Below are positions 1 to 64,000 of a stretch of 64,000 nucleotides of DNA, piece after piece. Within the stretch, counting starts at the first letter, position 1; every line of letters starts with the position of its first letter. The stretch lies in the IMG/VR virus record IMGVR_UViG_3300014204_000122, positions 32,001-96,000 of that record. The stretch is one strand, 5' to 3'. The notes under the pieces are model-generated. The model worked only from the letters and a program-made list of their open reading frames with translations. It had not been told where the DNA came from and searched no databases. Made by a program: the position numbers and the translations under genes. Origin of the DNA: a virus. Lineage: Duplodnaviria; Caudoviricetes.

Positions 1-995
1 TTCATATAAGCTACTGATTTATTCATATGAAAATCTGTACCATATAATATTTTATGACAAAGTGTATCGTGTTTAAAGAGGGCTTTAATTAATAATTGAA
101 ACTCTTCTGTATAACATGAAAAAGATGTATCTGTAAATAAGTTTGGTAAAGTAATACAAGCTTTTAATATTTGATAAGTCCATGAATATTCACTAATAGG
201 CTTGGTTTCTAAAATTGGATTAAATAAAATATTAATTTCGTTATCGTCAATAAATTTTTTAATTTCATCAACACCTCCCATATGAGCTATGTCAAAATTA
301 ACATTCGGGTTTTTTCTCGCAACTTCTATTAGTCCAAGAGGATTATTAAAATTAGAAGATTTATCCCTTTTATTATTTTTAGTTTTAAATAAAGAATAAT
401 GAGAAGCTCTTAGTCTTTTATCAATATCTTTACCTCTATAAAAATTTATATTTCCTCTACTACAGTGAAAAATAATAGGTTTATTTTTTTTAGCAGCATA
501 ATGATACATAGGTTCATAATTTATATCATAAGGAAATGTCCCCATATAATTATAAACTTTAAATCCTGAAATTTTATTACCATATCTATTTATCAAATCT
601 ATATATTGGGGTCTTCTGCAATCAATATGTAAAAACATTTTGATTTTTTCATCATATTTAATTAAATTAACAACTTCTTGTATTTGATCCTCAAAAGGAG
701 TAATAAGTTCTCCTGCTCCCATATAGGTTTGATCAATCGTTAAAATATTAAACTCAGTACCTATAGGATAATAAGATTTTAATTCTTTAAAATTTTCTTC
801 TTGCGTTTTTCCTAAGTTTATTATAAAGTTAGCTATTCTATCAAGATCATCTTTGTGTGTACAAGGATTAAGGGTACGTAATATTTTAATTATAACTTTT
901 CTTGGCAAGTCTTTTAAAATTATACGAGATAATATAGGTATTACGTTTTTTCCTAAATTTTCAGCTGTTATTATATGTTCATGTCCTACTATCAT
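1..995 (-). CDS. Amidohydrolase_2-family metal-dependent hydrolase (3' end runs off the window)
   Basis: Not in the ORF track. Read by hand from ATG at 995: MIVGHEH (HxH), IIFHC, DIAHMGG, FTDTS, ILYGTD, the TIM-barrel amidohydrolase metal motifs. Frame stays open to the window edge. Confidence 0.75.
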   Translation of the reverse strand, partial: MIVGHEHIITAENLGKNVIPILSRIILKDLPRKVIIKILRTLNPCTHKDDLDRIANFIINLGKTQEENFKELKSYYPIGTEFNILTIDQTYMGAGELITPFEDQIQEVVNLIKYDEKIKMFLHIDCRRPQYIDLINRYGNKISGFKVYNYMGTFPYDINYEPMYHYAAKKNKPIIFHCSRGNINFYRGKDIDKRLRASHYSLFKTKNNKRDKSSNFNNPLGLIEVARKNPNVNFDIAHMGGVDEIKKFIDDNEINILFNPILETKPISEYSWTYQILKACITLPNLFTDTSFSCYTEEFQLLIKALFKHDTLCHKILYGTDFHMNKSVAYM

Positions 996-997
996 AT

Positions 998-1300
998 TTA
1001 AATCTTTTCATTTTCTTTTTTACAAAAATCTAAAAATAATTGTAAATTTTTATTTTCTTCTTCTTCTATTTTTTTTACATCTTTTATCATATTATTTATT
1101 TTATAAACATTATGAAGTAAATCAAATTCTACTTTTTCAATTTTATTATTTTTATAAAAATCAAAAAATGTATATTCTTCTATAAAATTTGAAAAATATA
1201 TTATAAAAGAGTCTTGATTGAGTCTTGTAAAGACCATATGTTCTTTTTTTAAATTACATATTATCGATTTTAACACTTCTTCATTTGATATATTTTTCAT
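998..1300 (-). CDS. hypothetical protein
   Basis: 100-aa ORF tightly packed between its neighbours. Confidence 0.6.
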   Translation of the reverse strand: MKNISNEEVLKSIICNLKKEHMVFTRLNQDSFIIYFSNFIEEYTFFDFYKNNKIEKVEFDLLHNVYKINNMIKDVKKIEEEENKNLQLFLDFCKKENEKI

Positions 1301-1613
1301 TTTTATTTTTTATAGTTTTTATTATTTGTGATATTATTTTAATTTCTTGCAAAACGAATTTTCCGTCTTCACTTTGCCCTAGTTTTCTCACTAACTGTCC
1401 TAACCCTGCCGAAATAGCGCCTATTAAAGCTAATTTATAGTCTAATTCAAAAGATCCTGTTGTTTCTATCATATTATATAAAGAAACTGTCAAATCTGTT
1501 AATGAGCCTACAAAGCCTCCTAAAAATGCCATTAAAAGAGCTTGTAACCAATCTCTAGATAACAAAGTACCTCTCTTAGAGGTAATTTTTTTTACTTTTT
1601 TTTTCGCTTTCAT
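1281..1613 (-). CDS. small membrane protein, holin-like
   Basis: Basic N-terminus, two hydrophobic helices (WLQALLMAFLGGFVG; LALIGAISAGLG), basic C-terminus. Confidence 0.5.
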   Translation of the reverse strand: MKAKKKVKKITSKRGTLLSRDWLQALLMAFLGGFVGSLTDLTVSLYNMIETTGSFELDYKLALIGAISAGLGQLVRKLGQSEDGKFVLQEIKIISQIIKTIKNKNEKYIK

Positions 1614-1687
1614 TATATTAACTGTTTAGTTTATTTTAAATATTAAAAATATATGCAAATTTTAGATTATTTGTTTAAATTTTAAAA

Positions 1688-1730
1688 ATAAAAACCCTTG
1701 AAATAATTTTTATATTTCAAGGGTTTTTAT
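1688..1730. terminator. intrinsic terminator (bidirectional-type hairpin)
   Basis: AAAAACCCTTGAAATA / TATTTCAAGGGTTTTT perfect inverted repeat just downstream of the 1764..3749 gene. Confidence 0.8.
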
Positions 1731-1763
1731 CTATCTTATTAAATATTATTTCATCATTGTTAT

Positions 1764-3749
1764 TTAGAATGTTGTACCAACGCACTTAATCCAAGTTGCT
1801 GCACCGTCGGACCCTCCTACTAAGCAAATATAGATACCAGTAGCTGTAAATCTCACTTCACCAGTAATACCTTCTGAAGTAGCTGATATTGGAGCTATAT
1901 TATTATCAGGAACTATCACTCGTTTACCTAATAGAGTCACTCCAGTGTAGTTATCATAGGTCTTATCGGATATATTGATAAATGCACTATTCAGGCTACT
2001 CGTTAGTCTGTTATTATATCCTAATAAGAAAGAAGAATTAGATCCACTTAGATCATTATCATTTCCAAAAACTATGGCTCCGGAACTAGTGATTATAGTA
2101 TCATTATAACCTTGACAAAATGACCCATTAGAAGCATCGATAAGATTAGTATGTCCTATAGAATACGTATAATCTGATTGACTTATCTTTGAGTTATCAC
2201 CTAAGGCTATAGAATATTGTGAACCGTAATCTAAGGTACTTGCTACTGATATACCATTTGATGAATTTTTTATTGAACCTCCATTAAATATAATCCCATC
2301 TGAACCACTAAGGATTGAACCTCCATTAAAGGCTATACCTTTAGAGCTACCTCGAATAATTCCACCTACAAAGCCATAACCAGTCGATGCATTGGTTATT
2401 TGACTAGATTGGACTGCAATCCCGAATGAAGTTGTATCTATTGTTGACCCATATAATGATACTCCATAACTATTACCTTTTAAACTTGCATTACCTATAG
2501 CTATACCATTACTACCATTTGAGAGCTCACCAGAACTACCCACTAACCCAAAAGAGCTCACGGAAATTATACTACCTGCATCAGCCACTAAACCTTTTGA
2601 GCCACCTGATAAAACTCCACCAGATACTAATCCGAAAGATCCACCGATTAATTGACCTCCATTAGTAGCATATCCATTAGAGTTATTTATCAAACCAACT
2701 TGAGTAGCCATACCAAAACTATTATTTTTAATAGTACTACCTCCAAAAGCTATACCAGTAGAGGAACTATCTATCAAACCACCTTGAGTAGCCATACCAA
2801 AACTATTATTCTTAATATTACCTCCAGCTCTTGCTAATCCCATTGAACCATCAATTATACTTCCTTCAGTAGCAAAACCATATCCACTTGTAATAGTTGA
2901 TCCATTATAAGCAAACCCATGAGAGACATTAGTTAATGTAGCTCCTCCACCAGAGGCAATACCATCGGAAGCACTGGTTATGATACCTCCATCTCGAGCT
3001 ATACCTAATGATCCGTTGTTAATTAAAGAATTATTACCTCTAGCTATACCTACACCACCTGTAGTACCGTCAACTACACCTCCTTCTAAATAAATCATAC
3101 CTTTGTTAATATAACCTTTATCCACTAAGCTTCTATCCGTATAATTCATAGAGTAATCTCCACCATACTCGATGCCACCAAATGTAGGTATATCATAAGA
3201 ATATACCGATACCTTAGTTGTATCGATATTTAAAGTAACGGATTTATCGCTCCCGCTCAATGCAGTCCAACTTTGTAACTCTACATAATTTATGTTACTA
3301 ACTATATGAGTCCCTAAAGTAGATTCATAATTACTGGTATTAGAATTAAATTCGTAGTTATTAATATCTAATTCAGAATAAGCAGAATCCGTAGGGTTAA
3401 TAGATCTAGCCATAAAAGTTAATAAAGTATCAAATATTACTCCCTTAGTAGATTTATCTCCTAATAAATAAATTGATTCTAATAAATTTCCTGAATAAGG
3501 TATATTTAACCCTCCATTAGATATAGTATTAGGATTAACTTTAGTAACTTGACTTAAAGATTGATTAGCATTTGCTTTTTGTGTTAAAACCCATAAGTTT
3601 TTAGTTTGTTGATCTAATATTATTTGTTTGTGTGCTGGTACAGTAATTCCAAAAGGAGTTAAACTATCTATAACCGGTAAAATTGGAGTTTGTCCAAATA
3701 GTAATATACTACTTAATATTAAACTTAATGTAATTATTATTTTTTTCAT
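1764..3749 (-). CDS. Gly/Ser-rich beta-helical repeat protein (fibre/adhesin-like) with N-terminal signal peptide
   Basis: MKKIIITLSLILSSILLFG|Q signal peptide; many ~15-aa GxA..GG.I..SS repeats; YadA-head-like C-terminal repeats; DRSLVDKGY fibre motif. Confidence 0.6.
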   Translation of the reverse strand: MKKIIITLSLILSSILLFGQTPILPVIDSLTPFGITVPAHKQIILDQQTKNLWVLTQKANANQSLSQVTKVNPNTISNGGLNIPYSGNLLESIYLLGDKSTKGVIFDTLLTFMARSINPTDSAYSELDINNYEFNSNTSNYESTLGTHIVSNINYVELQSWTALSGSDKSVTLNIDTTKVSVYSYDIPTFGGIEYGGDYSMNYTDRSLVDKGYINKGMIYLEGGVVDGTTGGVGIARGNNSLINNGSLGIARDGGIITSASDGIASGGGATLTNVSHGFAYNGSTITSGYGFATEGSIIDGSMGLARAGGNIKNNSFGMATQGGLIDSSSTGIAFGGSTIKNNSFGMATQVGLINNSNGYATNGGQLIGGSFGLVSGGVLSGGSKGLVADAGSIISVSSFGLVGSSGELSNGSNGIAIGNASLKGNSYGVSLYGSTIDTTSFGIAVQSSQITNASTGYGFVGGIIRGSSKGIAFNGGSILSGSDGIIFNGGSIKNSSNGISVASTLDYGSQYSIALGDNSKISQSDYTYSIGHTNLIDASNGSFCQGYNDTIITSSGAIVFGNDNDLSGSNSSFLLGYNNRLTSSLNSAFINISDKTYDNYTGVTLLGKRVIVPDNNIAPISATSEGITGEVRFTATGIYICLVGGSDGAATWIKCVGTTF

Positions 3750-3775
3750 TATTTTTATTGTTTTTATTATTTATT

Positions 3776-4147
3776 TTAAATTGTTAAATAAGATATTGCT
3801 ATATTTTCTCCTTCTGATAAATTAGAAATAGAGATATATCCCGGATTAGGCGAATTAATTATATATAAAGAAGAATCTATTAAAATTCCATTTCTAGCTA
3901 TTCCAACATTTTTTACACCAGATGTATTTACTATGACATAACCATTATTAACATCAGTTAATGAAATGGATATAAACTTAACTTTAGGATCAACATATGA
4001 TACTACAGTTTCTGCTGTTTCTTCATATGTTAAATATTTTAAATTTCCATTTTCATCATAACTAATAATAGTATTTGGTTGATTAGTTTCTAACCCACCT
4101 ATAATACTAGTTTCTGTTGTTTGTTTTTCTCTTTTTTCTATACCCAT
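3776..4147 (-). CDS. virion/tail-associated protein, paralog of 4152..4538
   Basis: Shares PNTI.xYDENGNLKY, NNGY.xVNT and RNGILID.SLY with the next gene. Confidence 0.55.
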   Translation of the reverse strand: MGIEKREKQTTETSIIGGLETNQPNTIISYDENGNLKYLTYEETAETVVSYVDPKVKFISISLTDVNNGYVIVNTSGVKNVGIARNGILIDSSLYIINSPNPGYISISNLSEGENIAISYLTI

Positions 4148-4151
4148 TATT

Positions 4152-4538
4152 TTAAATAGTTAAATATTTCACAAATATAGACTCACCATCTGACAAATCG
4201 GCAAGTGTTATTTTTCCAATAGTAGGGAAATTAATAGTATATAAAGAAGGATCAATTAAAATTCCATTCCTAGATAGGATAACATTTGTAATGCTATTAG
4301 TATTTACAGTTATATAACCATTATTTTCTTCAATAGAAGTAATAGGTATAGTAATTGTTTTAGGTTCTACATAAGGTTTAATAACAATTGCTACCTCTTC
4401 GTGAGAAAAATATTTTAAGTTTCCATTTTCATCATAACCAGCAATAGTGTTTGGATGAGTTATGGGTAAATTTTCAACAATAAAAGTTTCTATTATTGTT
4501 TCAATTTCGTAAGGTTTTCTTTTTTTTTCTAAGCTCAT
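4152..4538 (-). CDS. virion/tail-associated protein, paralog of 3776..4147
   Basis: Tandem paralog, colinear over its full length. Confidence 0.55.
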   Translation of the reverse strand: MSLEKKRKPYEIETIIETFIVENLPITHPNTIAGYDENGNLKYFSHEEVAIVIKPYVEPKTITIPITSIEENNGYITVNTNSITNVILSRNGILIDPSLYTINFPTIGKITLADLSDGESIFVKYLTI

Positions 4539-4577
4539 TAATTTTATTTTATTAAAACTTTTAGAATATATTTAAAT

Positions 4578-5585
4578 TTAAATTCTATGTATATAAACAT
4601 TTGCTGATTCTATTGTTATATTGTGGGCACCATCAAAATTCTTCACAGATAACCATAAATATTGTCCTGCATTTAAAGATACTAATCCACCTGCTCCAAC
4701 ATTTCTGTAAGTTGGAGATGTAGTGAAAATATTTCTTATACCTATGTTATCTAACTCAGTCACATCTTTATTTAATTCAAATCTAAAATTTTCATTATTT
4801 GTAGCACATATTGCAGTTATGTTAAATGAAGCCTGAAATATCCCACTATAAATTGACCTGAGTGTGGCTGGTCTTCTAACCGAACCTGTAGCATCATTTG
4901 TAACGTATGCCTTGGTTATATAGAAATTAGTAGCATCTATTACTTTTACCAAATATTTTCCATTATAGTTAGTTGTAGCTGTAATCGTTATAGGTTGACC
5001 TGTCGATAAATCATGAATTGCCGATGTTGTCACTTTTGTAGTCCCTGCAACTGTTCCTGAATAATCTGCAAACGCTGTTATTGTTCTTCCTAAGCCACCA
5101 AAATAGACAAATGAAGAATCAGTATTTGGTGCTAGAACTCCATCGTTATTTCCGAATGTATTATACACTGCATGATATATATTAGCTGTATCAATTACAC
5201 AAACAACAGCATTATTATACATGTACATTTCCCCATAATGTCTATCCCTGAACTTCACTATACTCCAACTTGATACACCTGTTCCTGTAAGAGCAACACA
5301 CTTGAATAAAACTCTCGTGGCTGGATAAACTACACTCACTGTATTCAAACCGTTTGATTTAACTGTAATAATTCCTAGAGAATCATTTATAATCTCAAAA
5401 TCTAAACCTAACACCAATGTAGCTACATCAGGAAGAACCACATCATTGTTTAATGTACCAATGAATCGTTGAGTGTGTTCACTACCTACTGTTAATGTAG
5501 TGGTTCCAGTTGATGTTACTTGACCATAATATCCCGATATAAAATTAGGAGACTTCAGTATATTATTTTCTGTTATATTAGTCAT
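4578..5585 (-). CDS. tail fibre-like protein
   Basis: Thr/Gly/Val-rich beta structure; HDLSTGQPITIT..NYNG.Y.V motif common in phage fibres; C1q-like C-terminus; tail-gene context. Confidence 0.55.
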   Translation of the reverse strand: MTNITENNILKSPNFISGYYGQVTSTGTTTLTVGSEHTQRFIGTLNNDVVLPDVATLVLGLDFEIINDSLGIITVKSNGLNTVSVVYPATRVLFKCVALTGTGVSSWSIVKFRDRHYGEMYMYNNAVVCVIDTANIYHAVYNTFGNNDGVLAPNTDSSFVYFGGLGRTITAFADYSGTVAGTTKVTTSAIHDLSTGQPITITATTNYNGKYLVKVIDATNFYITKAYVTNDATGSVRRPATLRSIYSGIFQASFNITAICATNNENFRFELNKDVTELDNIGIRNIFTTSPTYRNVGAGGLVSLNAGQYLWLSVKNFDGAHNITIESANVYIHRI

Positions 5586-5590
5586 TACTT

Positions 5591-5992
5591 CTAATTTATA
5601 GTTGTATTAATATAGATTGTACATATAGTTGCAAATTCATCTATTGTTTGTTTTTCAGCAACATGAGTTTCGCCCCATATTAATAAATCTCCTGTATTGA
5701 CAGATTCTTTTGAATTATTTTGAACTGTAATAGTATTCTTATCATTGCCGAATTCTTCACTCCTATCTTTATAAAACGAATAAAGAATACTTGTATCTTC
5801 TTTCCCTGCATTTGCAAGAATTTGTGAATATATTATTCTTACTTGCTCTGCTTTATCTTGTACTGACTGAGGTTGTTCTGCAAGTTGCATTAAAACTCCT
5901 TGAAGTTCATTTCCTTGTTCATCTTTTGGTACAATAACTACTGTATCTAATTCTTCGTTATTTGTATATGCTAATAGTTTTATTGTTTTCAT
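5591..5992 (-). CDS. hypothetical protein (fibre-associated)
   Basis: 133-aa ORF between fibre genes. Confidence 0.55.
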   Translation of the reverse strand: MKTIKLLAYTNNEELDTVVIVPKDEQGNELQGVLMQLAEQPQSVQDKAEQVRIIYSQILANAGKEDTSILYSFYKDRSEEFGNDKNTITVQNNSKESVNTGDLLIWGETHVAEKQTIDEFATICTIYINTTIN

Positions 5993-5994
5993 AA

Positions 5995-8900
5995 TTATCC
6001 GAGATTATAAGTTACATCTTCATTTAATTGATTTTCAATAATTGGATTAGGATTATAATTTAATGGCACGGTTACCACAGTTGTTGCATTTACTAAACTA
6101 CTAGCAAGTATATCACCTTCACCTATTCCACTAACTGTTATTACATTATTTACTACCATTGCAGTTCGTGTAAGCATTGGTGTAATTGCATTTATTAATG
6201 CAGTTATTTCGGTTGCTATTTCATTTTTGGTTTTTCCAAGTCCTAAACCATCATAAGATATGGCGGTTGTATTAGTGCCGTCAAAGAAATTAAATGATGT
6301 AAGTAAGTTATCTGCGGTTACTGTTATAGTAATTATTTTTCCAAATGCTAATTTTAAACCATGTGTTATTTTATCACAATTTGTCGTACAACCAAGTACG
6401 TATATATCTTTACTTGCTGATGTATTTGCCGTACATAAAATTGGTGATTTACCATTTGTCTTTAAATAAGAATTTAAAAAAATTAAAGTTCCTCCCGATT
6501 TAGTTATTAACCAACCACTTGTATTTACAAATGGCATATTTCCAATTCTAACGATTCCTCCTGATTGAATAATTGAAGGAACTGTTGCTGACTCTCTTGT
6601 TATCTTACCCAAGAAGTTTAATTCGCCACTTGATATATTCACAAGTGGTACAGAATAATGACCAGGACCAGCATCACTTCTATAATTAATAATACCACCA
6701 GTTTGAGTTATTTGTGATACTACCGAAATTGGACAATTTATTTCAAGAACACCACCAGTTATATTAGATCCTTGTAAAACACTAATAACAGTTGTAGAGT
6801 TGAAATTAAGTCTTCCTGCCATGTTTACAAATCTTCCCGCAAATGTTCCATTAACAGTACACTCACTATTACTATCTATATTCAAAGCAGAAGGTGAATC
6901 ACATGAACTCCAACCATTTAAGTAAAAATATCCATATATCAAATTTATACTTCCAGTTGTTCTTGCATTACAAATAGTTTTTCCGCCTGTTCCGCTGATA
7001 TATATATCTCCTTGTACTCTACCGTTTAATATATTATAAGCATTATTAATACTATAAGCATAAGCTGGAGATGGTGTTTCAATATCAACATTACAAATAG
7101 CATTACCTACACTATATAGACTAACCCCTTGTAATAATCCATAAATTTTTGCTTCTAAATTTAAATACTTAGCATCAGAAAAAGCAATTGCTCTACCTAA
7201 CATATTTCTGATTATTCCTTTTATATCATAAAAACCATATTGTGTACTAGACTGTGTACCAATTTGTATCAACCATGTCGTTGATGTACTTGAATAAATT
7301 TCACAATCCTGATAATATTTAAAATTGGCATTTTGACCAACACAATTGATAAATCTACTATTTGCATGTGTTCCAATAAATAAACCACCTTCAAGTATAT
7401 AATCAGAATGCCAAGTATCTGAAATGTTAAATAAAGTTAAATCTCCCCAACTAATCTGAGAACCTTTAAAAACCCATCTCATACCTTCTTTAGCTAAATT
7501 AGTTGTAGGAACAAAATTACCTTTGCAATACACAGTATAATGTCGTATCCAAACAGGCATAAACCCTCCAGTACTCTGTGTCTGTGAGGTAGTTACTGAT
7601 TTTGCATTTTCTAATCCACCATCTTTGGTAATTATTCGAGTATTATAAACTAAACCTGAACCATAGGCGAATGAATCACCGACTTCCATTAAATTATAAT
7701 CAACATCAGATATATTAGTTATAACCCTACTTCCTGAGGTTTTTGTTGCTATCTGTGTCCCACTCCACTTATTTGTTAATGTAGATATTTTATCAAGTGT
7801 TTTATATTTAAACAATATTGTTCCGTCCCCTGATATATCATCTCCAAATACTGAATCAACAAATAATGAATGAGATAAATTAACAATAGTACTATCTTTC
7901 CAATCTACATCTCCGCCATTATTTTTATACAAAACTTGTCCTATTTCCGCACTACTTACCCCTGTCACATTATTCAGAGCTGTTTGTTGAGAAGATACAT
8001 CGGATAAATTATTAGATGGTTTTAAGGGTATATACCCTATCCCAACATTTGATATACTCCAATTAGCATCTACTTCATCATCAGGACTGTCTATTAATGC
8101 TCTAACTGTATATCCAATCAATACAGGAATTCCATTTATATTTCCATCAGCAGATATGGTCCATATATCACCTTTCATTATCACTCCTGCCGTTCCACTT
8201 CCACCTGTTATAGGATATTTGCTTGTAATAGTTGGGTTATAGCTTCCTCTGTCATCAAATAATCCTAAAGTGGCATTTGTAAGTTGACCTTTTGTTACAA
8301 ATTCATCATCATTTACTGCATCACTTCCTTTTACTGTTCCATCTCCTCGTACGGCAAATTTCCCTACTCCTAATTTATTCCATACCTCTAAAATATTATC
8401 AATATCTGCCATGTCATCGCCTGTCTGATATGATATGGCTCCTTTTGTCTGCAACAGTTTTATTTTAGGTATTGCACTAACCTCATAAGATTGTTGCATT
8501 GTAGTAGTTGCACCAATTGAAGAACCTAGATTTGGATTTCCAAACCTATCTAATTCCATGAATCTAGCCTTTGTCTCATTATTCAATTCTGTACATCCAG
8601 ATTCAACTACTAATGCACATCTAAATAAGAAGTTTTGATTAAGATTTTGTTCAGGAATAAATTGTTCAGTAGATATTGCTTGAAGAGCTTCAGAAATGCT
8701 ATCATATAAAAATTGACCTATTTGAACTCTTAATTTATTGGATACTGGGATGGCTAATCTATGAATTGTAAATTTTCCTACGGGTATTAATTCTTTCACA
8801 CCATTATTGTCCCAATGTTCTGTATCTATTGTATCTCCCGTTTCATATATATATTCTTGAAGATTTCTTAACCTATGTCGTATATCTGCATCTGGAGACC

Positions 8901-11691
8901 CAATTAATTCACCTAAAGTAACAGCATTTGGTCTTTTATATCTTAAAACACCTGCTGAATTATATCCAGAACCACGTTTACATAAATTCCCTAATGTTTT
9001 GTTTACTTTTTTATTTGAACCATTAGGACTGAATAAATTACCATTTATATTAAATGCCCCAAGATAGTCTAAGGTATCATGTAATTGTGACTCTAGCTTA
9101 ATAGCAACATCTGGTAAATTGTTAGTTGCATTAACATTTATGTTATTACTATGTACTGCATTACCAAGAGGAATATAATCCCATCTTTCATTTTCTTCGA
9201 ATGGAGCATTTTTGTGTATTAATATATTATTTATTGGATCATATGCAAAATATGTTGACGTTATTCCAACTATTGTAAGATATTCTGGTATTACACCAAC
9301 AAAACCTTCACATGTACTTCTAACTAATCGAGGATTATTAAAATCTGTTAAATCGATAAATATATATTCAAATTCAGCAATATTAATCTTTGTATTATCA
9401 ACATTTATTGTTATTCCGCTCCACTCTCCTATTAGTCCATTACTTCCCGATAAAGATATATCATTTATTGTAAGATTTGATGGCATTTTTAACCATCCAT
9501 TATTTGATTTAATAACTAAATCTCCAACTCTCCAATTTGTAATACCATCAAGCTCTGTTGATCCTGCTACTGATACTTTCCAAGCATAACCGGGAATTAA
9601 AGTTCCATCTATAGGAGGAGTATTTGTATCAGCATCCCAATCACCCTCCATTCTAATTATATTCCCTAAAATATTTTCAACTGCTTCATCTATATAATCA
9701 GACGTTGCTAATTTATCATTATTTCCCGTTGAACCTTCTGCTAATGCTGTTGGTAATATATTTTCAGTAGTAATTATTTTAAAATTATCATCAAGAACTA
9801 AATTACTATTATTTATTATTAAATTATTATATTCTAAAGAAATATATCTAGTATCTCCGTGATCGGCGGTATTTAATACATAATTATTATCAACAACAAA
9901 ATCACTTGCAGTTATAACATATTTATATATTTTATTATTTTCTCTACAAAAAACCAAAGGATAATCTAAAGTTTCTATATCAGTTTTTAAATCAAAACCA
10001 TAAATATGTGTATTAAAATATTCTTTATTTTCTGTACCAATTAAAATAAAATTATTTAAAGAAACATTTGTTAATTTTGTTAACTCATCTGCTGTAGATT
10101 TAAATCCTACTATATTGGCAAAAGAGACTTTAATATTTTTAGAGTTAGTTAAATCTATAAAATCAGTATTTATATTTAAATCTGTATATAGAACTGTTCC
10201 CGCTATTTGGTTATCTGTTATAAAAATATTTGTTATAGTTAAATTACTTTTAACTAAATTATTTCCTAATAAAGTACAATTAGAATTAATTACATAATTT
10301 AAATTTCCTGTAGTTTTATAAAAGATAGTACTTTCTATTATATTATCTTTAAAATCAGTTAAAACAGCATTTAAATCAGTTAAAACAGTGTTTTTAATAG
10401 CTAACTTTCCTTTTTCAAAAAAAGTAACTTCTAACAATAAAGATTTATCAACTATTAAGTTAATTTTATTATTAAAAGTAATAGTTTTATTAAAAAAACA
10501 AGTATTAAAAGAAAGAGTTTGATTATTTCCAAAATAACTAATAGTATCTAAATCAAAATCAAAATTTATATTAATAAATTCTAATATACCAGTATTAATT
10601 TTTTGTTCTAATGTTCCAAACGGATTTCTTAAACTACTTGTTATTGTTGTAGTTAATTCATAAATGGAAACTGGGTTTATATCACTTGTAGTATAAACAA
10701 ACTTATCTCCACTTGATGCAATTGGATAAAACAAATAATCTATAGAGTTTTGAATAAAATAACCTTTATAAAAATCTGTTGTTGTATTAAATGAAGTAGA
10801 AGTTATATTATATTTAAAGGGAATTAAAGCATCAGGCACTGAACCATCTAAAGAAAGACTTTCTGTTAAATTATTTCCTTGTATTCTTACCCTACTATTA
10901 CCTATAAAAGTAATTGTAGATAAATAATCTATTATTTGTTGGTTTATTTCAAAACTACTATCATCTAGAATAATTGTTACTATTATATCATTTAAAATAG
11001 TAGTATATGATAAATCTTTAAAAGCTCTTTGTAAGGTTTGATAAGGTGTAGAAACTTCTCCTGTACCTGATAAATCATTTCCTATAGCAGATATATAAAT
11101 ATCAAAACTAGTTGAAATAAAAGAAGTTAAACTATTGTTGAATTCTATTTTTTCAATATTATCACCGTTTACGTTTGCTTTTGTTTCTCCTATATTAAGA
11201 AAAGTTTCTCCAATATACATGTATAATTCAGCAGTTCCTGGAATAGGGGAGCTGGTTAATTCTTGATAATATATACCTGATTCATATTGAAAAACCCAAT
11301 TTCTAGAATCATCTATTGGAATTCTTAATCCTGAATTTTCTTCATATATTTTTACTTCATATTTATATCCAAAAGTAGGAGAGACAACGTTATTTACTCG
11401 AGTACCAGCTACTATACCATATTCAGGAATATTAATAGAGTGTGTTGCAAAATAAGCATGATTGTTTGAAGTTTCATCAATACTTAAATTTACCGTAAGT
11501 TTTAATACAACATTAGCTGCTTCTGCAACAACAGGATCAGGATCAATTGTTTCTGCAAAAATTGCACTAGAAGGTAAGTTAAAAAAATAACTTTCTTTTT
11601 CGTTTCCCAACTCTTTAGAGTTATCCGTATGGGATTTTCCTAATAAGTTTTTAAAAGCAATATTTGTTTTTGTTGTATTTTCTAAAGACAT
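5995..11691 (-). CDS. large tail fibre / receptor-binding protein
   Basis: 1898 aa. Two 'GND..G.G....PY.T'-type beta-helix starts, GDWDADTNTP and DRGSYNP fibre repeats, NNLSDV motif, C-terminal beta-helix. Confidence 0.65.
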   Translation of the reverse strand: MSLENTTKTNIAFKNLLGKSHTDNSKELGNEKESYFFNLPSSAIFAETIDPDPVVAEAANVVLKLTVNLSIDETSNNHAYFATHSINIPEYGIVAGTRVNNVVSPTFGYKYEVKIYEENSGLRIPIDDSRNWVFQYESGIYYQELTSSPIPGTAELYMYIGETFLNIGETKANVNGDNIEKIEFNNSLTSFISTSFDIYISAIGNDLSGTGEVSTPYQTLQRAFKDLSYTTILNDIIVTIILDDSSFEINQQIIDYLSTITFIGNSRVRIQGNNLTESLSLDGSVPDALIPFKYNITSTSFNTTTDFYKGYFIQNSIDYLFYPIASSGDKFVYTTSDINPVSIYELTTTITSSLRNPFGTLEQKINTGILEFININFDFDLDTISYFGNNQTLSFNTCFFNKTITFNNKINLIVDKSLLLEVTFFEKGKLAIKNTVLTDLNAVLTDFKDNIIESTIFYKTTGNLNYVINSNCTLLGNNLVKSNLTITNIFITDNQIAGTVLYTDLNINTDFIDLTNSKNIKVSFANIVGFKSTADELTKLTNVSLNNFILIGTENKEYFNTHIYGFDLKTDIETLDYPLVFCRENNKIYKYVITASDFVVDNNYVLNTADHGDTRYISLEYNNLIINNSNLVLDDNFKIITTENILPTALAEGSTGNNDKLATSDYIDEAVENILGNIIRMEGDWDADTNTPPIDGTLIPGYAWKVSVAGSTELDGITNWRVGDLVIKSNNGWLKMPSNLTINDISLSGSNGLIGEWSGITINVDNTKINIAEFEYIFIDLTDFNNPRLVRSTCEGFVGVIPEYLTIVGITSTYFAYDPINNILIHKNAPFEENERWDYIPLGNAVHSNNINVNATNNLPDVAIKLESQLHDTLDYLGAFNINGNLFSPNGSNKKVNKTLGNLCKRGSGYNSAGVLRYKRPNAVTLGELIGSPDADIRHRLRNLQEYIYETGDTIDTEHWDNNGVKELIPVGKFTIHRLAIPVSNKLRVQIGQFLYDSISEALQAISTEQFIPEQNLNQNFLFRCALVVESGCTELNNETKARFMELDRFGNPNLGSSIGATTTMQQSYEVSAIPKIKLLQTKGAISYQTGDDMADIDNILEVWNKLGVGKFAVRGDGTVKGSDAVNDDEFVTKGQLTNATLGLFDDRGSYNPTITSKYPITGGSGTAGVIMKGDIWTISADGNINGIPVLIGYTVRALIDSPDDEVDANWSISNVGIGYIPLKPSNNLSDVSSQQTALNNVTGVSSAEIGQVLYKNNGGDVDWKDSTIVNLSHSLFVDSVFGDDISGDGTILFKYKTLDKISTLTNKWSGTQIATKTSGSRVITNISDVDYNLMEVGDSFAYGSGLVYNTRIITKDGGLENAKSVTTSQTQSTGGFMPVWIRHYTVYCKGNFVPTTNLAKEGMRWVFKGSQISWGDLTLFNISDTWHSDYILEGGLFIGTHANSRFINCVGQNANFKYYQDCEIYSSTSTTWLIQIGTQSSTQYGFYDIKGIIRNMLGRAIAFSDAKYLNLEAKIYGLLQGVSLYSVGNAICNVDIETPSPAYAYSINNAYNILNGRVQGDIYISGTGGKTICNARTTGSINLIYGYFYLNGWSSCDSPSALNIDSNSECTVNGTFAGRFVNMAGRLNFNSTTVISVLQGSNITGGVLEINCPISVVSQITQTGGIINYRSDAGPGHYSVPLVNISSGELNFLGKITRESATVPSIIQSGGIVRIGNMPFVNTSGWLITKSGGTLIFLNSYLKTNGKSPILCTANTSASKDIYVLGCTTNCDKITHGLKLAFGKIITITVTADNLLTSFNFFDGTNTTAISYDGLGLGKTKNEIATEITALINAITPMLTRTAMVVNNVITVSGIGEGDILASSLVNATTVVTVPLNYNPNPIIENQLNEDVTYNLG

Positions 11692-11702
11692 TTTTATTAT
11701 TT

Positions 11703-12188
11703 TTATTTGTTGAAAAATAAACTATACATAATTGCAATTGCAGATAATATTATTATAACATTACTTATAAGTTTGCCTAATTCGTTATATTTAGCCATTT
11801 CAGGATGTTTTTGATCAATTCTTACAACCTCTGTTTCTTTTTTTAAAACTTCTATCTGTCCCGATAAACAATTAATAGTTGATAATAAATTATTAACTTC
11901 TTTTATATTGTTTTCTTTAACATTTAATAATTTTTTATCAAGTTCTTCTATTTGATTTTTTAAAACATTAATTTCAGCTAACTTTTCTTGAATTTTTTCA
12001 ATTTTTTCGTTATGAGTATTTACTTTTTCGTTTATAGATTTAGATTCTGTATGAATCCTATCTAATTTTTCCATAAACAAATCTTGAATATGTTTAAGTT
12101 GTTCATGCAATACGTCATTAGATGATCTTACTTCAGCTATTAAAAGTGAAAGTTTAATGTTTTTTTCTTCTTCTTGATCTATTGTCAT
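11703..12188 (-). CDS. coiled-coil protein with C-terminal membrane anchor
   Basis: Heptad-rich body and hydrophobic C-terminus (VIIILSAIAIMYSLFF). Confidence 0.55.
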   Translation of the reverse strand: MTIDQEEEKNIKLSLLIAEVRSSNDVLHEQLKHIQDLFMEKLDRIHTESKSINEKVNTHNEKIEKIQEKLAEINVLKNQIEELDKKLLNVKENNIKEVNNLLSTINCLSGQIEVLKKETEVVRIDQKHPEMAKYNELGKLISNVIIILSAIAIMYSLFFNK

Positions 12189-12298
12189 TATTTATTTAAT
12201 ATAGGTATTATATAATATTTATATTTAAATATTAAAAAAAACAATAAAGTTTGAAAAAAATAAAGATAAACTTGTTTGGGGTAGTTAATTTTATTTTT

Positions 12299-14839
12299 TT
12301 AAATAAATTGTAAGACAATATCATAAATATTACCTGCCATTTGTTGTCCCATCGTAATTTTTATGACTATATATCCCCCTGTATTAGCTGTATTTTTTGT
12401 ACCTATTGTTAAACCCCAATTTGTATTTAAAGCACGACCTGTACCTAATAAAGAACTTCTGCAACCATCTCCATCTGAAAACATTTCAGTATCAAAATCA
12501 TTATAACAATCTAACCACCCTGTTTGACTTGAAGCTTTAATTTCTACTTTACAATTATTTCCAGTTAAAGTTTCTGTTATTGGTACAAAGTTAATAGAAT
12601 TACCTAAAATTTTTAATATAAAATTACTAGTAGTTGGAGCTGTTTGTTTAAAATAACGATAAAAAGTTCTATTGCCAGTTAATCCAGTATAATTCCTTGC
12701 AGGACCCTTTGTTGTACCATCATTCCAAATTGGAGCATTGGGCAAAACTGTAGTTCTAAAATCATTTGGATAAAAAAGACTCCATCCTGGATATATTAAA
12801 AGACCATCTATTACTTGTAATCCATCACCATAACCCGGGTTTATAGAATTTTTAATAGACATTTGACTATCCCACATATTAGAAGGAAAATTTACGAAAT
12901 TATCAAAATCTATATTTGACGGCAATCGATAACCTTCACTTGTAAAGGTTTCTTGATAATTAGTATTTGTATCTACTAGATTATCTAATAAAATACCTGA
13001 AATTGTAGATGTTAGACTGTTACTTATTGATTGTACTGTTCTTTTAACTATTGTTTCTATTGTAGGATTTACGTTTACAAGAGCTATGTTGGAATTTAAA
13101 GTTACAGCTTTATTAGTAATTATTATTTGTTCATCAACCCCAGTTGTATTTGCCGGAATTTCTAAAGGACTAGTAGTTCCATAATTACAACTAAAAGAAA
13201 TAGCATCTGTATCTTTATTATATGTATTTTTATATGCATTAGAAATTTTTACACTATAGAAAAAAGTACCTGATGTATAATATCCAATTCCAGATAAATA
13301 TTTAATTCCAGATAATGAATTTACAACAAAAGACATATCTGAATACGCTGTTGCTGTTACATCATCATCTATTAAAATATCAAACACAGTTAAAGTTCTA
13401 ACATCTCCCAATGCAATCACATGTTCTACTTTTATAGTATTATATCCATTATTTAAATCACTTTTTATTACCATCCAACCACCTGTTCTATGTTGTATAG
13501 AACTTAACTCTGAACCGTTAGCAAAATGTGCTGGAGATTGTGCAGATACATATATTCCTGTTGTTGTTCCTCCTGTTGTACCATCTATAGAGTTAACAGA
13601 ACTAGTAAGATCTAAATTTGCTATTTCAATATCATTAATATATAAAATTAAATTACCCGTATCTGCTTTACTAAAAGATTGAGCTATATAAGAAGGTGTT
13701 GGTAACATCGTATCTTGCGGTACATCATAGTTAAAAATACCTGATAAAACATCTCCTGCTCTTGATGATATACCTAATCTATATCCTGATGTTAAAAAAG
13801 TATCATTAAGAGAAACAGGATCAACAACACCTATTCCGTCTGCTGGTGTATAACCAACTAAAGGTAAAGATGTATCAAAACTTAATTTTCCTGAAACTTG
13901 AGGAGTTAAAGTAAGTTCATTCCATGAAATTAATTCAGGGGCTGAAGTGGGAGTTAAAGCTTTTGCTATTTTATTTAATTCACATATAGCATCAACAGTA
14001 GTAGTAGATTCAAAATCGAACAAACCATTAGTCCAAGTACCTTCTGTAGGTAATCCTAATGGGTGAGTTAAAAAAGGTTGAATTATCCATAATCCTGAAG
14101 GATAAGTTCCGTTATATTGATATAAAACAGTATCTATATTTTTTATTTTAATAGTATAACTATTTGTTGGAACTATATATTCCCATGTACTATTATTATA
14201 ATAAGCTATTTCATTTGCATGTGTAATAAACTCATCTATGGGTGTTGATGAAATTAAATATTTATCTCCCTGGGTTGGAGTTAATCCTATAGGAGTATTA
14301 ACAATAGATATAACACTATCTTGCCATGTATCTGTTGCCATAGGAATAAGACTAATTACTCCCTCTATTTCTCCTTTAATAAGAGATTTTAAAGAAATAA
14401 TAGTATCAGATGGTAATTGGTGTAAAAAATATCTATAAGGAATTTTTAAAGAAACATCAGTATCTATATCAAATAAATAAGGAGTCTCAACACCTGCTAT
14501 TGTCAAATAATAAAAAGTAATAGTATAAGGTCCTCCTTCTGTACAACTTAACTTTCCGTAAACTTCTGATCTATCAGAATAAATTTTTCTATTATTAATA
14601 GTTAAATTTATTAAAACAATATTATGAGGACTAGCGCTAATTACACCATTTTCTGTTTCATCAGCTGAAATTCTTATATCTATAGGTTTACCTTTATAAC
14701 CAGCTGTTAAAATAGTTGTTTCTAATGTAGAATAAATATTTACACTAGAGCTATTAATAGGTATAGTAAATGTTGAAATGTTTATATAGCCTCCAACTAT
14801 TCTGCTTATTTGTTTTGCTTGTATGTGTTCTTGTTGCAT
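12299..14839 (-). CDS. virion structural protein (tail/baseplate-associated)
   Basis: 846 aa, beta-rich; WQDSVISI..TP....GDKYLI segment resembling DUF2793-type fibre domains. Confidence 0.5.
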   Translation of the reverse strand: MQQEHIQAKQISRIVGGYINISTFTIPINSSSVNIYSTLETTILTAGYKGKPIDIRISADETENGVISASPHNIVLINLTINNRKIYSDRSEVYGKLSCTEGGPYTITFYYLTIAGVETPYLFDIDTDVSLKIPYRYFLHQLPSDTIISLKSLIKGEIEGVISLIPMATDTWQDSVISIVNTPIGLTPTQGDKYLISSTPIDEFITHANEIAYYNNSTWEYIVPTNSYTIKIKNIDTVLYQYNGTYPSGLWIIQPFLTHPLGLPTEGTWTNGLFDFESTTTVDAICELNKIAKALTPTSAPELISWNELTLTPQVSGKLSFDTSLPLVGYTPADGIGVVDPVSLNDTFLTSGYRLGISSRAGDVLSGIFNYDVPQDTMLPTPSYIAQSFSKADTGNLILYINDIEIANLDLTSSVNSIDGTTGGTTTGIYVSAQSPAHFANGSELSSIQHRTGGWMVIKSDLNNGYNTIKVEHVIALGDVRTLTVFDILIDDDVTATAYSDMSFVVNSLSGIKYLSGIGYYTSGTFFYSVKISNAYKNTYNKDTDAISFSCNYGTTSPLEIPANTTGVDEQIIITNKAVTLNSNIALVNVNPTIETIVKRTVQSISNSLTSTISGILLDNLVDTNTNYQETFTSEGYRLPSNIDFDNFVNFPSNMWDSQMSIKNSINPGYGDGLQVIDGLLIYPGWSLFYPNDFRTTVLPNAPIWNDGTTKGPARNYTGLTGNRTFYRYFKQTAPTTSNFILKILGNSINFVPITETLTGNNCKVEIKASSQTGWLDCYNDFDTEMFSDGDGCRSSLLGTGRALNTNWGLTIGTKNTANTGGYIVIKITMGQQMAGNIYDIVLQFI

Positions 14840-16344
14840 TACCAGTAATATATTTCTAGTTTATCTGTAGTTTCTAAATTAAATTTATTATTTGTCCATA
14901 TTAAATTTGCATTAACTATGGAATAATCTGTTGTATAAGTATATTTTATACCATTTATAAAAAGCTTTGAAAGATTAGGTGATGTAGGAATAAAATCTAA
15001 TGAAAACATAGTTTGATCATCAGCTGCTACTGTTAATATTAATAAATTTTCTATACTAGATGAAGTATTGTAAATATAAAACTTATGTGAGGTTTTATCA
15101 TAATCAAATTCAACTAATTTTCCAATTTGACCTTTATCAATTATTAATAAATCTCCATCAACAAAATCTCTTATTGTAATAGTATATGAACCTAAATCAA
15201 GACTAGAATCAATTGCAAAAATAAATTTAGCATTAGATGTGACTGCATAGTTTTTTAAAGTAATAACTATATTTTCGGTTAGAGTACCAGTAATTAATTG
15301 AGTAACACTATCTATATATGCGAGTAAATCAGAAGTAGTTAAGTTTAAAACAGATCTTCCTCTTTTTCCTATTGTAGATGATGAATCAATATGTACGTCT
15401 GATAAAACCAAACCTGAAAACACACCTGTTATATTACTAAACGTACAATTTGTACAATTATCTGATATAATAGAAGAATTAAAAATTTTAATATTAGAGG
15501 AGTTAGATAAAAGTATAGTTGAATTAGTTGAATATATACCTTCACAATTATCAATTGTTCCTACAGAATTTATTAACAATGTTTTTGATGATGATGTGAT
15601 TGCGACTTTTGAATTAAGCAATTGTGAATTTGATTCATTAACATCATCAATGTTTGCTATACTATTATTTATAGTATCTAATGTTATTTTATAATTATAT
15701 TTAGTTGAACCTATTATTGTTCCTGATGGTGTAAAATCATTTATAGTTAAAGCAAGTACTCTAAAAACCTGTCCTATCCCTTCTCCTATTTGATCTGTTG
15801 TATCCGTAATATCATACCACTGTAATGCAATAAGATTATCAGTGTTTGCCAAATCATAATAAGCGGAAAGTGTAATAGATATAGGATCAGAGGTTATTGT
15901 AATTAAAGTATATACGACACCAGTCCATTTATAATATTTTCCTGATGTTAAATCAACATAATATTTATTTAATACTGGTGTAATTAAAATAGAATACCCA
16001 GCATCTTCATAAAACAAACCATCTATATTATTATAATATCCTTCTACAGCATCTGGTGGAATAGGTCCACTACCTCCACTTACATTTATGTAATTATTAT
16101 ATAAAATATTAGCAGCTTCATGTAAATTAATAGCAGCTAATTTAGCCTCAGCCTTTGATTGAAAAGTAAGAGATATAGTTTCATTACTTTCAAGTAATAT
16201 TAATAAAATATTTTCTTCTGTATTATTACTTAAATATCTTCCTATGTTTATATTATATAAAATTATTCCTGATGTATTTTGAAGAGATAAAATTATATCA
16301 GATGATTGATAAGGAACAATAAATGTATTTGGATTAAGTGCCAT
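14839..16344 (-). CDS. virion structural protein
   Basis: 501 aa; beta-helix-like centre; C-terminal LFINGIKY..DY.I motif. Confidence 0.5.
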   Translation of the reverse strand: MALNPNTFIVPYQSSDIILSLQNTSGIILYNINIGRYLSNNTEENILLILLESNETISLTFQSKAEAKLAAINLHEAANILYNNYINVSGGSGPIPPDAVEGYYNNIDGLFYEDAGYSILITPVLNKYYVDLTSGKYYKWTGVVYTLITITSDPISITLSAYYDLANTDNLIALQWYDITDTTDQIGEGIGQVFRVLALTINDFTPSGTIIGSTKYNYKITLDTINNSIANIDDVNESNSQLLNSKVAITSSSKTLLINSVGTIDNCEGIYSTNSTILLSNSSNIKIFNSSIISDNCTNCTFSNITGVFSGLVLSDVHIDSSSTIGKRGRSVLNLTTSDLLAYIDSVTQLITGTLTENIVITLKNYAVTSNAKFIFAIDSSLDLGSYTITIRDFVDGDLLIIDKGQIGKLVEFDYDKTSHKFYIYNTSSSIENLLILTVAADDQTMFSLDFIPTSPNLSKLFINGIKYTYTTDYSIVNANLIWTNNKFNLETTDKLEIYYW

Positions 16345-16362
16345 TTTTTTTATTTATAAAAT

Positions 16363-16686
16363 TTATAATAGTATTGCTCCATTCATAATTTGTTTAAACC
16401 TAAGTTCAGCTGTTGCAGCTTCATTTGAATTTATAAATGTTAATTCCGTTGGTTGATAATTGTTTACCTCCTTGATGACCAACGTTTGTCCTTGTTTGTA
16501 AAAAATAAGAACATTTCTTAAAATAATTTGATGTATAGTTTGACCGTCAATAGGGTGTTTGATTACAGCTGTTTGTCTTTGAATTTCCGTTTTAACATTT
16601 AAAGCAACAAGATTACCTGATGTTAATGGATTAACTACTGGTACTGTTGGAGTTACTGTTTTTTTCTTTTTATCTATAAAATCCAT
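16363..16686 (-). CDS. hypothetical protein
   Basis: 107-aa ORF with overlapping start/stop in the operon. Confidence 0.55.
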   Translation of the reverse strand: MDFIDKKKKTVTPTVPVVNPLTSGNLVALNVKTEIQRQTAVIKHPIDGQTIHQIILRNVLIFYKQGQTLVIKEVNNYQPTELTFINSNEAATAELRFKQIMNGAILL

Positions 16687-17081
16687 TATTTATATTGTAT
16701 TTTAATTCTTGTTCTATCATTTGGTGTTGGCAATGTAAAACTTTCTTGATTATTTGCAAAAGTAAAATAACCATAATAAGTTCCTGATTTTTTTATAAAT
16801 AAAGGATCAATGGTTGTTAAAATTTCTGAATTTTCCATATTATTTATATTAGCTGTACTGTTTGTTATTAAATTACCATAAACATCGTATAGTTTAAAAA
16901 TAATACTATATCCTGATAATAAAAAAGGTGTTTTATCTCCAAACAAATTAGTTCTTTCATAAAGGTGAACTAATATTTTTAACTCACCTCCTAAATTACA
17001 GTTATATATATCTTTTTGTAAAACTATAAAAGGATATGTATTGTAAGCTCTTTTATCAAATATTTCACAAGTATCCGCCAT
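16686..17081 (-). CDS. BppU-like baseplate/adaptor protein
   Basis: LSGYSIIFKLYD...SGTYYGYFTF..TLPT pattern resembling BppU N-terminal Ig-like domains. Confidence 0.4.
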   Translation of the reverse strand: MADTCEIFDKRAYNTYPFIVLQKDIYNCNLGGELKILVHLYERTNLFGDKTPFLLSGYSIIFKLYDVYGNLITNSTANINNMENSEILTTIDPLFIKKSGTYYGYFTFANNQESFTLPTPNDRTRIKIQYK

Positions 17082-17144
17082 TTTTTTATTTTAAATATAG
17101 TTTTTGGAATAACTTTTTAAAATAAACAAGTAAAAGTTTAATTG

Positions 17145-17627
17145 TTAAATTTTTAAACTTAACTTATAAGCATTTCTTATATTTTTATTTAAATAATTTC
17201 TTAAAATATTAGTATTTTTTCCCATAGGATATTTACTAAAATCCTCTAGTGATGTTTTAGAAGGAGAAATGTTTGAGTTTTTAGATTCAGCATCTACAAT
17301 TGTTGGTAAATCTGATTTAGTTTCAATAGCGTTTTCTTTTTCTTTTTTAAGTTTTTCGTCTTGTGCTTTTTTTATTTCTTCTTTATTTGGAATTTTTATT
17401 TCTTGTTTTTTAAACTGAATAATATCTGCTAATATTCCAAAATTATAATGTAAATTTAAACCCCAAATTCTATTATTTTTAACTTCTAATATCCAAACTA
17501 AAGGTCTTTTGTCATGTATATCTTCAGCATTATATTCAAAATAATATAACATTCCCGGTTTTAAACTATTAGGATGAGCTCTTTGAAGATTAAAAAATTG
17601 GCTTATATTATTAATCGTTAACTTCAT
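17145..17627 (-). CDS. DNA end protector protein (T4 gp2-like)
   Basis: PGMLYYFEY...DKRPLV....GLNLHY signature. Confidence 0.7.
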   Translation of the reverse strand: MKLTINNISQFFNLQRAHPNSLKPGMLYYFEYNAEDIHDKRPLVWILEVKNNRIWGLNLHYNFGILADIIQFKKQEIKIPNKEEIKKAQDEKLKKEKENAIETKSDLPTIVDAESKNSNISPSKTSLEDFSKYPMGKNTNILRNYLNKNIRNAYKLSLKI

Positions 17628-17629
17628 TT

Positions 17630-19192
17630 TTATTTTTTCGATTTTAATAAAGATTTAATAAAATCACCTTCAGATTTAAATACAATTTCGTCAATATCAT
17701 CTATTGCTGCGTTTATATATTCTATTTTTTGTTTAATGCCTTCAAAAATATCTTCTTCTATTGTATCTTTATAAAAAGGAAAATATATTTGTACTTTTTG
17801 TTTTTGACCTATTCTATGTATACGTTTTTCCCCTTGTAAAACCAAATGTGGTGAAAAAGGCAAATCGTTCATTATCATCATTGTGGCTGATGTTAAGGTT
17901 ACACCTTCTGATCCAACTATATAATTACAAATACAAACATCAATAGAACTATTAGATTGAAAGTTTTCAATATTTAATTGTCTTTGTTTTTCTTTAATTC
18001 TTCCATCTAAAGTAACACATTTTTTGCCATAAATTTCTTTTACATAATCTACAATAGCGGTAAAGTTTGTAAAGACAACAACTTTGTGTCCTTGTTCTAT
18101 GCAACTATCCAACATTTCTTTTAAAGATCCATCTTTTATTTTTTCTAAAGCACAAAACATTCTTTTGGCAGCAAGTTTAACAAAACCTTCTCCCGAAAAT
18201 AAATTTTTTTGATAATGTTCTGATTCTGGATTGTTAATATTATCATAAATTTCTTGAAATTTATCATTTACTGCTTTTTCATACGCTTGAAACTGCCTTG
18301 ATGAAAACTCTAAATAATAAGGAATCCTTAATTTACTAGGTAAATCAATAGCCTCGCTTGTCATCCTTCTGAGCATAACATCCTGTGTTCTGTAATGTAA
18401 ATCTTTTAAGTTTGATGCACCACTATAATCCCAGCCAAAATCTGTTTTTTTACCGCCACAATATCTTCTACCAAAATCTGTTTTGTTTTTTCCTAAAGTA
18501 TGTTTACAAATTTTTAATAAATTAAAAAAATCCATTGGTCTATTAGCCATGGGGGTACCTGTTAATAACCAAGTAGTTTTTGTTTTATTTGCAATTTTAC
18601 TAAAAAACTTACTTCTTCGAGATTTAGAATTTTTTACATAATGTGCTTCATCTGCAACACCTAGTTTAAATTTTGCTTTTACAATTTCATTAATGTATTT
18701 ATGAATTTTATCATAATTTATAATAATAACCTTATTATCAACCCATTTGTTATTGATTATGGAAATATTTTTTTCATCCATAAATATAGATAATTCTATT
18801 TTCCAGTTTAATCGAAGTGTTTTAGGGCAAATAATTATTGTTTTTTCATTCTTTTCTACAATAGCCATTACTGTTGATTGTGTCTTCCCAAGCCCACAAT
18901 CGTCAGCTAAAATTCCCTTTAATTTATTTAATAACCAATTAGTTCCAACTTTTTGATGAATATAGGGTGGGCGAATTTTATATTTTCCCCAATCAATTTC
19001 AAAATCTTTTATTTCATCAATTGGTAATAAGGTTTTATTTTTTTGGATAGCTGCGACAGAAACAAGCATTTTTTCTGCCATAGAATTTTGAGTTAGAGTT
19101 AATTCTTCCCCTTCTTCTAATTTTTTTTTTAAAATTTTAAGATATGGATGAGGTCCTTGGTATTTTAAAATTAACTCTGAAATCTTTGACAT
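17630..19192 (-). CDS. SNF2-family helicase (HARP/SMARCAL1-like)
   Basis: LADDCGLGKT (Walker A), ADEAH (Walker B), LTGTP, GVTL, Q.EKRIHRIGQ (motif VI). Confidence 0.9.
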   Translation of the reverse strand: MSKISELILKYQGPHPYLKILKKKLEEGEELTLTQNSMAEKMLVSVAAIQKNKTLLPIDEIKDFEIDWGKYKIRPPYIHQKVGTNWLLNKLKGILADDCGLGKTQSTVMAIVEKNEKTIIICPKTLRLNWKIELSIFMDEKNISIINNKWVDNKVIIINYDKIHKYINEIVKAKFKLGVADEAHYVKNSKSRRSKFFSKIANKTKTTWLLTGTPMANRPMDFFNLLKICKHTLGKNKTDFGRRYCGGKKTDFGWDYSGASNLKDLHYRTQDVMLRRMTSEAIDLPSKLRIPYYLEFSSRQFQAYEKAVNDKFQEIYDNINNPESEHYQKNLFSGEGFVKLAAKRMFCALEKIKDGSLKEMLDSCIEQGHKVVVFTNFTAIVDYVKEIYGKKCVTLDGRIKEKQRQLNIENFQSNSSIDVCICNYIVGSEGVTLTSATMMIMNDLPFSPHLVLQGEKRIHRIGQKQKVQIYFPFYKDTIEEDIFEGIKQKIEYINAAIDDIDEIVFKSEGDFIKSLLKSKK

Positions 19193-19775
19193 ATTCTTTT
19201 ATTTTCTTTAAAAAACTATTGTTTTTCTTATTAAATATGTATAAATATTTTTTTCTCTCTTCTTCTGAGTTAAAAACAATGGTTATAGTGTGAAAATCTT
19301 TAAATTCACTACAAATATAACTTAAATATAGTTCTATATCTTTATCAGTTACTTCTCCATATATTTTACCTGATAATGGTAGGAAAGTAAGATGTAATAT
19401 TTTATAATTAGTAGATTCAAAGTATTTAATTGTTTCTTTTATACTAAATAAAGTTTTGGTTAATAAATTTTGTTTTTTTATTTTATCTGTTATTATTCTT
19501 GAATTAGGTAAAACACTATGAATAATTTTATCTATTTTTAAAATTCCTGAATTTGTTACAACATTATCTCCAAATTTAAAGTTTTCTAACTTATAATCAT
19601 ATTTAATATTATAAATTTCTTTTTTTACCGAAGAACCGGCTTCTTTGTGTACATTAATAAAAGTTTCGTCTCCTGCTAACAGGCTACTTGAGGTCCATAA
19701 AATTAAAATATCTGTTTTGAAATTATTAAAACAGATATCTTGAGTAACAAATTTAAAAGTAGGAGATGATAACAT
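19137..19775 (-). CDS. macrodomain protein (divergent)
   Basis: VTQDI..., VHKEAG, VVTNSGIL..DKIIHSVLP, LSGKIYG follow the Macro fold order. Confidence 0.6.
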   Translation of the reverse strand: MLSSPTFKFVTQDICFNNFKTDILILWTSSSLLAGDETFINVHKEAGSSVKKEIYNIKYDYKLENFKFGDNVVTNSGILKIDKIIHSVLPNSRIITDKIKKQNLLTKTLFSIKETIKYFESTNYKILHLTFLPLSGKIYGEVTDKDIELYLSYICSEFKDFHTITIVFNSEEERKKYLYIFNKKNNSFLKKIKEYVKDFRVNFKIPRTSSIS

Positions 19776-19810
19776 TTTTTAATAATAAAATAAGAAAAAA
19801 AAATAAAAAC

Positions 19811-20773
19811 ATGGAACTTGAATCTTTAAAAACATTAAAAAAAACTTGTGAAGAGTGTGGTGAAGTTTTTTATGTTAAAAAATACTTTCCCAATGCAAGA
19901 TATTGTAGTAATGAATGTAGACTAAAACATTTAGGTAAAACTAAAAGAACTATTACTTTAATAACTTTAACATGTGCTCATTGTAATAAAGAGTTTACAG
20001 TAAACTCTGCTAGAAAAAAACAAAAATATTGTTGTAACAATTGTAGATTTTTAGCCAAAAAAATTTATGTAGAGAAAATAAAAAAAATATGTATTGGTTG
20101 TGGTAAAGAATTTGAGGTGCATCCTATTAGAGGAAAACAAAAATATTGTGGAGATAAGTGTAGAATAAAATATCTTAATATTTATCACAAGCGCGAAAAT
20201 AAAGCTTATGTTAAAAATTGTGTTATTTGTGGGAAAACTTTTACTTCATATAATATAAACGCAAAATATTGTTGTTATGGTTGTTTTAAAGATTATTATA
20301 GACCTATTCTTATAGCTAAAGATAAGGCTCGTACTAAACCAAAACCTATTATAACTTGTCAGTGTTGTGGTAAAGAATTTGAAGTTTTAAATTGTAATGC
20401 TAAAAAAACTAAATACTGCAGCAACGAGTGTAGAGTAATTTCTATGAGAAAAAATGCTATTAAAAAGAAAAAACTTAATAGTATATATCATTGCTTAAAT
20501 TGTGGAAAACTTTTTAGTAGTCCTTATCCTAAAAAATATTGCAGTTCTAGGTGTAATCTTAAGGTTAATACTTATAATTTAAAACCATCAAATAAAATTA
20601 AAAAAATTTGCAAAAATGAATTTTGTAAAAAAGAATTTTATGTAAAAGGTCACGATATAAAAAGAAAATTTTGTTGTTATGAATGTCATACTTATTTTAT
20701 GTCAAAAAAATATAAAGAAGATTTATTAAAATTGGACAATAAACAAAGTATTCTTAAAATTTGGAGTTTATAA
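19811..20773 (+). CDS. tandem zinc-ribbon (CxxC...YCxxxC) repeat protein
   Basis: Seven CxxC-x(11-13)-Y/F-C-xxx-C repeats. Likely start is ATG 19811 (the track start at 19766 overlaps the divergent gene). No nuclease domain seen. Confidence 0.7.
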   Translation: MELESLKTLKKTCEECGEVFYVKKYFPNARYCSNECRLKHLGKTKRTITLITLTCAHCNKEFTVNSARKKQKYCCNNCRFLAKKIYVEKIKKICIGCGKEFEVHPIRGKQKYCGDKCRIKYLNIYHKRENKAYVKNCVICGKTFTSYNINAKYCCYGCFKDYYRPILIAKDKARTKPKPIITCQCCGKEFEVLNCNAKKTKYCSNECRVISMRKNAIKKKKLNSIYHCLNCGKLFSSPYPKKYCSSRCNLKVNTYNLKPSNKIKKICKNEFCKKEFYVKGHDIKRKFCCYECHTYFMSKKYKEDLLKLDNKQSILKIWSL

Positions 20774-20804
20774 TTAAAAATTTATATTTAAAAAAAATAT
20801 TTAA

Positions 20805-21245
20805 ATGAAATTAATTTTACTAGAAACTTATAGTTTTAGAAATAATATTGTAAAATATATTTTATCAAAGGATAGAAACTATTTTATATATAAGAAAGCT
20901 TTAAGTTTAGCTAAAAGTAGAGGAGTTGACATTTTCAAAAATAAAGAATTAGCTTATTATATACTGGAAGATGAAGAAGTTATAGCTGGTTTATTTATAT
21001 CTGATAATTTAACAGATTTCGGATTTGATATAGTTGTAGATAAGGAATATGAAAACCAGGGTATTGGAAAAGAATTAACAAAAAAAGCTTTAGAAATTTA
21101 TAAAAATTTAAAATTAATATATGGTGATGATTATTTTTTAGATGTTGAAGTTATTAGTCCTAAATATAAAGATATTTTAACTAAAAATTTTAATTTAAAA
21201 ATTAAACAGGATTTAAAAGATTCAAAATGGATTATGACGGAGTAA
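20805..21245 (+). CDS. GNAT-family acetyltransferase
   Basis: FDIVVDKEYENQGIGKEL acetyl-CoA-binding motif A. Confidence 0.75.
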   Translation: MKLILLETYSFRNNIVKYILSKDRNYFIYKKALSLAKSRGVDIFKNKELAYYILEDEEVIAGLFISDNLTDFGFDIVVDKEYENQGIGKELTKKALEIYKNLKLIYGDDYFLDVEVISPKYKDILTKNFNLKIKQDLKDSKWIMTE

Positions 21246-21311
21246 TAGTATTAATCAAAAATAATGCTTTAAATCAAAGAAAAATGCACAAAAACATTAA
21301 ATAAATACGTA

Positions 21312-21740
21312 ATGAAGATCGGAATAAAAACATTAATTGAAAAATTACAAAAACTATCGGGTAAAAAAGTTATACTAGAAAGATTTTCTGATGAAGAAAT
21401 TGGTCATTTTATTGATCAAACAATAACAATCAAGGGCGACAAAATAACTTATAAAGGTAATCTTACTTATAAAACATTTGAAATTTTAGCAAATAAATAT
21501 AGTAATTATACTCTTGATGTAATTGGAAATGTTTATATATTTAATAGAGGATACAAAGAAATGCCTATACAGTTTGGCGAAGTAACTGGAGATTTTAAAT
21601 GTTATAATAATAAACTAACCTCATTGAAAAATTTTCCTATAGAAGTGGGTGGAAAAATTGATTGTTCTGGAAATTTAAAAAAATTTTCTGAAAAGGATAT
21701 TAAAAAAATATGTAATGTTAAAGGAGAAATATGGAATTAA
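21312..21740 (+). CDS. leader-tagged protein with LRR-like repeats
   Basis: N-terminal LIEKLQKLSGKKVILE module; VTGDFKCYNNKLTSLKNFPIEVGG repeat. Confidence 0.65.
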   Translation: MKIGIKTLIEKLQKLSGKKVILERFSDEEIGHFIDQTITIKGDKITYKGNLTYKTFEILANKYSNYTLDVIGNVYIFNRGYKEMPIQFGEVTGDFKCYNNKLTSLKNFPIEVGGKIDCSGNLKKFSEKDIKKICNVKGEIWN

Positions 21741-23809
21741 CCATATATCTTACCAATAATATCTGATTCTAAATACTTAACTTCAAAAATTCCATTTGGA
21801 TATCCCTTAATTATATTATTAGTAGATACCATTTCATATTTATTTCTATGTCCCTTTATAGGTGTTGGAATTATGTCAGGATATAATCCAATTTCAATAG
21901 GTTGATAAACTCTTCTTGTCGCAGGGTCTGTATTATCTTCACCTAGACCTATAATATTATAAATTTTTAATTCTGCTACATTTATTACTCCACTTACTTC
22001 TTGTAAAACAGTTGTTATATTAGACAAATATATAGGTTGATTCATTTGCCAATTTTTAACATCGAAATATTCTTGTAATCTTTTTAAACAATCTATCAGT
22101 ATTTGTTGTTGATTGTTAGAATCCGCAAAAATAGTAAACTCAACTTGTATGTTATATATATCTCCATCAACAATATCTATCCAATCTCCAATAACTCTTT
22201 TATCTATTAAATAATTTTTAATATTTTCTTTTAATAATTGATTTGGAGAAACCCATATTCCATTTGCGTTTTTTTGTTTAGTAGTTAAATAACCATCTTC
22301 ATTTCTACTTAAAATATATAATATTCCCTTTTCTCCTAACCATAAGTTTGGATCAAGAGTTAAAATATCAGTTGTTGTTTGATCTATTTGATAGTTTCTA
22401 AAATAGCTTTCTATTTGATTTGCAATTATTAATCTATTTGCTTGTGTTGTTGCATTTACAAGTTGATTTGTTAATTCTAATACAGTATTTTCGACATCTT
22501 TCATGTTTGCTACCTTAGGCCCAAACAAATCATAAGATACTCTAAAAGGTTGTCCATATTTAGGAGGCATCATTTGTATCATGGCTTTGATATCTTCAGG
22601 TGTAACCCCTCTATCTTGCGCTGCAAAAGTTTGACCTGATATTTCTCTGATTTCCTCAATAGAAGGAATATCTCTACCTCCAGTGGCTGCTGTTAAATTA
22701 TTAACTTTAAAAGATCCTCTAACTTTAGAAAGTTTTGTTAAATCAAGAGAAGAATCTGGTAAACTAAACTCTTTTGAGGTTATCAAAGTTATAGTTTCTT
22801 CTGATACGTTTGTACTTAGACCTCCTCCAACTCTATATTTAATAAAAACAGTACTGTTGATTGGAGGTAAAAAACCTAAATTAACATCATCGTGAACATT
22901 ATTAAAATATTCATCAGCTGTTACAGGTGAATAAATTGCCTCAGGAATATCTTCTGTAGATTGATTTCCAAAAGTTATTGTAACTATATTATTTACATCT
23001 CTTCTTACTATAAATCTTTTAGGTATATCTACCCACTCTCCTTGTTTTATAGTTGAAGAATTTACATTTGTTTCAAAAAAAGCTTTAGATTGAGTTAAAG
23101 CTCTCACTTGATAATATGCATTATTATAATCTATAAAATCATAATCAGCTGGGGCTACTGTTTGATTTCCAGGAACAACAACTATTCCTACAATTTCTGT
23201 AATATCTCTATCATCTAAAACAAAAGATAAAAAAGGTTTATGAAGATTTTCACTAACATAAAAATTTTGTATTTTTGTTTCTCCTGATTTGGCAAAAACC
23301 TCTTTAGTTACAGTATAATCTATAACTTGATTATTTCCATCTAAGTTAGGTAAAACAACTCTATCTTGTTCTGAAGTAAAATTAATAACATCGGGTACTT
23401 CGAAAAAAACACCTGAATTAGATTTTAGTCTTGCACCTGCATTAATTATTGGTAAGTATTTATAATCAGGTGTAATTATTCCATCTGTCGAAACATAAGG
23501 TATACGAACACTTATATTAACATATACAGAAGAACTAACAGTCCCAGTGTTATAAAAACCTAAATTGTTTGCTATTCTAACAAGAGATTCTGCAGCTTGT
23601 GCTGTAGTTCTAAAATTTTCATTAAAAGATTTATCAATATAATAAGATAGCATATCTCCTACATATGCACACATTTCAAGATACATTATATCTGGATTTG
23701 CATCATTAAAGAAAATTATTTTATCAGAGTGATATGTTTTAGCCCAATTTACAAGGTCGCTTTTTAAACTTGTAAAATCTCTGTTTAAGTAATTAATAGC
23801 TGGTTGCAT
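21737..23809 (-). CDS. baseplate wedge subunit (T4 gp6-like)
   Basis: NYLNRDFTSLKSDL, EMCAYVGDMLSYYID, YRVGGG, ATGGRD, FAAQDRGVT.ED. Confidence 0.85.
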   Translation of the reverse strand: MQPAINYLNRDFTSLKSDLVNWAKTYHSDKIIFFNDANPDIMYLEMCAYVGDMLSYYIDKSFNENFRTTAQAAESLVRIANNLGFYNTGTVSSSVYVNISVRIPYVSTDGIITPDYKYLPIINAGARLKSNSGVFFEVPDVINFTSEQDRVVLPNLDGNNQVIDYTVTKEVFAKSGETKIQNFYVSENLHKPFLSFVLDDRDITEIVGIVVVPGNQTVAPADYDFIDYNNAYYQVRALTQSKAFFETNVNSSTIKQGEWVDIPKRFIVRRDVNNIVTITFGNQSTEDIPEAIYSPVTADEYFNNVHDDVNLGFLPPINSTVFIKYRVGGGLSTNVSEETITLITSKEFSLPDSSLDLTKLSKVRGSFKVNNLTAATGGRDIPSIEEIREISGQTFAAQDRGVTPEDIKAMIQMMPPKYGQPFRVSYDLFGPKVANMKDVENTVLELTNQLVNATTQANRLIIANQIESYFRNYQIDQTTTDILTLDPNLWLGEKGILYILSRNEDGYLTTKQKNANGIWVSPNQLLKENIKNYLIDKRVIGDWIDIVDGDIYNIQVEFTIFADSNNQQQILIDCLKRLQEYFDVKNWQMNQPIYLSNITTVLQEVSGVINVAELKIYNIIGLGEDNTDPATRRVYQPIEIGLYPDIIPTPIKGHRNKYEMVSTNNIIKGYPNGIFEVKYLESDIIGKIYG

Positions 23810-23814
23810 TTTAT

Positions 23815-25539
23815 TTATCCTTCTTTTGTTATTATTTTGTTGCCCACTTTACATATTTTTTTAATTTCTTCTTCTTTAAATTGTACATTATTGCTATAAC
23901 ATATTAAACTTCCTTCAACTTCTTTAGGAAATTCTTTTAAAGATGCTAATTTATTATTAGAACAATCAAAGTTACCTCTAATAATTTTAGGACAGTTTTC
24001 TAAAGATATTAATTGATTATTAGAACAATCAAAATTATCTCTAATATAAACAAAATTTAAAGGTATTTTTGTTAATCCTGCTTTGGAAATATTTACATTA
24101 CCTTCAACACTAAATTCAAAATCACTATATTCTTTTGTTAATATTTTTAAACTTTTTATATCTATATCAGATTCATACATTATTTTAGATTTATCTAAAA
24201 AAGTAATATAGGTATCTAATATTGTTTTTTTATGCTGACTTTTCTGTTGATTAGATCCTTGCGTCCAACCTAGAGGTTTAAATGCAATATTTCTATCTAG
24301 TATATTTAATAATATAAAATTTATATTATCCATTATAGATTTTTTAGTTGCTTGATTAGTATTACCACTTCCTAATAAATCTGCTAATTTTTTTTGAAAA
24401 TATACATTATTATAAGTTTGGTGAGCTTCTCCTGGTTTTAAAGTACGAAAAATTACTTCTTCCTTAAAAGATTTTCTTAATAAATTAACACTATCAACAA
24501 TTTTTTGAATTTTTGCCAAAGGCATTTTATTTCGATACAAACTAGTTAAATCTAAATTATAAATAGGAGAACTTTTTCTCATATCATCTGTAAAATTTCG
24601 AATAGTTAAATTATCTAATTGATCATCATCAACTATACCACTTTTCATTTCTTTTACAACTGTTTCATAATCAGGTAAATGTGCTGATTGCCAAGCTCTT
24701 TCAAAATCTTGAAGAAATTTAGGTGTATAAAAAATACCAGCTCTTTGGTGTTGCTTAATAAAAGTTATAAGTCTAAGGTAAGTATCTTCTCTGATTTTTC
24801 TTTTTACGTTTTTACTATTTCTTAAATAATTTAAAACCTGTATTGTTGTTTTCGCAGCTTTTCTTATATCTGCAGTTTCTGTTGTTGAGCTTCCAGAAGA
24901 ATAAGATAAATTTCCTAATATTTCTTGTAAATAAGCTTTTAATAATAGGTTATATTCTTTATTCTTTCTTTGTTTTTTCTTTGATCCTGTTGCGGCATCT
25001 AAATAGATCATCCATTCACCATTAGAAGCTTGAAATCTATATTGTGCAAAAAATACTCTTGCATTTTTATATCTAATAAATTTTTCTTTTTGTGCACCCG
25101 TTTCACTAAAATCTTTTTTAAATTTAATTACAACACCTACTTTATCATTATCTCTTTTTTCAAAACCCATAAAACTAACTACATATTCGTTAGTTTTTAT
25201 ATCTTTAAAAAAAAACTCTGGTTGTTCTAAAACCCAACGTTGTAAATCTGGTGTGCTTTTAGCAGCTATTTGATCCATTTTTTTTAATTGTAGTGAATCA
25301 AGACTGTCATAAGGGTCTGTAGCTTCTAATATAATTTTTTTATTTACTTTGTTTTCTAATAAAGTAATTAAATTTTTAAGATTAATACTTTCTTCAATAA
25401 AATCTTTTAATTGTTCAATAGACATTTTTTCAGCAGTATTTTTTATATTATCATCTACTTCAGAACTAGAAATTTTACCTAATTTATATCCGTATACTAA
25501 TTTCATAAAAGCTAATTGCTTTTCACTTACACTAGGCAT
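23815..25539 (-). CDS. modular protein: DUF3008-like N-terminus, leader module, unknown domain, LRR-like C-terminus
   Basis: MPSVSEKQLAFM...AEKMSIEQLKDF; LITLLENKVNKKIILE; C-terminal NFDCSNN(Q/K)L.SL..(C/F)P repeats. Confidence 0.6.
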   Translation of the reverse strand: MPSVSEKQLAFMKLVYGYKLGKISSSEVDDNIKNTAEKMSIEQLKDFIEESINLKNLITLLENKVNKKIILEATDPYDSLDSLQLKKMDQIAAKSTPDLQRWVLEQPEFFFKDIKTNEYVVSFMGFEKRDNDKVGVVIKFKKDFSETGAQKEKFIRYKNARVFFAQYRFQASNGEWMIYLDAATGSKKKQRKNKEYNLLLKAYLQEILGNLSYSSGSSTTETADIRKAAKTTIQVLNYLRNSKNVKRKIREDTYLRLITFIKQHQRAGIFYTPKFLQDFERAWQSAHLPDYETVVKEMKSGIVDDDQLDNLTIRNFTDDMRKSSPIYNLDLTSLYRNKMPLAKIQKIVDSVNLLRKSFKEEVIFRTLKPGEAHQTYNNVYFQKKLADLLGSGNTNQATKKSIMDNINFILLNILDRNIAFKPLGWTQGSNQQKSQHKKTILDTYITFLDKSKIMYESDIDIKSLKILTKEYSDFEFSVEGNVNISKAGLTKIPLNFVYIRDNFDCSNNQLISLENCPKIIRGNFDCSNNKLASLKEFPKEVEGSLICYSNNVQFKEEEIKKICKVGNKIITKEG

Positions 25540-26140
25540 TATCTAAATCCTCCTCTTTTATTAAAGTAAAAGAAAATTTATTACCCCAAATTTCTTTAGA
25601 GTTTTTACATATTGTCATGAATTCTTTAAAATTAACAGAACTTGCAATAACCATACAACCAGCAGACCATTTTCCAACTACTGTACTTTCTCCTTTTTCG
25701 TTTGCTCTATGTATATCAGTATATCCTATTTCTGTAACAATAGAATTAATATCAAAATCAAATTGATTATCTTTATCTCTATCTCTATAATAATCCATAG
25801 CTTTACATTGACGAAGTGCTTCATATTCTTTATGAAGTCCTATTTCGTAACATTTTTTATATTGATTAGGTACCATAATTGCTGTACCTTTGACATTCAT
25901 AGGGTTTTGTAAATAATATAATCCAGGATCGGTTGTTGCATTATAAAGTTTTAAGTTCCAAACTCCTTTGTATTTCCAAATTAAACAAATAAGATCGTTA
26001 AATGTATTAGGTTTTAAATCACTACTTCTAATACCTATTATATTTAAATTATAATCCTTTTCATCTTTTTCAAAAAAATCATATTTTTTTTTTAAAAATA
26101 CATTTTTTATTTTTTCTATAGTAACTTTATTTTTATTCAT
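25532..26140 (-). CDS. putative peptidoglycan-acting enzyme with YkuD-like His/Cys motif (endolysin candidate)
   Basis: NIIGIR, ATTDPG, DIHRAN...WSAGC (H...SxGC). Confidence 0.5.
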   Translation of the reverse strand: MNKNKVTIEKIKNVFLKKKYDFFEKDEKDYNLNIIGIRSSDLKPNTFNDLICLIWKYKGVWNLKLYNATTDPGLYYLQNPMNVKGTAIMVPNQYKKCYEIGLHKEYEALRQCKAMDYYRDRDKDNQFDFDINSIVTEIGYTDIHRANEKGESTVVGKWSAGCMVIASSVNFKEFMTICKNSKEIWGNKFSFTLIKEEDLDNA

Positions 26141-26395
26141 TTATTCACTTTCATTAGAAGTTATAAATTTAGAAAATTCTTCATATAAAAAATTAATATC
26201 TTGATTATTAAAATTTTTGTCTTTATATTTTATAACAAAATCACCTTTTTTATTTTTTTTAACGTTATTTAAATAATATTCATATATAGATTGAAAGCTT
26301 TGAAATTCTTTAGTTGATAAAGGTAAAATTTTATTGTCAGCTACAGCCATAAGACCTGTATTAGTCTCTTCATTTATTTTCTTTATTTCTTTCAT
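26141..26395 (-). CDS. hypothetical protein
   Basis: 84-aa ORF preceded by the ATATTTAAA motif. Confidence 0.5.
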   Translation of the reverse strand: MKEIKKINEETNTGLMAVADNKILPLSTKEFQSFQSIYEYYLNNVKKNKKGDFVIKYKDKNFNNQDINFLYEEFSKFITSNESE

Positions 26396-26437
26396 TACAA
26401 TATTTTTATCTTTAAATATAACTTTTTAGACTGTTTT

Positions 26438-26827
26438 TTAAACAATAAGAGATAAAGATTCTAATTCCTTTCCTGGAAGGGCAAAACTAATTTCTATATA
26501 AAGTGTAGGTACTTTTAAATCTTCATCTATTTTTTGAGTTATTTCTATAGTAGGAAATGAAATACCACTAAAATATTCATTTAATTCTTGCTTAACCTCA
26601 TCTTGGATTATATATAAAGCTTCTTTTTGTATAAGAGTATGTTTGAAATCTGCTACAACACTACCTATTGTATTTCCTCTTCTTTGGTATTTTTTTGTAA
26701 GAAGAAAGGCACGAATTGCAGATTTTACTGTATCGTTTACATTTTCAGTTCTTTTTAAATAAACTTGATTTTCTTCCTCAGATTCATCAAAAGGAAACAA
26801 AACTGAACCATATTGTTTTTTAGCCAT
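26438..26827 (-). CDS. baseplate wedge subunit (T4 gp25-like)
   Basis: YGSVLFPF, VKSAIRAFLLTKKYQR...IGS; adjacent to the gp5-like gene. Confidence 0.7.
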   Translation of the reverse strand: MAKKQYGSVLFPFDESEEENQVYLKRTENVNDTVKSAIRAFLLTKKYQRRGNTIGSVVADFKHTLIQKEALYIIQDEVKQELNEYFSGISFPTIEITQKIDEDLKVPTLYIEISFALPGKELESLSLIV

Positions 26828-26859
26828 TATTTTAACTTAAATATATTTTTTCAAATAAA

Positions 26860-27780
26860 TTAATTAATTTTAATATACATACTTTTTCCTGAACCTGGGA
26901 TTTTTAATTTAGTTAAACTTATAGCTGTTTGAGCAACTGCAGCTGTTAATGCAACAACAGATGGATTAGGTGCTATATCATATCCAGGAATAGGTAAAAC
27001 AATTTTGCCAGGAAGAGATAATATAGTTGCTATCTGACTTAATAAATTTTGAATTTGTGTTAAATGATCAAATAAAGGATCTGCAAAAACAGGTCTATGT
27101 TCTTTTGTAGAATTTGATGATAAAATATCAATATTTTTTCCTTTTAACTCTATTAGTTTTGAAAGAATTAATTTAGCTTCATCTAATTTACCTTCATCTT
27201 GAATTAAGATAGTAGATTTTTCTTCAAATAATAATTTATTGTTTGATTTTCCTTTAACTCCTACCAGAAAATTAATAGTTGATTTTTTATTAACAATTTT
27301 ATTTCCTTTTCTATTAGGATAATGTTCTCTTATAATTTCAAAATTTTCTTCAATTAATTTCCAAGCTTTTTCACCCTCTTCTTCTGGTTTTAATTCCGAA
27401 AATATATTTTTTTTATAAATTTGTTTTATAGGAGTAAACCATATTCTTCCTCCAAAAGGAGTAGAAGAATCAAGTAAAGCAACTAAAACTACACTATTAA
27501 CTTCTGGAGTTTCTATAAACCTACCTAAGGCGGGAATACACCACGGTAGTTTATCATCACCTTGTTTTTCATCTAATTGTGCATTTTTATTATAATATAA
27601 ACTATCATCAAGCAATGGTATTCTTACTTGAATTCTATTAGCGTTTTTATTATCTGTAACATTACGAACTTGTCCTAAATAAAAAGTTCCAAGCGGTGTT
27701 GTATTTCTTTCTACACGATTATCTACAATAGCACTTGCGATTAATTCTCTAGGGTTAGCTATCCGTATTCTGTCTTTCAT
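26860..27780 (-). CDS. baseplate hub/spike protein (gp5/VgrG OB-fold)
   Basis: GQVRNVTD....RIQVRIP...LPWC.P.....PEVNSVV.V. Confidence 0.75.
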   Translation of the reverse strand: MKDRIRIANPRELIASAIVDNRVERNTTPLGTFYLGQVRNVTDNKNANRIQVRIPLLDDSLYYNKNAQLDEKQGDDKLPWCIPALGRFIETPEVNSVVLVALLDSSTPFGGRIWFTPIKQIYKKNIFSELKPEEEGEKAWKLIEENFEIIREHYPNRKGNKIVNKKSTINFLVGVKGKSNNKLLFEEKSTILIQDEGKLDEAKLILSKLIELKGKNIDILSSNSTKEHRPVFADPLFDHLTQIQNLLSQIATILSLPGKIVLPIPGYDIAPNPSVVALTAAVAQTAISLTKLKIPGSGKSMYIKIN

Positions 27781-27949
27781 TAACCAATTCTGTTATTTCT
27801 AAAATTTCTATATATATATTTTCTAATTCTTTTATTTTTTTTTCTAATTCCTTTTTAACTAAAATTGATTTATTATTTAAAAAAACTAGCTTATTATTTA
27901 ACTCATTTGTTGTTAAATTTTCGTATTTTTTATGTAATAATTCATCCAT
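27755..27949 (-). CDS. small coiled-coil hypothetical protein
   Basis: 64-aa ORF in operon. Confidence 0.5.
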   Translation of the reverse strand: MDELLHKKYENLTTNELNNKLVFLNNKSILVKKELEKKIKELENIYIEILEITELVNERQNTDS

Positions 27950-27950
27950 T

Positions 27951-28295
27951 TTATTTTTGAGTCTTTTGCATTTCTACAACTTGATTAGCTATGCTTGATA
28001 TGAAAGTATTATCATATTGTGCTCCAGCATCTTTTTTATCATTAGTTACTCTATCTTTAATCATTGCTGCAATTTTAATCACTTTATCTCTTATAGAACC
28101 TTTTACTTTTAAAGAATCATTATATAAATTACCATAAGCATCAAAAGATACTTCATCTGTTGACATTTTGATTTTATAACTATTAATGTTTTCCTGAGCT
28201 TCTGTTAAATCTTCATTTAAATCGCTTAAAATATTTTGAATTAAAGTTTTTAAACCAGTATCATTAATTTCTATCTTTTCTTTATGTATATCCAT
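27951..28295 (-). CDS. hypothetical protein
   Basis: 114-aa helical ORF in operon. Confidence 0.55.
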   Translation of the reverse strand: MDIHKEKIEINDTGLKTLIQNILSDLNEDLTEAQENINSYKIKMSTDEVSFDAYGNLYNDSLKVKGSIRDKVIKIAAMIKDRVTNDKKDAGAQYDNTFISSIANQVVEMQKTQK

Positions 28296-28296
28296 T

Positions 28297-28971
28297 TTAT
28301 TTAGAATTTTCTTCTTTTTCTTTTAAATATATTTTTATCTTCTTTAATGAAGCTATAACTGTATTATTTTTCAAACCAGTGTAATTTAATAATAATCTAT
28401 TAAATTCATTTTTACTACCAAATTCAAGCTTATCCCAGTTGTTTAACATATAAATCAAACAATTACAAACTAATAAATCATTTTTTGTAGTATTTTTTAT
28501 TAAACTAAACATTTTTAATTTAGTAATAACATCTTCTCTTTTTTCATTAAATATTAATATACTACCGCCTTTATCTTCAATCACATTACTAAAATCATCA
28601 ACATCTAAAACGCCACCGTGTCTAGCTATTTTTTTATCATTTTGGATTTTGGCATATAAAATATAGTTTTTTGCAGCAGTTCCAAAATAAGAAAAGGCTT
28701 TAACTGGTTTCCCATCTTTCCCAAGAGTAGAAGGATTAAATTTTTCCATACCTGAAATAATATGATGATATGTATCTTCAAACAAATCTTCACGAGAAAC
28801 TCCTATTATTTTTTGAAACATAGGCATTTGTAAAACGCCATCAACTAAACTTTTAAAAGCCGGATCTATTAAATCTTTGAATAAAGTATTTTTTTCTCTT
28901 TGATTTTCTGAAAGAAGAAACAACCTTATAGCCACTTCTTCTTTTTCTCCAAAATAATTTTTATTTTCCAT
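28297..28971 (-). CDS. phage late-transcription sigma factor (T4 gp55-like)
   Basis: NYFG..EE.AI, KFNPS....KAFSYFGTAAKNY matches the region-2 'AFSYFT.IA.N' motif of T4-like late sigmas. Confidence 0.6.
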   Translation of the reverse strand: MENKNYFGEKEEVAIRLFLLSENQREKNTLFKDLIDPAFKSLVDGVLQMPMFQKIIGVSREDLFEDTYHHIISGMEKFNPSTLGKDGKPVKAFSYFGTAAKNYILYAKIQNDKKIARHGGVLDVDDFSNVIEDKGGSILIFNEKREDVITKLKMFSLIKNTTKNDLLVCNCLIYMLNNWDKLEFGSKNEFNRLLLNYTGLKNNTVIASLKKIKIYLKEKEENSK

Positions 28972-29582
28972 TATACTTCTTTAGGTTGATAATCTTTTCT
29001 TGCATTTTCAAATAATTTGATTTTTTCTTCTTTGTCTATTTTTTCTAACGAATAATCAAAACTAACAGATGCTAAAATTTTAGGAACTCCTATAACGTTT
29101 ACTTTTTTAGAAAGAATTTTATTAAGAAATTCAAACTGATAAAAAATGTTTAAATCTTTTTTAAAATTATATTTTTGTAAAATTTTTATTGGAATTAAAC
29201 CTCCATATATAGTAGTATCTAGCTGCATTAGAGCGCCTTGTTTATCTAAAACTCCAGGATCTTGAACTAAACTAGGCCACCATATAGAACTATTAAGAAT
29301 TCCTTTAAAAACATTAGAATTGTCAGATAAGCTAATTAAGGGCAAATATAAACTTTGATCATTATCATAATATTCTTGTATAATAGATAAATAATTATCA
29401 TATAAATAATTATTATTAGGTAATATTATTATATGAGTATATTGGCTATCAATTTCTTTAATAATTTTATTAATAATAGTTGCTTCGTCTTGTTTATCTA
29501 TTGTTTTAACTATTTGAAAATCTATTTCTGGAATATCACTTGGCGTAGTTTCGCCATTTATTATTAATGCTAATATTTTCAT
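28971..29582 (-). CDS. glycosyltransferase-like protein (degenerate GT-A)
   Basis: IN..IKEIDSQYTHIIIL, YGGLI, FKKDL..FYQFEFL.K, VIGVPKI. Confidence 0.45.
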   Translation of the reverse strand: MKILALIINGETTPSDIPEIDFQIVKTIDKQDEATIINKIIKEIDSQYTHIIILPNNNYLYDNYLSIIQEYYDNDQSLYLPLISLSDNSNVFKGILNSSIWWPSLVQDPGVLDKQGALMQLDTTIYGGLIPIKILQKYNFKKDLNIFYQFEFLNKILSKKVNVIGVPKILASVSFDYSLEKIDKEEKIKLFENARKDYQPKEV

Positions 29583-29583
29583 C

Positions 29584-30201
29584 TTATTTATCTGAATTAG
29601 TTTTAATTATTTGAGCAATCTTTGTTCTTGAAGTTTTCGTTTTAGGAATAACATTTTCATATAATTGTTTTGCTTCAACAAAAGAACATTTACTTAATCT
29701 CATTATTTTTTGAATTTCTGTTTTAAAATCTTGTAGATCTGATAAGGAATTCAAAGAATCAATTGATCTTTTTTGTTCTTGTTGTAATTTTTGAGCAGGC
29801 GTTAGTTTAGTTGAATATCTTTTAATTTGAACATTAGGTTGTGATAATATTTCATTAATTTTTTCATTTTCATCTTTTTCAACAATAGTATTATCTTCTT
29901 CTATATCGCCGTCGTCTTCATTTTGATCTTCAAAATTAATTTCATAATATTGTCTTAATTCTTCGTTAGACGGCATTCCTGATAAATCTATCAACGATTC
30001 TTTTTCTTCTACCAAACCTTCCTCTTTTAAAACGATTGATTCTCCAGTTAAAAGTTTATTATTGATTTCATCAATTGTATCCAATTCTTTTTTCAAATTA
30101 TCTTTTGGCGTAGTGATATCTATAACTTTACTTTTGTTATTTTCTACATGTTCTTTTAAAGCATTTTTTTTTGCTCCAAATACTGATTTTATTTTTGTCA
30201 T
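29584..30201 (-). CDS. hypothetical protein
   Basis: 205-aa charged ORF. Confidence 0.55.
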   Translation of the reverse strand: MTKIKSVFGAKKNALKEHVENNKSKVIDITTPKDNLKKELDTIDEINNKLLTGESIVLKEEGLVEEKESLIDLSGMPSNEELRQYYEINFEDQNEDDGDIEEDNTIVEKDENEKINEILSQPNVQIKRYSTKLTPAQKLQQEQKRSIDSLNSLSDLQDFKTEIQKIMRLSKCSFVEAKQLYENVIPKTKTSRTKIAQIIKTNSDK

Positions 30202-30212
30202 TGCTTTACTAA

Positions 30213-31397
30213 TTAATTATTTTTATCTATTTTTCCCTCATCTATTAATTTTTCAATAGCCGTAAAGGTTTTTATTTTTTCTTCTTGTAAATTGTTTAAA
30301 ATTTCTATTAAAGATAGTTTAACATTTTCTTCTTTAAAATTATTTAAAACTTTTTCTATTTCTATATTAGAGTGTTTAAAAACAGAAGATGGATTACTAC
30401 TCCAAAGATCACAAAAATTTGCTAGACAATCTGTAATTTCAAATTCATCCATTGTTTCTGTTACATAAAAAGTATCTACTCCTTGGAACGAATTTAAAAA
30501 ACTATTTTTATGTGTTATTACTGGTACTTGTGTTGCTAAAGCTTCTACTAAAGGTGCTGGAATCGCGCTTTTATCATCAGCAAAAATAACTACTGCACAT
30601 TTACTTAATTCATCACAATATTGAGAAATTGATAATTTTTTTAATACTTTAAATTGAAAATAATTAAAATATTTATATTTGTTTGTAAATATATTTACAA
30701 TTTTAGATGCTAATTCCCTATCTCTTATCATTAAACCTATAGTAGGTTTAATTTTTTTAGATTCTAGTGGTGTTAATTTATCAAAATCAACAACATAACT
30801 TGAAACATAATAATTTAGATTTGGAAATAAAGATTGGTAATTATTTTTTATATCTTCTGATATACATATTACATCTTTAAATCCTATAGCTTCCCATGTA
30901 TAACCTGGTTCCATTGAAGCTAATCCATTATATCCTATAGCCAAAACAACTTTATGCAATGGATTAATTTGATAAAAACCTTTCATTATTGTAAAAAAAC
31001 CATCAGGGATTATAATAGTATCAGAAGGTGCAAATTTGTATTCAGCCGCTCCTCCTTCTTTAGAGCTAACATAATCTTTTTTAATATCTTTAGCCCAGTC
31101 AAAATCAAACCATTTAGGAATAAAACCTTTAACTTCGTGTAAAACAATTGTTTTATACCCTAGTTCTTGTGTTATTTTAGCATATTCGTATATAATTTTA
31201 ACTAAAGAACAGCCAAAAGGAATGTCTGGACAATAAAAAATATATCTATTTTCTTTACTTGCTAATTCATCAAAAATATAATCTACTTTTTTATATCTAT
31301 TTTCCTGTCTTTCTTCAAAAGGTAATTGTTTATCTTCTTGAATCTTTCTTGCATTCTCAAGTTCTTTAGCAAATGGTGATTTTTCTTTTTTTTTCAT
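30213..31397 (-). CDS. glycosyltransferase (GT-B, GT4-like)
   Basis: DTIIIPD, VICISEDIK, IPAPLVEALATQVPVI (E-x7-E-like region). Confidence 0.65.
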   Translation of the reverse strand: MKKKEKSPFAKELENARKIQEDKQLPFEERQENRYKKVDYIFDELASKENRYIFYCPDIPFGCSLVKIIYEYAKITQELGYKTIVLHEVKGFIPKWFDFDWAKDIKKDYVSSKEGGAAEYKFAPSDTIIIPDGFFTIMKGFYQINPLHKVVLAIGYNGLASMEPGYTWEAIGFKDVICISEDIKNNYQSLFPNLNYYVSSYVVDFDKLTPLESKKIKPTIGLMIRDRELASKIVNIFTNKYKYFNYFQFKVLKKLSISQYCDELSKCAVVIFADDKSAIPAPLVEALATQVPVITHKNSFLNSFQGVDTFYVTETMDEFEITDCLANFCDLWSSNPSSVFKHSNIEIEKVLNNFKEENVKLSLIEILNNLQEEKIKTFTAIEKLIDEGKIDKNN

Positions 31398-31399
31398 TT

Positions 31400-32116
31400 T
31401 TATTTTTTATTAGGTCTAACTTTAACTTTATTTTTTTTTGATTTGTTTCTTTTTGGTTTATTTTCTTTTTCTTTTTCTATAACCAATCCTTTTTCTACCC
31501 CTTCCAACCAATCGAGAAATTTATTATTTTGTAAAGTATAATCAATTTTTTCATTTTTAAATTGTTCTAAAGGATCAAATATATCAAAAAATTCTGGTCT
31601 TCTTCTAACGAGTTCGTCTGATGATCCTATATATATTAATTCTTTAAAAATTACTCTTGATTTACTTAAAAAAGCTAAAGTATTTGGGATTTTTCTTCCA
31701 AAAGCTCCTTTATCTATTAAAACTACATCGCATAATTTACTTTGACAAATATTAATAAACTCTGTATTAATTTTCTTTAAAGTTTCTGCAGGTGAATAAA
31801 GATTAAAAACCCAAGCTTCTAAAAAATTTGTTAAATCAGTAAGACTAAAAAAATAAGATCTAAAAGTATAATCAAAATTTGGACCATATACAGGAGTGGG
31901 CGTTTTAATATAAAAATCATAAGCTTCTCTACTATTTTGACTTAACTCTTTAAAATAAGTAGAATTTGTATTTTTATTTTCAGTTTCTTTTGCCATCTCT
32001 CCTTCTAATATATCTTTTTTCATTTGATTATAACAGGAAGTAAAATCTGGAAATCTTAAAGTATAATCTATAACTATACCTACTTTATATCTGTTTTTGC
32101 TTATTAAATTACTCAT
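31400..32116 (-). CDS. hypothetical protein (possible degenerate HAD/5'-nucleotidase fold)
   Basis: KVGIVIDYTLR resembles HAD motif I; rest unassigned. Confidence 0.4.
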   Translation of the reverse strand: MSNLISKNRYKVGIVIDYTLRFPDFTSCYNQMKKDILEGEMAKETENKNTNSTYFKELSQNSREAYDFYIKTPTPVYGPNFDYTFRSYFFSLTDLTNFLEAWVFNLYSPAETLKKINTEFINICQSKLCDVVLIDKGAFGRKIPNTLAFLSKSRVIFKELIYIGSSDELVRRRPEFFDIFDPLEQFKNEKIDYTLQNNKFLDWLEGVEKGLVIEKEKENKPKRNKSKKNKVKVRPNKK

Positions 32117-32309
32117 TGTTTACTGGTATTAAAAATTCTAAATCTTTTAAAAAATTATATGAAATAAAAAAGTGAGTGTTTGTGTTAAGATTTTCTAGAC
32201 TATCTTCAAACATTACTATATTAACTGCTTTAATAATAATTTTTTTTAAATCTTCATTATTATTAAAAATTAAAAAATTTTCTAGTTTCTTTGCATCTAT
32301 TTTTTGCAT
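32109..32309 (-). CDS. hypothetical protein
   Basis: 66-aa ORF in operon. Confidence 0.5.
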   Translation of the reverse strand: MQKIDAKKLENFLIFNNNEDLKKIIIKAVNIVMFEDSLENLNTNTHFFISYNFLKDLEFLIPVNNE

Positions 32310-33260
32310 CTATTTTATTTTTTTTATTATATCTTCTTTGATTACTTTTTGTTTAGGACAATCAGTGCATATATCTTTTTTAAAAAAACAATAATCACAA
32401 TATTTTTTTAATCCTTTTTCTATTTTTATTTTAGGTAATGTTTTTTCATCTTTAAAAGTATATATTTCTTTTGCAACTTGTTTTATATCTTCTAATACCC
32501 ACTCTCTAAAATCTTCTGTTATATTAACTCTATATTCTTTAATTCCTATTGGTTGTCTTGTTAAAGCACAGTATTCAACATCTATTTTATCTATATCAAT
32601 ATCGTATTTTTTTGATAAAAAATATTGATATAAAGCTGTTTGACCAAAAAAGATTTTTATTCTTAAATTTTCAAACTCTTCTTTGGATAACTCCTCTTTA
32701 TTTTTTATTTTTTTATAAATAACATCAAAAGGAATTTTTCCTACTTTTTTTTCTAAATTCCACTCTCTTAGTGCACTTTTCCAATCTAAAACAATGTATT
32801 TGTCTATTTTTTTATATTGTCCTATAAAATCTATAAACCCTTTAAAATAAATAACTTCTCCGTTAACCTCTACAAGGGGTTCATATATATTTTCTTCTAT
32901 TCCCGCAATATCTATTCCTTTGAATCTATTATAAAAATCTAAAGAATTTACAACTCCAACAGCATCTTTAATTAAAGTTTTCCCAAAAAAAGATGTTGTA
33001 AATGCAGAATTTCCATTTTTTTTAACTTTTTGTGTTGCAATTTCTCTTATATTGTTTACTTTTAAGGGATCTTTTAAAATTTCCTCTATAGTTTCATGAA
33101 CAGAACTGCCAAAAACTAAAAATTCATTTGTTGGCTCTTTAATACCTAAATAATATTGTAAATACCATCTAAAAGGACATTGTTTATATATAGAATATTC
33201 CGAAAAAGAAATATGTTGTTTTTTCGGAATATCTATATTATTATTTATTTTTTCAGGCAT
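32310..33260 (-). CDS. PD-(D/E)XK Cas4/RecB-like exonuclease
   Basis: HISFSE...CP, FGSSVHE, FKGFIDFI, VLDWKS, QTALY, C-terminal CDYC.F...C. Confidence 0.85.
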   Translation of the reverse strand: MPEKINNNIDIPKKQHISFSEYSIYKQCPFRWYLQYYLGIKEPTNEFLVFGSSVHETIEEILKDPLKVNNIREIATQKVKKNGNSAFTTSFFGKTLIKDAVGVVNSLDFYNRFKGIDIAGIEENIYEPLVEVNGEVIYFKGFIDFIGQYKKIDKYIVLDWKSALREWNLEKKVGKIPFDVIYKKIKNKEELSKEEFENLRIKIFFGQTALYQYFLSKKYDIDIDKIDVEYCALTRQPIGIKEYRVNITEDFREWVLEDIKQVAKEIYTFKDEKTLPKIKIEKGLKKYCDYCFFKKDICTDCPKQKVIKEDIIKKIK

Positions 33261-33278
33261 TTTTTATTATAAATAAAT

Positions 33279-33821
33279 TTAAAAATTACTCCCGTTATCT
33301 TCACAGAATTTTTTATAAGAAGCAACAAAATCAACATCAGCTGAACACCCAGGACCAAATATTCTAATTACACTACTAAATTCTCTAACAGTATGATCTA
33401 TTGTAAAAACTTTTCCTTTTTCACTATCAACAGCTAAGTGTTCTAATTCATGATAAACTAATCTAAATTTTTGATCATCTGAGGCGTCTTCCCATGTATC
33501 ATATGATATTTGAATAATTGCATCATAACCATGTAATACTTTTTGTAATTCACTCTCTGTTTTTGCCGTTCCTAAAACAACTTCACCATCTTTTTTAGGA
33601 GCTTTTTGTTTAAATACATATCCTATTTGATAAGGTGCTAAATCTTTTCTAAAGCGATCAATTAATTGCTCACCAATTTCAATAACTTCTTCTGCTAATA
33701 TAAATTTTTGATCATCAGATGGCCATGCGCCTAAAGGTGCAGATTTTAACTCAAATCCAAATTTTTCACAGGTTTTATTACCTGTATCTATTAACTCTAA
33801 TTTTAAATCGTCTTTTTCCAT
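33279..33821 (-). CDS. putative phage metallopeptidase
   Basis: W......KFRLVYHELEH (HExxH) followed by DHTVREF. Confidence 0.75.
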   Translation of the reverse strand: MEKDDLKLELIDTGNKTCEKFGFELKSAPLGAWPSDDQKFILAEEVIEIGEQLIDRFRKDLAPYQIGYVFKQKAPKKDGEVVLGTAKTESELQKVLHGYDAIIQISYDTWEDASDDQKFRLVYHELEHLAVDSEKGKVFTIDHTVREFSSVIRIFGPGCSADVDFVASYKKFCEDNGSNF

Positions 33822-33834
33822 ATTTTGTTTGTTT

Positions 33835-34182
33835 TTAAAAATTAATTATTGTATTAAATAAACTTAATGTTAAATCGTTTTCTTCTGTTATTATAATGTT
33901 TTTATTAGCATCATCAACGTCTACAGAAAATTCTAATTGTTCTATATCCCATTCAGGAAAAATTAAAATTATTAAATTTGTAAAAGTGTCATAAGCTACG
34001 CATCTTAATTGATCCTTCTTTACTTTAGAAAAAACTCTATATTTTATTAAAAGTTCAGCATAGTCTTTAAATGTTTTACTAGAATTTTCTCTATTATACT
34101 GTTCTAAAAACATTATAATAGCCTTTCTTTGATTAATAGGTATACTATTTTCTTTAAAAAATAATTCTAAATTTAAGTTCAT
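33835..34182 (-). CDS. hypothetical protein
   Basis: 115-aa ORF. Confidence 0.55.
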   Translation of the reverse strand: MNLNLELFFKENSIPINQRKAIIMFLEQYNRENSSKTFKDYAELLIKYRVFSKVKKDQLRCVAYDTFTNLIILIFPEWDIEQLEFSVDVDDANKNIIITEENDLTLSLFNTIINF

Positions 34183-34199
34183 TTTTATATTTATTAAGT

Positions 34200-35138
34200 T
34201 TATTTAATTAAAGAATTTAGCTCATCATGGCTAATATTGTCAGAAAAACCATTTGGTATTCCACTTGTTATTATCGAAAAAGCACCGTGGTTATGTAGAC
34301 TTTCTGAGTGTAAACAAACAACTCTAAAATCTAAAATTCTTTCATCTTTGATTAATTCTTGATAAAGTAATCGAGCTGCGTCTTCTACAAATTTTAAATA
34401 AGAACCATTTAATTCTGCAAAGGCTTGTTCATCTTCTCTTTTTACCATTACTTGGGTTTCTGTTTTTAAAGCCTCTAAACATATTTGCTGTAAATCTTCT
34501 ATCCAAATAAAATCTTCAAACTTGATAGATACTCTAGCTGTACTTCTTTGAGAGTGTGGTACAACTGCTTTATTTCTTGTTTTTTGCGCATGTCTACCTA
34601 ATTCATAAGAACAAGGGCAAGCACTGGAATAAATAAAATCAAAATGTAGAAATTTTTCAAAATTTCCTGTTTTATCAATTTTACCTTCTAAAGTTACATT
34701 ATAATACTGCCAACCACTAAGATTAGATCTTAAAGATTGCTGTCTAATTGGGTAACTAAAATTCATTAAAATATCAGCTTCAAAAGTGTCTAACTCTTGT
34801 TTATATTTTTTTAAAATTTCTCCTAACGTATCTAGTCCAAAAATATTATTTTCAAATTCATAAAAAGTGCGAACTATTCTACTCATATTAATTCCTTTTT
34901 TATCTGCTTCTAAGGATACAGAACCACAAACAGAAGTTTTTAAATTAATAGAACTTCCATCTTTAGTTTTAAAAGTTAATGGTAAAAGAAAATTATGAAT
35001 TCCTACTCTTTGTATTTTAACATTTTCTCCCTTGATATAGGAGTTGCCTGAATTTTGTAAATCAGGAAGAGTTGCAATGTATGCCTCATCTATTTTTAAA
35101 TTACTATCGTAATTAGTACTTAAATCTTTATCAATCAT
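34200..35138 (-). CDS. folE2: GTP cyclohydrolase IB (FolE2)
   Basis: LPDLQ, IQRVGI, KGINMSRI, YSSACPCS, PHSQRS, VKREDEQAFA, FVEDAAR, HSESLHNH. Confidence 0.95.
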   Translation of the reverse strand: MIDKDLSTNYDSNLKIDEAYIATLPDLQNSGNSYIKGENVKIQRVGIHNFLLPLTFKTKDGSSINLKTSVCGSVSLEADKKGINMSRIVRTFYEFENNIFGLDTLGEILKKYKQELDTFEADILMNFSYPIRQQSLRSNLSGWQYYNVTLEGKIDKTGNFEKFLHFDFIYSSACPCSYELGRHAQKTRNKAVVPHSQRSTARVSIKFEDFIWIEDLQQICLEALKTETQVMVKREDEQAFAELNGSYLKFVEDAARLLYQELIKDERILDFRVVCLHSESLHNHGAFSIITSGIPNGFSDNISHDELNSLIK

Positions 35139-35218
35139 TATAAACGTTTTTGAAATTAACTATTTACTATAAAATAAGAAAAAAAAATCATTTTATTCAT
35201 ATTTAAAGAAAAAAAGAA

Positions 35219-35827
35219 ATGGATAGAGAAAAAGTATTAAATAGTATTAAAGAAAAGACTCCTATTAGAGTTTCTATTATTAAAGATAATATTACACATA
35301 TATTAAAAGTTATTCCTACTAAAATAAATAGTGATGATTTAATTATTGGTACTATTGAAAAAACAAACACTCCTATAGTTTTTGGATTAAGTAAAGTTTT
35401 AAAAGAGGCAACTACTGGAATTAAAGTCAGTCAGAAAAATTTAAATAAAATGGATGTTAATACTTTAGCTAAGGTATCTGAAAAAACTCAAATAGAAATT
35501 ACAGAAGCTGATGAAGAAGGAAGTTTTAATGTTTCAGTTAAAGAACCTGAAATAGAAAACGAAGCAAACGTTAAAGATATAGATATATCTAATAACATAA
35601 ATATGGCTAAAGAAAATTTAATAGCTTGGGCTACTCAAAAAAATATTGATTTAGATAAATTTAGTGATTTAAATAACAACAACGGTGAAATTGTATCTAA
35701 ACTTTTTGTAAAAAATCAACCTCACTTAGTTTTTATTCAACCTAATGGTAATATTAAAATAGGTGGACATAAAGTTGAAAGTTATGATACTTTTTCTGAT
35801 TTGATAGATTTTTTTTATAGTGTTTAA
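35219..35827 (+). CDS. hypothetical protein
   Basis: 202-aa ORF preceded by ATATTTAAA; internal VLKE and ITE motifs. Confidence 0.6.
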   Translation: MDREKVLNSIKEKTPIRVSIIKDNITHILKVIPTKINSDDLIIGTIEKTNTPIVFGLSKVLKEATTGIKVSQKNLNKMDVNTLAKVSEKTQIEITEADEEGSFNVSVKEPEIENEANVKDIDISNNINMAKENLIAWATQKNIDLDKFSDLNNNNGEIVSKLFVKNQPHLVFIQPNGNIKIGGHKVESYDTFSDLIDFFYSV

Positions 35828-35832
35828 TAAAT

Positions 35833-36165
35833 ATGCGATATATTTACTTAATAAATAAAGAACATACTGACGATTACAAAATAGGAATTTCAAATAAGCC
35901 TGAAAAAAGATTAAAAACTTTACAAACTGGAAATTCTAAAAAGCTAATAATAATTGATAAGTTTTTATCTAGTTTTGCTACTAAAATAGAAACTCATCTT
36001 CATCATCAATTTTATAAAACTCAAAAAGTTGGAGAATGGTTTACTTTAAATGACAATGATGTTAAAGGTTTTAAAACTACTTGCGAGCAATTAGAAGAAT
36101 CTTTTAAGTTTCTTTTAAAAGAAAATTGTTTTTTTCAAAAAGATATTAACAAATTAAAATATTAA
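35833..36165 (+). CDS. GIY-YIG nuclease (T5orf172/MUG113-like)
   Basis: YIYLI....YKIGIS..PEKRLKTLQTGN...IE..LH.......GEWF. Confidence 0.85.
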   Translation: MRYIYLINKEHTDDYKIGISNKPEKRLKTLQTGNSKKLIIIDKFLSSFATKIETHLHHQFYKTQKVGEWFTLNDNDVKGFKTTCEQLEESFKFLLKENCFFQKDINKLKY

Positions 36166-36416
36166 TAATTTTCAAGTTCTTTTAATAATTCTTGTAATTT
36201 TGAAAAATTTGATTGTTCAAACATAATTATTTCAGAAACCAGGTCTTTTAATTTTACATTTTGAGACTCAAGTTTTATTTGTTGATACATATTTATAGAA
36301 TTAATTTTTTCAATCATTGAAAATCTTAAAAATTCTATTTCTTTACTATTACTAGGTTCATAATTACTATCTATGATTTTTTTTCCTATATATTCATTAA
36401 AATTAAACTCTTTCAT
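36162..36416 (-). CDS. hypothetical protein (ferritin-like helix pattern)
   Basis: LRFSMIEKINSINMYQ...LVSEIIMFEQ. Confidence 0.45.
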   Translation of the reverse strand: MKEFNFNEYIGKKIIDSNYEPSNSKEIEFLRFSMIEKINSINMYQQIKLESQNVKLKDLVSEIIMFEQSNFSKLQELLKELENY

Positions 36417-36417
36417 T

Positions 36418-36981
36418 TTATTTTTTTATAATAACTGTAAATCCATTTCCCACTTTATCATCTTTGTCGTGATATTCTATAACATTATATCCTAAATAAT
36501 TACAAAGCTCAACCATATCTTCTGTAACCCATATAGTCCAATGTCTGTGATCATCAAAATCATCACTTGGATTTAAATCTCTTTCTATTAATTCATTTAA
36601 AGTTGTTCTTGGTTTATTTCTATCTATTGTTCTTTCTTTATGAGGGCATATTGTAAAAATATAACCACCTGGTTTAACAACCCTGATCCATTCTTTTAAT
36701 GTTTTTATCGGATTTTTAAAGTGTTCTATAACATGACTTGATAAAACATAGTCTAAAGAATCGTCTTCGAAAGGTAATTCATCTCCGTTTGCTACAATAT
36801 CTACATTTAAATATTCACCACAGTCTTTGATTTGTCTAGTTTGAAAAACAGTCATTTCTTTTGTATAATCTACATTTATACAATCTTTTATATTAAAAGG
36901 GTTGTGTGCTCCTCCTCCTATTTCTATTCCCTTAAGACCATCTAAATATTTATGTGCTAATTCTGATTCTTTTGCTTTCAT
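36418..36981 (-). CDS. class I SAM-dependent methyltransferase
   Basis: GIEIGGG, LPFEDDSLDYVLSSHVIEH, EWIRVVKPGG. Confidence 0.9.
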   Translation of the reverse strand: MKAKESELAHKYLDGLKGIEIGGGAHNPFNIKDCINVDYTKEMTVFQTRQIKDCGEYLNVDIVANGDELPFEDDSLDYVLSSHVIEHFKNPIKTLKEWIRVVKPGGYIFTICPHKERTIDRNKPRTTLNELIERDLNPSDDFDDHRHWTIWVTEDMVELCNYLGYNVIEYHDKDDKVGNGFTVIIKK

Positions 36982-36984
36982 TTT

Positions 36985-39708
36985 TTATTTTAATAAATGT
37001 TTACTATCTGAAGAGTTACCTCCTCTATACCAATGATATAAATAAATACCTTTCATTAAAAATATTTTTTCATTAAAGTTTTGAAGTTTTCTACTAAAGT
37101 CATTATCTACTCCTAGCATGCCTTCTTCTAAAAAACCACCAACTTTTTTCCACGTACTTTTTTTAACCAATATTAATATTCCACTAAAAGGCTCTTTTGC
37201 CCCTACATTTGATTTATCTTCACATTGTGTTCCTAGTTCATCTTGTAATTTTCTCCCTAATTTTCTATGATAGGTCATATCATCATTATCCCAATTTGTT
37301 TCAGGGGTTAATTGCCACTTACATCCTATTCTATTTGTAACTGAAGTAAAAACACCCACGTTTGGATTCTCAATTATTATTTGCTGTATTATGTGACCAT
37401 AATCTGTTGTAGTGAAAATTGTATCTGCATCTACAAAACAAGCATAATCATTATCATTTGGTAAAACTTTCATAAAATCATTATAATATTTTCCAATATT
37501 CTTGTTTATATCATAAGGTATTGAGTAATATATATTTCCAATATCTCTATAATCTAATGATTTAAAATCTTCATCTTTGCCACTACAACCTATTGTATTC
37601 CAATTATAAAACTTTGCTTTATCGTTTGATAAAAGCCACATTTCTGCTTTATATCTATCTGTGTTGTTTACACCTGGTCTTATTATTTGTATATTATCTA
37701 TTACTTCTAATTTTTTTAAATAGTCACTACTGGTCCACCAAAAATTTCCTGAATAGTGATTGTTATACCAATCTTTACCTTTAATATAATTAGATCCAAC
37801 AGTATCATATTCGTTAAGAAGTTCAATATTTTTTTTCCATTTTTCAATATTAAAATATTCTAAATATCTTCTCCAATGAACTCTACTATAATTATGTAAA
37901 TTACCAAAAGATCCTTTTGTATGAAAATATAAACACTTAAACTCTTCTTTTAAAGAATGTTCTTTTAATTTTCTTAATATTGGTAATTCTGCAACCGTAT
38001 AATCTGTATTTTCATATATACATTCAAATTTAGAAGGTAATTGAGGTAAAAAAGATTTATCTCCTACTATACTATAATATATTTTATCTACATAGTTATA
38101 TAATCCTGTAACTTGTAATAAATGTAATTGGTCTTTAACTATACTTGTGCATAGGTTATCATACGCACCTATATGGTAATAAATATATGTTTTAGGTTTA
38201 GTTTTGTTTAATTTAACATAAGAGAGTATAAGACCTCCTTTTGTATTATTTTGGTGTACTAATGCATCTTTATTTTCTTTCCAATTTAATAAATGGTTTT
38301 TTATTTTTGTTATATTATTATATATTTCTTCGTTATTTATAGACATATATGATCTGAAATCAATTTTATTATCATAAGATTCTTTTAAGTATGTATAATG
38401 GTGCATATACATGTTTGATATGTGATAATTATTTTCTTTCATTTTTCTATTAGGATCAACTAAAACAGAAGAGTGAGTAGCCTCGAATTTTCTATTATTT
38501 ATTTTATAAATAGATGCGACAAAATAACTATCATCAAAATAATGATTTCTATCATAATAATAAGAACGAATAGGACAATATAAAGTATCTATATCATTAT
38601 AATACATGAATTTTATTTCGTTTTTTAATTCATCTGCGTTATATAACTCGTCAGTATCTAAAGGCATTATATAATGACAATTATTTTTTTTACAACACTC
38701 CAATCCTAAGTTTCTTTTTTCTAATACACTTTGTTGTTTACTATTTTCTTCTTTTTGATTATAATATACTATTTCATCTATTAGTTTCTCATCTATTAGT
38801 TTTTTAATAATAGATTTATTTATACTTGGCTCTTCTTTTCCACTAAAACCTATTTGTTGGTGAACAAGCACTATATAATCTACTACATTTTTTATACTTC
38901 TTATAGATTCTTCTATTAATTCTAAACCATAAAAAGTATTATATGCTGCTCCTACTTTAATTTTTATATTATCATCAATTATGTTAGAATTACAATAAAA
39001 ACTTTTAAGATTACTTGTTTCAAAGATAAAACTATATTTGCTTTTACCTCTTTTTGAATTTATATAGTTAATTTTTGAAGCTAATACTTCTTTATTATTG
39101 AAAAGATTTATAGATAAGTTTTCGTTAAAAACTCTTTTTAATACAGTAGTCTCTAAAATATCTATTTGTTTGAAATTATTAGAAACTAATCTATTTATTA
39201 AATCATAATCTGAAACACTCTTCCAATTTGAATATCCATTTAGTTGTAAAAAAGTAGATGTTTTTATACAAATTATATCATCAGTATTAATAAAATTTGA
39301 TAGTTTTGTTTTATCTGGATTGTTAAACTTTTTACAACCAACTCTTATAAAGTTATTATTTGATAAGCTTGATAGATTTGTTTTAAAAAAATCATTAATC
39401 ATTAAATCTTCTGCATTAAAAAAACATAACGTATCATATTGACTTTTTGAAACTAAAGAGTTTTTCATTAACCAAACTCCTATATTGTTTTCAGATAAAA
39501 ATATTTTTAAATTTTTATATTTATGCTTAATAGAATTTAATTTATTACAAGTATCCTTGCAAGTATCTACTCCTATTAAAATTTCATATTCGTAATTTAA
39601 TAAGGATTTTTGAAAATTAATAGAATTTAAACATTCCTCTATATAATTATGTGCTTTATTTGCATATATAATAATAGATAATCCTTGTTTTTTATTTAAA
39701 CAATCCAT
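36985..39708 (-). CDS. multidomain glycosyltransferase (several GT-A modules)
   Basis: N-terminal GT2 (IEECLNSI..Q, EILIGVD), second module with LDTDE, third with YFHTKG...YSGNFWW, fourth with FVDAD..GVDNDF. Confidence 0.75.
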   Translation of the reverse strand: MDCLNKKQGLSIIIYANKAHNYIEECLNSINFQKSLLNYEYEILIGVDTCKDTCNKLNSIKHKYKNLKIFLSENNIGVWLMKNSLVSKSQYDTLCFFNAEDLMINDFFKTNLSSLSNNNFIRVGCKKFNNPDKTKLSNFINTDDIICIKTSTFLQLNGYSNWKSVSDYDLINRLVSNNFKQIDILETTVLKRVFNENLSINLFNNKEVLASKINYINSKRGKSKYSFIFETSNLKSFYCNSNIIDDNIKIKVGAAYNTFYGLELIEESIRSIKNVVDYIVLVHQQIGFSGKEEPSINKSIIKKLIDEKLIDEIVYYNQKEENSKQQSVLEKRNLGLECCKKNNCHYIMPLDTDELYNADELKNEIKFMYYNDIDTLYCPIRSYYYDRNHYFDDSYFVASIYKINNRKFEATHSSVLVDPNRKMKENNYHISNMYMHHYTYLKESYDNKIDFRSYMSINNEEIYNNITKIKNHLLNWKENKDALVHQNNTKGGLILSYVKLNKTKPKTYIYYHIGAYDNLCTSIVKDQLHLLQVTGLYNYVDKIYYSIVGDKSFLPQLPSKFECIYENTDYTVAELPILRKLKEHSLKEEFKCLYFHTKGSFGNLHNYSRVHWRRYLEYFNIEKWKKNIELLNEYDTVGSNYIKGKDWYNNHYSGNFWWTSSDYLKKLEVIDNIQIIRPGVNNTDRYKAEMWLLSNDKAKFYNWNTIGCSGKDEDFKSLDYRDIGNIYYSIPYDINKNIGKYYNDFMKVLPNDNDYACFVDADTIFTTTDYGHIIQQIIIENPNVGVFTSVTNRIGCKWQLTPETNWDNDDMTYHRKLGRKLQDELGTQCEDKSNVGAKEPFSGILILVKKSTWKKVGGFLEEGMLGVDNDFSRKLQNFNEKIFLMKGIYLYHWYRGGNSSDSKHLLK

Positions 39709-39723
39709 GTTGTAAATAATTAT

Positions 39724-40050
39724 TTATTTATTAGAACCCCTTCTAACAAGTCCTAGATAAATTGATTTTTTTCTTTTTTTACTATCTATTTTAGGAAACC
39801 AATAATGAAAACCATCTCTTTCTATACTATAATGAAAAGTTCCGTGATGAATATCATCAGGTGTTTGTAAGGATTGAAAATCTTCAACTGCTTCTCCACC
39901 ATCATCAGAATTAATCTCTATTGGACTATTACTAAGCCCTATATTAATAGTAGTTGTTTCTTCTTTTAAAATAACTTTTTTGTGTGTTATTCTTTGAAGT
40001 TTTTCAATTAATAGTTCAATTTCTAATTGTTTTTCTTTGTTTGTTTTCAC
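39724..40050 (-). CDS. leader-tagged hypothetical protein
   Basis: GTG start; KEKQLEIELLIEKLQRITHKKVILKEE module. Confidence 0.65.
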   Translation of the reverse strand: MKTNKEKQLEIELLIEKLQRITHKKVILKEETTTINIGLSNSPIEINSDDGGEAVEDFQSLQTPDDIHHGTFHYSIERDGFHYWFPKIDSKKRKKSIYLGLVRRGSNK

Positions 40051-40088
40051 TATAATTGGTTTATTCTTAAATATAGATTTTATAAATT

Positions 40089-41726
40089 TTATTGTAAATA
40101 TAAATCAAATATATCATCTTCTGTTAATCCGTCTCCTAAATTAACAATGTTTCTTTCAATAATAGTTTTCATACCATCTCTAAAATCCGCCTGTCTTCTT
40201 TCTATGTGAAATATATAAAACATCGCAATGGTCAAACTCATTATTAAGTCATCATGTTTGCCTTCCGCATGATCTCTTCTCCCTCTTTTACTCCAAATCC
40301 ATGTATATAATTCATTTATTATCATAGGACAAGGTATAATTAGTTTTTTTGTATTTAACATTTCTTCTAACTTGTCACCTCCTAATGTTCTAGTTTTTTC
40401 GGTTTGCCAAAATCCTATTTTACGCTTTTTATCTTTTTGTGATGGATCTTCTCTTTTTAACGTAGAATAAAACAAATTTGTATATTTATATGTATCTCTT
40501 AAAGATATTAATACAGATAATCCAAATTGGTGTTCTACTATTACCAATGCGTTTCCATATTCTCTAGCTACTGTATTTATTATTTCAGCAAATTTAGCTG
40601 TTTCAAATTGATCTTTATATGTAGCAACTATTTCAAAATTATTTAAATTTATAACTACAAAAGTTGAAAAGTCAGATCCGTCTCCTGTTGCAACGTCAGA
40701 TACAAGAATATATTTACAACCTTCTTCATATTTCTTCCATTGCTTATAATTCTTCCATGGTCCACTTGTTATTTCATTTAATTGTTTATATTCTTTTGCT
40801 AATATTTCTAAATCTCTAACTATTTCTGGATTTAAAACTTCTCCACCAGAACCGGCAAAACTACAATCTAACTCACATCTAGTTTTTTTAGCTCCAAGAA
40901 CTTTACTTTCTGCATCATACCAAGGGCTTCTTATTCTACCATCTCTAATAAAATTGTAATCTTCTCTACAAGTACATTTATATTTACGTCTATTTTTTAT
41001 ATTATTCATATCAGGCCATGTGTCACCCTTCATAAATTCTATATAACCACCTTCAGATTTAGCTTTATCTTCTATCCATCTGTATTGACCTAAATTATAA
41101 ATAGGGTGTTCTGTCCAATGTGCATTGATAATATTCCAGTTGTTTTCTTCCGCATTTGTATATTGCTCAAAGTACCACCCCTGGCTTCCTTTTGGTGTTG
41201 AAATTACTATACACTTTCCTTGTGATCTAGTTAAAGTTAAACCAGCGGCAGCCCATATATCCTCCATCCACGATATGGCAGCGCAGTTACTACTTACAAC
41301 TTCACTTGTATAATAAATACTATTTTTTTCAACATCGAGTAAATCAAATAACTCTACTTCACCTACCTTTTTTCTTTTAGAAATTACTCTATCACCCGTA
41401 ATAACTTCATCATTTTTTTTAAGTAAATAAGTGTATTTAAATTCTCCGTTTTTCATTAAAAACTTATGATATGGAGAACATTTTAATAAATTTCCATTAC
41501 TAAACTTAATATGATAACAATATGGTTTAACTATTTTTTTAACTGAAGAAAAATTACTCCAACCTGTAGGAGTTAATACTTCCCAATCAGATATTTTTTT
41601 AACCTCTTTAGAAGATTGCGCATCTACATTATCAATATCAATAGTATTAAAATCTAACAATTCGTCGTTAACTTCTATAGATATATTATTATCTTTTATA
41701 TGTTGTTGTAATTCATCGTAGTTCAT
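40089..41726 (-). CDS. terL: terminase large subunit, C-terminal part, fused behind the split-intein C-fragment
   Basis: aa1-147 intein (WEVLTPTGWSNF, CSPYHKF, FDLLDV..YYTSEVVSSN), then C+1 AAI..., ISTPKG motif III, ELDCSF.GSG, DVATGDGSDFS, HDDLIMS nuclease motifs. Confidence 0.9.
   Translation of the reverse strand: MNYDELQQHIKDNNISIEVNDELLDFNTIDIDNVDAQSSKEVKKISDWEVLTPTGWSNFSSVKKIVKPYCYHIKFSNGNLLKCSPYHKFLMKNGEFKYTYLLKKNDEVITGDRVISKRKKVGEVELFDLLDVEKNSIYYTSEVVSSNCAAISWMEDIWAAAGLTLTRSQGKCIVISTPKGSQGWYFEQYTNAEENNWNIINAHWTEHPIYNLGQYRWIEDKAKSEGGYIEFMKGDTWPDMNNIKNRRKYKCTCREDYNFIRDGRIRSPWYDAESKVLGAKKTRCELDCSFAGSGGEVLNPEIVRDLEILAKEYKQLNEITSGPWKNYKQWKKYEEGCKYILVSDVATGDGSDFSTFVVINLNNFEIVATYKDQFETAKFAEIINTVAREYGNALVIVEHQFGLSVLISLRDTYKYTNLFYSTLKREDPSQKDKKRKIGFWQTEKTRTLGGDKLEEMLNTKKLIIPCPMIINELYTWIWSKRGRRDHAEGKHDDLIMSLTIAMFYIFHIERRQADFRDGMKTIIERNIVNLGDGLTEDDIFDLYLQ
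41286..41726 (-). mobile_element. split intein C-fragment (IntC, 147 aa)
   Basis: Block B CSPYH, block F FDLLDV, block G VSSN followed by extein Cys (41283-41285). Confidence 0.85.
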
Positions 41727-41867
41727 ATACTATATTATAGTTTTTTCTAAATATAATTTTTATTTAAATAAGATAGAATTTAAATTGTTTTCTACAGTAT
41801 TTTTTTTGTTTTTTAGATGATATCACTAAGATACATTATTTATATTTAAACAAGAAAAAAAATAATT

Positions 41868-42488
41868 TTATTTGTATTTTTCTAAATAAAAAAGATCTTT
41901 TAAGTCGATTGTTTTTGTTTGTTTTGTAATTTTATTTCTTACAACTACTTGATTATCAACTGATTCGTCGATACATAAGAGTGAAATTGTGTCTCCTCTA
42001 CATGCGTCAGGTTTATTTGCTTCGGCTAGTATTGTACTATCATTTTTTAATCCAAATGATTCTTTCGCATTATTATTTTCATCATAATCTGGGATAAGCC
42101 ACGGTGCTTTTTTTCTTGCCCCGTCTAAAAAATCTCTAACTCCTTTTAAAAACTTTTTAGATGTCTTTTTTTCTTGAGCTAATGCGTTAACTACTTTTTT
42201 TGATTTTGTAGCCATAAACCACGCTACATAGGCTTGAGCTACTGTAGTTAATCCTGTTTGACGAGTTTTCATAGTCATATTATAATCATATTCTTCAAAA
42301 TCTTTAATTGCAACATTTTGATAGGGATAAGGATCAAATAAAGTTTCAACTCCTGTATTTGGATCTGTAAGAGGAAAATAATTAGTTATAGTATACAAAG
42401 GGTCATTCATACACTTTATATATTCATTAGTTAAAACTGTTACTCTTTCTTTCTCTGGTAATGTGTTTAAATATTCTAAAGTTAACAT
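41868..42488 (-). CDS. terL: terminase large subunit, N-terminal ATPase part, fused to a short split-intein N-fragment
   Basis: PYPYQ (Q motif), KTRQTGLTT (Walker A), RGDTISLLCIDE (Walker B), then SVDNQVVVRNKITKQTKTIDLKDLF. Confidence 0.9.
   Translation of the reverse strand: MLTLEYLNTLPEKERVTVLTNEYIKCMNDPLYTITNYFPLTDPNTGVETLFDPYPYQNVAIKDFEEYDYNMTMKTRQTGLTTVAQAYVAWFMATKSKKVVNALAQEKKTSKKFLKGVRDFLDGARKKAPWLIPDYDENNNAKESFGLKNDSTILAEANKPDACRGDTISLLCIDESVDNQVVVRNKITKQTKTIDLKDLFYLEKYK
41871..41963 (-). mobile_element. split intein N-fragment (IntN, 31 aa, Ser1)
   Basis: Starts immediately after Walker B DE; block A-like S-V-D..V.V.NK.T...K.I.L.DLF. Confidence 0.8.
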
Positions 42489-42495
42489 ATTTTAT

Positions 42496-44457
42496 TTAAA
42501 TGTATTTGTAAATATCATCTTCAACAGAAATTCCCCATGTTTCATCAGTAATATCGTTTGATAATTCTATATTATTATATTCTTCATAGAACCATAATGA
42601 ATATATTTGATTTTTTTTATCTTGAAATATAAAACCATAATCATAAAATACCATATCGTTATATCCTTCTTTAATATAATCTAATTCTTCAATTATTTCA
42701 TAATTTTCATTTGCTTTAATAAGATTATAATTTTTTTCTATAAATTTTATTTTCTCTGTACTATTTGTGTTAATTACTGTTGAAAAAGGGTAAAGATTTC
42801 TGATTGCAGAATTAGTATTAGTAGGACCATCATAATAAACGGTTTTAGAATCTTCATCAATTTTAACATGATCTTCAATAAATTTATTTTTTATAATATA
42901 ATTTGAATATTTATTTATAAGATATTCTTCAACTTTTTCAGATACAGTTGGAATGAGAATCCAAACTATTTTTTTTTCTTCGTCAACTTTAATTATTTTT
43001 TCTAATCTTTCATCTAATTTAATAGGTTTAATATATTTTGAATATGCCATTTGGCTATTTTCCAAAATAGGTGTTTTATTAATATTTTTATTATAATAAT
43101 CTTCTAAATTTTCTTCAGATTCAAAATATTTAATTTCACTTTTAATTGGATTAAAATTAACCATTTCTCTTCCTTTAATAATTATACCATCATATCCTAG
43201 TTTTAACATTTCAACTTCAATAGTAGTATCTTTACGAAAATCTCTTTTGTCTTTATATTTTTTTGCTATATTACCCCAAAACCAAATTTCCCAATCATTT
43301 AATGTATTAAAAGTTTTAGGGTTTTTAGGAATAGCACCTAATACAAAATGAATCTTACCAAAAGGTTTAGCCATTTGATGATTAGATAAACAAGCTGTAT
43401 ATAAACCATCTCCTAACATTGCTCCACCACCGTTAGGGACTCCTTTTTCTCTCATTCCTCTAACTGTAACGTTTTTACGTTTCCATTTTAAATAATCAGA
43501 GTGAACATCTTCTAATAAATTTTCTTTTTTTAATAAAGATGTATGTTGTATAGTTTTTTCTCCATCTTTAGTAGGTTCAGAATAAACTATTTTTTCAGGA
43601 TTAACTACATATGTTTGATCTTTAAACATATCAATATATTTTTGTCCCTTTCCAGATTTTAAATAAGCTATTGTCGAATGTGGATTGTAATCAGGATAAT
43701 CAGAATGATAAGGAAAAATATCTGTTAATTTTTTATTTATTGAATTTAAAATATTTTTTTTAGAATTATGCTCTCTACATTCAAATTTTAAAACATCATA
43801 TTCTTTATTCTCAAAACATGATATATTATATAATTCTAAAGCTGGTATTTTAAATTCCAAAATACAATCAATTATATCTTTATAACTTTCTATTTCTTTT
43901 GTTTTAAATCCATATAATAATGTTGTGTGTGGTTCAGTCTCTAAACCAAAAGTAGGTTTGTCATATATATCTTCAGTATTTATTTTTTTTTGAATTTCTT
44001 TTAATTTATCAAAATTAAAAAACAACATAGCACATCCATATTCATATTTAGGCTTAGTTCTTTCTTCTAATAATACTTTTTTATTAGTAAGTTTCTCTAA
44101 CATTTCTACCATTGTTTTAACCTTTGATGGATTAAAACTTGATTTCACAGTGGTTGATACTAAATCTTTTCTAATATATCTTTGTATTTTATCATCTAGA
44201 TAATTTTTATCTTGTTTAGAAATTTTCTTTTTAATTATTCTTTCTATAATGTCAATAAGAGTTCTAGAATATGTTGAAGGTGAAATATTTCCTTTATTTA
44301 CTCCAGTTCCTAATTTAATCATCTTGTTTTGATCTTTTTCATTTAAATTCCCAATAGTATTAGCTTCTGGTATAGTTCTTTTAACGGCAGCCATTGCTAT
44401 ATTTAATATAACAAATCCTTGGTTATCATCTGAGGGAATAGGATAATTAATATTCAT
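42496..44457 (-). CDS. polyvalent protein: leader module, Acb1/T4 57B-like 2H phosphoesterase, ART-like domain, further domains
   Basis: MVEMLEKLTNKKVLLEE; GCAML, EPHTTLLYG and YNPHSTIAY (two HxT motifs); RG...GDGLY...A..FG...GYDGIIIKGREMVNFNP. Confidence 0.7.
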   Translation of the reverse strand: MNINYPIPSDDNQGFVILNIAMAAVKRTIPEANTIGNLNEKDQNKMIKLGTGVNKGNISPSTYSRTLIDIIERIIKKKISKQDKNYLDDKIQRYIRKDLVSTTVKSSFNPSKVKTMVEMLEKLTNKKVLLEERTKPKYEYGCAMLFFNFDKLKEIQKKINTEDIYDKPTFGLETEPHTTLLYGFKTKEIESYKDIIDCILEFKIPALELYNISCFENKEYDVLKFECREHNSKKNILNSINKKLTDIFPYHSDYPDYNPHSTIAYLKSGKGQKYIDMFKDQTYVVNPEKIVYSEPTKDGEKTIQHTSLLKKENLLEDVHSDYLKWKRKNVTVRGMREKGVPNGGGAMLGDGLYTACLSNHQMAKPFGKIHFVLGAIPKNPKTFNTLNDWEIWFWGNIAKKYKDKRDFRKDTTIEVEMLKLGYDGIIIKGREMVNFNPIKSEIKYFESEENLEDYYNKNINKTPILENSQMAYSKYIKPIKLDERLEKIIKVDEEKKIVWILIPTVSEKVEEYLINKYSNYIIKNKFIEDHVKIDEDSKTVYYDGPTNTNSAIRNLYPFSTVINTNSTEKIKFIEKNYNLIKANENYEIIEELDYIKEGYNDMVFYDYGFIFQDKKNQIYSLWFYEEYNNIELSNDITDETWGISVEDDIYKYI

Positions 44458-44461
44458 TGTT

Positions 44462-44899
44462 TTATTTATCTTCTAATAATACTTTTTTGTTAGTAAATTT
44501 TTCTAGTTTTTCTATTAAAACTTCTAGATTTTTATTAAAATTTTCAACATAAATATATTTTTTTACATTACTATGCTCTTCTATCTCTTTTTTCGTAAAT
44601 ATAAGCGCATTAGAAGCAATATTAAATGTTCCGCCTACTTCTCTAGGGCAATTTTCTAAACTCTTTAAATCATTATTAAACACATTAAAATCGCCTGTGA
44701 CAGAAATAAAATTAACAGGAATTTCTTTTAAACTGCAATTAGGAAGCTCTATACTGCCATTAACTCTAACTTGATAATCAGAATAATAATCTTTTAATAT
44801 ATTTAATTGTTCTAACTCTATATTTCCTTTATATAATAGTTCATTGTGGATTTTATCACTAGTTATAGTAACATTTTGATCAAAAATTTCTTTTTTCAT
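44462..44899 (-). CDS. LRR-like repeat protein with the leader module at its C-terminus
   Basis: Likely start ATG 44899 (MKKEIF); VTGDFNVFNNDLKSLENCPREVGG; ends LIEKLEKFTNKKVLLEDK. Confidence 0.6.
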   Translation of the reverse strand: MKKEIFDQNVTITSDKIHNELLYKGNIELEQLNILKDYYSDYQVRVNGSIELPNCSLKEIPVNFISVTGDFNVFNNDLKSLENCPREVGGTFNIASNALIFTKKEIEEHSNVKKYIYVENFNKNLEVLIEKLEKFTNKKVLLEDK

Positions 44900-45030
44900 T
44901 TTAAATTTGTTTTTTAAAAGTAAAGGTGGCGCTTTTAAACAGACAACCACCTTTTTAACTCATTAAGCTCATAACCATAATTAAATATTAAAAAAAATAA
45001 AAAAATTATATATTTAAAAATAAAATTAAC

Positions 45031-45690
45031 ATGAAAGAGATACAATTAGCCAAAATACTTGTAGATTATTACGAAAACAAAGGATATGAATGTTATAAAG
45101 AAGTGAGTTCATCAGGTAGTGGTGGATCTAAAAGAGCTGATTGTTATTTTATAAAAAAAGAAAATGGAGAAATAATTGATTCTTTTTCAGTTGAAACTAA
45201 AATGACACTGGGATTAAATGTTATAGAACAAGCTTATAAGTGGAAACCTCAAGCAAAACGTGTATATGTGGGAGTTCCTCGATTGAAAAGAAAACCTGTA
45301 AAAGCAAGAAAGTTTGCAATGTTTGTTTGCAATAAATTAGGCATAGGTATTATTGAAATAGCAAAAGGAGATATTAAAATTATACAAGAGGTAGAAGATA
45401 ATTTAAAATATAAAATGCCACCATTATATGAAGAACAAAAAAAATCTAAAGCAGGAAATGCAAAATCTCAATTTTTTACAAAATATAAAAAAACTATAGC
45501 TAATATAGATAAATTTATGAAAGACAAAAAAGAATATAGTTTAAAAGATTTATTAAATCAAATAGAACATCATTATTCAAATAATCTTTCAGCACATGGA
45601 TGTATAATAAAGTATATTAAAAAGGGAATTATAAAAAATTATACTACTAAAAGAGGAAATAAGTGTATAATGTTAGTTAAAATTAAATAA
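45031..45690 (+). CDS. PD-(D/E)XK nuclease-fold protein (MmcB-like)
   Basis: E..L, YKEV, RADCY, SVETK, VIEQA, VYVGVP, LGIGII. Confidence 0.65.
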   Translation: MKEIQLAKILVDYYENKGYECYKEVSSSGSGGSKRADCYFIKKENGEIIDSFSVETKMTLGLNVIEQAYKWKPQAKRVYVGVPRLKRKPVKARKFAMFVCNKLGIGIIEIAKGDIKIIQEVEDNLKYKMPPLYEEQKKSKAGNAKSQFFTKYKKTIANIDKFMKDKKEYSLKDLLNQIEHHYSNNLSAHGCIIKYIKKGIIKNYTTKRGNKCIMLVKIK

Positions 45691-45691
45691 G

Positions 45692-45773
45692 TTCCCACGA
45701 CAGGATTCAAACCCGCATTTTCAACATTCAATTACGTATACTTGATCCGTATTCAAGCTCGGTTACGTAGGAA
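45692..45773 (-). tRNA. atypical tRNA-Arg(ACG)-like RNA lacking a D-arm
   Basis: Acceptor TTCCTACG/CGTGGGAA; anticodon arm CTTGA-ATACGGA-TCAAG; T-arm GCGGG-TTTGAAT-CCTGT; only 8 nt between acceptor and anticodon stems. Confidence 0.55.
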
Positions 45774-45786
45774 TAAAAATAAAAAG

Positions 45787-45882
45787 TCTAGTGTGAGGGA
45801 TTCGAACCCTCGGATAATACTACCTGTGTACCACCGCACGCTTCCAAGACGTGCATCTTAAACCTAACTCGACCAACACTAG
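45787..45882 (-). tRNA. tRNA-Pro(UGG) with long variable arm
   Basis: CTAGTGT/ACACTAG + A73; CACGT-CTTGGAA-GCGTG; GAGGG-TTCGAAT-CCCTC; variable arm GGTGGTAC/GTATTATC. Confidence 0.8.
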
Positions 45883-45892
45883 TTATAATTAG

Positions 45893-45964
45893 TAGCCCTA
45901 GATTGATTCGAACAATCATCAAGTCATTCGTAGTGACCCATTCTATCCGTTGAACTATAGAGCC
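45893..45964 (-). tRNA. tRNA-Arg(ACG)
   Basis: GGCTCTA/TAGGGCT; GGTCA-CTACGAA-TGACT; GATTG-TTCGAAT-CAATC. Confidence 0.9.
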
Positions 45965-45973
45965 TCAAATTTG

Positions 45974-46058
45974 CTGATTAGGTACGACTCGAACGTACAA
46001 GCTCTTTACGAGCACTTGCTTCAAAGACAAGTGTGTTTACCAATTCCACCACTAATCA
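45974..46058 (-). tRNA. tRNA-Gln(UUG) with Leu-like body and long variable arm
   Basis: TGATTAG/CTAATCA + G73; CTTGT-CTTTGAA-GCAAG; variable arm GCTC-GTAAA-GAGC; GTACG-TTCGAGT-CGTAC. Confidence 0.8.
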
Positions 46059-46064
46059 ATATTG

Positions 46065-46137
46065 TATCCATAGATGGGTTTGAACCACCGACCGCCAAGG
46101 TATAAGCTTGGAACTCTGACCACTGAGTTATATGGAT
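46065..46137 (-). tRNA. tRNA-Ile(UAU)
   Basis: ATCCATA/TATGGAT + A73; CCAAG-CTTATAC-CTTGG; GGTGG-TTCAAAC-CCATC. Confidence 0.9.
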
Positions 46138-46160
46138 ATATTTCAATTAACTTAATCTAG

Positions 46161-46235
46161 TCGAGGTGGTGAGATTTGAACTCACGAACCGACGTTTCCA
46201 GGACGCCGTTGTATAACCATCTGCATAACACCTCG
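46161..46235 (-). tRNA. tRNA-Pro(UGG) with C33 and A37
   Basis: CGAGGTG/CACCTCG + A73; GGCGT-CCTGGAA-ACGTC; GTGAG-TTCAAAT-CTCAC. Confidence 0.75.
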
Positions 46236-46248
46236 TTATATTTTTTTG

Positions 46249-46319
46249 TTGTCTTACAAGGATTCGAACCTTGAATACCTGGATCAAAACCAGATGTGTT
46301 ACCATTACACTATAAGACA
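46249..46319 (-). tRNA. tRNA-Gln(UUG)
   Basis: TGTCTTA/TAAGACA; TCTGG-TTTTGAT-CCAGG; CAAGG-TTCGAAT-CCTTG. Confidence 0.92.
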
Positions 46320-46391
46320 ATATATTTTAAAATCTAATTCTATGTTTCTCTGTCTATCGATCCTTTAAATTAGTAACGGTCTCCTGTATCG

Positions 46392-46467
46392 TCTAGGTAG
46401 TGAAATTTGAATTCACGTGCTCTGCATCCCAAATGCAGCGAGATAAACCTGACTCCTCTATACCTAG
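46392..46467 (-). tRNA. tRNA-Pro(UGG)
   Basis: CTAGGTA/TACCTAG + A73; CTGCA-TTTGGGA-TGCAG; GTGAA-TTCAAAT-TTCAC. Confidence 0.88.
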
Positions 46468-46490
46468 TTATATATTTTTAAATTTTAAGC

Positions 46491-46527
46491 AAAAAAAAAT
46501 CTCAATCAAATTACTGATTGAGATTTT
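46491..46527 (-). terminator. attenuator terminator upstream of tRNA array 1
   Basis: Minus strand AAAATCTCAATCA-GTAATT-TGATTGAGATTTT ending in a U9 tract, between the leader ORF and the first tRNA. Confidence 0.85.
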
Positions 46528-46559
46528 CTATTAAAATATGAAATATTAACGTAAAACTT

Positions 46560-46649
46560 TTAAATTTTAATATTCAATTTTAAACATGACTCAATCAGGC
46601 TGCTTCTGCGCGGCTGTTGAGGTATTTGTATGTTTAAAATTGCGTTCAT
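46560..46649 (-). CDS. attenuation leader peptide 1, MNAILNIQIPQQPRRSSLIESCLKLNIKI
   Basis: 29 codons, below the track cut-off. Control run ATA CAA ATA CCT CAA CAG CCG CGC matches the downstream Ile/Gln/Pro/Arg tRNAs. Contains CTGATTGAG, complementary to the terminator 5' arm. Confidence 0.8.
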   Translation of the reverse strand: MNAILNIQIPQQPRRSSLIESCLKLNIKI

Positions 46650-46663
46650 TTTGTTTATTTTAT

Positions 46664-46762
46664 TTTTAAATATTACTTTTTTATTTATTTATTATTAATA
46701 TAAGAAATTATTTTTGTTTTATTTCTATTTTGATACCCTAAAGATATATTTTTTTATAATAC
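46664..46762 (-). promoter_or_regulatory. 99-bp promoter region, copy 1 (tRNA array 1)
   Basis: Matches 50124..50222 except at 3 positions; contains TTTCTTATATTA and AATATTTAAAA motifs on the minus strand. Confidence 0.75.
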
Positions 46763-46766
46763 AAAC

Positions 46767-47180
46767 CTAATATTTTGAATTATTTTTTAACACTATACCA
46801 TTTTTATAAACTTCATACTCATAAAAACGAGGTAATCCATATTTTAGAGCTTCTGCTAAATCTGTCCATTCTTCTTCAGAAACCATATCATCTGGATAAG
46901 AAAAATTACCTTTTAAATGAGCAGGTATAGGTCTTAAATTAACTAAAACTAATTCACCTTCACCACCTTTAACATCTATTGCTAATTCTTCTGTGCTCCA
47001 ATCTGATTTAGTATCGATAATTTCTTCAACTCTATCACGAATTTCTTTTTGTGTATAAATTTTAGGTGTTGGAGGATCAGGAAACATATCTTCTTTCAAA
47101 ATTATTTTTTTTCCTGAAATTCTTTGTAATTTTTCAGTAAGCAATTGTATCTCTAATTGTTTTTCCTTTTCTGATTTCAT
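46767..47180 (-). CDS. leader-tagged hypothetical protein
   Basis: MKSEKEKQLEIQLLTEKLQRISGKKIILKE plus a unique domain. Confidence 0.75.
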   Translation of the reverse strand: MKSEKEKQLEIQLLTEKLQRISGKKIILKEDMFPDPPTPKIYTQKEIRDRVEEIIDTKSDWSTEELAIDVKGGEGELVLVNLRPIPAHLKGNFSYPDDMVSEEEWTDLAEALKYGLPRFYEYEVYKNGIVLKNNSKY

Positions 47181-47181
47181 T

Positions 47182-47568
47182 CTATTTTTCTTCTATATCT
47201 TCAATTTCTACATCACTATTTTCAAAATCTATAGGTTCTACACTTATTTGTGGTTGAGTTTCTTCTCCCTCTAATGCTTTATCAACACTGATAATTTCAC
47301 AAGAAACTATGTTAGTGAATACTTTTAATCTTTTATCAATTGCATTTTTAAGTTCTTCTTCTGAAGGTTCAAGATTATTTGTAATTATAATTTTACCTTC
47401 AATAAGAGTAGGTTCAAACCCTTCAAATAAAACAGATACTTTAAATAAATAAGTAATATTGTTCCAATAACTATTCATTTCTGTAAAAACTACTTTCTTG
47501 CCAGATATTCTTTGAATTTTTTCTGTAAGTAATTGTATCTCTAATTGTTTTTCTTTTTCTGTTTTCAT
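47182..47568 (-). CDS. leader-tagged hypothetical protein
   Basis: MKTEKEKQLEIQLLTEKIQRISGKKVVFTE plus a unique domain. Confidence 0.75.
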   Translation of the reverse strand: MKTEKEKQLEIQLLTEKIQRISGKKVVFTEMNSYWNNITYLFKVSVLFEGFEPTLIEGKIIITNNLEPSEEELKNAIDKRLKVFTNIVSCEIISVDKALEGEETQPQISVEPIDFENSDVEIEDIEEK

Positions 47569-47580
47569 TATTGTTTATAG

Positions 47581-47838
47581 TTATACAGTTATTTTATTCC
47601 AAAAATCATTTAATTTTTTATCTGCACCCACTGCTAATTGAATTATGTCTTTAGATATAGGTCCTCCTATGATTTTAGCTGATTCTATAATGGCTTTTAA
47701 TTTTTCTGCTACTATTAAAATATCTTTTATATTATTAGTGGCTTCGTTTTCTTTTAAAACTACTTTCTTGCCAGATATTCTTTGGATCTTTTCAGTAAGT
47801 AATTGAATTTCTAATTGTTTTTCTTTTTCTGTTTTCAT
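47581..47838 (-). CDS. leader-tagged hypothetical protein
   Basis: MKTEKEKQLEIQLLTEKIQRISGKKVVLKE plus a unique domain. Confidence 0.75.
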   Translation of the reverse strand: MKTEKEKQLEIQLLTEKIQRISGKKVVLKENEATNNIKDILIVAEKLKAIIESAKIIGGPISKDIIQLAVGADKKLNDFWNKITV

Positions 47839-47844
47839 TATTAA

Positions 47845-48261
47845 TTAAATACTGATTGTTTTTACTTCTTGAATATTTAGTTTTCCTGGAACTACTATAA
47901 AAGTAACATTTTCACAAGTCCATTTATCATAATCATCGAATGATTCATGTTTGCACTCTTCAATAAGCTCTAAAGCATCTTCTGATTCTTTTTTATCTAT
48001 AAGAGTTAAAAAATTAAGTAAGGCAATTTTTCTATTGATTCCTTTTACATAACTTATTTCTGAAACGTCTGCATTTCCTGAATTAGATTGTGAATAAACA
48101 GTAAATATTTTTTCTTCTTCTTGAGGTTCTCCTGGTTCCATAAGTTCTTCGATAATATCTTTGTCTTCACTTTCTGTAAAAACCACTTTCTTGCCAGATA
48201 TTCTTTGAATTTTTTCTGTAAGTAATTGTATCTCTAATTGTTTTTCTTTTTCTGATTTCAT
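47845..48261 (-). CDS. leader-tagged hypothetical protein
   Basis: MKSEKEKQLEIQLLTEKIQRISGKKVVFTE plus a unique domain. Confidence 0.75.
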   Translation of the reverse strand: MKSEKEKQLEIQLLTEKIQRISGKKVVFTESEDKDIIEELMEPGEPQEEEKIFTVYSQSNSGNADVSEISYVKGINRKIALLNFLTLIDKKESEDALELIEECKHESFDDYDKWTCENVTFIVVPGKLNIQEVKTISI

Positions 48262-48296
48262 TTTATTTATATTTTAATTATTTACTTTAAATATAA

Positions 48297-48920
48297 TTAA
48301 TTTGGTTTTCCTACTAAAATTTTATAATGTTTTTCACCTGCAATGTCTCTTAAATACCAGCCTTCTTTTATATTAGATCCTTTAGGATTCTCTCCAACCC
48401 ATGTTACTTTCTTTCCTAATACTTGTTCTACTTCTTGTTGATTGTTTATAATAGGTACATTATATCTTTCTAGAACTTTCATTATTCTATTATCAACTTC
48501 ACAATAAAAACCTTGATTCTTTACTTTATTTGCAGCTCTTTCAAAATAAGATATAATAGAAGCTCTTGCTCCATCGTGTCCTACTCCTACTAATTTAATA
48601 CCGTGTTTAGTATTTTTTCCAAAATATAATACATCTATATCAGGATCTTGATCTATATCTACTACTTCTACATAAGAAAAATCATCATTTGATAAAATAT
48701 CATTTGTTGACTTTATATTACTATGACCTCCAATTTGAGAATATGCTATATTAATAAGTTCAAGAAATTCATCTACTAGTTCTGGGTGAGATTTTATATT
48801 GATTTTCTCCCACTCATGTTTTTTTAATCCTAATTTTGATGATTCTTTTTCTATAAGAATGACTTTGCTTTTAGAAATTTTTTCTAATTTTTCAATTAAT
48901 AATTGTAAAATAGGTTTCAT
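48297..48920 (-). CDS. leader-tagged hypothetical protein
   Basis: LQLLIEKLEKISKSKVILIE; body LINIAYSQIGGH...DIDQDPDID...GVGHDG...GWYLRDIAG. Confidence 0.7.
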   Translation of the reverse strand: MKPILQLLIEKLEKISKSKVILIEKESSKLGLKKHEWEKINIKSHPELVDEFLELINIAYSQIGGHSNIKSTNDILSNDDFSYVEVVDIDQDPDIDVLYFGKNTKHGIKLVGVGHDGARASIISYFERAANKVKNQGFYCEVDNRIMKVLERYNVPIINNQQEVEQVLGKKVTWVGENPKGSNIKEGWYLRDIAGEKHYKILVGKPN

Positions 48921-48985
48921 TTATAGCATTTTATTATAAATATAGGAAAGTAAAATATAAAAATTAAATTTTATAATATTTTTTG

Positions 48986-49068
48986 TACTCTAGGTCAGAC
49001 TCGAACTGACACGCTTGAGGGCGACGACGCTTAAAATCGTTGTGTACTACCAATTTCACCACTAGAGC
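48986..49068 (-). tRNA. tRNA-Leu(UAA)
   Basis: GCTCTAG/CTAGAGT + A73; ACGAT-TTTAAGC-GTCGT; long variable arm; GTCAG-TTCGAGT-CTGAC. Confidence 0.88.
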
Positions 49069-49073
49069 ATTTG

Positions 49074-49155
49074 TGATCTAAGAGAGATTTGAACTCTCAC
49101 TATTTACATAATTAGCTTCTTAAACTAACGTGTCTACCAATTCCACCATTAGACC
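49074..49155 (-). tRNA. tRNA-Leu(AAG)
   Basis: GGTCTAA/TTAGATC + A73; TTAGT-TTAAGAA-GCTAA; Leu-type D-arm GTGGAATTGGTAGACAC. Confidence 0.85.
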
Positions 49156-49163
49156 ATATTTTG

Positions 49164-49253
49164 CGGAAGATGAGGGGGTCGAACCCTCGTAACGGTTTTT
49201 AAGCGTCCTAATTGTTTAGCAAACAATCCTCTTTACCATTTGAGTAACCTTCC
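49164..49253 (-). tRNA. tRNA-Ser(GCU)
   Basis: GGAAGGT/ATCTTCC + G73; ATTGT-TTGCTAA-ACAAT; long variable arm. Confidence 0.9.
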
Positions 49254-49265
49254 ATTTTATTTTTG

Positions 49266-49340
49266 TAGATTAGAAGGGAGTCGAACCCTCACTGAATAGT
49301 TTCTAAAACTATTGCCTCTTAACCATTGGGCTACTAATCC
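49266..49340 (-). tRNA. tRNA-Leu(UAG) with short variable loop
   Basis: GGATTAG/CTAATCT + A73; ATAGT-TTTAGAA-ACTAT; variable loop only TCAGT. Confidence 0.82.
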
Positions 49341-49354
49341 ATTTATATTTTTTG

Positions 49355-49445
49355 TACTCCAGGTCGGACTCGAACCGACAGTGTTTTCTCAATGAGTGTC
49401 ACCGTTTAAAAGTGATGCGTTTCAACCAAGTTTCGCCACTGGAGC
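49355..49445 (-). tRNA. tRNA-Leu(UAA)
   Basis: GCTCCAG/CTGGAGT + A73; TCACT-TTTAAAC-GGTGA; GTCGG-TTCGAGT-CCGAC. Confidence 0.88.
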
Positions 49446-49464
49446 ATATTTATTTTTTTATTTG

Positions 49465-49537
49465 GGTGAAAACGGGGCTCGAACCCTGTCCTAGATATTC
49501 ACAGTATCTCATGCTAACCAATAACACTATTTTCACC
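49465..49537 (-). tRNA. tRNA-His(GUG)
   Basis: G-1 GTGAAAA/TTTTCAC C73; AGATA-CTGTGAA-TATCT. Confidence 0.85.
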
Positions 49538-49546
49538 ATATATTTG

Positions 49547-49639
49547 CGGAAGAAGTAGGATTCGAACCCACACACCCCTAAAGGCCCTCGGTTTTCAAGA
49601 CCGCCGCCGCTACCCTGCAAGCTTTCGGCTTATTCTTCC
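49547..49639 (-). tRNA. tRNA-Ser(UGA) with enlarged D-loop
   Basis: GGAAGAA/TTCTTCC + G73; CGGT-CTTGAAA-ACCG; long variable arm; D region GCCG-AAAGCTTGCAGGGTAG-CGGC. Confidence 0.8.
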
Positions 49640-49653
49640 ATTTTTTTATTTAG

Positions 49654-49743
49654 GGTGAAAGACGAGTCACGATCTCGCATTAAGTTGTTACACTATTCCA
49701 GAACCACAATCTGGTCGGCATCCAATTACCGGCTACTAACACC
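49654..49743 (-). tRNA. atypical tRNA-His(GUG) with long variable region
   Basis: G-1/C73; acceptor with two T-T mismatches; CCAGA-TTGTGGT-TCTGG; T-arm GCGAG-ATCGTGA-CTCGT; 19-nt variable region. Confidence 0.6.
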
Positions 49744-49831
49744 ATATATTTTTAAAATAATATTATAAGCCGTACACTTTTCACAGTCGCTATGGGTTTC
49801 AACCATTTAGTACTTATAATATTATTTAAAG

Positions 49832-49915
49832 CGGAAGAAGAGAGATTCGAACTCTCGAAGCTTTTACACCCAGTTGTTTTCAAAACAATGTCCTCATGCC
49901 TACCGGATTTCTTCC
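49832..49915 (-). tRNA. tRNA-Ser(UGA)
   Basis: GGAAGAA/TTCTTCC + G73; TTGT-TTTGAAA-ACAA; GAGAG-TTCGAAT-CTCTC. Confidence 0.85.
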
Positions 49916-49960
49916 AAATTTATTTTTTTTACAATTATTTCAATGAACTATATACAAACA

Positions 49961-50000
49961 AAAAAAACCCTTGATCAATTTATTTAGATCAAGGGTTTTT
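49961..50000 (-). terminator. attenuator terminator upstream of tRNA array 2
   Basis: Minus strand AAAAACCCTTGATC-TAAATAAATT-GATCAAGGG followed by a U tract. Confidence 0.85.
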
Positions 50001-50026
50001 AATATTAACTTTTAAAATTATAGAAA

Positions 50027-50119
50027 TTATCTTTTCGTTAAATCATACCTTGATCCACATCTGCTACTTGATAACAGGTGTAAATGCGATAACAACGATA
50101 TGATAACTATTTTTTTCAT
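50027..50119 (-). CDS. attenuation leader peptide 2, MKKIVIISLLSHLHLLSSSRCGSRYDLTKR
   Basis: 30 codons. Twelve consecutive Ser/Leu/His codons match the downstream tRNAs. Contains GGATCAAGG, complementary to the terminator 5' arm. Confidence 0.8.
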   Translation of the reverse strand: MKKIVIISLLSHLHLLSSSRCGSRYDLTKR

Positions 50120-50123
50120 TTTC

Positions 50124-50222
50124 TTTTAAATATTACTTTTTTATTTATTTATTATTAATATAAGAAATTATTTTTGTTTTATTTCTATTTTAATGCTCTA
50201 AAGATATATTTTTTTATAATAC
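50124..50222 (-). promoter_or_regulatory. 99-bp promoter region, copy 2 (tRNA array 2)
   Basis: Direct repeat of 46664..46762 (96/99 identical by manual comparison). Confidence 0.75.
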
Positions 50223-50247
50223 TAACCAAATTATTTTAAATTATTTT

Positions 50248-50892
50248 TTATTTCATTACATATAGTTGGTATTTTCCTTTAGGAAATTCTTTAATTTCTT
50301 CAGGTGTATTAGCTGTTGCTAAAACCTTAGTTAATGTTCCAACATAGTAAGGATTATAAATTTTTGCTTTTCTATTATAAAGAGATGGAAGTTTAGTTGT
50401 ACCATTTCCATCATCAAATAAATATAAATCTCTATTATCTTTTAAATATTCTTCTGTTTTTCCTGAACCTGATAAAATAATTGTTTTATCATTTCCCACA
50501 AGTTTAAGTAAAAAATATGCTGTCTTATTTTGCACAAACTCATTATTTAATGGATTTTGCGTATCAATTTTACTATCTGAATTTAAACAAGCTATTTTTA
50601 TTCCTTTCTTTTCTTCTTCTAATATAATACTTTTATTAGATAATGTTGAAAATGCACTTTCATTTAGCACTTCAAAAACCAATATACCGTTACCACCAAA
50701 TTTTGAATTATTTCCTACTAATTGTCCCTCTTCATCAAATCCTAAATGAGACCAACCATCTTCTTCTAATTCTTTTTTAAATTCAGGATCTAATTCAACC
50801 TCTTCTTTTAAAACTACCTTCTTACCAGATATTCTTTGAATTTTTTCAGTAAGCAATTGTATTTCTAGTTGTTTTTCTTTTTCTGATTTCAT
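50248..50892 (-). CDS. leader-tagged hypothetical protein
   Basis: MKSEKEKQLEIQLLTEKIQRISGKKVVLKEE; internal VLNE and IILEE. Confidence 0.75.
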   Translation of the reverse strand: MKSEKEKQLEIQLLTEKIQRISGKKVVLKEEVELDPEFKKELEEDGWSHLGFDEEGQLVGNNSKFGGNGILVFEVLNESAFSTLSNKSIILEEEKKGIKIACLNSDSKIDTQNPLNNEFVQNKTAYFLLKLVGNDKTIILSGSGKTEEYLKDNRDLYLFDDGNGTTKLPSLYNRKAKIYNPYYVGTLTKVLATANTPEEIKEFPKGKYQLYVMK

Positions 50893-50896
50893 TATT

Positions 50897-51466
50897 TTAT
50901 ATTTTATTTATTATTAAGTTTTCAGGAATATCAACTATATATTCTCCTGATGTTAAAGGGTCCAAAAATAAAAGTCCTCTTGGAGTACTTAAAACTAATT
51001 CTTTTCTTTTAGTTTGCGATGGATTTGAAATAAACCCTAAAACTTTTCCTACTTCAAAACTATTATAACCATTATATCCTATATATTGGTTTTGTTTAAG
51101 TAACCACAAACCTCCTGTTTTATCTAAATTTTTAATATGATCTTTAATACTATTATTAGATGTAAATTCTTCCTCAAAACTATCACCCATATCAGGATGT
51201 ACAATTAAAGGATTTTTAACTAAAGGTAATTTAACTTTATAATCAGGATATATTTTTTTAAAATATTCTAATACTTCAATTTTAATAGGAGTATTTTTTA
51301 AATTAATTATTTTATTTTCTTCATTAATATTATCAATAAAATTTTTTATTCGTTCTTCTATTTTAACAGGTTTGGCATGTTTAGAGTAGTAAACATAATC
51401 ATCTTCCAAAATAACCTTTTTATTAACAAGGTTTTCTAATTTTTCTATTAATATATTTATGTTCAT
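50897..51466 (-). CDS. leader-tagged hypothetical protein
   Basis: ILIEKLENLVNKKVILED, then YSKHAKPVKIEERI (similar to a segment of 42496..44457). Confidence 0.7.
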   Translation of the reverse strand: MNINILIEKLENLVNKKVILEDDYVYYSKHAKPVKIEERIKNFIDNINEENKIINLKNTPIKIEVLEYFKKIYPDYKVKLPLVKNPLIVHPDMGDSFEEEFTSNNSIKDHIKNLDKTGGLWLLKQNQYIGYNGYNSFEVGKVLGFISNPSQTKRKELVLSTPRGLLFLDPLTSGEYIVDIPENLIINKI

Positions 51467-51468
51467 TA

Positions 51469-54387
51469 TTATAATTCGTTATAATTTTCTTCTGCTTTTT
51501 CTAATTTTGGAGATAATTTTTTAATTTTCTCTTTTATTTTTTCAATTTTACTATTTAAATCATTCATTTCTCCTCCTATTTCATTAGCAACATTTTCACC
51601 TTCACTTTCGCCACCCTTTTCTATTGCTTGAGGAATTAATTCTTCTTGATCTATATATAATTGTCTTAATTCTCTTTTATAATCTTCTAATTCTCTTTCT
51701 AAGTCATCCATCTCATATCTAAGATTATCATATTTCTCCTCAACCCTATCTTTTCTGATTTGTTTATTTTTTTCTATTCTTTCACTTCTTTTATTTGCTA
51801 TATCATAATCAGATACTGTTATGCTTCTATCAAATTTTCCATTTACAAAAGGAGACCAACCTCTTTCAGTTCTTATATGTTTAATATCGTTTATAAATTT
51901 TATTGTACCTATAGGAATTACTGGTTTTGTATTGTTTTCTTTTGAAAAAACAGATTTTCTAGATTCTATTAAACTAGCACTAGAATTTGAATAAGAGAAT
52001 TTTTTTTCTTCTTCTATTTGCTCATATTCTTCTCTTGTAATGATTTTTGTTTCAACTTTAACTATTTCTATATATTCAGATAAATTTTCTTCCCATTTTT
52101 CTAACGCTGTTTTTTCTATTTCCTCTGCTTCTTTTTTAGTTAATATAACATCATTATAATCTCCAGCTATAATATCACATTGACATCTACCTACACTATC
52201 TATCCATTCTGCAACAACAACAAATCCTTTTATATCTTCTATTTTGTTTAATTTATTTATTTCATAAGCAGGGACTTCTTTAAACCCAGTAAATTTAGGT
52301 TGTTTTAATTTTTTAAATTGAGTAGCTTCTAATAAATCATCTTTTTTTTCAACTACATAATATTGATACGCATTATCTATCTCTTCAATAGAAGGCTTTG
52401 CTTTTTCAGAATATTGATCTCTAGTTATTCCTTTATCATCTAAAGCGTGTATTTTTTTCCAATCTTCATCATTATATTCTTCACCCTCTTCAGTTATTAC
52501 ATCATCTTCTTGGTTTTCTTGATTTAAAAGATCTTTATATTTATTAATAGAAATAGGAAATGCTCTAACGTTTGAAGTGTTATAATTTTCTGGATTATTA
52601 CTTTTCCATGTTTTTAAAGCTTTATTACACAGTTCATCTGCTTCTTCGTATGATACACCTTGTTCTGTAGAGTGTATTATATCCCATTTTTCTTCACCAT
52701 CTTCTGTCCATTTACATATAGCAACATATGAAGTTTTTATTATATCTTTTAGATTTCCATCAGAAATAATAGATGATTCTTCAATAATACCTTTTATGTC
52801 TTCTATAATATATTCTGTATAAGATTTTAAATCTATAGGGTTTAACTTTTCAGGTTTTATATTTGTTAAATAAGATATTATTTTTATTCCTTTTTCAGAA
52901 TCTTTTATAAAAGAATCAAAATCAGATATTTTTTTATTATTATCTTTTAATTTTTTTATTATATTTTCTTTTTCTTTTATAAGAATTTGGTCAAATTCGC
53001 TCAAACTAATATATTCTCTTTCTTTTTTATCTAATTCTATTAATTCTTCTTTGGAATTTACTACTGTGTCAGATATAATACTATTTTTATATTGAACTTT
53101 TATTTCTGTGAATGGTTTACCAAATTCAAAATTGGTATTTTCAAAAGCTTCCTCAATTGTTTTTCCTTCTCCTATTTGCTCTGATTCTTGTTCTACAAAA
53201 CTGCTTTCGTGATCTCTTACTACAATATTCCATCTATAATTAACCAAATATAAATCTTGATTTCTATTATATTCAAAACTATAACAATCATCGTTCTCAA
53301 TTGCTTCTTGATCTTCATCAGACATAATACGAGGTTTTCCTCCAATTAAATCATCATTATAAGTTAATAATGTTTCTATTAATAATTCATCGTTAGAAAC
53401 AATTTTATTTTTAAATAAATTAGAAGTAATAAAAGAGGGAAGATTATCATATTCTAAATTAATATATTTTTCACAATCATCAGGATCTTTAATTATAGTC
53501 AGTAACAAATTACAACGCTCATCAGAATTTAAAATTTCCCAATCTTTATTTGTAATTAAACTATTTTTATTTTCTTCTACAACATAAAGATTATCAGTTT
53601 CTTCTGTTAAACTTTTTACCAAAGATTCTTTTACTTCTTTTTCTACATCTTTTTTAATATCTTCAAAATTCTCAATAAATTCTTTAGTACAAGTGCCTCC
53701 CGTAATTGTAACCCTATCTGTTTGATTATAATGTAACTTATCAGCAGAGTATATATGATCTATAATTTCAGAAACATCTTTGCCCCATTTTTCTTCTATT
53801 AAATTAAAAATTCTAATTAACTCGTCACTTTCTAATTTATCGAACTTCTCCCATATTTCAACTAACCAATTTTCTATAGGGTAAAGTTCATCAAGACTAT
53901 ATATCTTGTTAGAGTTTATTGATTCTTCAATAACATCATTTGATTTTAATAAAGCTTTATTTAATCCTTGCATAGTAATGTCTATATTATCATTTACTGT
54001 AAAATTATCACCTGCAATAACATTTGTTCCTTCTAAAACAACAACACCATAACCACTATCACCATCAGGTTCATTATCATTTACATTTTCTTTTAATAAT
54101 TCCCAAGCTTTAAGAATACCATTTTCAGTAAACTCTTCTGTTTCTTCACTATAATCACTACCAACATCTCCAGTGAAATCATAAAAAAATACACATACCT
54201 CATTAATCATTTCTTCTAAACTATCGAAAGGTCTAATTGCTACACTTTCATCGTTCCAATAAATAAAAGAATAAGGACTAGCCTCTTCTTCTTCTAAATA
54301 TTCAAAACCTTTTACTTGTTTTTCGTTTGTTGTTATATGAATTGTTTTATAATCATAATGATTTGGAAAACCTGCGTATATTTTCAT
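51469..54387 (-). CDS. large acidic multidomain protein (putative internal head polyprotein)
   Basis: 972 aa, Glu-rich, with repeated I/L-x-E linkers, an internal duplicated domain and a C-terminal coiled coil. Confidence 0.55.
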   Translation of the reverse strand: MKIYAGFPNHYDYKTIHITTNEKQVKGFEYLEEEEASPYSFIYWNDESVAIRPFDSLEEMINEVCVFFYDFTGDVGSDYSEETEEFTENGILKAWELLKENVNDNEPDGDSGYGVVVLEGTNVIAGDNFTVNDNIDITMQGLNKALLKSNDVIEESINSNKIYSLDELYPIENWLVEIWEKFDKLESDELIRIFNLIEEKWGKDVSEIIDHIYSADKLHYNQTDRVTITGGTCTKEFIENFEDIKKDVEKEVKESLVKSLTEETDNLYVVEENKNSLITNKDWEILNSDERCNLLLTIIKDPDDCEKYINLEYDNLPSFITSNLFKNKIVSNDELLIETLLTYNDDLIGGKPRIMSDEDQEAIENDDCYSFEYNRNQDLYLVNYRWNIVVRDHESSFVEQESEQIGEGKTIEEAFENTNFEFGKPFTEIKVQYKNSIISDTVVNSKEELIELDKKEREYISLSEFDQILIKEKENIIKKLKDNNKKISDFDSFIKDSEKGIKIISYLTNIKPEKLNPIDLKSYTEYIIEDIKGIIEESSIISDGNLKDIIKTSYVAICKWTEDGEEKWDIIHSTEQGVSYEEADELCNKALKTWKSNNPENYNTSNVRAFPISINKYKDLLNQENQEDDVITEEGEEYNDEDWKKIHALDDKGITRDQYSEKAKPSIEEIDNAYQYYVVEKKDDLLEATQFKKLKQPKFTGFKEVPAYEINKLNKIEDIKGFVVVAEWIDSVGRCQCDIIAGDYNDVILTKKEAEEIEKTALEKWEENLSEYIEIVKVETKIITREEYEQIEEEKKFSYSNSSASLIESRKSVFSKENNTKPVIPIGTIKFINDIKHIRTERGWSPFVNGKFDRSITVSDYDIANKRSERIEKNKQIRKDRVEEKYDNLRYEMDDLERELEDYKRELRQLYIDQEELIPQAIEKGGESEGENVANEIGGEMNDLNSKIEKIKEKIKKLSPKLEKAEENYNEL

Positions 54388-54389
54388 TT

Positions 54390-55082
54390 TTATATTTTTT
54401 TAAATTCTATCATAGCTTTATAAAGGTTTTCTAAATCAGAATCAGAAAAAGATAAAGTATCAATTTCATGATTATGTAATATTTCAACCATTTTGTCAAT
54501 TTTTTCATCACTTATACTTTCCCAAATAGAGGAATCATAATCTGATGTAGTTCCATCTTCAAACTTTAATTTAATTGTGTTATCGTCAACTTTTTGTATA
54601 AATTTTCCTGTTTGACCCTGTTTATTAGCTGGATCAGTAGTTAAATTTCTAGGAACTGTTAGAGATTCTCCTATTTCGTGATAATCAAAAATGTTTTCTT
54701 TTAATACTGTTAAACCACTATTTAGTGATTCTTCAAATACCTCTCCCTCAGTAGCATCCTTTAAAAATTTAATAATTTTTTCTTCAGGTGATAATTTATC
54801 AGGTGTTTCACCCATAGCAATATCGTATTTGTCAATTAATTCAGCTTTTTCTTCATCGCTGTTATTTTCATTTTCACAAAATTTAATTACTTTATTAAAA
54901 AAAATTCTATCATCTTGAAAATTTCCTTTAATTTCATAATTTTTTAAATCCTGAAAAGTGGAATTATTATTTGATGATTCTTTTAATATGTCGATTGATA
55001 AAACCACTTTCTTACCAGATATTCTTTGGATTTTTTCTGTAAGTAATTGTATTTCTAATTGTTTTTCTTTTTCTGATTTCAT
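54390..55082 (-). CDS. leader-tagged hypothetical protein
   Basis: MKSEKEKQLEIQLLTEKIQRISGKKVVL; SH3/KOW-like IGESLTVP...QGQTG....IKLKFEDG. Confidence 0.75.
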   Translation of the reverse strand: MKSEKEKQLEIQLLTEKIQRISGKKVVLSIDILKESSNNNSTFQDLKNYEIKGNFQDDRIFFNKVIKFCENENNSDEEKAELIDKYDIAMGETPDKLSPEEKIIKFLKDATEGEVFEESLNSGLTVLKENIFDYHEIGESLTVPRNLTTDPANKQGQTGKFIQKVDDNTIKLKFEDGTTSDYDSSIWESISDEKIDKMVEILHNHEIDTLSFSDSDLENLYKAMIEFKKI

Positions 55083-55135
55083 TATTAATTAATTTATTTT
55101 AAATATTAAATTTTACTTTAAATTATTAAAATAAA

Positions 55136-55456
55136 TTAATTTTCATCCTGATTATCTTCTATTTCATCAAAAACTTCTTCTTCCACTTCATCATAATCAA
55201 AATATTCTTCTTCCTCATCACCATCAACTTCTTCAATTTTTTTTACAACTCTATTTTTAGCAATATCGTCGCATTTTTTACCATTTTTTTTACACTCAAA
55301 TTTTAAAACATCTAAATTATCTTTTATATATTCCAATAAATCTTTATCAGAAATTTTATTATTATATATTCCTAATAAATATTCAGCAGGAATATTAATT
55401 AATTTTCGTCCCTTATAAGGTCCAAAATTAATTATTGAATCATCATCTAGTATCAT
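55136..55456 (-). CDS. DUF3820-like small protein with acidic tail
   Basis: INFGPYKGRKLINIPAEYL motif. Confidence 0.6.
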   Translation of the reverse strand: MILDDDSIINFGPYKGRKLINIPAEYLLGIYNNKISDKDLLEYIKDNLDVLKFECKKNGKKCDDIAKNRVVKKIEEVDGDEEEEYFDYDEVEEEVFDEIEDNQDEN

Positions 55457-55693
55457 TAAAATTATTTTTTTTGTTTATAAATATAACTTTAATTTAAAAT
55501 AAGTAATTTTTTTAAATTTAAAACATTGTTATTGTATTTAACTTAAATCTATACAAAATGTATTATATGAAAATACAATCATTATATTATTTTATGAGCT
55601 CTAAACAATTATCTTTCTAAATATGTAACTACATGTCACTTTAAATAAATAAGCTCTTTAAACAAAAGATTTCTTATATTAAACAATAAAATA

Positions 55694-55970
55694 AGGTTTG
55701 TATCGTAGTGGCGTACCTAACAAATAAAGCGTTAATTTTGTAAAACACCACTTGTTCATGTTCTTGTAATAAATAAAAGTCTTGCTCTGTCTACAGGTGA
55801 CAACAAGGACCTTAAAGCTGGTCATACCAAAATTTTTATTACACCGGTGGGAGAAACGGATGGAAAGGGTTGAGCATTTATAACCAACGCAAAAATATGG
55901 TTATAGAACTTTTTTAAAATTAGAGGATTTTGTTTACACAAAGGCCTTTAGCTTTAAGGGAGAAAACCTG
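55694..55970 (+). ncRNA. candidate structured non-coding RNA (unassigned; strand tentative)
   Basis: GC-enriched ORF-free island after TTTCTTATATTA. End pairing AGGTTT/AAACCT; long-range CCTTAAAGCT/AGCTTTAAGG; hairpins TATAACCA/TGGTTATA and TGTC/GACA. Confidence 0.45.
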
Positions 55971-56021
55971 AGGTATGTATAAAAAATTATATTTAAAGAT
56001 AAATAATAAAATACAAATAAA

Positions 56022-56882
56022 ATGAAATCAGAATTAGAAAAATAATTAGAAATACAATTACTTACTGAAAAAATACAAAGAATCTCTGGAAAGAAAATTG
56101 TTTTAGAAGAAAGTGAAAAGGATATTTTTGATTTATATCAAACATATCCAATAAAGGGAAATAGAAAACTAGGTGTAGTAGAATCGATAAATGGAAAAGA
56201 TATTGAAAAAAAACAAACAGATAAAATTTGTAGTGATTTAGAAAACTTAGGATATTATACTCATGTTGTTAAAAATAGATTTGGTTATTATGATATTATT
56301 TTTTATAAAGATTTTAACAGTGAAATTGATAAAGCCATTAAGCTTTATAAAAAATACACGAGCTTTTCTATGATAGATAAAAAAGACACAATGGATGGAT
56401 TAACTAAAGATGAACATATTTTTTTAGGAAGAATGTTTGGTATAAAAGAATCAGAAATAAATAAATTTGTATTTGATATTTTTAATGACGATAACGATGA
56501 TGAAGAATGGAAAAAAGCTGTTGAAAATTATATAGATGAAAATGATGCTGTTTTAATAAAACCTTTTTTGGAAGATAAAAGAAAACTTTCGGCTAAATTT
56601 GAAATGCAAGGAACAACTATTATTGTAACTTTTAACAAAAAATTTATATTTCCGGAAAATTATAAAGCTGATTTTTTCTTTATGAGATTAATGGTAACAC
56701 AATTTAATAAAGGTTTAAAAAAATCAAATAAATTAAAAATAATATCTCCTAATATTATAAGTTGTGAAAATATTCCAGGAGAAATAGATTTGGATTTATT
56801 TAACGAACTTGTAAAAGAAATAGAGGAAGACCTTATTTGGGCTGCAAAACGATATTTAAAAAATACTTCAAAAAGATCTTAG
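56022..56882 (+). pseudogene. leader-tagged gene interrupted by TAA at codon 8
   Basis: ATG 56022 MKSELEK*LEIQLLTEKIQRISGKKIVLEE is in frame with track ORF 56370..56882; TAA at 56043 where the paralogs have CAA. Confidence 0.75.
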
Positions 56883-56926
56883 GTAATATTAAAAAGCCTA
56901 TATTTATATAGGCTTTTTAATATTAC
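56883..56926. terminator. bidirectional intrinsic terminator
   Basis: GTAATATTAAAAAGCCTATAT / ATATAGGCTTTTTAATATTAC inverted repeat between convergent genes. Confidence 0.85.
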
Positions 56927-57197
56927 GTTTATTTATTAATTAAAAGGTTTTAACAATTCTTCTTCTGATTTTTAAAAACCTCCAACCATTTCATCAGAAT
57001 CACCCCAAGAATCACTAATAATTTCATCTAAAACATCTTCAGATATTTTCCTTTCAAAAAACGCCTTACAATATCTTGCTAATACAGTAAAGTATTTGAT
57101 AGTTTTTGTTAAAGAAAATCCCACATAAGGATATCCTTTATCACCACTTTCTTCATTCCATTTATTCCAATAAGCTATAGCTTTTTAATAAGATTTT

Positions 57198-60100
57198 CTA
57201 AAATTCTAAGTTAATTTTTATATTTAAATCAGCTAAATTGTCTTTTACAATAGGAGGGCTAATTTTAGCATATACTAAAGGTAAACTATTAACATTTCCA
57301 TCTCTATTAGTTATATGAAAAGCAATTTCAGATATTAATTTTTTGTTATGTAAACTATTTCCCTCATCAAAAGTAGGGTTAACAGATTTATTCCATTTAT
57401 CCGCTTCTGCTTTAATATTAAATGTTAATCCATATTGAGTTACTTGTTCTTTGTGGGATAAGTTGCCTATTAATATATGAGGAGTAGCCATAGTTGTAAT
57501 TAATTCTGATTCTATTTCGTAAATATTAATAGAATTTAAATAACCAGCTAAATCTACTGTAACTTCCTCTCCTACAACATAAGGAATTGTATTAACAATT
57601 TTTAGATCTTTAACCCCAGTTATATTATAAGGATCCTCAATATCATAATCATATTTTCCTATTATAATATTAGCTATCATACTACCCATATTAACACTTG
57701 TTATATTAAATTGAGGTAAATTAACTTTAAATAAACTTGTAGCATTATTATAAGACCCATCTTCATTTTTACTAGGAATAGAAAAATTAAAAGGAATTAA
57801 TTCACCACACAATATAGATTCACAATGTTCGTTTTCTATATTATAAGTTATAAAATATTCATAACTAGGTTTGTTAGAATAAGTATAGCCAGGTCTACCA
57901 GAAAAACTTGGAGTTGTTAAAAGAATAGGTTCTGTAATCCAGTTAATGTTTCCGTAAACGCCACTAATATATTTAGCTACATAAAAACTATCTTGATCTA
58001 TAACTTTGTATACACATAATATATTATCAGGCGTAGAAGTAAAAATAGAACTGTTAGCGCCTGGTACATCTTTAATATAAATAATATCACCATCTTTATA
58101 ATTATGAGGTTGATTTAAACTAATAATTGTTGTACCGATTGTTGTGTCGTATCTTATTTCATTAATAAAACTAACACCAGTAGGGGTTATATTTGAAAAA
58201 GTTTCACCTGCAGTTATAGGTAATAAAGTATAATTTCTATTAGAAGAATATCCCAACGCTAAAGTAATTTCAGTATCAAAAAGTAAAACAAGATTTAAAT
58301 CATGTAATATGTATCCAATTTTTTTAACACTATTAAATAAAGTATATAAAGGTGAATAATTACCTAGAGAGTTATTATCGTTTTTTAATTCATTTATATT
58401 ATTTACAAACCAAGCAGGTTCTACTCCATTGTTTTTTTGAATAATTAAATATGGAATTTCTAAAGATATATTTTCTGCTATGGTTATTCTATCTTTAATT
58501 TGTTCGTTTAAATTAAGTACTGTAAAAGGCGTTTTAAAACCTGTTATAACTGGTAATAAATCTTGAAGTTGACTTTTTATTCCAAAATATTCTGATCCTT
58601 TATAATTTATATAATTTTTTTTACTTGAGGTATTATCCCCCAACATTTGATCTCTGTGTATTTCACGTTGTTGCCATAAACTATTATACAAATCTTCAGT
58701 ATTCCAATTTCTATTTAAAAGAATAAGTAAATATTTACCACTTCCAACAATATTAATGAAATTTTTATCAACATCTATATCAAAAGTATTTCCAATTTGT
58801 GTAACACTAGTTATTTGATAAATATATGTTTCTTGATTAAAAAAATAAGGAATATTATTAATTCCATCAGTTCCAGAAGAAGCTCCTAATATTTCGTTTG
58901 GTAAATATTGAACTATTAAATAAGAACCATCAGTAGGAACAGTATGAACGTCTTCAATAATTATTTCTTTTATTATTTTATCAGATTCTATTGTTAAAGT
59001 ATCATATAAACCAATAGGGGTAGTGTAAACTTCATTCCAAAAATATTTAGTAAACTCAAAACTATACGAATTACTTACATATGTATCAAACATAGGAGCA
59101 TTTATTAATGCAGATTCTAAAAAAATATTAATTGAATTTTCTGTATAAGATAAAACTTTATATTTTCCTGTCGGAATTACAACAAAACCTCCTATTTCTA
59201 TATCTATAGGAATAGTTATATATTCAAAAGAGTTATTGTTAAAAACTTCTCCTGTATATAATATTTTAACCTCATAATTTTCCCCTGTAGTCTCATCAAT
59301 TAATTCAGTAATTTTATTAAAAAAAATAGATTTATAAAATATACCTTTTTCTTTTAAAGGAGAAGATAATATATTTTCATAATTAGAACAATTAACAGTT
59401 TCTCCATAATAATTATTAGTTAAGTTTTGTTCTAATATATTATTTCCTTCAAAATAAACTCCAAAGGGATATAAATTATGATAATTGATAGTACAATTTC
59501 CTAATAATTGGCTTTTGTGTAATTTTAAAAATTTTAAATCTGTATTTTGAGCTAAAATATTACCATTTACTAAAATTGTTATTATATCAGAAGATCCTAA
59601 TACTATTTGACCTTGAAGATATATTTCTGCCATGTCTTTAAAATAACAAGTATCTGCTGGATATTCAGCAATTAGTTCTACTTTCCAATTACCTTGAGGT
59701 AAATTAATAATTTGATCAGTAGTATAATTATATATATATTCTTTATATATAGTATTAGTAATAATGTTTTTTATAATATATTTTACATTATAAAACCTTG
59801 TTAAAAGATTTTTACAATCACTTAAAGAAAGTTCATAAGTATGGCTTCCTTGCACAAATTCATCAATATTTGTTATCCCCGTGTTACTAATATTATCTAA
59901 ACTTAAGGTTAGAGTTGAAGTTTCGTTATCTATAATTGAAAGAGATGAACGTTCTAACGTTTTTATTTTAAAAGTAGGTAATTTAAAAGATGTTTTATAA
60001 ACACTACCAACTTCTCCATAATAAGTTGAGAAGCTATTATTTATTATAACATATATATGTTTTATATTAGGACCTGATTTAATTGAAGAGGCCCCTATTA

Positions 60101-61022
60101 AGGGAACACCTATTACAAAAGTATCAGATGAAGAAAAATTAACAGCCCTCCAAGATGAAGAATTTGAAATAACTTCTACAAATTTTCCGGCAGTATTTGA
60201 GTTAAATACGTTATAAGGAGTATTTATAATATATTTAAACCAAGAATCAATTGAAACAACACCTTTAGTGTTATTAATAAAAATTTCAATACCTTTTGTT
60301 GAACTATTATATCTTCCTGAAGTGTTTGTTTGATAAGTAAGCCATGATTGATTTAAATTACTTCCAGGGTTACTTGTATCGAATCCAGTAGCTAGTAATT
60401 TACCTTCTACTTTTTGAAAAATATTAACAATTTTACTAGTTTTAGCAATAGCTAAAGATGGATGAGTAATATTACCACACTCTACACTTATTTGTGAATC
60501 TATATGAGGGTTTCCATTAACATGTAAAAATAAATAAAAGTCTATTTTATATTCTCTAGAGTTGTTTCCTAATCCAGTTGAATCAAAAGTCATGTTATAA
60601 TTATCTTTAATTCCAATAACAGGTATAGAACTAGATACGGGCACTCCATTGTTATCTTCAAAATCACTTACTTTGGTATAAAAATCTCCTATTTCATAAG
60701 CATTAGTTACATTAGTAATAGGCCTATACATATATCCATTAACACTACCAACGGCTGTTGAAGGATAGGAAATAACTACAAGTGTTTGCCAGTGATTAAT
60801 ATGAGTAATACCATTTTCATCTATACTAGTACCCCCAGGAGCATCAGTACTATAAGTTATAGTAGTTTTATCATCTATTTCATCTTGAACTTCAACTACG
60901 AAGTTTTTTAAATTTATATTTTCTATAATTTTTGAAGAAGTTTGTATATCTTCTATATAGTCATTTTCTAATTTTAAACCATCAGAGGTTAAACAATAGA
61001 AATAATTTTTAGTAATACTCAT
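57198..61022 (-). CDS. large virion structural protein (baseplate/tail)
   Basis: 1274 aa, beta-rich; C-terminal WNKSVNPTF...ISEIA....VYAKIS.PI.K........IKINLEF. Confidence 0.55.
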   Translation of the reverse strand: MSITKNYFYCLTSDGLKLENDYIEDIQTSSKIIENINLKNFVVEVQDEIDDKTTITYSTDAPGGTSIDENGITHINHWQTLVVISYPSTAVGSVNGYMYRPITNVTNAYEIGDFYTKVSDFEDNNGVPVSSSIPVIGIKDNYNMTFDSTGLGNNSREYKIDFYLFLHVNGNPHIDSQISVECGNITHPSLAIAKTSKIVNIFQKVEGKLLATGFDTSNPGSNLNQSWLTYQTNTSGRYNSSTKGIEIFINNTKGVVSIDSWFKYIINTPYNVFNSNTAGKFVEVISNSSSWRAVNFSSSDTFVIGVPLIGASSIKSGPNIKHIYVIINNSFSTYYGEVGSVYKTSFKLPTFKIKTLERSSLSIIDNETSTLTLSLDNISNTGITNIDEFVQGSHTYELSLSDCKNLLTRFYNVKYIIKNIITNTIYKEYIYNYTTDQIINLPQGNWKVELIAEYPADTCYFKDMAEIYLQGQIVLGSSDIITILVNGNILAQNTDLKFLKLHKSQLLGNCTINYHNLYPFGVYFEGNNILEQNLTNNYYGETVNCSNYENILSSPLKEKGIFYKSIFFNKITELIDETTGENYEVKILYTGEVFNNNSFEYITIPIDIEIGGFVVIPTGKYKVLSYTENSINIFLESALINAPMFDTYVSNSYSFEFTKYFWNEVYTTPIGLYDTLTIESDKIIKEIIIEDVHTVPTDGSYLIVQYLPNEILGASSGTDGINNIPYFFNQETYIYQITSVTQIGNTFDIDVDKNFINIVGSGKYLLILLNRNWNTEDLYNSLWQQREIHRDQMLGDNTSSKKNYINYKGSEYFGIKSQLQDLLPVITGFKTPFTVLNLNEQIKDRITIAENISLEIPYLIIQKNNGVEPAWFVNNINELKNDNNSLGNYSPLYTLFNSVKKIGYILHDLNLVLLFDTEITLALGYSSNRNYTLLPITAGETFSNITPTGVSFINEIRYDTTIGTTIISLNQPHNYKDGDIIYIKDVPGANSSIFTSTPDNILCVYKVIDQDSFYVAKYISGVYGNINWITEPILLTTPSFSGRPGYTYSNKPSYEYFITYNIENEHCESILCGELIPFNFSIPSKNEDGSYNNATSLFKVNLPQFNITSVNMGSMIANIIIGKYDYDIEDPYNITGVKDLKIVNTIPYVVGEEVTVDLAGYLNSINIYEIESELITTMATPHILIGNLSHKEQVTQYGLTFNIKAEADKWNKSVNPTFDEGNSLHNKKLISEIAFHITNRDGNVNSLPLVYAKISPPIVKDNLADLNIKINLEF

Positions 61023-61024
61023 TT

Positions 61025-61741
61025 TTAATATTTATAAACTAATTGTTTTTTTATTGCAGATTCATTACCTATAATACTTAATATATTTTCTCGTCCTAAA
61101 GTATTCCAAGTTTTAGGTTTAAGAAAAGAAAATGAATTATTATCTAAATCATATATTATTTCCCACCCTGTAGGAATATCTGATTCTATGGGATTTGTAA
61201 GAAAACCATTATTATCAAAAATTAAAGGCACGTTATTATTTAAAATAGTATAAGGTTCTTTTAATTGTAATAAATTACCATTACTATCTGTATAATTATC
61301 TATAAGAGTTTTAGGCAATATAACATATCCATCAGTGTTAGGTTCTGTATATAGTAAGGTAAAAAAATTATTTGCATTTATTAAAGTAGGTTTACTTCTT
61401 TTTGTAAAAAAAGTAATTGAATCGGGAGGATAATTATAGTTAGAACTTAATTCTACAACATTATTAGGTGTTTTAAAAATTTTAACAACATTAGCATGTA
61501 TTTCTCCACTTACGTTATTTATATCTCCAGTATATATTAATTTATGCTTAATTCCATAAGATTTAAACGGAGAATTAAAAGATCTTATATTTTCATAAGA
61601 AGCAGACATTTCATAATCGATATCACTATCCCCTAAAGAAATATTAGATATTTTAATACCACTAGTACTACCTCTTTGAGAAAATAAACGTCTAAGTTCA
61701 TCTTGTACTTTTATATCTAATGTAATATTATTCATTTTCAA
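61025..61741 (-). CDS. virion structural protein
   Basis: IKISNISLGDSDIDY motif, typical of large-myovirus baseplate-region proteins. Confidence 0.5.
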   Translation of the reverse strand: MKMNNITLDIKVQDELRRLFSQRGSTSGIKISNISLGDSDIDYEMSASYENIRSFNSPFKSYGIKHKLIYTGDINNVSGEIHANVVKIFKTPNNVVELSSNYNYPPDSITFFTKRSKPTLINANNFFTLLYTEPNTDGYVILPKTLIDNYTDSNGNLLQLKEPYTILNNNVPLIFDNNGFLTNPIESDIPTGWEIIYDLDNNSFSFLKPKTWNTLGRENILSIIGNESAIKKQLVYKY

Positions 61742-62561
61742 TTATTATTTTTAAAACTTCATTATAAGAAATCTTCTTTTTATCTATTATACTTTGAATA
61801 CACGTTCCAGATTCATTTAAAAAAGGAAGAGCGTTAATTTCTAAAATTTTATATTCTCCGTTTTTTATCATAAAATCGATTGTACAACAAGATTTTATAT
61901 TTAGTTTTTTATATATATCTTCAAAATCTTTTTCTATAAAATTAAAAACAAGATCTTTATTATCATATATATATTTTACTTCTTCATTGTTATTTTTATT
62001 CCAAGTAGAACCTTGTTTTTTAATTAAAACAGGAGAACAAACTTTACCTTTTAATACAGTTATTGTATATTCTGTCCAATTATCATCAACAGATAAATAT
62101 TCTTCATATAAATAATTATCATCATATTTTTTTTCGTTATTTATTATTTTAACAGCAGCAGAATTTTCTCCTATTTTAGGTTTTTTAATACAAGGAAATT
62201 TTATATTAGCTTCCAAGTATGTTTTAGGAATATTTATTTTATTTTTTTTAGCCCATGTTTTAAATTTGGTTTTATCACCACAGATTTCTATAATCTCTTT
62301 AGAAGAAAACAAATAAGGCTTTTGATATTTATCTAAATATTCCTGAATTAACCCAGACTCACTCCAACCAAATTGTATACAGGGTAAAATTATATCAAAT
62401 TCTATTTTTTTTACAATATGTTCTAAATCTTTTATACCTCTAATATCGGTTAAGTAAACATCGTGTTTATCTTCTTTTAAGGTATTATAAAGCTCTCTTG
62501 ATACTATTTGAGTTAAGCCACTGCCTTCACCAATTGTTTTGTTTAAAATTAATATTTTCAT
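61728..62561 (-). CDS. ATP-grasp enzyme, D-Ala-D-Ala ligase-like
   Basis: GWSESGLIQEYL, DKTKFK, FPCIKKP..GENS, YEEYL, IDFMI....ILEINALP. Confidence 0.75.
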   Translation of the reverse strand: MKILILNKTIGEGSGLTQIVSRELYNTLKEDKHDVYLTDIRGIKDLEHIVKKIEFDIILPCIQFGWSESGLIQEYLDKYQKPYLFSSKEIIEICGDKTKFKTWAKKNKINIPKTYLEANIKFPCIKKPKIGENSAAVKIINNEKKYDDNYLYEEYLSVDDNWTEYTITVLKGKVCSPVLIKKQGSTWNKNNNEEVKYIYDNKDLVFNFIEKDFEDIYKKLNIKSCCTIDFMIKNGEYKILEINALPFLNESGTCIQSIIDKKKISYNEVLKIIIENE

Positions 62562-62562
62562 T

Positions 62563-64000
62563 TTATATTGTTATATAATATCCTTTACTTATTAATACTA
62601 TGTTTTCTTTTATATCAGAAGGAATATTGAATTCCAATTCAATTTGTTCTCCCTGTCTTAAAGAGGTATATTTATCTTTAAACTCATAATTAATAGGTTT
62701 AATAGTTATATCTCCAATTTTTATATAAATATAATCTATATAAGATATTTCATTTTTTTCTTCTTTAATATATATATTTAATTTATTATCTTTTATATAA
62801 AAAGAATCTATACTTGTTTCTGATATTTTATCATTAAGAATACCTTCTTGATTTTCTAAAATTTCTGAATAAAATATTTGTTTATTGTTATAATTTAAAT
62901 ATAAGTAAGGACAAGCAATATCAATATAAGGACTAATTATACCACCAGATGTACTTCTTGAACTACTAAAAAGAGAATGATCACATTGTATGTCATTAAG
63001 AGTATATCTTGTTCTTAATTGCATTTGTGAAAAAGTACTGTTTTTATTTCTTGTTGAATAAATTTTTGGGTTTTCACTATATGATACATCAACTATTGAA
63101 GCTGACATTACCATCGATTGATCAGATTCAGGAGATTTAATAGATATAGTAGTTTGTGGTGATAAAACATAACCTGTATCTGGAGAAATACCCCCAAGAC
63201 CAGTTACTGTTATTAGTCTATGTAAAATTCCTTCAATTTCGATATCACTGTAGGTACTATAATAAACTGATTTACCATTATAGGTAATATTATTTCCCAA
63301 TTCAAGTGAAGGGATACTATTTATTGCTAATAGTTGATTAAAAGAATAAACAACTCCGAGAAAATTTGATCCGTCATAACTCATTGTAAATAAAGGATTA
63401 TATAATGTACTACCATTTTTCCCCTTCTCTACTGTTATATAAATTTCGTCTGTATTAGCATCAACAACAGTAGGAATATCTAATATTTTAAAAGTATAAG
63501 TATCACTATCATAACTTAAAGTATCTCCAATAGATAAAATTGGTTTTATTCCATAGCCTTCGGTACTTAACACAGGTGTTAGTTTTATAGTATTATAATT
63601 TACAATAAAACCAGTAAAAGTATTATTAGTCACATCTGTTAAGTGCTGCAATTCTAAATATTTATTTAATTGTATTGAACTAAAAGCAACAGGATTTGAG
63701 TTTCCGGCAACAGGACGTTGAACCAAAGATCCGGGAGTTGAACTGTATGTAGCTGTATTAGTTAAATTATAAGCAAGTTCTCCAAGATAAATTTTTCTTG
63801 TTAAATCTTTTAAAGATAATATATCTCTTTTTCTTATAAAAGTTTCATCCATATCAACAATGTCACCTAATTCATTAGTATTCCAATCATAAGGCTTAGC
63901 TGTTTCGCTTGTTCCTAATATATAAGAATATCTAGCAGTGCGAATAATATGACATTTTTTAAATATAGTATCTTCATATTCAACAGGAGAGGCGTTAATA
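62563..64000 (-). CDS. virion structural protein (5' end lies outside the window)
   Basis: The frame of track ORF 62563..63852 stays open upstream to the window edge (...TAKPYDWNTNELGDIVDMDETF...). Confidence 0.55.
   Translation of the reverse strand, partial: INASPVEYEDTIFKKCHIIRTARYSYILGTSETAKPYDWNTNELGDIVDMDETFIRKRDILSLKDLTRKIYLGELAYNLTNTATYSSTPGSLVQRPVAGNSNPVAFSSIQLNKYLELQHLTDVTNNTFTGFIVNYNTIKLTPVLSTEGYGIKPILSIGDTLSYDSDTYTFKILDIPTVVDANTDEIYITVEKGKNGSTLYNPLFTMSYDGSNFLGVVYSFNQLLAINSIPSLELGNNITYNGKSVYYSTYSDIEIEGILHRLITVTGLGGISPDTGYVLSPQTTISIKSPESDQSMVMSASIVDVSYSENPKIYSTRNKNSTFSQMQLRTRYTLNDIQCDHSLFSSSRSTSGGIISPYIDIACPYLYLNYNNKQIFYSEILENQEGILNDKISETSIDSFYIKDNKLNIYIKEEKNEISYIDYIYIKIGDITIKPINYEFKDKYTSLRQGEQIELEFNIPSDIKENIVLISKGYYITI

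Follow-up and report, generated by a model that had tools for sequence, protein, structure and literature searches.

A mosaic phage protein beside terL joins a 2H phosphoesterase to an ART-like domain and may be head-loaded cargo

The open reading frame at positions 42496-44457 (minus strand) of the window analysed here, a 64,000-nucleotide stretch (positions 32,001 to 96,000) of IMG/VR record IMGVR_UViG_3300014204_000122, encodes a 653-amino acid protein, P0001, which consists of an N-terminal domain, a copy of a recurrent tag, a 2H phosphoesterase domain, an ART-like domain and a C-terminal domain. It thus holds two unrelated enzyme domains and two further domains in one phage polypeptide adjoining terL, the arrangement that defines a polyvalent protein. 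The phage is distantly T4-like, and the protein is a variant of two known kinds, the T4 Alt/capsid-targeting cargo and the polyvalent proteins. We propose, with a probability of about one half, that it is a mosaic cargo polyprotein which would be loaded into the prohead by its tag and cut at [LI]-x-E joints, and whose enzymes would be injected.

Layout, neighbours and mosaic origin

The first-pass annotation, made from the letters of this DNA and a list of its open reading frames, had singled out positions 43123-44055, which correspond to AAs 135-445, and all of the motifs that it quoted are present in the translation at the places given. These are GCAML (AAs 141-145), EPHTTLLYG (AAs 175-183, with H177 and T179) and YNPHSTIAY (AAs 257-265, with H260 and T262) in the 2H domain, VTVRG (AAs 330-334), GDGLYT (AAs 349-354), GYDGII (AAs 421-426) and GREMVNFNP (AAs 429-437) in the ART-like domain, and the linker motifs NLLED (AAs 313-317) and PILE (AAs 463-466). 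A phmmer search of 1.84 billion representatives returned 2976 matches at E≤1e-3, and these split into two separate conserved domains, AAs ~130-305 and ~310-460, one or both of which are present in >1000 representatives at E≤1e-10; since there are thousands of homologues, a chance origin of the quoted blocks is ruled out. The ESM Atlas contains a letter-identical copy of the whole reading frame.

The outer parts of the protein are less familiar. The N-terminal domain (AAs 1-115; 44113-44457, minus strand), the ART-like domain and the C-terminal domain gave nothing significant against Pfam, NCBIfam and PHROGs. The C-terminal domain (AAs 467-653; 42499-43059, minus strand) is the third domain that had been noted after PILE, and it is an orphan: a search of near and shorter length classes turned up no homologues, and the ESM Atlas had no usable match. 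Immediately upstream of P0001 lies a gene for a 162-amino acid protein (44462-44950, minus strand) that carries the tag at its C-terminus (…LIEKLEKFTNKKVLLEDK, then stop). Its stop codon is separated by a 4-nucleotide spacer from the P0001 ATG, which is in another frame, so a frameshift or readthrough fusing the two is unsupported. The position next to terL that had been claimed for the gene is correct: directly downstream, on the same strand, are the N-terminal ATPase part of terL (41868-42488; phrog_5989 at 2.6e-28) and a second part of terL with an intein-like insert (40089-41726; phrog_2/24361, and a weak match to Intein_splicing).

A relative, P0053, has the N-terminal domain, the tag and the C-terminal domain without the two enzymes, and in it the equivalent C-terminal domain comes directly after the tag. 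The N-terminal parts of the two proteins are 59% identical (E 5e-35), and the similarity of the C-terminal domains is limited to about 85 amino acids (E 3e-5). In addition, P0002 and P0006 are standalone 2H genes with the same tag-2H junction at the N-terminus. Because P0053 lacks only the enzymes, the 2H and ART-like pair look, judging by these alignments, as if they had been inserted at the tag of an N-domain-tag-C-domain gene. IMG/VR scans that used the N-terminal domain and P0053 as queries found no loci.

The two enzyme domains

We are confident that AAs 139-302 (43552-44043, minus strand) are a 2H phosphoesterase domain with both catalytic motifs, H177-x-T179 and H260-x-T262, as had been proposed. 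H177-T-T179 and H260-S-T262 are invariant across 33 relatives, the AF2 model has a pLDDT of 93 (the stretch upstream of the domain is unstructured in it), and Foldseek matches reach an E of 3e-5. By its profile score the domain is a borderline pass as a member of Pfam 2_5_RNA_ligase2 (PF13563), with 27.2-27.3 bits when isolated and 24 bits in the whole protein, where the cut-off for this family, and also for Acb1 (PF23474), is 27 bits. PF02834 scores 13.3 bits against a cut-off of 23.3, which does not place it in the LigT/ThpR family.

The first-pass annotation had gone further and assigned the domain to the T4 57B/Acb1 family, and on this point the searches are divided. The PDB profile search, taken by itself, slightly favours Acb1: Acb1 structures are the best matches (9q2g, E 1.2e-3; 7t26, E 3.8e-3), LigT-like proteins follow at 0.03-0.05, and a DYPDYxPHxT block is common to the domain and Acb1. 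The Pfam Acb1 score, on the other hand, is 19.8-19.9 bits on the domain and 15.9 bits on the whole protein, under the cut-off, and the folds tie. In VIA-align the Z scores are 11.5-11.9 for Acb1 and 12.1-13.0 for Usb1, CPDase and LigT; the last three and AKAP18 align over 150-160 residues at 3.0-3.5 Å, and the Acb1 structures have the highest structure-based identity (16-20%) and the smallest rmsd (2.6-2.8 Å). Sequence identities between the 2H clades are <20%. Thus in the comparison by profile and fold with which the Acb1 assignment was to be checked, the PDB profiles lean slightly to Acb1 and the folds do not separate it from LigT, Usb1, CPDase and AKAP18; taken together, the Pfam, PDB profile and fold searches appear to tie between an Acb1-like and a LigT-like enzyme.

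That the domain is a true Acb1, which would degrade CBASS cyclic nucleotides from injection onward, is therefore no better than a tentative reading. Besides the Acb1 matches just described, it is favoured by the relatives: 27 of the 33 standalone ones have a Pfam Acb1 match with E≤0.01, the best at 3.7e-8, and several fused ones exceed the PF23474 cut-off at 29.6-38.2 bits (for example P0137 at 37.3 and P0141 at 38.2). However, 31 of the same 33 match 2_5_RNA_ligase2 at least as well (best 9.4e-11), and the common active site of the viral 2H phosphodiesterases does not predict their substrates, which vary from enzyme to enzyme (bioRxiv 10.1101/2025.08.21.671373). The domain also differs from Acb1 in setting, being fused and tagged, where Acb1 is a free early protein of ~150 amino acids.

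The second enzyme domain, D2 (AAs 318-460; 43078-43506, minus strand), is predicted from its model and profile to fold as an ADP-ribosyltransferase and to be a profile-level sister of ART-PolyVal. The resemblance to the ARTs of polyvalent proteins had been suggested from motifs, with the proviso that the suggestion would fall if no ART fold were predicted; one is predicted, with a pLDDT of 90 in the AF2 model, and the best VIA-align matches are diphtheria toxin, SAIP, PARP, MbcT, ParT, NatT and AcrIF11 (Z 4.2-5.1). ART folds occupy most of the top ranks of the fold searches, at modest scores (Z ~5, TM 0.4-0.6), and the top Foldseek match in the PDB is 6kyf (E 4e-3). Foldseek and VIA also paired the domain with chain 9k3a_B of the cyanophage A4 pre-ejectosome; this match was rejected, as its rmsd is 7-9 Å and the paper on that structure makes no mention of an ART. 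Matches in BFVD are proteins annotated as ART-PolyVal (E 2e-4 to 1e-3). By sequence, AAs 306-459 match no Pfam family at E≤10, ART-PolyVal (PF18760) included, and a D2 profile gives chance-level matches only against the PDB, but hhalign of a 20-sequence D2 profile with a clean 11-sequence ART-PolyVal profile gives 96.2% probability (E 2.4e-9, 99 columns).

The blocks common to these two profiles are G-x-Y-[FT]-[TS], A..Y(G), KNP and GYDG. Nearly invariant D2 columns include those of R333 (β-1), Y353-T354 (β-2) and E431 (the start of a late strand). R333 lies in an N-V-T-x-R-G motif, so that D2 has an Arg where ART-PolyVal has the β-1 His of V-Y-H-G-[ST]; E431, in G-R-E-M-V-N, is at the start of model strand 127-130 and resembles the ART-PolyVal E-x-x-V-F block. 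We know of no ART-PolyVal enzyme that has been characterised biochemically. The D2 family is found in polyvalent proteins of 1372-5166 amino acids, with ART-PolyVal, RadC, Topo I, GNAT, NUDIX and Zeta toxin as partner domains; ART-PolyVal adjoins D2 in 20 of ~95 relatives, and the PF18760 matches in P0009, P0033 and P0085 lie elsewhere than D2. In IMG/VR most D2 genes are standalone, and few lie <8 kb from head genes recognisable in the comparison, which speaks against the cargo proposal; one relative (L042) is a 986-amino acid multi-domain protein ~3 kb from terL. The 136-kb contig has no second copies of 2H, D2 or ART-PolyVal.

A 2H enzyme beside an NAD+-using ART-fold enzyme is also reminiscent of the ThpR/LigT and KptA/Tpt1 pair, and a 2H-then-KptA route of RNA repair has been described for phages (PMC9503650). 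The 2H domain might accordingly open the RNA 2',3'-cyclic phosphates left by host anticodon/tRNA nucleases, and the ART-like domain might use NAD+ on the resulting phosphate in the KptA/Tpt1 manner, or otherwise act on RNA; the target would then be tRNA-cleaving defences, not CBASS. As a role for the 2H domain, RNA-end repair is a serious rival to an anti-CBASS one: a PolyA_pol (CCA-adding-type) nucleotidyltransferase is fused to the same 2H clade in P0003, P0098 and P0141, and such fusions are as suggestive of RNA-end repair as of an anti-CBASS function. The same type of enzyme is fused to D2 in P0073 and in P0003, where D2, 2H and PolyA_pol stand in a row. Furthermore, the sole NCBIfam match of the 2H domain is TIGR02258 (RNA 2',3'-cyclic phosphodiesterase), far under its cut-off at 22.3 against 65.7 bits, and the phage invests heavily in tRNAs, with 12 tRNA genes within 5 kb. 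Nevertheless we consider the pair unlikely to be an RNA-end repair module. No PolyA_pol, KptA or RNA ligase family match is present in the 136-kb contig (the record is ~63% complete); D2 is not KptA-like in any search, its nearest relatives being ART-PolyVal, and there are no Tpt1/KptA structures among its top fold matches; and of the ~160 D2 proteins seen, just 3 also contain a 2H domain. Domain fusion is in any case weak evidence of a common pathway here, because polyvalent proteins mix functionally unrelated domains.

The tag, the prohead protease and the L-x-E junctions

Within the 136-kb contig a profile finds the tag on at least 23 open reading frames, at the N-terminus, at the C-terminus or internally. 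It is ~17-30 amino acids long (~30 elsewhere than in P0001) and ends in VLKE, VFTE, VLLEE or VILIE. The recurrent tag ending in L-x-E that had been reported ahead of the 2H domain is thus real; the copy in P0001 (MVEMLEKLTNKKVLLEE, AAs 116-132; 44062-44112, minus strand) ends in LLE/LEE. Its internal position, with one domain upstream and the C-terminal domain downstream, had been missed in the first reading. The copies have 76% nucleotide identity, and only 64% of the codons for identical residues are themselves identical. Since they differ in this way at synonymous sites, the tag is not simply a recent DNA repeat and is, by this comparison, conserved as a peptide and not as DNA. A 302-amino acid protein encoded between the portal and protease genes, the interval which in T4 holds the core proteins gp67/gp68, also ends in the tag.

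Among the genes of the phage are those for a prohead protease of the T4 gp21 type (G000 113398-113805; Peptidase_S77, 76.9 bits with a cut-off of 27; phrog_207 at 8e-34), a T4-type portal and a gp23-type capsid protein. [LI]xE motifs are present at all three domain junctions of P0001: the end of the tag, L314-L315-E316 between the 2H and ART-like domains (43510-43518, minus strand; the linker NLLED noted earlier) and I464-L465-E466 between the ART-like and C-terminal domains (43060-43068, minus strand), the last two being candidate protease sites. The whole protein has 14 [LI]xE sites, and the junction enrichment gives a shuffle p of ~0.008 with windows chosen post hoc. Among relatives, [LIVMF]xE lies no more than 14 amino acids upstream of the domain in 41 of 44 for 2H and in 83 of 93 for D2 (background 25%). 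In the D2 family a conserved W/Y-N/D-H/Q stretch comes after this hxE, which itself lies in a predicted helix, so there it may be part of the fold and not a cut site. The capsid protein is a weakly informative control for the specificity of the protease: it has LAE54 and LQE63 upstream of a conserved MIRR block, in a spacing unlike that of T4 LTE65.

A contrary reading is that P0001 is a cytoplasmic multidomain enzyme that stays intact after its late expression, the tag being an oligomerisation, regulatory or recombination-joint element. The tag is N-terminal, C-terminal and internal, unlike the strictly N-terminal T4 capsid-targeting sequence (CTS), LxE is frequent by composition, as the 14 sites indicate, and the mosaic structure shows the tag at recombination boundaries; T4 Acb1, moreover, is not known to be a virion protein. 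We nonetheless think this improbable, given that the tag is kept at the peptide level in spite of synonymous variation, that it also ends the protein encoded between portal and protease, that a gp21-type protease is present, and that LxE lies upstream of both domain families at a frequency far over background. A counter-defence protein that is expressed late would also make most sense if it were carried into the next cell.

A proposed injected cargo polyprotein and its relation to known systems

If P0001 is such a cargo polyprotein, its gene would be expressed together with the head-packaging genes and its tag would dock the protein onto the prohead core, after which the gp21-type protease would cut behind the Glu of the LxE junctions to give products of ~15, 22, 17.5 and 22.5 kDa. 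[quoted passage not shown] In the cell the ART-like domain would use NAD+ to modify a host macromolecule, and the 2H domain would hydrolyse either an immune cyclic oligonucleotide, as Acb1 does, or an RNA 2',3'-cyclic phosphate end.

T4 offers one of the nearest parallels. In both cases an ART-type enzyme is found in a T4-type phage with a protease of the gp21 family. Alt, which according to its annotation is part of the capsid and comes in alongside the DNA, belongs to the Alt/VIP2 lineage, and the domain here to that of ART-PolyVal. The T4 CTS sends proteins of various kinds that counter defences into the scaffolding core (PMC3012670), and like the tag it is a common leader on unrelated proteins (IPI-III) that ends in [LI]xE. 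It is, however, ~10 amino acids long and at the extreme N-terminus, whereas the tag is longer, dissimilar in sequence and found at any position; and here several enzyme modules follow one another with LxE joints between them.

Polyvalent proteins with ART-PolyVal domains have been described (PMC5512222, Iyer et al. 2017; PMC9503650, Iyer et al. 2022), as have head-packaged ARTs and ART genes adjoining terminase or portal genes (PMC9503650). P0001 is like them in having several unrelated effector domains in one polypeptide beside head-packaging genes, and its D2 is homologous to ART-PolyVal with the same usual partner domains. It differs in being short (653 amino acids), in having no MuF or peptidase domain, and in having T4-protease-type motifs between its modules. 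A wider picture, which we regard as speculative and improbable as a whole, would make the tag both a head-loading address and a recombination joint for swapping enzyme cassettes, with cleavable cargo polyproteins occurring in distant T4-like aquatic phages and the 2H and Arg-type ART pair, once injected, working jointly in a single NAD+-linked pathway that acts on RNA ends or nucleotide signals.

The protein is small and its catalytic residues are clear, and its possible substrates (cyclic oligonucleotides, RNA>p ends and NAD+ targets) are therefore directly testable. If the proposal is true, there would be an abundant ART family outside Pfam, in which an Arg replaces the ART-PolyVal His, and a concrete enzyme pair in which to look for counter-defence that acts pre-emptively and arrives along with the DNA. 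Head-loaded, protease-released cargo, of which Alt and the internal proteins of T4 are the known examples, would then extend to multi-enzyme polyproteins, and a T4 mechanism would be linked to the polyvalent protein strategy, which has so far been described only computationally.

A multidomain gene beside terL in a T4-like phage

The ORF at 42496–44457 (minus strand; 653 aa) lies directly beside the large terminase gene, as the first-pass annotation had it, with 8 nt between its end and the first terL part (41868–42488, minus strand; phrog_5989 at 2.6e-28). A residue-by-residue check of the translation finds every motif quoted in that annotation where it had been placed: the tag MVEMLEKLTNKKVLLEE at AAs 116–132, GCAML (141–145), EPHTTLLYG (175–183), YNPHSTIAY (257–265), NLLED (313–317), VTVRG (330–334), GDGLYT (349–354), GYDGII (421–426), GREMVNFNP (429–437) and PILE (463–466). 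The terL region itself (40089–42488, minus strand) consists of two ORFs of 206 and 545 aa, 141 bp apart; the first stops about 30 aa past a Walker-B-like LLCIDE, and the first ~150 aa of the second weakly match Intein_splicing and end ...VVSSN/CAA, after which terminase sequence resumes. By sequence, terL looks like a gene containing an intein that is split or interrupted near the intein N-terminus, an arrangement reminiscent of terL inteins with an atypical split that are known from metagenomic data.

The IMG/VR virus record (136,569 bp, with an estimated completeness of 63%), of which the window covers bases 32001–96000, encodes a prohead protease of the T4 gp21 family (Peptidase_S77, 76.9 bits; phrog_207 at 8e-34), a T4-type portal (phrog_213 at 1.6e-51) whose nearest cultured relatives are those of Microcystis and Flavobacterium myophages (28–32% identity), and a gp23-type major capsid protein that is alignable to T4 gp23; together these homologies mark the source as a distant T4-like phage. 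The capsid protein (record positions 116375–118051, L004:375–2051, plus strand) has LAE at 52–54 and LQE at 61–63, 17–26 residues upstream of a conserved MIRR block which aligns to T4 MVRR98–101; the T4 gp23 counterpart is LTE63–65, 33 residues upstream of its MVRR block. These sites are compatible with a T4-like propeptide cut, without proving one.

The 2H and ADP-ribosyltransferase-like domains

An exhaustive phmmer search yielded 2976 representatives related to the 653-aa protein, and the matches split cleanly into two independent conserved domains (AAs ~130–305 and ~310–460), both of which are found singly or in many architectures. The first had been called an Acb1-like 2H domain. That AAs 139–302 belong to the 2H phosphoesterase superfamily is secure; both HxT motifs are invariant across 33 relatives, and the AF2 model has a pLDDT of 93. 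The Acb1 part of the label fares less well. In Pfam searches with the isolated domain, 2_5_RNA_ligase2 scores 27.3 bits (cut-off 27) but Acb1 only 19.8, below its cut-off of 27, and the sole NCBIfam match is TIGR02258 (RNA 2',3'-cyclic phosphodiesterase; 22.3 bits versus a cut-off of 65.7). The model matches every 2H family at Z 11.5–13 (Usb1, CPDase, LigT, AKAP18, penguinpox cGAMP PDE and phage Acb1), and Foldseek gives the same tie. The family profile, on the other hand, puts Acb1 proteins first among PDB sequences (9q2g, E 1.2e-3; 7t26, 3.8e-3), with archaeal LigT-like proteins behind them (0.03–0.05). Standalone relatives match 2_5_RNA_ligase2 in 31 of 33 cases and Acb1 in 27 of 33, and certain fused relatives exceed the Acb1 Pfam cut-off. 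On the Pfam, profile and fold results taken together, the domain may be either Acb1-like or LigT-like.

Phage 2H phosphodiesterases form many lineages, and their shared active site is no predictor of substrate specificity (10.1101/2025.08.21.671373). The fusion partners of this clade point two ways: to CCA-adding-type PolyA_pol enzymes in three cases (representatives P0003, P0098 and P0141), and to ARTs (the 653-aa protein, P0003, and P0133 with ADPrib_exo_Tox) and, in one case, GNAT. Degradation of cyclic oligonucleotides is a tentative prediction for the 653-aa protein, with a probability of roughly 0.3. Healing of RNA ends, a reading that gains from the CCA-enzyme fusions in relatives, is a somewhat less likely activity; against it, PolyA_pol, KptA and RNA ligase are absent from the 136 kb examined of this 63% complete record.

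The second domain, AAs 318–460, has no match in Pfam, NCBIfam or PDB sequences, and is the better-conserved half of the protein, with 50–60% identity to many representatives. The ART fold proposed for it is supported by the AF2 model (pLDDT 90): ART folds occupy most top ranks of an exhaustive structural search (Z 5.1–3.8; the diphtheria-toxin family, SAIP, plant and human PARP domains, MbcT, ParT, NatT and RES). The exhaustive search also finds 6kyf (Z 4.2), which is the top hit in Foldseek (E 4e-3). The code 6KYF is used in an account of the AcrIF11 ADP-ribosyltransferase (10.1101/2024.08.26.609590). Compared with viral models, the domain best resembles proteins that are annotated as ART-PolyVal or PolyVal ADP-ribosyltransferase (E 2e-4 to 1e-3). 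The suggested likeness to ART-PolyVal holds for the fold and at the profile level, where hhalign of the domain's own profile against a clean ART-PolyVal profile (11 strong domains taken from retrieved giant proteins) gives 96.2% probability (E 2.4e-9, 99 columns), but the domain is not a member by Pfam. The two families have in common the blocks G-x-Y-F/T-T/S, A..Y(G), KNP and GYDG, followed by a strand with a Glu; V-T-x-R-G in the present family takes the place of V-Y-H-G-[ST] in ART-PolyVal. In the model R333 is on strand 1, Y353/T354 on strand 2 and E431 at the start of a late strand, an R-[ST]-E arrangement such as an active ART should have. The family is distinct from PF18760; in representatives P0009, P0033 and P0085 the two domains sit at different positions. 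ART-PolyVal is its habitual neighbour, carried additionally by 20 of the ~95 representatives with the ART-like domain; the domain is also partnered by, among others, RadC, Topo I, GNAT, NUDIX, Zeta toxin and cREC_REC. The IMG/VR search found 65 loci with the domain, mostly ~170-aa standalone genes, some of them on 300–675-kb contigs. A 986-aa protein of IMGVR_UViG_3300042484_003148 (5505–8462, plus strand), encoded ~3 kb downstream of terL, has two GxHR motifs of the ParB type, an HExxH motif and a Nudix box (read by eye), and a C-terminal ART-like domain with INE just before it; the protein of another IMG/VR locus, L045, has 2H, a GNAT-like stretch (read by eye) and the ART-like domain.

The tag, the LxE junctions and a probable mosaic origin

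With a profile built from the window's tag copies, 23 ORFs of the contig are identified as tagged. The copies vary at synonymous sites, which places the selection on the peptide itself. The majority are N-terminal (MKSEKEKQLEIQLLTEKIQRISGKKVVLKE); that of the 653-aa protein is internal, and the upstream neighbour (44462–44950, minus strand; 162 aa; no family match in family-model, PHROG and NCBIfam searches) has it at the C-terminus with only DK after it, so in two consecutive genes an N-terminal domain precedes the tag. Another tagged ORF (302 aa; record positions 112206–113114, L003:16206–17114, plus strand) lies between those for the portal and the prohead protease; it has no match in PHROGs or Pfam and ends exactly in the tag (…LEIELLTEKIQKLSGKTVIFE, then stop). 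It has the same position as T4 prohead-core genes 67 and 68, and the tag may have originated in a prohead core protein or may bind one. Outside the window, a 489-aa ORF (record positions 121094–122560, L004:5094–6560, plus strand) with the tag at its start has a Rubrerythrin/EncFtn-like ferritin domain (PF02915, 1.4e-10; EncFtn-like, 1.6e-5); in a virus that forms capsids, a ferritin-like protein with the tag is reminiscent of the way encapsulins load cargo.

[LI]xE is found in each of the three linkers between the domains of the 653-aa protein. Among relatives, [LIVMF]xE occurs within 14 residues upstream of the 2H domain in 33 of 34 N-terminal and 8 of 10 internal cases, and upstream of the ART-like domain in 37 of 41 and 46 of 52, against a background of 25%. 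The stretch before the 2H domain, variable except for the motif and unstructured in the model, behaves as would be expected of a cleavage linker. Before the ART-like domain the motif sits in a conserved helix of the model, so a structural role is conceivable there. Standalone relatives open with short leaders, among them MKLIDLIKE, MKILDLLTE and MKNFKTRSEFIAE, which resemble the T4 CTS, MKTYQEFIAE.

Representative P0053 (257 aa) is 59% identical to AAs 2–138 and then runs straight into a region matching AAs 448–532 (E 3e-5); it therefore consists of N-domain, tag and C-domain with no enzymes. P0002 and P0006 are standalone tag-plus-2H genes whose tag–2H junction is in register with that of the 653-aa protein, and in P0139 an internal tag comes after a 2H domain. 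The simplest reading of these alignments is that a tag–2H–ART cassette recombined at the tag into an N-domain–tag–C-domain gene.

Proposed delivery with the DNA

The 653-aa protein would most likely be co-expressed late with the packaging genes; the tag would load it into the prohead core, gp21-type cleavage at the LxE joints would give pieces of ~15, 22, 17.5 and 22.5 kDa, and the enzymes would be delivered together with the DNA. Among known systems, T4 Alt with the CTS cargo and the polyvalent proteins come closest. Alt is annotated in the T4 record as a capsid-borne ART entering with the DNA, the T4 CTS is described as the sole conserved part of diverse defence-countering internal proteins (PMC3012670), and Iyer and colleagues make the case that ARTs packaged in the head are widespread and often encoded beside terminase and portal genes (PMC9503650). 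The 653-aa protein combines features of both systems: the internal or C-terminal tag, joints between modules that look cleavable, and an Arg-type sister of ART-PolyVal without Pfam coverage.

Follow-up and report, generated by a model that had tools for sequence, protein, structure and literature searches.

Ribosome-mediated attenuation is textbook knowledge from the amino-acid operons of E. coli and Salmonella (trpL, hisL, leuL, pheL, thrL and ilvGMEDA). In these operons, a short translated leader ORF contains a series of control codons and is followed by an intrinsic terminator; the antiterminator, which forms only in place of the terminator, has its 5′ strand just downstream of the control codons. 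T-boxes are the known terminator switches that sense tRNA. In a mutant without one of the two tRNA-Phe genes, the pheA attenuator was de-repressed 6- to 7-fold (PMC3082878); classical attenuators therefore do respond to tRNA gene dosage. The original prediction for the DNA analyzed here placed phage tRNA arrays under such control and knew of no description of attenuation in that role. Our literature search agrees, and no earlier description of leader-peptide attenuation of tRNA genes was found.

The window, a 64,000-nt stretch of a viral genome (IMGVR_UViG_3300014204_000122:32001-96000), contains two tRNA arrays that had been proposed to share one minus-strand layout of promoter, leader, terminator and tRNAs. 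All of these elements were found in place, as follows (window coordinates).

46650..46788, minus strand: shared promoter and 5′ untranslated block of unit 1 (repeat; three-way alignment with units 2 and 3)
46560..46649, minus strand: leader ORF 1, 29 codons plus stop (ORF list)
46608..46631, minus strand: control run 1, codons 7–14, all read by array 1 tRNAs
46590..46598, minus strand: antiterminator strand 1 (region 2), CTGATTGAG, complement of the terminator 1 5′ arm
46486..46529, minus strand: intrinsic terminator 1, 15–16-bp stem, 4-nt loop, U9 (fold)
45691..46467, minus strand: tRNA array 1 (ARAGORN, Rfam)
50110..50248, minus strand: shared promoter and 5′ untranslated block of unit 2, second copy (repeat; three-way alignment)
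50027..50119, minus strand: leader ORF 2, 30 codons plus stop (ORF list)
50063..50098, minus strand: control run 2, codons 8–19, twelve Ser/Leu/His codons
50048..50056, minus strand: antiterminator strand 2, GGATCAAGG, pairs with the terminator 2 5′ arm
49957..50006, minus strand: intrinsic terminator 2, 14-bp G+C-containing core, U8 (fold)
48985..49915, minus strand: tRNA array 2 (ARAGORN, Rfam)

The joint features of the two arrays are far beyond chance. Each tRNA unit is very likely a ribosome-mediated (leader-peptide) transcription attenuator ahead of tRNA genes, and the best reading is that classical attenuation has been applied to tRNA genes, giving negative feedback on the charged-tRNA supply. 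This AT-rich jumbo phage would thus probably make a tRNA set when the codons of that set are decoded slowly by ribosomes. The reading is built on the anatomy, the codon–anticodon match, the way leaders and arrays co-vary from phage to phage, and the alternative pairings and their register, all of them seen in silico; every in-silico test that could have contradicted codon-matched leader-peptide attenuation came out in its favor.

The two copies of the promoter block (46650–46788 and 50110–50248) are 88% identical across 139 nt, and their cores (46664–46764 and 50124–50224) are identical at 97 of 101 positions, which bears out the near-identity claimed for this region. The block of unit 1 carries a GTATTA...TATCTTTAG box, which resembles the Bacteroidota −7 element; an A-rich leader then extends to the ATG. 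The 136-kb record has only three copies of this composite box, one in each tRNA unit; the third copy belongs to unit 3, outside the window, and the shared block can be aligned across all three. Internal promoters could bypass the attenuators.

Both leader ORFs (29 aa and 30 aa) directly follow the shared block. The 15 nt upstream of leader 1 are 80% A with no Shine–Dalgarno motif, and the region upstream of leader 2 is 67% A; the phage's long ORFs, which average 59% A upstream and also have no Shine–Dalgarno motif, provide a similar context. The leader start codons are unpaired in the minimum free energy (MFE) folds of both window units. Each window unit thus has a short 5′-leader ORF with a usable start codon, and we infer that the leaders are translated. 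The predicted amino-acid runs are present at codons 7–14 of leader 1 (Ile-Gln-Ile-Pro-Gln-Gln-Pro-Arg, with Ile as ATA and Arg as CGC) and at codons 8–19 of leader 2, which samples TCR and AGY for Ser, TTR and CTG for Leu, and CAT and CAC for His. These are 8 and 12 successive codons belonging to the unit's own array only, and the chance of runs that long, given phage codon usage, is P ~1e-6 and ~1e-8, respectively. Among the 337 small ORFs of the genome, each leader ranks first for its own array. CGC accounts for 2% of Arg codons in the phage, tRNA-Ile(UAU) is the tRNA for ATA, and 5 of the 12 codons in control run 2 are rare synonymous codons (<10% of their family). A few codons ahead of the control runs belong to other units, an observation that counts against the main reading.

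The tRNA counts first proposed for the arrays were reproduced by Rfam at an E-value cut-off and by ARAGORN at a relaxed threshold, but default ARAGORN reports 7 tRNAs in array 1 and 5 in array 2. Array 1 consists of Pro(UGG), Gln(UUG), Pro, Ile(UAU), Gln, Arg(ACG) and Pro, together with a weak tRNA-like element at 45691–45772, so that the second Arg of this array is weak. Array 2 consists of Ser(UGA), His, Ser(UGA), His, Leu(UAA), Leu(UAG), Ser(GCU), Leu(AAG) and Leu(UAA), and its transcription may continue into the protein genes at 46767–48920. Many isoacceptors are present as a canonical copy and an odd copy with a long variable arm.

Unit 3 (genome 122,628–126,138) has the same promoter box and carries ~20 tRNAs for 15 amino acids. 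It provides a further array to which the codon-match rule could be applied, and it obeys. In leader 3 (28 codons), a run of 22 codons is read by the unit's own tRNAs; every one of the 15 amino acids that its arrays serve is represented (coverage P = 2.8e-4), and Pro, Gln, Ser and His are absent. Arg and Ile, which are divided between units 1 and 3, match at the codon level: leader 1 has ATA and the rare CGC, as unit 1 has tRNA-Ile UAU and tRNA-Arg ACG, and leader 3 has ATT and AGA, corresponding to GAU and UCU in unit 3. Across the three units, the control codons are therefore cognate to the unit's supply, with runs of 8, 12 and 22 codons (P 1e-8 to 2e-3). Most tRNAs are polled once by leader 3, which is expected to confer low sensitivity to the loss of any single tRNA. 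Downstream of this leader is a terminator whose 5′ arm is complementary to the final codons of the ORF. Between them, the three units supply tRNAs for all 20 amino acids from a minimal set of 25 anticodons, which decodes every phage codon but CGG.

In each window unit, an intrinsic terminator lies between the leader ORF and the genes, 16–40 nt ahead of the first tRNA; that of unit 1 has a 16-pair stem plus a U-run. The leader–terminator transcripts of the window units fold at z = −5.6 and −5.8, and none of 200 shuffles folds as well. The original prediction also named 9-nt complements to the terminator 5′ arms, and their positions hold: CTGATTGAG starts 3 codons past control run 1 and GGATCAAGG 2 codons past control run 2. 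The former is an exact 9-nt complement (P = 0.002, 5000 shuffles), but the latter forms 8 Watson–Crick pairs and 1 G-U, and its 8-nt exact match by itself has P = 0.1. The antiterminator pairing, which excludes the terminator, is present in the MFE folds of truncated transcripts, where the alternative pairings expected of attenuator geometry appear. In untranslated unit 1 RNA, CTGATTGAG pairs back to the control codons, forming a protector 1:2 helix within a 13-bp outer stem; in untranslated unit 2 RNA, GGATCAAGG pairs with the His-Leu-His codons.

The register was scanned by folding truncated transcripts in which a ribosome masked 29 nt. In these folds, the terminator 5′ arm was sequestered for every A-site codon until the end of the run, and sequestration was lost at codon 15 in unit 1 (run end 14) and codon 19 in unit 2 (run end 19). 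The arm was freed within ~1 codon of the run end in 7 of 10 units, although sequestration in most units was not individually significant against shuffles. In this model, a stall on the control codons would free the antiterminator strand, and an onward ribosome would cover it. At equilibrium, the terminators are much more stable than the 8–9-bp antiterminators, so the choice between the two has to be made kinetically, as in trp. Leader 1 continues for 10 codons past the antiterminator strand, and termination in unit 1 thus depends on the protector 1:2 helix re-forming.

A mechanism can be proposed as follows. Transcription would begin within the shared block, and a ribosome would load on the A-rich, Shine–Dalgarno-free leader and translate codons read exclusively by that unit's tRNAs; we infer that the host couples transcription to translation. 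When the cognate aminoacyl-tRNAs are plentiful, the ribosome would reach the 9-nt antiterminator strand within a few codons and cover it, the 15-bp terminator would form, and RNA polymerase would halt ahead of the array. If any one of these aminoacyl-tRNAs runs short, the ribosome would stall within the control run, and the free antiterminator strand would pair with the emerging terminator 5′ arm, allowing the polymerase to enter the tRNA genes. Read-through would in this way respond to tRNA supply. Since the new tRNAs would relieve the stall, each unit would be a negative-feedback loop on its own tRNA supply, and because the three units cover all 20 amino acids, the phage could supplement the host tRNA pool or take its place, one module at a time. 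The earlier claim that a tRNA set is made "only when" the ribosome stalls overstates the case for a leaky switch.

The same design was found in other phages. Cellulophaga phage phi4:1 has 3 units, with arrays for Pro/Glu/Gln/His/Leu/Arg, for Ala/Lys/Ile/Gly/Met/Asp/Thr/Val/Arg and for Tyr/Ser/Asn/Trp/Phe; in the respective leaders, the own-codon runs are 11, 11 and 10 codons long. In the 362-kb phage G002, all 20 amino acids are spread over 4 units (Cys/Val/Leu; Phe/Glu/Asp/Ala; Pro/Gln/Lys/Gly/Tyr/Thr; His/Trp/Ile/Met/Asn/Arg/Ser), again with matching leaders, and in Caulobacter phiCbK the leaders are also concordant with the arrays. A failure of concordance at other arrays had been set beforehand as grounds for abandoning the idea; instead, leaders match even though the amino-acid groupings differ among the four phages. 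In this phage, phi4:1 and G002, the longest run of each of the 10 leaders is the one scored with its own array; the true leader–array pairing, for which a comparison with permuted pairings had been proposed, ranks best among 864 permutations. A blind scan recovered the leaders with runs of 5–22, against ≤4 for the other small ORFs tested; applied to the tRNA regions of T5 and Lak-B1 (as sampled), it found the design absent, with a longest own-codon run of 3. Significant exact complements were limited to unit 1 of this phage, unit C of phi4:1 and unit C of G002. The leader ORFs of phi4:1 and phiCbK are annotated as hypothetical proteins, and the phiCbK annotation marks terminators ahead of tRNA blocks without further comment.

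Other explanations of the anatomy fare less well. If the hairpins were constitutive terminators or insulators ending upstream transcription, and the small ORFs chance frames or independent small proteins, the plain annotation of both elements in phiCbK, and of the ORFs in phi4:1, would be accounted for. Such an arrangement is extremely unlikely given the composition match (P 1e-6 to 1e-8) and the permutation result; moreover, the leader peptides have common composition rules and no common sequence, and the promoter block directly upstream of each leader places the terminator inside the unit rather than at the end of another one. The match of triplets to anticodons would also suit a T-box-like leader RNA that senses tRNA without translation, the triplets acting as specifiers and bound tRNA stabilizing the antiterminator. 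We consider this highly improbable: a cmscan search of 44000–52000 with E up to 1 returned only tRNA-clan matches and chance hits, so that neither a T-box nor another known RNA family accounts for the leaders. The control triplets are in one frame behind an ATG in a good initiation context, the frame stays open for 28–33 codons in 26% G+C DNA, unit after unit, and we know of no precedent for 8–22 adjacent specifiers in a run. Ribosome–polymerase coupling can generally suppress termination, and a switch of opposite sign, in which a translating ribosome prevents Rho-dependent or hairpin termination and arrays are made only while translation is healthy, would accord with the unit 3 stop codon, which overlaps the antiterminator strand. 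It is nevertheless very unlikely, because the leader stop codons lie 11–31 nt upstream of the terminator 5′ arm and no leader ORF reaches its terminator, because the antiterminator strand just 3′ of the run is freed by a stalled and covered by a moving ribosome, and because codons matched to the unit's own tRNAs would be purposeless under positive coupling.

The same attenuator might have been selected against host anticodon nucleases (PrrC, PARIS AriB, retron PtuAB or colicin-like toxins): a nuclease would cut particular tRNAs, the cognate unit would be de-repressed, and nuclease-resistant phage tRNAs would substitute. One proposal for phage tRNAs is that they compensate for depleted host tRNAs and escape anticodon nucleases (PMC10264068); the phage has a complete minimal decoding set, and the odd long-variable-arm copies could be resistant versions. 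An anti-defence purpose is accordingly plausible, but we hold it only tentatively and rather doubt it. The groupings vary between phages and do not track the sets of tRNAs that known anticodon nucleases target; a single poll of each of 15 amino acids, as in leader 3, fits a global sensor rather than a specific one; and the neighbors of the units have no Pfam or PHROG function, with no defence or counter-defence gene linked to the units. Of the inducible, modular anti-defence or starvation response first envisaged, the codon-matched switch is supported, whereas the data do not separate anti-defence from supply–demand feedback in ordinary infections of a host of different codon usage; the two are not mutually exclusive.

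Compared with known systems, leader-peptide attenuation of the phage tRNA arrays reproduces the features of the amino-acid operons described above: leader ORF and control-codon run, terminator and mutually exclusive antiterminator, and position of the antiterminator 5′ strand. The classical protector 1:2 helix is present in unit 1, and rare synonymous codons are used in the runs, as in the leu leader. Large tRNA sets amid small ORFs and homing endonuclease genes are shared with T5 and Lak-B1 (as sampled), whose tRNA regions are without the promoter–leader–terminator–array unit. T-box riboswitches, which control aminoacylation genes, likewise read tRNA status by a terminator/antiterminator switch, but they bind uncharged tRNA directly, without translation, through a conserved Stem I and T-box sequence; the phage units have no Rfam T-box match in 44000–52000 and carry their triplets within an ORF. 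In the cysteine-responsive polycysteine uORFs of mycobacteria (bioRxiv 10.1101/834739), short ORFs of a single codon type also control an operon by ribosome stalling; these involve one amino acid, leaderless mRNAs and cysteine metabolism genes, with no tRNA genes. In pheST, with its pheM leader, and in other translation-apparatus genes under attenuator control, a component of the decoding machinery is likewise regulated through a leader peptide by the charged-tRNA level; there, sensing is confined to a single amino acid, and the product, a synthetase, is a protein encoded by a cellular gene. Inspection of pheU and pheV, which encode tRNA-Phe in E. coli, showed neither a leader ORF nor a terminator. 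The genes downstream of the phage leaders are tRNAs rather than amino-acid biosynthesis or synthetase genes, which sets these units apart from the classical set. Unlike the amino-acid operon attenuators, they are phage-borne, occur in several copies per genome under one common promoter block, and poll 3 to 15 amino acids, against a classical maximum of 3 (ilv); and where those attenuators regulate biosynthetic enzymes, the phage units regulate tRNAs, so that the molecule sensed is the product itself.

Two tRNA units of identical layout occupy 45691-50248 of the minus strand, each consisting of a shared promoter block, a leader open reading frame (ORF), an intrinsic terminator and a tRNA array. 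The virus record that carries them, of which the window is 32,001-96,000, comprises 136,569 bp at 26% G+C, with an estimated completeness of 63%; a search of sequencing runs gave a landfill metagenome run as its sole strong DNA match and listed no RNA run. The elements preceding the arrays are as follows:

46650-46788, minus strand: shared block of unit 1, 88% identical to the unit 2 copy over 139 nt
46560-46649, minus strand: leader ORF 1, 29 codons, ATG directly after the shared block
46486-46529, minus strand: strong intrinsic terminator 1, 3' of leader ORF 1
50110-50248, minus strand: shared block of unit 2, core identical to the unit 1 copy at 97/101 positions
50027-50119, minus strand: leader ORF 2, 30 codons, ATG directly after the shared block
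49957-50006, minus strand: strong intrinsic terminator 2, 3' of leader ORF 2

All parts of the common layout described in the original prediction were thereby located. In both units, the first tRNA gene follows the terminator at a distance of 16-40 nt. Compared with shuffles, the leader-terminator transcripts gave z = -5.6 and -5.8, with 0/200 shuffles as stable. Default ARAGORN detected 7 tRNAs in array 1 and 5 in array 2, and fuller lists were compiled from Rfam with an E-value cut-off and from ARAGORN with a relaxed threshold. These recovered the predicted contents of both arrays, namely Pro x3, Gln x2, Arg(ACG), Ile(UAU) and one weak tRNA-like element in array 1, and Leu x4, Ser x3 and His x2 in array 2.

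Three spacers within the arrays, of 71 nt (46320-46390), 88 nt (49743-49830, containing an 18-nt inverted repeat, I13) and 272 nt (123,138-123,410 in genome coordinates), contain nothing recognised as a tRNA and may represent degenerate tRNAs, processing signals or small RNAs. Six ORFs on the minus strand (46767-48920 and 50248-50892), consecutive or nearby, share a Lys/Glu-rich N-terminal tag of ~27 aa joined to unrelated bodies, and constitute the repeat families D1/D2. The tagged genes sit between array 2 and the unit 1 promoter and could be co-transcribed with array 2; internal promoters at the units, and read-through that reaches the protein genes at 46767-48920, are also possible. Pfam and PHROGs searches assigned no function to the ORFs adjoining or inside the units, and a neighbouring 219-aa ORF had no relatives in viral_contigs. 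The large terminase gene is split in two pieces (window 40089-42488). With the 545-aa piece as query, a TerL search found one 26.7-kb relative, which lacks tRNAs, and only distant matches among cultured phages. An exact scan of viral_contigs for a 17-nt promoter motif gave only chance matches in AT-rich DNA, and one locus had an end-cut tRNA array.

Codons 7-14 of leader 1 specify Ile(ATA), Gln, Ile(ATA), Pro, Gln, Gln, Pro and Arg(CGC), and codons 8-19 of leader 2 are 12 Ser, Leu and His codons. Every codon of these control runs is readable by a tRNA of the array behind the leader. Given the phage's own codon usage, in which 12.5% of codons are readable by array 1 and 16.8% by array 2, the probability of runs this long arising by chance is P ~1e-6 for leader 1 and ~1e-8 for leader 2. 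The predicted match between leader and array was also upheld when the 337 ATG-started ORFs of 20-40 codons in the whole genome record were scored against each array, since each leader ranked first against its own. Rare synonymous codons are abundant in the runs (TCG, CTG, AGC, TTG, CAG, CCG and CGC, each 1-7% of its family), which include both the Watson-Crick and the wobble codon for most tRNAs; a few of the codons preceding the runs are read by tRNAs of other units.

The composite promoter box is present in exactly three copies in the record, the third of which belongs to a further tRNA unit outside the window (unit 3, genome 122,628-126,138). Additional features of the tRNA set are as follows:

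Genome 122,628-122,756, plus strand: promoter box copy 3, outside the window
Genome 124,763-125,437 (3264-3938 of L126, the unit 3 region): genes for two small proteins of 158 aa and 65 aa, located between arrays 3 and 4 within the putatively attenuator-controlled unit
45786-45882, 45973-46058, 49653-49742, and genome arrays 3/4 (123,671-126,054): tRNAs with long variable arms

In unit 3, a 28-codon leader is followed by a terminator whose 5' arm is complementary at 12/13 positions to the final leader codons. Its ~20 tRNAs, in two arrays separated by the two small protein genes, serve 15 amino acids, and 15/15 are present in leader 3 (amino-acid coverage, P = 2.8e-4; 22-codon run, P = 1.7e-3). 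This leader contains no Pro, Gln, Ser or His, and its one Leu lies 3' of the run. Arg and Ile are the sole amino acids divided between units, and the split is mirrored by the leaders at the codon level: leader 1 contains ATA together with CGC, a rare codon (2% of Arg codons), and leader 3 contains ATT and AGA. The three units jointly provide 25 anticodons, which under wobble and superwobble rules read all long-ORF codons except CGG (0.01% of codons) and are thus a complete minimal decoding set. A 3' CCA is not encoded in any tRNA gene examined.

Several tRNAs of normally class I families have long, class II-like stem-loop variable arms, i.e. Pro (97 nt), Gln (86 nt), His (90 nt), Lys (93 nt), Glu (86-90 nt), Arg(UCU) (86 nt) and Met (84 nt). 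Each is paired with a canonical-length isoacceptor in its own unit, and like pairs occur at two loci (L128, L129) of G002, a 362-kb phage used for comparison. The 158-aa and 65-aa proteins belong to no Pfam family. The 158-aa protein shares 56% identity with a homologue adjoining a G002 tRNA unit (locus L127, 10001-10447), and this conserved position suggests a tRNA-related function.

A tRNA-Pro match led to the cultured Cellulophaga phage phi4:1, in which three units were found, each with a copy of a repeated promoter block, a leader and a terminator. G002, which is complete, was found through the homologue of the 158-aa ORF. Its four units share out all 20 amino acids in another grouping, each leader matches its own array, and the promoters contain the Bacteroidota -7 consensus.

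tRNA arrays of phi4:1 and G002
phi4:1: Pro/Glu/Gln/His/Leu/Arg; leader own-codon run 11
phi4:1: Ala/Lys/Ile/Gly/Met/Asp/Thr/Val/Arg; leader own-codon run 11
phi4:1: Tyr/Ser/Asn/Trp/Phe; leader own-codon run 10
G002, four arrays: Cys/Val/Leu; Phe/Glu/Asp/Ala; Pro/Gln/Lys/Gly/Tyr/Thr; His/Trp/Ile/Met/Asn/Arg/Ser

The original prediction had turned on whether codon concordance would recur at the arrays of other phages, and it does: the longest run was with the leader's own array in 10/10 leaders from this phage, phi4:1 and G002, and the true leader-array pairing was the single best of 864 within-genome permutations over the three genomes. In the Caulobacter phage phiCbK, annotated terminators precede the tRNA blocks, and the small upstream ORFs also match their arrays, having own-codon runs of 14 and 6. 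A blind scan of all small ORFs upstream of tRNAs recovered the leaders with runs of 5-22, compared with 4 or fewer for other small ORFs; for T5 and Lak-B1, no own-codon run detected in the tRNA regions was longer than 3. The tRNAs of Lak-B1 are dispersed, with no promoter-leader-terminator-array units. These data indicate that the attenuator-like design of tRNA units is real, recurrent and lineage-restricted.

The leaders of phi4:1 and a second Cellulophaga phage, phi17:2, differ by one synonymous change only, so this pair provides no co-variation. Unit B of phi17:2 has no annotated tRNA-Lys (L140, 5473-5876), whereas that of phi4:1 has one (L123, 6973-7564). Because leader B of phi17:2 is identical to its phi4:1 counterpart and retains the Lys codons, the absence is a loss so recent that leader B does not yet reflect it. 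In G002, the unit B terminator and its tRNAs are separated by an inserted HNH-endonuclease-like ORF (L127, 7907-8305), and a potential amber-suppressor tRNA, with the anticodon CUA, is located elsewhere in the genome (L130, reverse strand, 778-851).

Both leaders in the window contain a segment complementary to the 5' arm of their own terminator:

46590-46598, minus strand: unit 1 antiterminator strand CTGATTGAG, 3 codons after the run; exact 9-nt complement, P = 0.002 versus shuffles
50048-50056, minus strand: unit 2 antiterminator strand GGATCAAGG, 2 codons after the run; 8 Watson-Crick pairs and 1 G-U pair

The spacing after the run was as predicted in both leaders; the predicted 9-nt complementarity was exact in unit 1 and, in unit 2, includes the G-U pair. 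In untranslated RNA, the antiterminator strand folds back on the control codons in both units, and in unit 1 this pairing is enclosed by a perfect 13-bp outer stem, so that the modelled helices form the classical 1:2, 2:3 and 3:4 set. Leader 1 continues for 10 codons beyond its antiterminator strand. Equilibrium folding of full transcripts with a ribosome mask did not make a switch visible, as the terminator always won; the switch must therefore be kinetic, and the terminator is likewise dominant at equilibrium in trp. For co-transcriptional-style folding, transcripts were cut just 5' of the terminator 3' arm, and a 29-nt ribosome mask was placed at each codon in turn. The terminator 5' arm of units 1 and 2 was sequestered at all A-site positions through the end of the control run and became free at codon 15 for unit 1 (run end, 14) and codon 19 for unit 2 (run end, 19), which suggests that a ribosome stalled in the run would leave the antiterminator strand free and an advancing ribosome would cover it. 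Release occurred within ~1 codon of the run end in 7/10 units. Shuffle tests of 5'-arm sequestration gave weak results for most units, and the majority of the antiterminators are short and do not reach significance against shuffles when taken one by one.

Judged from sequence, the tRNA units are best explained as ribosome-mediated attenuation applied to tRNA genes. The regions upstream of the leaders are 67-80% A and lack a Shine-Dalgarno sequence; those of the phage's long ORFs average 59% A, with a Shine-Dalgarno-like motif in 6/83. Such a leader context fits Bacteroidota-type translation initiation. Direct, T-box-like sensing of tRNAs by the leader RNA fits poorly with the lack of an Rfam match and with the confinement of all triplets to one open frame with a good start. 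The idea that the terminators are constitutive and the ORFs fortuitous is opposed by the match statistics and by the position of the promoter, and positive translational coupling accords poorly with leader ORFs none of which extends to its terminator.

Under ribosome-mediated attenuation, a unit would open when ribosomes are slow to decode the codons that its tRNAs read, and the newly made tRNAs would close it again. Classical attenuators respond to tRNA dosage besides amino-acid supply, and the pheA attenuator was de-repressed 6- to 7-fold on loss of one of two tRNA-Phe genes (PMC3082878). As to purpose, simple feedback between supply and demand would fit, as would counter-defence against systems that cleave tRNAs (PMC10264068), and the two are mutually compatible. 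Two observations speak for a general supply controller rather than a response aimed at specific nucleases: amino-acid groupings vary from phage to phage, and leader 3 polls each of its 15 amino acids a single time. We give about even chances to a broader proposal, that tailed phages of two or more bacterial phyla possess a modular, self-regulating substitute for the host tRNA pool, in which a complete minimal anticodon set is divided among leader-gated units that "call the roll", sensing and re-supplying exactly the tRNAs that are lost. If so, tRNA loss would be sensed whether anticodon-nuclease defences, a mismatch in codon usage or host shut-off had caused it, and leader-peptide attenuation would be a general phage sensor of decoding capacity, beyond bacterial amino-acid sensing.

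The purpose of phage tRNAs has been debated for fifty years between codon compensation and replacement of tRNAs lost in infection or cut by defences, and to our knowledge the control of their expression is essentially unknown. A leader listing its array's codons, combined with a switchable terminator, would mean that the phage gauges decoding speed per codon and adjusts its tRNA output; such codon-by-codon gating favours supply-on-demand over constitutive supplementation. Since the design is also found in cultured systems (Cellulophaga baltica/phi4:1 and Caulobacter/phiCbK), the question is directly testable. The units may also serve as natural compact parts (~170 nt each) for reporting how available chosen tRNAs are.

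In line with the view that attenuated phage tRNA arrays had no prior description, none was found in the full-text literature on phages and cells, mainly freely accessible papers from 2000 onwards, nor was any attenuation, leader-peptide or uORF control of tRNA genes. An attenuator at the E. coli tRNA-Phe genes pheU/pheV was considered and rejected, the upstream sequences having no leader ORF or terminator. In a large attenuator survey, tRNAs appear solely as T-box ligands. The mechanism itself is of a known kind; novelty lies in the type of gene regulated, in the self-referential logic and in leaders broad enough to cover 3 to 15 amino acids. A textbook mechanism would extend to a new class of regulated genes, and these units would be the first multivalent attenuators to sense as many as 15 amino acids.

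Follow-up and report, generated by a model that had tools for sequence, protein, structure and literature searches.

A putative leader-peptide attenuator ahead of a phage tRNA array, with control codons that match the tRNAs encoded behind it

The window analysed here, a stretch of 64,000 nt, comprises bases 32001-96000 of a 136,569-bp IMG/VR virus record whose completeness is put at 63% by CheckV. The genome has a GC content of ~25%, carries nearly all of its genes on the minus strand and includes T4-type terminase and baseplate genes. Its terminase shares less than 27% identity with that of any GenBank phage, and no close relative was found among GenBank phages, where DNA matches covered tRNA genes only. 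A Shine-Dalgarno-like word lies upstream of only 5 of 102 phage genes, the start codons being preceded instead by 12 A-rich bases. This start pattern, together with tRNAs that resemble those of phages infecting Flavobacterium, Cellulophaga, Bacteroides and Prevotella, suggests a host of the Bacteroidota type.

Within this window, we were particularly interested in a cassette on the minus strand (cassette 1), in which a promoter-like block, a short open reading frame (ORF) and a set of alternative RNA helices lie directly ahead of a tRNA array. From its 5′ to its 3′ end, the cassette and its array consist of the following parts.

46650-46788, minus strand: promoter-like block and A-rich 5′ UTR of the leader transcript, shared by three leaders
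46649-46560, minus strand: leader ORF 1, 29 codons from ATG to TAA
46614-46642, minus strand: segment 1, the 5′ arms of an outer 13-bp stem (46642-46630) and of an inner stem (46622-46614)
46608-46631, minus strand: control codons 7-14, Ile-Gln-Ile-Pro-Gln-Gln-Pro-Arg
46575-46598, minus strand: segment 2, made up of the outer 3′ arm (46587-46575) and the inner 3′ arm (46598-46590), the latter doubling as the antiterminator strand
46514-46529, minus strand: segment 3, the terminator 5′ arm, with 9 nt complementary to segment 2 at 46522-46514
46491-46509, minus strand: segment 4, the terminator 3′ arm plus nine U (46499-46491)
45700-46467, minus strand: tRNA array 1 (ARAGORN, Rfam)

The 139 nt upstream of the leader 1 ATG, which contain TTGTATTA (from 46764) and TATCTTTAG (46746-46738), recur at 50110-50248 with 88-92% identity and, as a third copy with 76% identity, at genome position 122628-122756. 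Similarity among the three leaders ends at the start codon, and the composite motif of the block has three occurrences in the 136.5-kb record, one per leader and none elsewhere. The shared block presumably acts as a promoter. For five small genes upstream of cassette 1, PHROGs gives no function.

The frame that the sequence-only reading had assigned to leader ORF 1 is indeed an intact ORF with both its start and stop codon in place. As in the phage's own genes, there is no Shine-Dalgarno sequence and the upstream context is A-rich. Codons 7-14 (ATA, CAA, ATA, CCT, CAA, CAG, CCG and CGC) are, all eight of them, readable by exactly the four tRNA species encoded downstream, namely Pro, Gln, Ile(UAU) and Arg(ACG). 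With the codons that these four species can read making up 11% of this phage's codon usage, the chance of an eight-codon cognate run in a 29-codon ORF is ~6e-7. The array itself begins ~25 nt past the U tract of the terminator and runs in the order Pro(UGG), Gln(UUG), Pro, Ile(UAU), Gln, Arg(ACG) and Pro, giving three Pro(UGG), two Gln(UUG), one Ile(UAU) and one Arg(ACG) in total. It ends with an uncalled Arg(ACG)-like element (~45780-45700), read from the sequence by eye and 81% identical to a stretch in a related phage.

Three codons of the run, CAG, CCG and CGC, had been singled out earlier as conspicuous, and they prove to be rare in phage ORFs (2.0, 0.9 and 0.4 per 1000, respectively). 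The proposed match of the ATA codons to tRNA-Ile(UAU) and of CGC to Arg(ACG) is likewise borne out by array 1, whereas ATA itself is no rare codon here: it occurs at 48.6 per 1000 and accounts for half of all Ile codons in the phage. CGC may be a weak control codon because, with a 15-nt downstream footprint, a ribosome holding it in the A site would already cover segment 2.

The leader RNA can adopt three helices. The outer stem, formed by 46642-46630 and 46587-46575 as a perfect inverted repeat of 13 bp, is part of the minimum free energy (MFE) fold and encloses the inner stem, in which 46622-46614 pairs with 46598-46590 around one bulge; together they form the 1:2 protector. In the 2:3 antiterminator, nine uninterrupted base pairs connect 46598-46590 with 46522-46514, and this duplex, at -12.1 kcal/mol, compares with a mean of -4.7 kcal/mol in 2000 dinucleotide shuffles of the ORF (p = 0.0015). 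The 3:4 terminator (46529-46491) has 13 perfect pairs, or 15-16 with the A-U pairs that extend into the tail; its loop measures 4 nt, and nine T follow. The helices are comparable in energy, at -18.6 kcal/mol for 1:2, -16.3 kcal/mol for the 2:3 conformer and -16.8 kcal/mol for 3:4, and the 176-nt leader as a whole folds with a z score of -6.4, none of 200 shuffles being as good. All three helices of the sequence-only reading were thereby recovered: the protector as a perfect 13-bp stem around a bulged inner stem, the antiterminator as perfect pairing of 46590-46598 with the terminator 5′ arm, and the terminator as a 13-bp stem ending in U9. Leader 1 therefore combines the hallmarks of an attenuator, that is, a short 5′ ORF, a run of control codons, a terminator before the genes, a mutually exclusive antiterminator and a 1:2 protector.

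How a ribosome might steer these helices was modelled by folding a transcript that ended immediately ahead of the terminator 3′ arm, with a 30-nt ribosome footprint masked at each A-site position; the readout was the share of terminator 5′-arm bases paired to the leader ORF. With no ribosome this share was 0.11, the 1:2 helix holding segment 2 and leaving segment 3 free. It rose to 0.63, with formation of the 2:3 helix, for an A site at codons 2-13, was mostly 0.03-0.17 at codons 14-25, where segment 2 is covered, and went from 0.28-0.44 at codons 26-29 back to 0.11 at the stop codon. Masking segment 1 gave an MFE structure that contains the 2:3 helix. The folds thus lend support to the earlier suggestion that a ribosome stalled on segment 1 would free segment 2, and in masked folding, a form of which had been put forward as a check, the predicted antiterminator formed only for a ribosome at codons 2-13. 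For the complete transcript at equilibrium, the terminator wins (P ~0.95) at every ribosome position, and because of this the modelled switch would have to be kinetic, as in trp. A sigma-70-like match overlaps the terminator (46509-46482), so that expression independent of the terminator may also occur.

Two further cassettes of the same build are present in the record, each before its own tRNA array. One of them lies in the window.

50027-50119, minus strand: leader ORF 2, whose codons 8-19 are twelve consecutive Ser/Leu/His codons
49960-50000, minus strand: cassette 2 terminator, a 12-14 bp stem with a U8 tail
48985-49915, minus strand: tRNA array 2, containing only Ser, His and Leu tRNAs (ARAGORN, Rfam and sequence reading)

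The run of twelve Ser/Leu/His codons in leader 2 has a chance of ~9e-9, and the array behind it includes two Ser(UGA)-like genes and a second His gene that were read from the sequence. Segment 2 of this cassette is at codons 22-25 and is complementary to the terminator 5′ arm (p = 0.0095). The array of cassette 3 serves 15 amino acids (Tyr, Asn, Phe, Arg(UCU), Trp, Glu, Asp, Lys, Val, Ile(GAU), Ala, Gly, Thr, Met and Cys). Codons 1-23 of leader 3, at genome position 122761-122847, spell precisely this set, with S, L, H, Q and P all absent (chance ~6.5e-6). The 2:3 complementarity of cassette 3, taken alone, is not significant (p = 0.43). All of the record's 31-34 tRNA genes stand behind one of these three leaders, and a strict terminator search of the 136.5 kb returned seven matches, two of which are both strands of one hairpin; three of the seven are the cassette terminators.

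The 20 amino acids are split among the three leaders just as they are among the three arrays, and the split extends to isoacceptors: ATA and CGC are found in leader 1, with Ile(UAU) and Arg(ACG) in array 1, while ATT and AGA are found in leader 3, with Ile(GAU) and Arg(UCU) in array 3. This bears on what the leaders would sense. Leader-peptide attenuators such as trp and his respond to the charged fraction of a tRNA, and the same mechanism might here report amino-acid starvation, that is, uncharged tRNA, rather than the abundance or integrity of tRNA species; charging and abundance look alike in the sequence. We consider this reading improbable. The regulated genes are tRNAs, and more tRNA gives no relief from amino-acid starvation. 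Moreover, the sorting of ATA versus ATT, of CGC versus AGA and, in a related lineage described below, of TTR versus CTN Leu codons with the matching anticodons would be superfluous for a sensor of amino acids. Because leader codons sort with arrays by isoacceptor, which is our main argument on this point, we take the sensed quantity to be tRNA supply and not amino-acid supply.

Several other features in the neighbourhood of the arrays deserve mention. Array 2 contains an 18-bp hairpin with 94% complementarity (49752-49830, minus strand), flanked by a Ser(UGA)-like and a His tRNA. The block of ~34 nt that it encloses recurs unchanged in a relative whose terminase is 74% identical, and the element may serve in processing, as an internal promoter or as a small RNA. 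Some tRNA genes are unusually long (85-97 nt, Pro and Gln; 45700-45882, 45973-46058 and 49355-49445), and some tRNA-like elements escaped either one or both of the gene finders, namely the Arg(ACG)-like element of array 1, Ser(UGA)-like elements at ~49915-49835 and ~49640-49545, and the second His element at ~49730-49650. These long or missed genes may have insertions or odd arms.

Both tRNA arrays of the window are flanked by small genes, seven to nine of them between 39916 and 55083, that have in common a 5′ module of ~60-136 nt encoding a shared N-terminus (repeat families D1-D3); PHROGs provides no function for the five that were checked. The only plus-strand gene of the neighbourhood (45031-45690; phrog_12193, no known function) borders directly on the end of array 1. 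A minus-strand gene (42496-44457), ~1.3 kb downstream of that array, encodes a 653-aa protein with a weak match to RNA ligases (phrog_755, E = 2.6e-5), which, if the match is real, could act in tRNA repair and would fit a conflict over tRNAs. Outside the window, array 3 is interrupted by two small protein genes at 124723-125450, and its Asp and Lys tRNAs are separated by an ORF of 10 codons with a high content of Lys, Gln, Ile and Val (genome position 124172-124204), followed by a 7-bp hairpin that lacks a U tract.

Related IMG/VR records were retrieved by terminase alignment and searched for tRNAs. Three more cassettes of the same build are present in two lineages, whose terminases (TerL) are 74% and 56% identical to that of the record. 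In the 74% lineage, the first cassette resembles those of the record in its promoter block; its leader, 21 codons long, abounds in TTA/TTG, GAA/GAG and CAA/CAG, and a terminator stands between this leader and an array of Leu(UAA), Glu, Glu, Leu(CAA) and Gln. The leader of the second cassette, which came from a metagenome scan with 65 loci, two of them real and identical to each other, contains ATA, CTA/CTT, CAT, CCA/CCG, TCG and CGC; the tRNAs behind it are Pro, Pro, a CAU tRNA, Ser(UGA), His and Leu(UAG). The TTR Leu codons of this lineage thus go with the UAA and CAA anticodons, and the CTN Leu codons with UAG. Compared with the record phage, Gln has changed arrays in this lineage, and the Gln codons have gone with it into the leader of the new array. 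The leader of the 56% lineage contains an unbroken stretch of 14 codons, each cognate to one of the Pro, Glu, Asp, Ala, Ile, Val and Thr tRNAs downstream.

When each of the six leaders was set against each of the six arrays, the longest cognate run was always with its own array (8, 12, 22, 8, 8 and 14 codons), with one tie, for leader 1, since the array of the 56% lineage also holds its four tRNA species. The terminator stems have six different sequences, each with a 5′ arm that finds its complement in the last third of its leader ORF (shuffle p = 0.0015, 0.0095, 0.43, 0.023, 0.0005 and 0.003). The design of cassette 1 recurs in five other cassettes, with leader codons and array content co-varying. 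A protector hairpin is present in four of the six and absent from cassette 3 and from the cassette of the 56% lineage; where it is absent, only a ribosome that reaches the end of the ORF would hide the antiterminator.

An orthologue of cassette 1 itself was not found, either among the related lineages or in database searches. Distant relatives (TerL 42-48% identical; G006, G007) had no clear leader, only degenerate or single tRNAs. No related locus was found via the RNA-ligase-like neighbour protein, a terminase-only search gave one 26-kb contig that lacks tRNAs, and a 27-mer from array 2 matched the known relative only. Other candidates were rejected: an exact 17-mer of the promoter block hit at least 117 loci in viral contigs, all of them chance AT-rich matches with no tRNAs; a two-block promoter pattern gave two chance matches inside a coding region; and terminase homologues on long Logan, ENA and JGI contigs had different synteny, with no tRNAs within 10 kb. 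Among the relatives, we further noted a lone tRNA-Met that has its own terminator and no leader ORF (L212:1331-1403, L217:531-605), so not every phage tRNA in the clade is gated. Some relatives carry ORFs of ~220-270 aa inside their arrays, possibly homing endonucleases, and one has a T4-type portal gene with three intein insertions and a 1826-aa product (L127:11834-17314).

The leader-array correspondence allows us to weigh further readings. The hairpins might be independent of translation, serving as the end of the upstream operon, as a small RNA or as a processing or stability element, with the short ORF being a chance frame. Indeed, the terminator lies ~240 nt past the stop codon of the upstream gene (46767) and would end that transcript too, and AT-rich DNA gives many short ORFs. 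What makes this reading very unlikely is that codon runs as improbable as those given above occur in all three cassettes of the record (~6e-7, ~9e-9 and ~6.5e-6), that leader composition tracks array content in two other lineages, and that a dedicated promoter-like block precedes each leader.

Alternatively, the leader could encode a functional micropeptide or bind tRNA directly in the manner of a T-box, with no ribosome involved. The ORF is conserved as a feature, and its codons could in principle pair with anticodons. Beyond their start, however, the six leader peptides have no common sequence and vary with the tRNA content of the array. As for direct binding, T-boxes use one specifier codon and not an in-frame run between ATG and stop, and neither the T-box family (RF00230, at the gathering threshold or at E up to 1) nor any other Rfam family (E up to 1) matched in 46491-46800. 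We regard both versions of this alternative as hardly credible.

Ribosome-mediated attenuation of the trp/his type, acting on each array as a gate on tRNA supply, is in our judgement the very probable function of these leaders. Transcription would start in the shared promoter block, and a ribosome would load on the A-rich leader, which lacks a Shine-Dalgarno sequence, and translate the 29-codon ORF. Should charged tRNAs be scarce, slow decoding of Ile(AUA), Gln, Pro or Arg(CGN) codons would stall the ribosome on segment 1, block 1:2, let 2:3 form and so pre-empt the terminator, and RNA polymerase would enter the array; stalling at any single control codon would be enough to open the gate. With fast decoding, the ribosome would cover segment 2, or 1:2 would re-form, allowing 3:4 to form and transcription to stop at the U9 tract. 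If the leader were not translated at all, 1:2 and 3:4 would form, again with termination as the predicted outcome. The control codons are decoded by the very tRNAs that the array produces, so the circuit would place the supply of just these tRNA species under negative feedback, with the leader as the gate. We infer from the sequence that the ORF is translated, that transcription terminates at the U tract, that translation and transcription are coupled, and that decoding speed is the physiological signal.

Why phages carry tRNA genes, and by what means these are controlled, has been debated for some fifty years, with codon compensation on one side and evasion of tRNA-targeting defences on the other (PMC10264068). 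In this context, one may tentatively ask whether the cassettes are counter-defence sensors, which would detect depletion or cleavage of host tRNAs and switch on the replacement array only at the time and place of need. The depleting agents would be anticodon nucleases and tRNA-cleaving immune systems, each isoacceptor being polled by its own codons. While we see this proposal, in both its parts, as a rather doubtful extension of the attenuation model, it would, if true, make tRNA supply an inducible and self-limiting arm of the phage-host arms race. Independently of the selective force, the predicted cassette offers a testable regulatory logic, in which read-through into an array requires slow decoding of that array's own codons.

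Full-text literature searching returned no report of leader-peptide attenuation of tRNA genes, the closest papers by topic being on phage tRNAs and tRNA-targeting defences (PMC10264068, PMC11464382). The architecture of cassette 1 is nonetheless that of the enterobacterial leaders trpL, hisL, leuL, thrL and pheL, with an ORF of control codons, a 1:2 protector, a 2:3 antiterminator and a 3:4 terminator with a U tract, and, as in the multivalent leaders of ilvGMEDA and thr, one leader would sense several amino acids. No match to the Rfam Trp, His, Leu, Thr or Phe leader families was obtained in 46491-46800 at E up to 1. Unlike the enterobacterial leaders, which govern biosynthetic enzymes, cassette 1 has tRNA genes downstream, its control codons match the downstream anticodons at the level of isoacceptors, its ORF starts with no Shine-Dalgarno sequence, and the record's leader 3 samples 15 amino acids, mostly once each.

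A further parallel is the pheM leader of pheST, a case of leader-peptide attenuation of an aminoacyl-tRNA synthetase gene. Here too, a leader-peptide attenuator is placed over a component of translation that serves the sensed codon; however, pheM deals with one amino acid and a protein gene, whereas cassette 1 would poll several tRNA species and regulate tRNA genes. The T-box, which binds one uncharged tRNA directly through its specifier loop and T-box bulge and needs no ribosome, resembles cassette 1 in that tRNA status, read by codon-anticodon pairing, decides between terminator and antiterminator within a 5′ leader, and differs from it in that cassette 1 has an in-frame ORF. If the proposed mechanism holds, these phage leaders would bring the tRNA pool itself, and not amino-acid metabolism alone, within the reach of leader-peptide attenuation, and would show a single leader to be capable of polling as many as 15 tRNA species simultaneously. 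They would also constitute natural, modular sensors of decoding speed, matched by isoacceptor, which could find further use as reporters of tRNA status.

Follow-up and report, generated by a model that had tools for sequence, protein, structure and literature searches.

A probable leader-peptide attenuator with serine, leucine and histidine control codons ahead of a phage tRNA array

The closest described counterparts of the locus reported here are the leader-peptide attenuators of enterobacteria. Those of ilvGMEDA (Ile/Leu/Val) and thr (Thr/Ile) are multivalent, and hisL, leuL, trpL and pheL work by leader peptides as well. The pheL attenuator is treated in PMC3082878. With these systems the phage locus has in common a short ORF, here predicted to be translated, that carries a run of regulatory codons, a set of mutually exclusive protector, antiterminator and terminator structures, and an intrinsic terminator just ahead of the regulated genes. 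As in the enterobacterial leaders, the read-out would be the speed of the ribosome at particular codons, and one leader serves several amino acids. What appears new relative to the enterobacterial attenuators is the tRNA product, the number of codons and isoacceptors that are polled, the modular framework and the phage setting. The locus would regulate tRNAs rather than biosynthetic enzymes, with a product that feeds back directly on the sensor; its leader polls five isoacceptors by nine codons, whereas the enterobacterial leaders repeat one or two; and the phage encodes it as one of three modules in which a single type of upstream block is combined with different leaders. The phage leader also differs in having no Shine-Dalgarno sequence, and one sister cassette (cassette 3) has no protector.

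Two other classes of regulatory RNA share part of this design. In T-box riboswitches, as proposed here, the status of tRNA sets the choice between terminator and antiterminator upstream of genes for the translation apparatus; T-boxes differ in binding one uncharged tRNA directly and in having no need of translation, whereas the sensing part of the phage locus is an ORF. In rRNA operons, processive antitermination depends on boxA and Nus factors, and boxA precedes structured untranslated RNA genes. A boxA-like motif stands likewise before such genes in arrays 2 and 3 of this phage and in its relative G002, but it is known here by resemblance only, and it would act after the attenuation decision without replacing attenuation. 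What phages gain from large tRNA sets has been debated for decades, and tRNA genes are, to our knowledge, generally taken to be promoter-controlled. The arrays of this phage are comparable to those of T5-like and other phages, large sets able to replace host tRNAs that are regarded as codon supplements or as counter-defence (PMC10264068, PMC11555353). Full-text literature searches turned up no description of tRNA genes, in phage arrays or elsewhere, under the control of a leader peptide.

The sequence-only reading of this DNA had proposed a leader-peptide attenuator, and we likewise regard the locus, with good confidence, as a ribosome-mediated (leader-peptide) transcription attenuator that governs read-through into a phage tRNA array. 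The ORF, the codon run, the terminator, the antiterminator and the protector are all present, the match between leader and array extends to the level of isoacceptors, and the design recurs in other cassettes.

A Ser/Leu/His codon run directly ahead of a Ser/Leu/His tRNA array

The locus lies on an IMG/VR viral contig of 136,569 bp (26% G+C, an estimated 63% complete); the window, the whole stretch of 64,000 nucleotides analysed here, comprises bases 32001-96000 of this contig. The contig comes from a large tailed phage, as its PHROG matches show (baseplate wedge protein, tail fibre protein, large terminase, helicase). Its large terminase (TerL) is at best only 26% identical to those of GenBank phages, and the phage is therefore one without a cultured relative. 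An identical TerL is encoded on a contig of 193 kb. Three tRNA arrays are found in its genome. The features of the array 2 locus, and the sister cassette that also falls within the window, are collected in Table 1.

Table 1. Features of the array 2 cassette and of sister cassette 1; positions are those of the window.
Feature	Position	Strand	Description
Upstream block (promoter-like, shared) with A-rich 5′ leader	50120-50240	minus	121 nt
Leader ORF 2	50119-50027	minus	30 codons, ATG to TAA
Protector (1:2) hairpin	50026-50107	minus	minimum-energy fold of untranslated RNA: 50107-50071 with 50067-50026
Control codons 8-19	50063-50098	minus	Ser-Leu-Leu-Ser-His-Leu-His-Leu-Leu-Ser-Ser-Ser
Antiterminator strand (segment 2, codons 22-24)	50048-50056	minus	copy of terminator 3′ arm
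Intrinsic terminator	49960-49999	minus	13-bp stem, 10-nt loop, -17.6 kcal/mol
boxA-like motif	49938-49948	minus	11 nt, between terminator and first tRNA
Probable tRNA-Ser(UGA), type II, first gene	49831-49915	minus	perfect acceptor stem of 7 bp; found by ARAGORN only once the threshold was lowered
Degenerate tRNA-His(GUG)-like gene	49653-49742	minus	conserved 60-nt spacer before gene
Second tRNA-Ser(UGA)-like gene	49548-49639	minus	31.8 bits against tRNA clan, below cut-off
tRNA-His(GUG)	49464-49537	minus	
tRNA-Leu(UAA)	49355-49445	minus	47.9 bits
tRNA-Leu(UAG)	49265-49340	minus	
tRNA-Ser(GCU)	49163-49253	minus	
tRNA-Leu(AAG)	49073-49155	minus	no control codon in leader 2
tRNA-Leu(UAA), final gene of array 2	48985-49068	minus	
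Sister cassette 1	46494-46649	minus	leader ORF 46649-46560, terminator 46529-46494

Leader ORF 2 is present with the extent and strand previously given for it. Its upstream context is A-rich and contains no Shine-Dalgarno sequence, as is usual for genes of this phage, in which a Shine-Dalgarno-like motif accompanies 6 of 83 long ORFs and ORF starts sit in A-rich sequence. Codons 8-19 form an uninterrupted series of twelve control codons, exactly as earlier listed, with nine distinct codons among them (TCG twice, TTG, TTA three times, CAT, CAC, CTG, TCA, AGT and AGC). Under strict wobble the downstream array supplies a tRNA for each of the twelve, the readers being Ser(UGA), present twice, His(GUG), Leu(UAA), also present twice, Leu(UAG) and Ser(GCU). 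The claim that Leu(AAG) alone has no matching control codon is borne out under the same rules, and the leader thus polls five of the six anticodon species of array 2.

Across all six frames of the genome no other Ser/Leu/His run is as long as this one; the next longest comprise 10 codons. With Ser, Leu and His codons making up 21% of triplets, about 0.002 runs of at least 12 codons are expected genome-wide over the six frames. Judged by its codon choice, the control region differs from ordinary coding sequence: five of the twelve codons are rare in genes of this phage, where 1.1 would be expected (P=0.002), and half of them have G or C as the last base, compared with 12% in phage genes. The specificity of leader 2 for array 2 is not absolute: codons 4 and 7, ahead of the run, are both ATA, and the tRNA that reads ATA belongs to array 1.

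The product of leader 2 starts with Met-Lys-Lys and a hydrophobic stretch, much as a signal peptide does, and the ORF could on this account encode a small functional peptide (membrane or signal-like, for example), the terminator simply belonging to the peptide gene. We consider this very unlikely. The leaders of cassettes 1 and 3 and of the relatives described below are not hydrophobic and share nothing with leader 2 beyond the first residues, the codon choice is unlike that of phage genes, and selection for a peptide would not make its composition track the tRNAs encoded downstream. Interpreting the product of leader 2 as a lipoprotein or a signal peptide was also considered and rejected, since a lipobox is absent and the sister leaders do not resemble leader 2.

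Array 2 lies directly behind the leader 2 run and encodes Ser, Leu and His tRNAs only, in nine genes. The first of them, a probable Ser(UGA) gene, scores 17.9 bits in Rfam (at 49833-49914), below the cut-off, and is homologous to a Ser(UGA) gene in the relative G003. Both Ser(UGA) genes form complete cloverleaves and share their acceptor stem with the unambiguous Ser(GCU) gene. ARAGORN run with introns allowed and at low threshold returned mostly false calls, and its output was used for three extra genes only.

Alternative folds of the leader transcript

The terminator lies 27 nt downstream of the leader 2 stop codon. Its 5′ arm is formed by 49999-49987 and its 3′ arm by 49976-49964, with a run of eight T residues at 49967-49960. 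Segment 2, at codons 22-24 of the leader ORF, repeats the 3′ arm. In agreement with the sequence-only reading, the antiterminator GGATCAAGG at 50056-50048 pairs over 9 bp (one G-U) with CCTTGATCT in the terminator 5′ arm. The energy of this pairing is -11.2 to -11.8 kcal/mol. An equally good match to the terminator arm arises in 8 of 1000 dinucleotide shuffles of the leader 2 region and in 0 of 1000 for leader 1; for leader 3 the antiterminator is not significant against shuffles (544/1000 and 192/1000).

In untranslated RNA the minimum-energy fold contains the protector, which joins the control-codon region to the distal part of the leader and occupies part of the antiterminator strand. It consists of four helices, 50098-50093 with 50040-50035, 50091-50088 with 50049-50046, 50085-50079 with 50059-50053, and 50077-50071 with 50067-50061. 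A protector had been predicted from two specific duplexes; the hairpin does form in free RNA, but its minimum-energy registers differ from the two that were proposed.

When the complete RNA is folded at equilibrium, the terminator forms in every ribosome state (P ~0.96). In classical attenuators, too, the terminator is the equilibrium state and the choice between structures is kinetic. With the terminator as the equilibrium winner in all ribosome states, the switch at the phage locus must be kinetic as well, and would need coupling of transcription and translation. Because the equilibrium probability of the terminator is unaffected by the position of the ribosome, folding was applied to transcripts that still lack the 3′ arm, keeping 31 nt around the A-site single-stranded and the A-site placed on each codon in turn.

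In this footprint model, the transcript without a ribosome adopts a long imperfect protector, and the minimum-energy fold leaves the terminator 5′ arm unpaired. With the A-site on any of codons 1-18, the structure of lowest energy is the antiterminator. From codon 19 to codon 30, the ribosome covers segment 2 and the terminator 5′ arm is free, and once the A-site reaches the stop codon, segment 2 is uncovered and the antiterminator returns. Since segment 2 is free again at the stop codon, the off state would depend on timing and on re-formation of the protector. In the model, a stall at the control codons up to codon 18 favours the antiterminator; at codon 19, the AGC at the end of the run, a stalled ribosome covers segment 2 and would favour termination. 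For leader 1 the antiterminator forms with the A-site on codons 1-14 and the 5′ arm is free at codons 15-22, and the four cassettes found in relatives switch between the same two states. In the folds of leader 3, which contain no protector, the antiterminator overlaps the stop codon.

A terminator and antiterminator pair ahead of translation-related genes, in an RNA that displays codons for the relevant tRNAs, would also be expected of a T-box-like riboswitch in which the codon run pairs directly with tRNA anticodons and translation plays no part. Such a riboswitch is scarcely credible here: the control codons lie in frame inside an ATG-to-stop ORF in all seven cassettes examined, and in the folds, which were read for these features incidentally, we noticed neither a Stem I architecture nor a stretch complementary to the 3′ end of tRNA. 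Covariance models applied to positions 44000-52000 gave no match to the T-box or any other riboswitch family up to E = 1, and the T-box was rejected as a candidate.

Leader-array matching in seven cassettes

The three leaders of this phage each match their own array. In leader 1 a run of Ile(ATA), Gln, Pro and Arg(CGC) codons precedes array 1 (45786-46467), which encodes Pro (three genes), Gln (two genes), Ile(UAU) and Arg(ACG); with 8 codons, it is the longest run in the genome of codons read by array 1. Leader 3, at genome position 122761 and thus beyond the window, contains the sole stretch of 23 codons in the genome that consists of array 3 codons and holds all 15 array 3 amino acids. The control regions of the three leaders jointly cover all 20 amino acids, do not overlap one another, and poll 24 of 25 anticodon species. 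The division is made at the level of isoacceptors: ATA and CGC in leader 1 correspond to Ile(UAU) and Arg(ACG) in array 1, while ATT and AGA in leader 3 correspond to Ile(GAU) and Arg(UCU) in array 3. These differing leaders stand behind shared upstream blocks.

Several routes to further cassettes gave little. BLAST of the locus against GenBank phages returned matches at the level of the tRNAs only, and close relatives were found neither through the neighbouring 214-aa protein nor in a DNA-pattern search of viral and metagenome contigs for the upstream block. The first relative reached through TerL (L005/G001) has no tRNAs, and the contigs around two TerL homologues (P0007 and P0004) contain a T4-like head module and no tRNAs within 10 kb. 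Alignment of TerL to viral contigs, followed by tRNA searches, yielded four further cassettes in two related uncultured phages, G002 (TerL 74% identical) and G004 (TerL 56%).

In these relatives the array contents are sorted differently, and the leaders track the arrays. G002 has the same upstream block, followed by a 21-codon leader, a terminator, a boxA-like motif and an array. Its leader contains the run Leu-Glu-Val-Leu-Glu-Gln-Leu-Gln-Glu-Gln-Leu-Leu, and the array encodes Leu(UAA), Glu, Glu, Leu(CAA) and Gln. The run in one leader of G004 draws on codons for Pro, Ile, Thr, Val, Glu, Asp and Ala and stands ahead of an array for Pro, Glu, Asp, Pro, Ala, Ile(GAU) and Val; a second has Gln and Ser(AGT) codons only, ahead of Gln, Gln and Ser(GCU). 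The third cassette of G004 is weaker.

When all seven leaders are scored against all seven arrays, the longest matched run falls on the diagonal for six of the seven cassettes, and the observed sum is reached by the true pairing only (1 of 5040 permutations). The antiterminator follows the same pattern. The 3′ part of the leader pairs with its own terminator arm at -11 to -12.4 kcal/mol in five of the seven cassettes and far less well with the arms of the others, and 6 of 5040 permutations do as well as the true pairing. The complementarity is weak in the remaining two, G000-3 and G004-b, of which G004-b also has a weak codon match. The gap between the stop codon and the terminator 5′ arm is 23-34 nt in all seven.

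It had been reasoned that homologous arrays without the ORF or the complementarity would speak against an attenuator. For the cassettes that are visible, this check speaks for the attenuator. The direct orthologue of array 2, in G003, has an ORF for a TnsA-like nuclease inserted just before the first tRNA; the contig ends there, and an orthologue of leader 2 would lie past the contig end.

Proposed response and the passage into the array

The block upstream of leader 2 is 94% identical to that of leader 1 (46664-46779) and 76% identical to that of leader 3. The motif TATCTTTAG, with TTG or TTTG before it, is kept in all three cassettes and in G002. We infer that this block acts as a promoter. 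Between the T-run and the first tRNA of array 2 there are only 45 nt, in which no promoter-like sequence is evident, and the array is therefore most simply reached by read-through from upstream.

In the mechanism that we infer, transcription would start within the shared upstream block, and a ribosome would translate the 30-codon leader behind the polymerase, the two processes being coupled. Scarcity of any of the polled Ser, Leu or His aminoacyl-tRNAs would stall the ribosome inside the control region. Such a stall would open the protector and free segment 2, which would capture the terminator 5′ arm as it emerges and so block the terminator, and the polymerase would then pass the boxA-like motif into the nine tRNA genes. 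During fast decoding, the ribosome would cover segment 2 on its way to the stop codon and transcription would terminate at the T-run; in a transcript that is not translated, the protector would form and the terminator would win. The Ser, Leu and His tRNAs would probably be made only when the leader codons are decoded slowly. Since the array encodes the tRNAs on which translation of its own leader depends, the circuit would be a negative feedback on tRNA supply.

Ordinary scarcity of host tRNAs for rare codons, poor charging and cleavage by host anticodon nucleases could each be the trigger, and the three are indistinguishable from sequence. One possibility is that the same attenuator serves defence sensing rather than homeostasis of supply, detecting when anticodon nucleases (PrrC, RloC, retron, PARIS or Schlafen types) cleave or deplete particular host tRNAs and inducing only the block that replaces them. 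The division of the 20 amino acids among three leaders, each with a separately inducible block, and the near-complete polling of anticodon species would suit such a role, and PMC10264068 and PMC11555353 report that phage tRNAs rescue infection from tRNA-targeting defences. We nevertheless regard it as somewhat unlikely that this is the job of the attenuator, as nuclease depletion leaves no mark in the sequence that would set it apart from the other two triggers, and no defence or counter-defence gene is linked to the cassettes. A wider reading, which we put forward tentatively, is that the cassettes form a modular sentinel of host decoding capacity. The leaders would be interchangeable rosters, each tRNA block would be made only upon slow decoding, including that which follows a tRNA-cleaving defence, and the tRNA pool would regulate itself, isoacceptor by isoacceptor, for the 20 amino acids.

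A leader-peptide attenuator before tRNA genes, if true, would provide direct feedback from decoding speed to tRNA synthesis. These phages would then use their tRNAs as an inducible response and not as a constant supplement, which bears alike on the idea of codon compensation and on that of counter-defence. The compact modular design, with one upstream block, exchangeable leaders and a terminator arm copied into the leader, could act as a natural sensor of chosen tRNA species.

The region beyond the terminator holds two further elements that bear on how the array is entered. The boxA-like pattern has two occurrences in the genome, each just past a leader terminator (arrays 2 and 3), although the pattern was built from those same two sites and about 0.6 matches are expected by chance from base composition. 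A similar motif occupies the same place in G002, and its function here is presumed from this position and its resemblance to boxA. Together with a conserved spacer containing TATAAT within array 2, and with a terminator that always wins at equilibrium, the motif could suggest that the terminator is a fixed leaky stop or the boundary of an upstream unit, that the array is entered by protein-dependent or Nus/boxA-type antitermination or from an internal promoter, and that the small ORF is incidental. We find this improbable, for it leaves unexplained why the longest Ser/Leu/His run of the genome stands at exactly this site, why leader composition tracks array composition in seven cassettes from three phages, and why each leader contains a copy of its own terminator 3′ arm. 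A boxA element is, moreover, compatible with the leader-peptide attenuator and no replacement for it. The spacer itself, of about 60 nt, follows the first tRNA of array 2, combines a perfect TATAAT with a 15-bp inverted repeat, and hardly differs from its counterpart in G003. Such a spacer could serve as an internal promoter by which the later tRNAs bypass the attenuator, or could encode a small RNA.

Conserved elements outside the tRNA genes

Arrays 2 and 3 each carry a boxA-like motif in the stretch that separates the leader terminator from the first tRNA gene, and the pattern GTTC-W-TTGA-M-A has just these two matches in the whole genome of the phage (G000). A close variant of the motif occupies the equivalent position in the related phage contig G002 (about 1489-1500 of its fetched region, L090). 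The non-tRNA spacer that follows the first Ser tRNA of array 2 is nearly identical between G000 and the related contig G003, and its conservation exceeds that of the flanking tRNAs. Within the spacer lies a perfect TATAAT, and a 15-bp AT-rich inverted repeat borders it on both sides. The spacer may serve as an internal promoter or as a processing site, or it may encode a small RNA.

Features of the tRNA arrays of G000 and its relatives (window and genome coordinates refer to G000; L093 and L094 are fetched regions of the related contigs G003 and G004)
Feature	Location	Strand	Remarks
boxA-like motif, array 2	window 49938-49948		GTTC-W-TTGA-M-A
boxA-like motif, array 3	genome 122930-122940		GTTC-W-TTGA-M-A
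Spacer 3′ of first Ser tRNA, array 2	window 49745-49830	minus	counterpart at L093 about 1125-1215
Degenerate tRNA-His(GUG)-like gene	window 49653-49742		mismatched acceptor stem, odd T-arm, long extra arm
tRNA-like gene, array 3	genome 122958-123046		90 nt, type-II-like; 34.6 bits (Rfam); ambiguous anticodon; absent from default ARAGORN calls
Candidate tRNA-like gene, array 3	genome 125598-125672		by-eye reading only; anticodon loop would read ACC
tRNA-Pro(UGG)-like gene, G004	L094 2010-2141		apparent insertion of ~50 nt in 5′ half
Small nuclease-like ORF, G003	L093 1284-1535
Small nuclease-like ORF, G004	L094 about 10900-11240
Small nuclease-like ORF, G004	L094 about 5050-5270

Unusual tRNA-like genes and nuclease-like ORFs

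Since the G003 counterpart of the His(GUG)-like gene has a canonical T-arm, the G000 copy may be decaying. The candidate whose anticodon loop would read ACC was detected by no tool, including ARAGORN at a lowered threshold, and the Rfam match of the Pro(UGG)-like gene in G004 is confined to model positions 6-65. The small nuclease-like ORFs of G003 and G004 are inserted between tRNA genes or directly before an array. The one in G003 is borderline TnsA-like, its Pfam score of 26.1 bits falling just short of the 26.5 cut-off. These ORFs may represent mobile endonucleases that invade the tRNA arrays.

Other proteins and a longer contig

A common N-terminal segment of ~30 residues is found on many otherwise unrelated proteins of the phage (window 46767-48261, 50248-50892 and others), with a related motif at further N-termini. 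In the contigs of three TerL (large terminase) relatives (L006, L007 and L009), the T4-type portal genes adjoining TerL contain 2-3 intein insertions, and their products reach 1398-1826 residues. A TerL identical to that of the phage (entry P0001) is on record for a contig of 192,988 bp, and a more complete assembly of the phage therefore probably exists.
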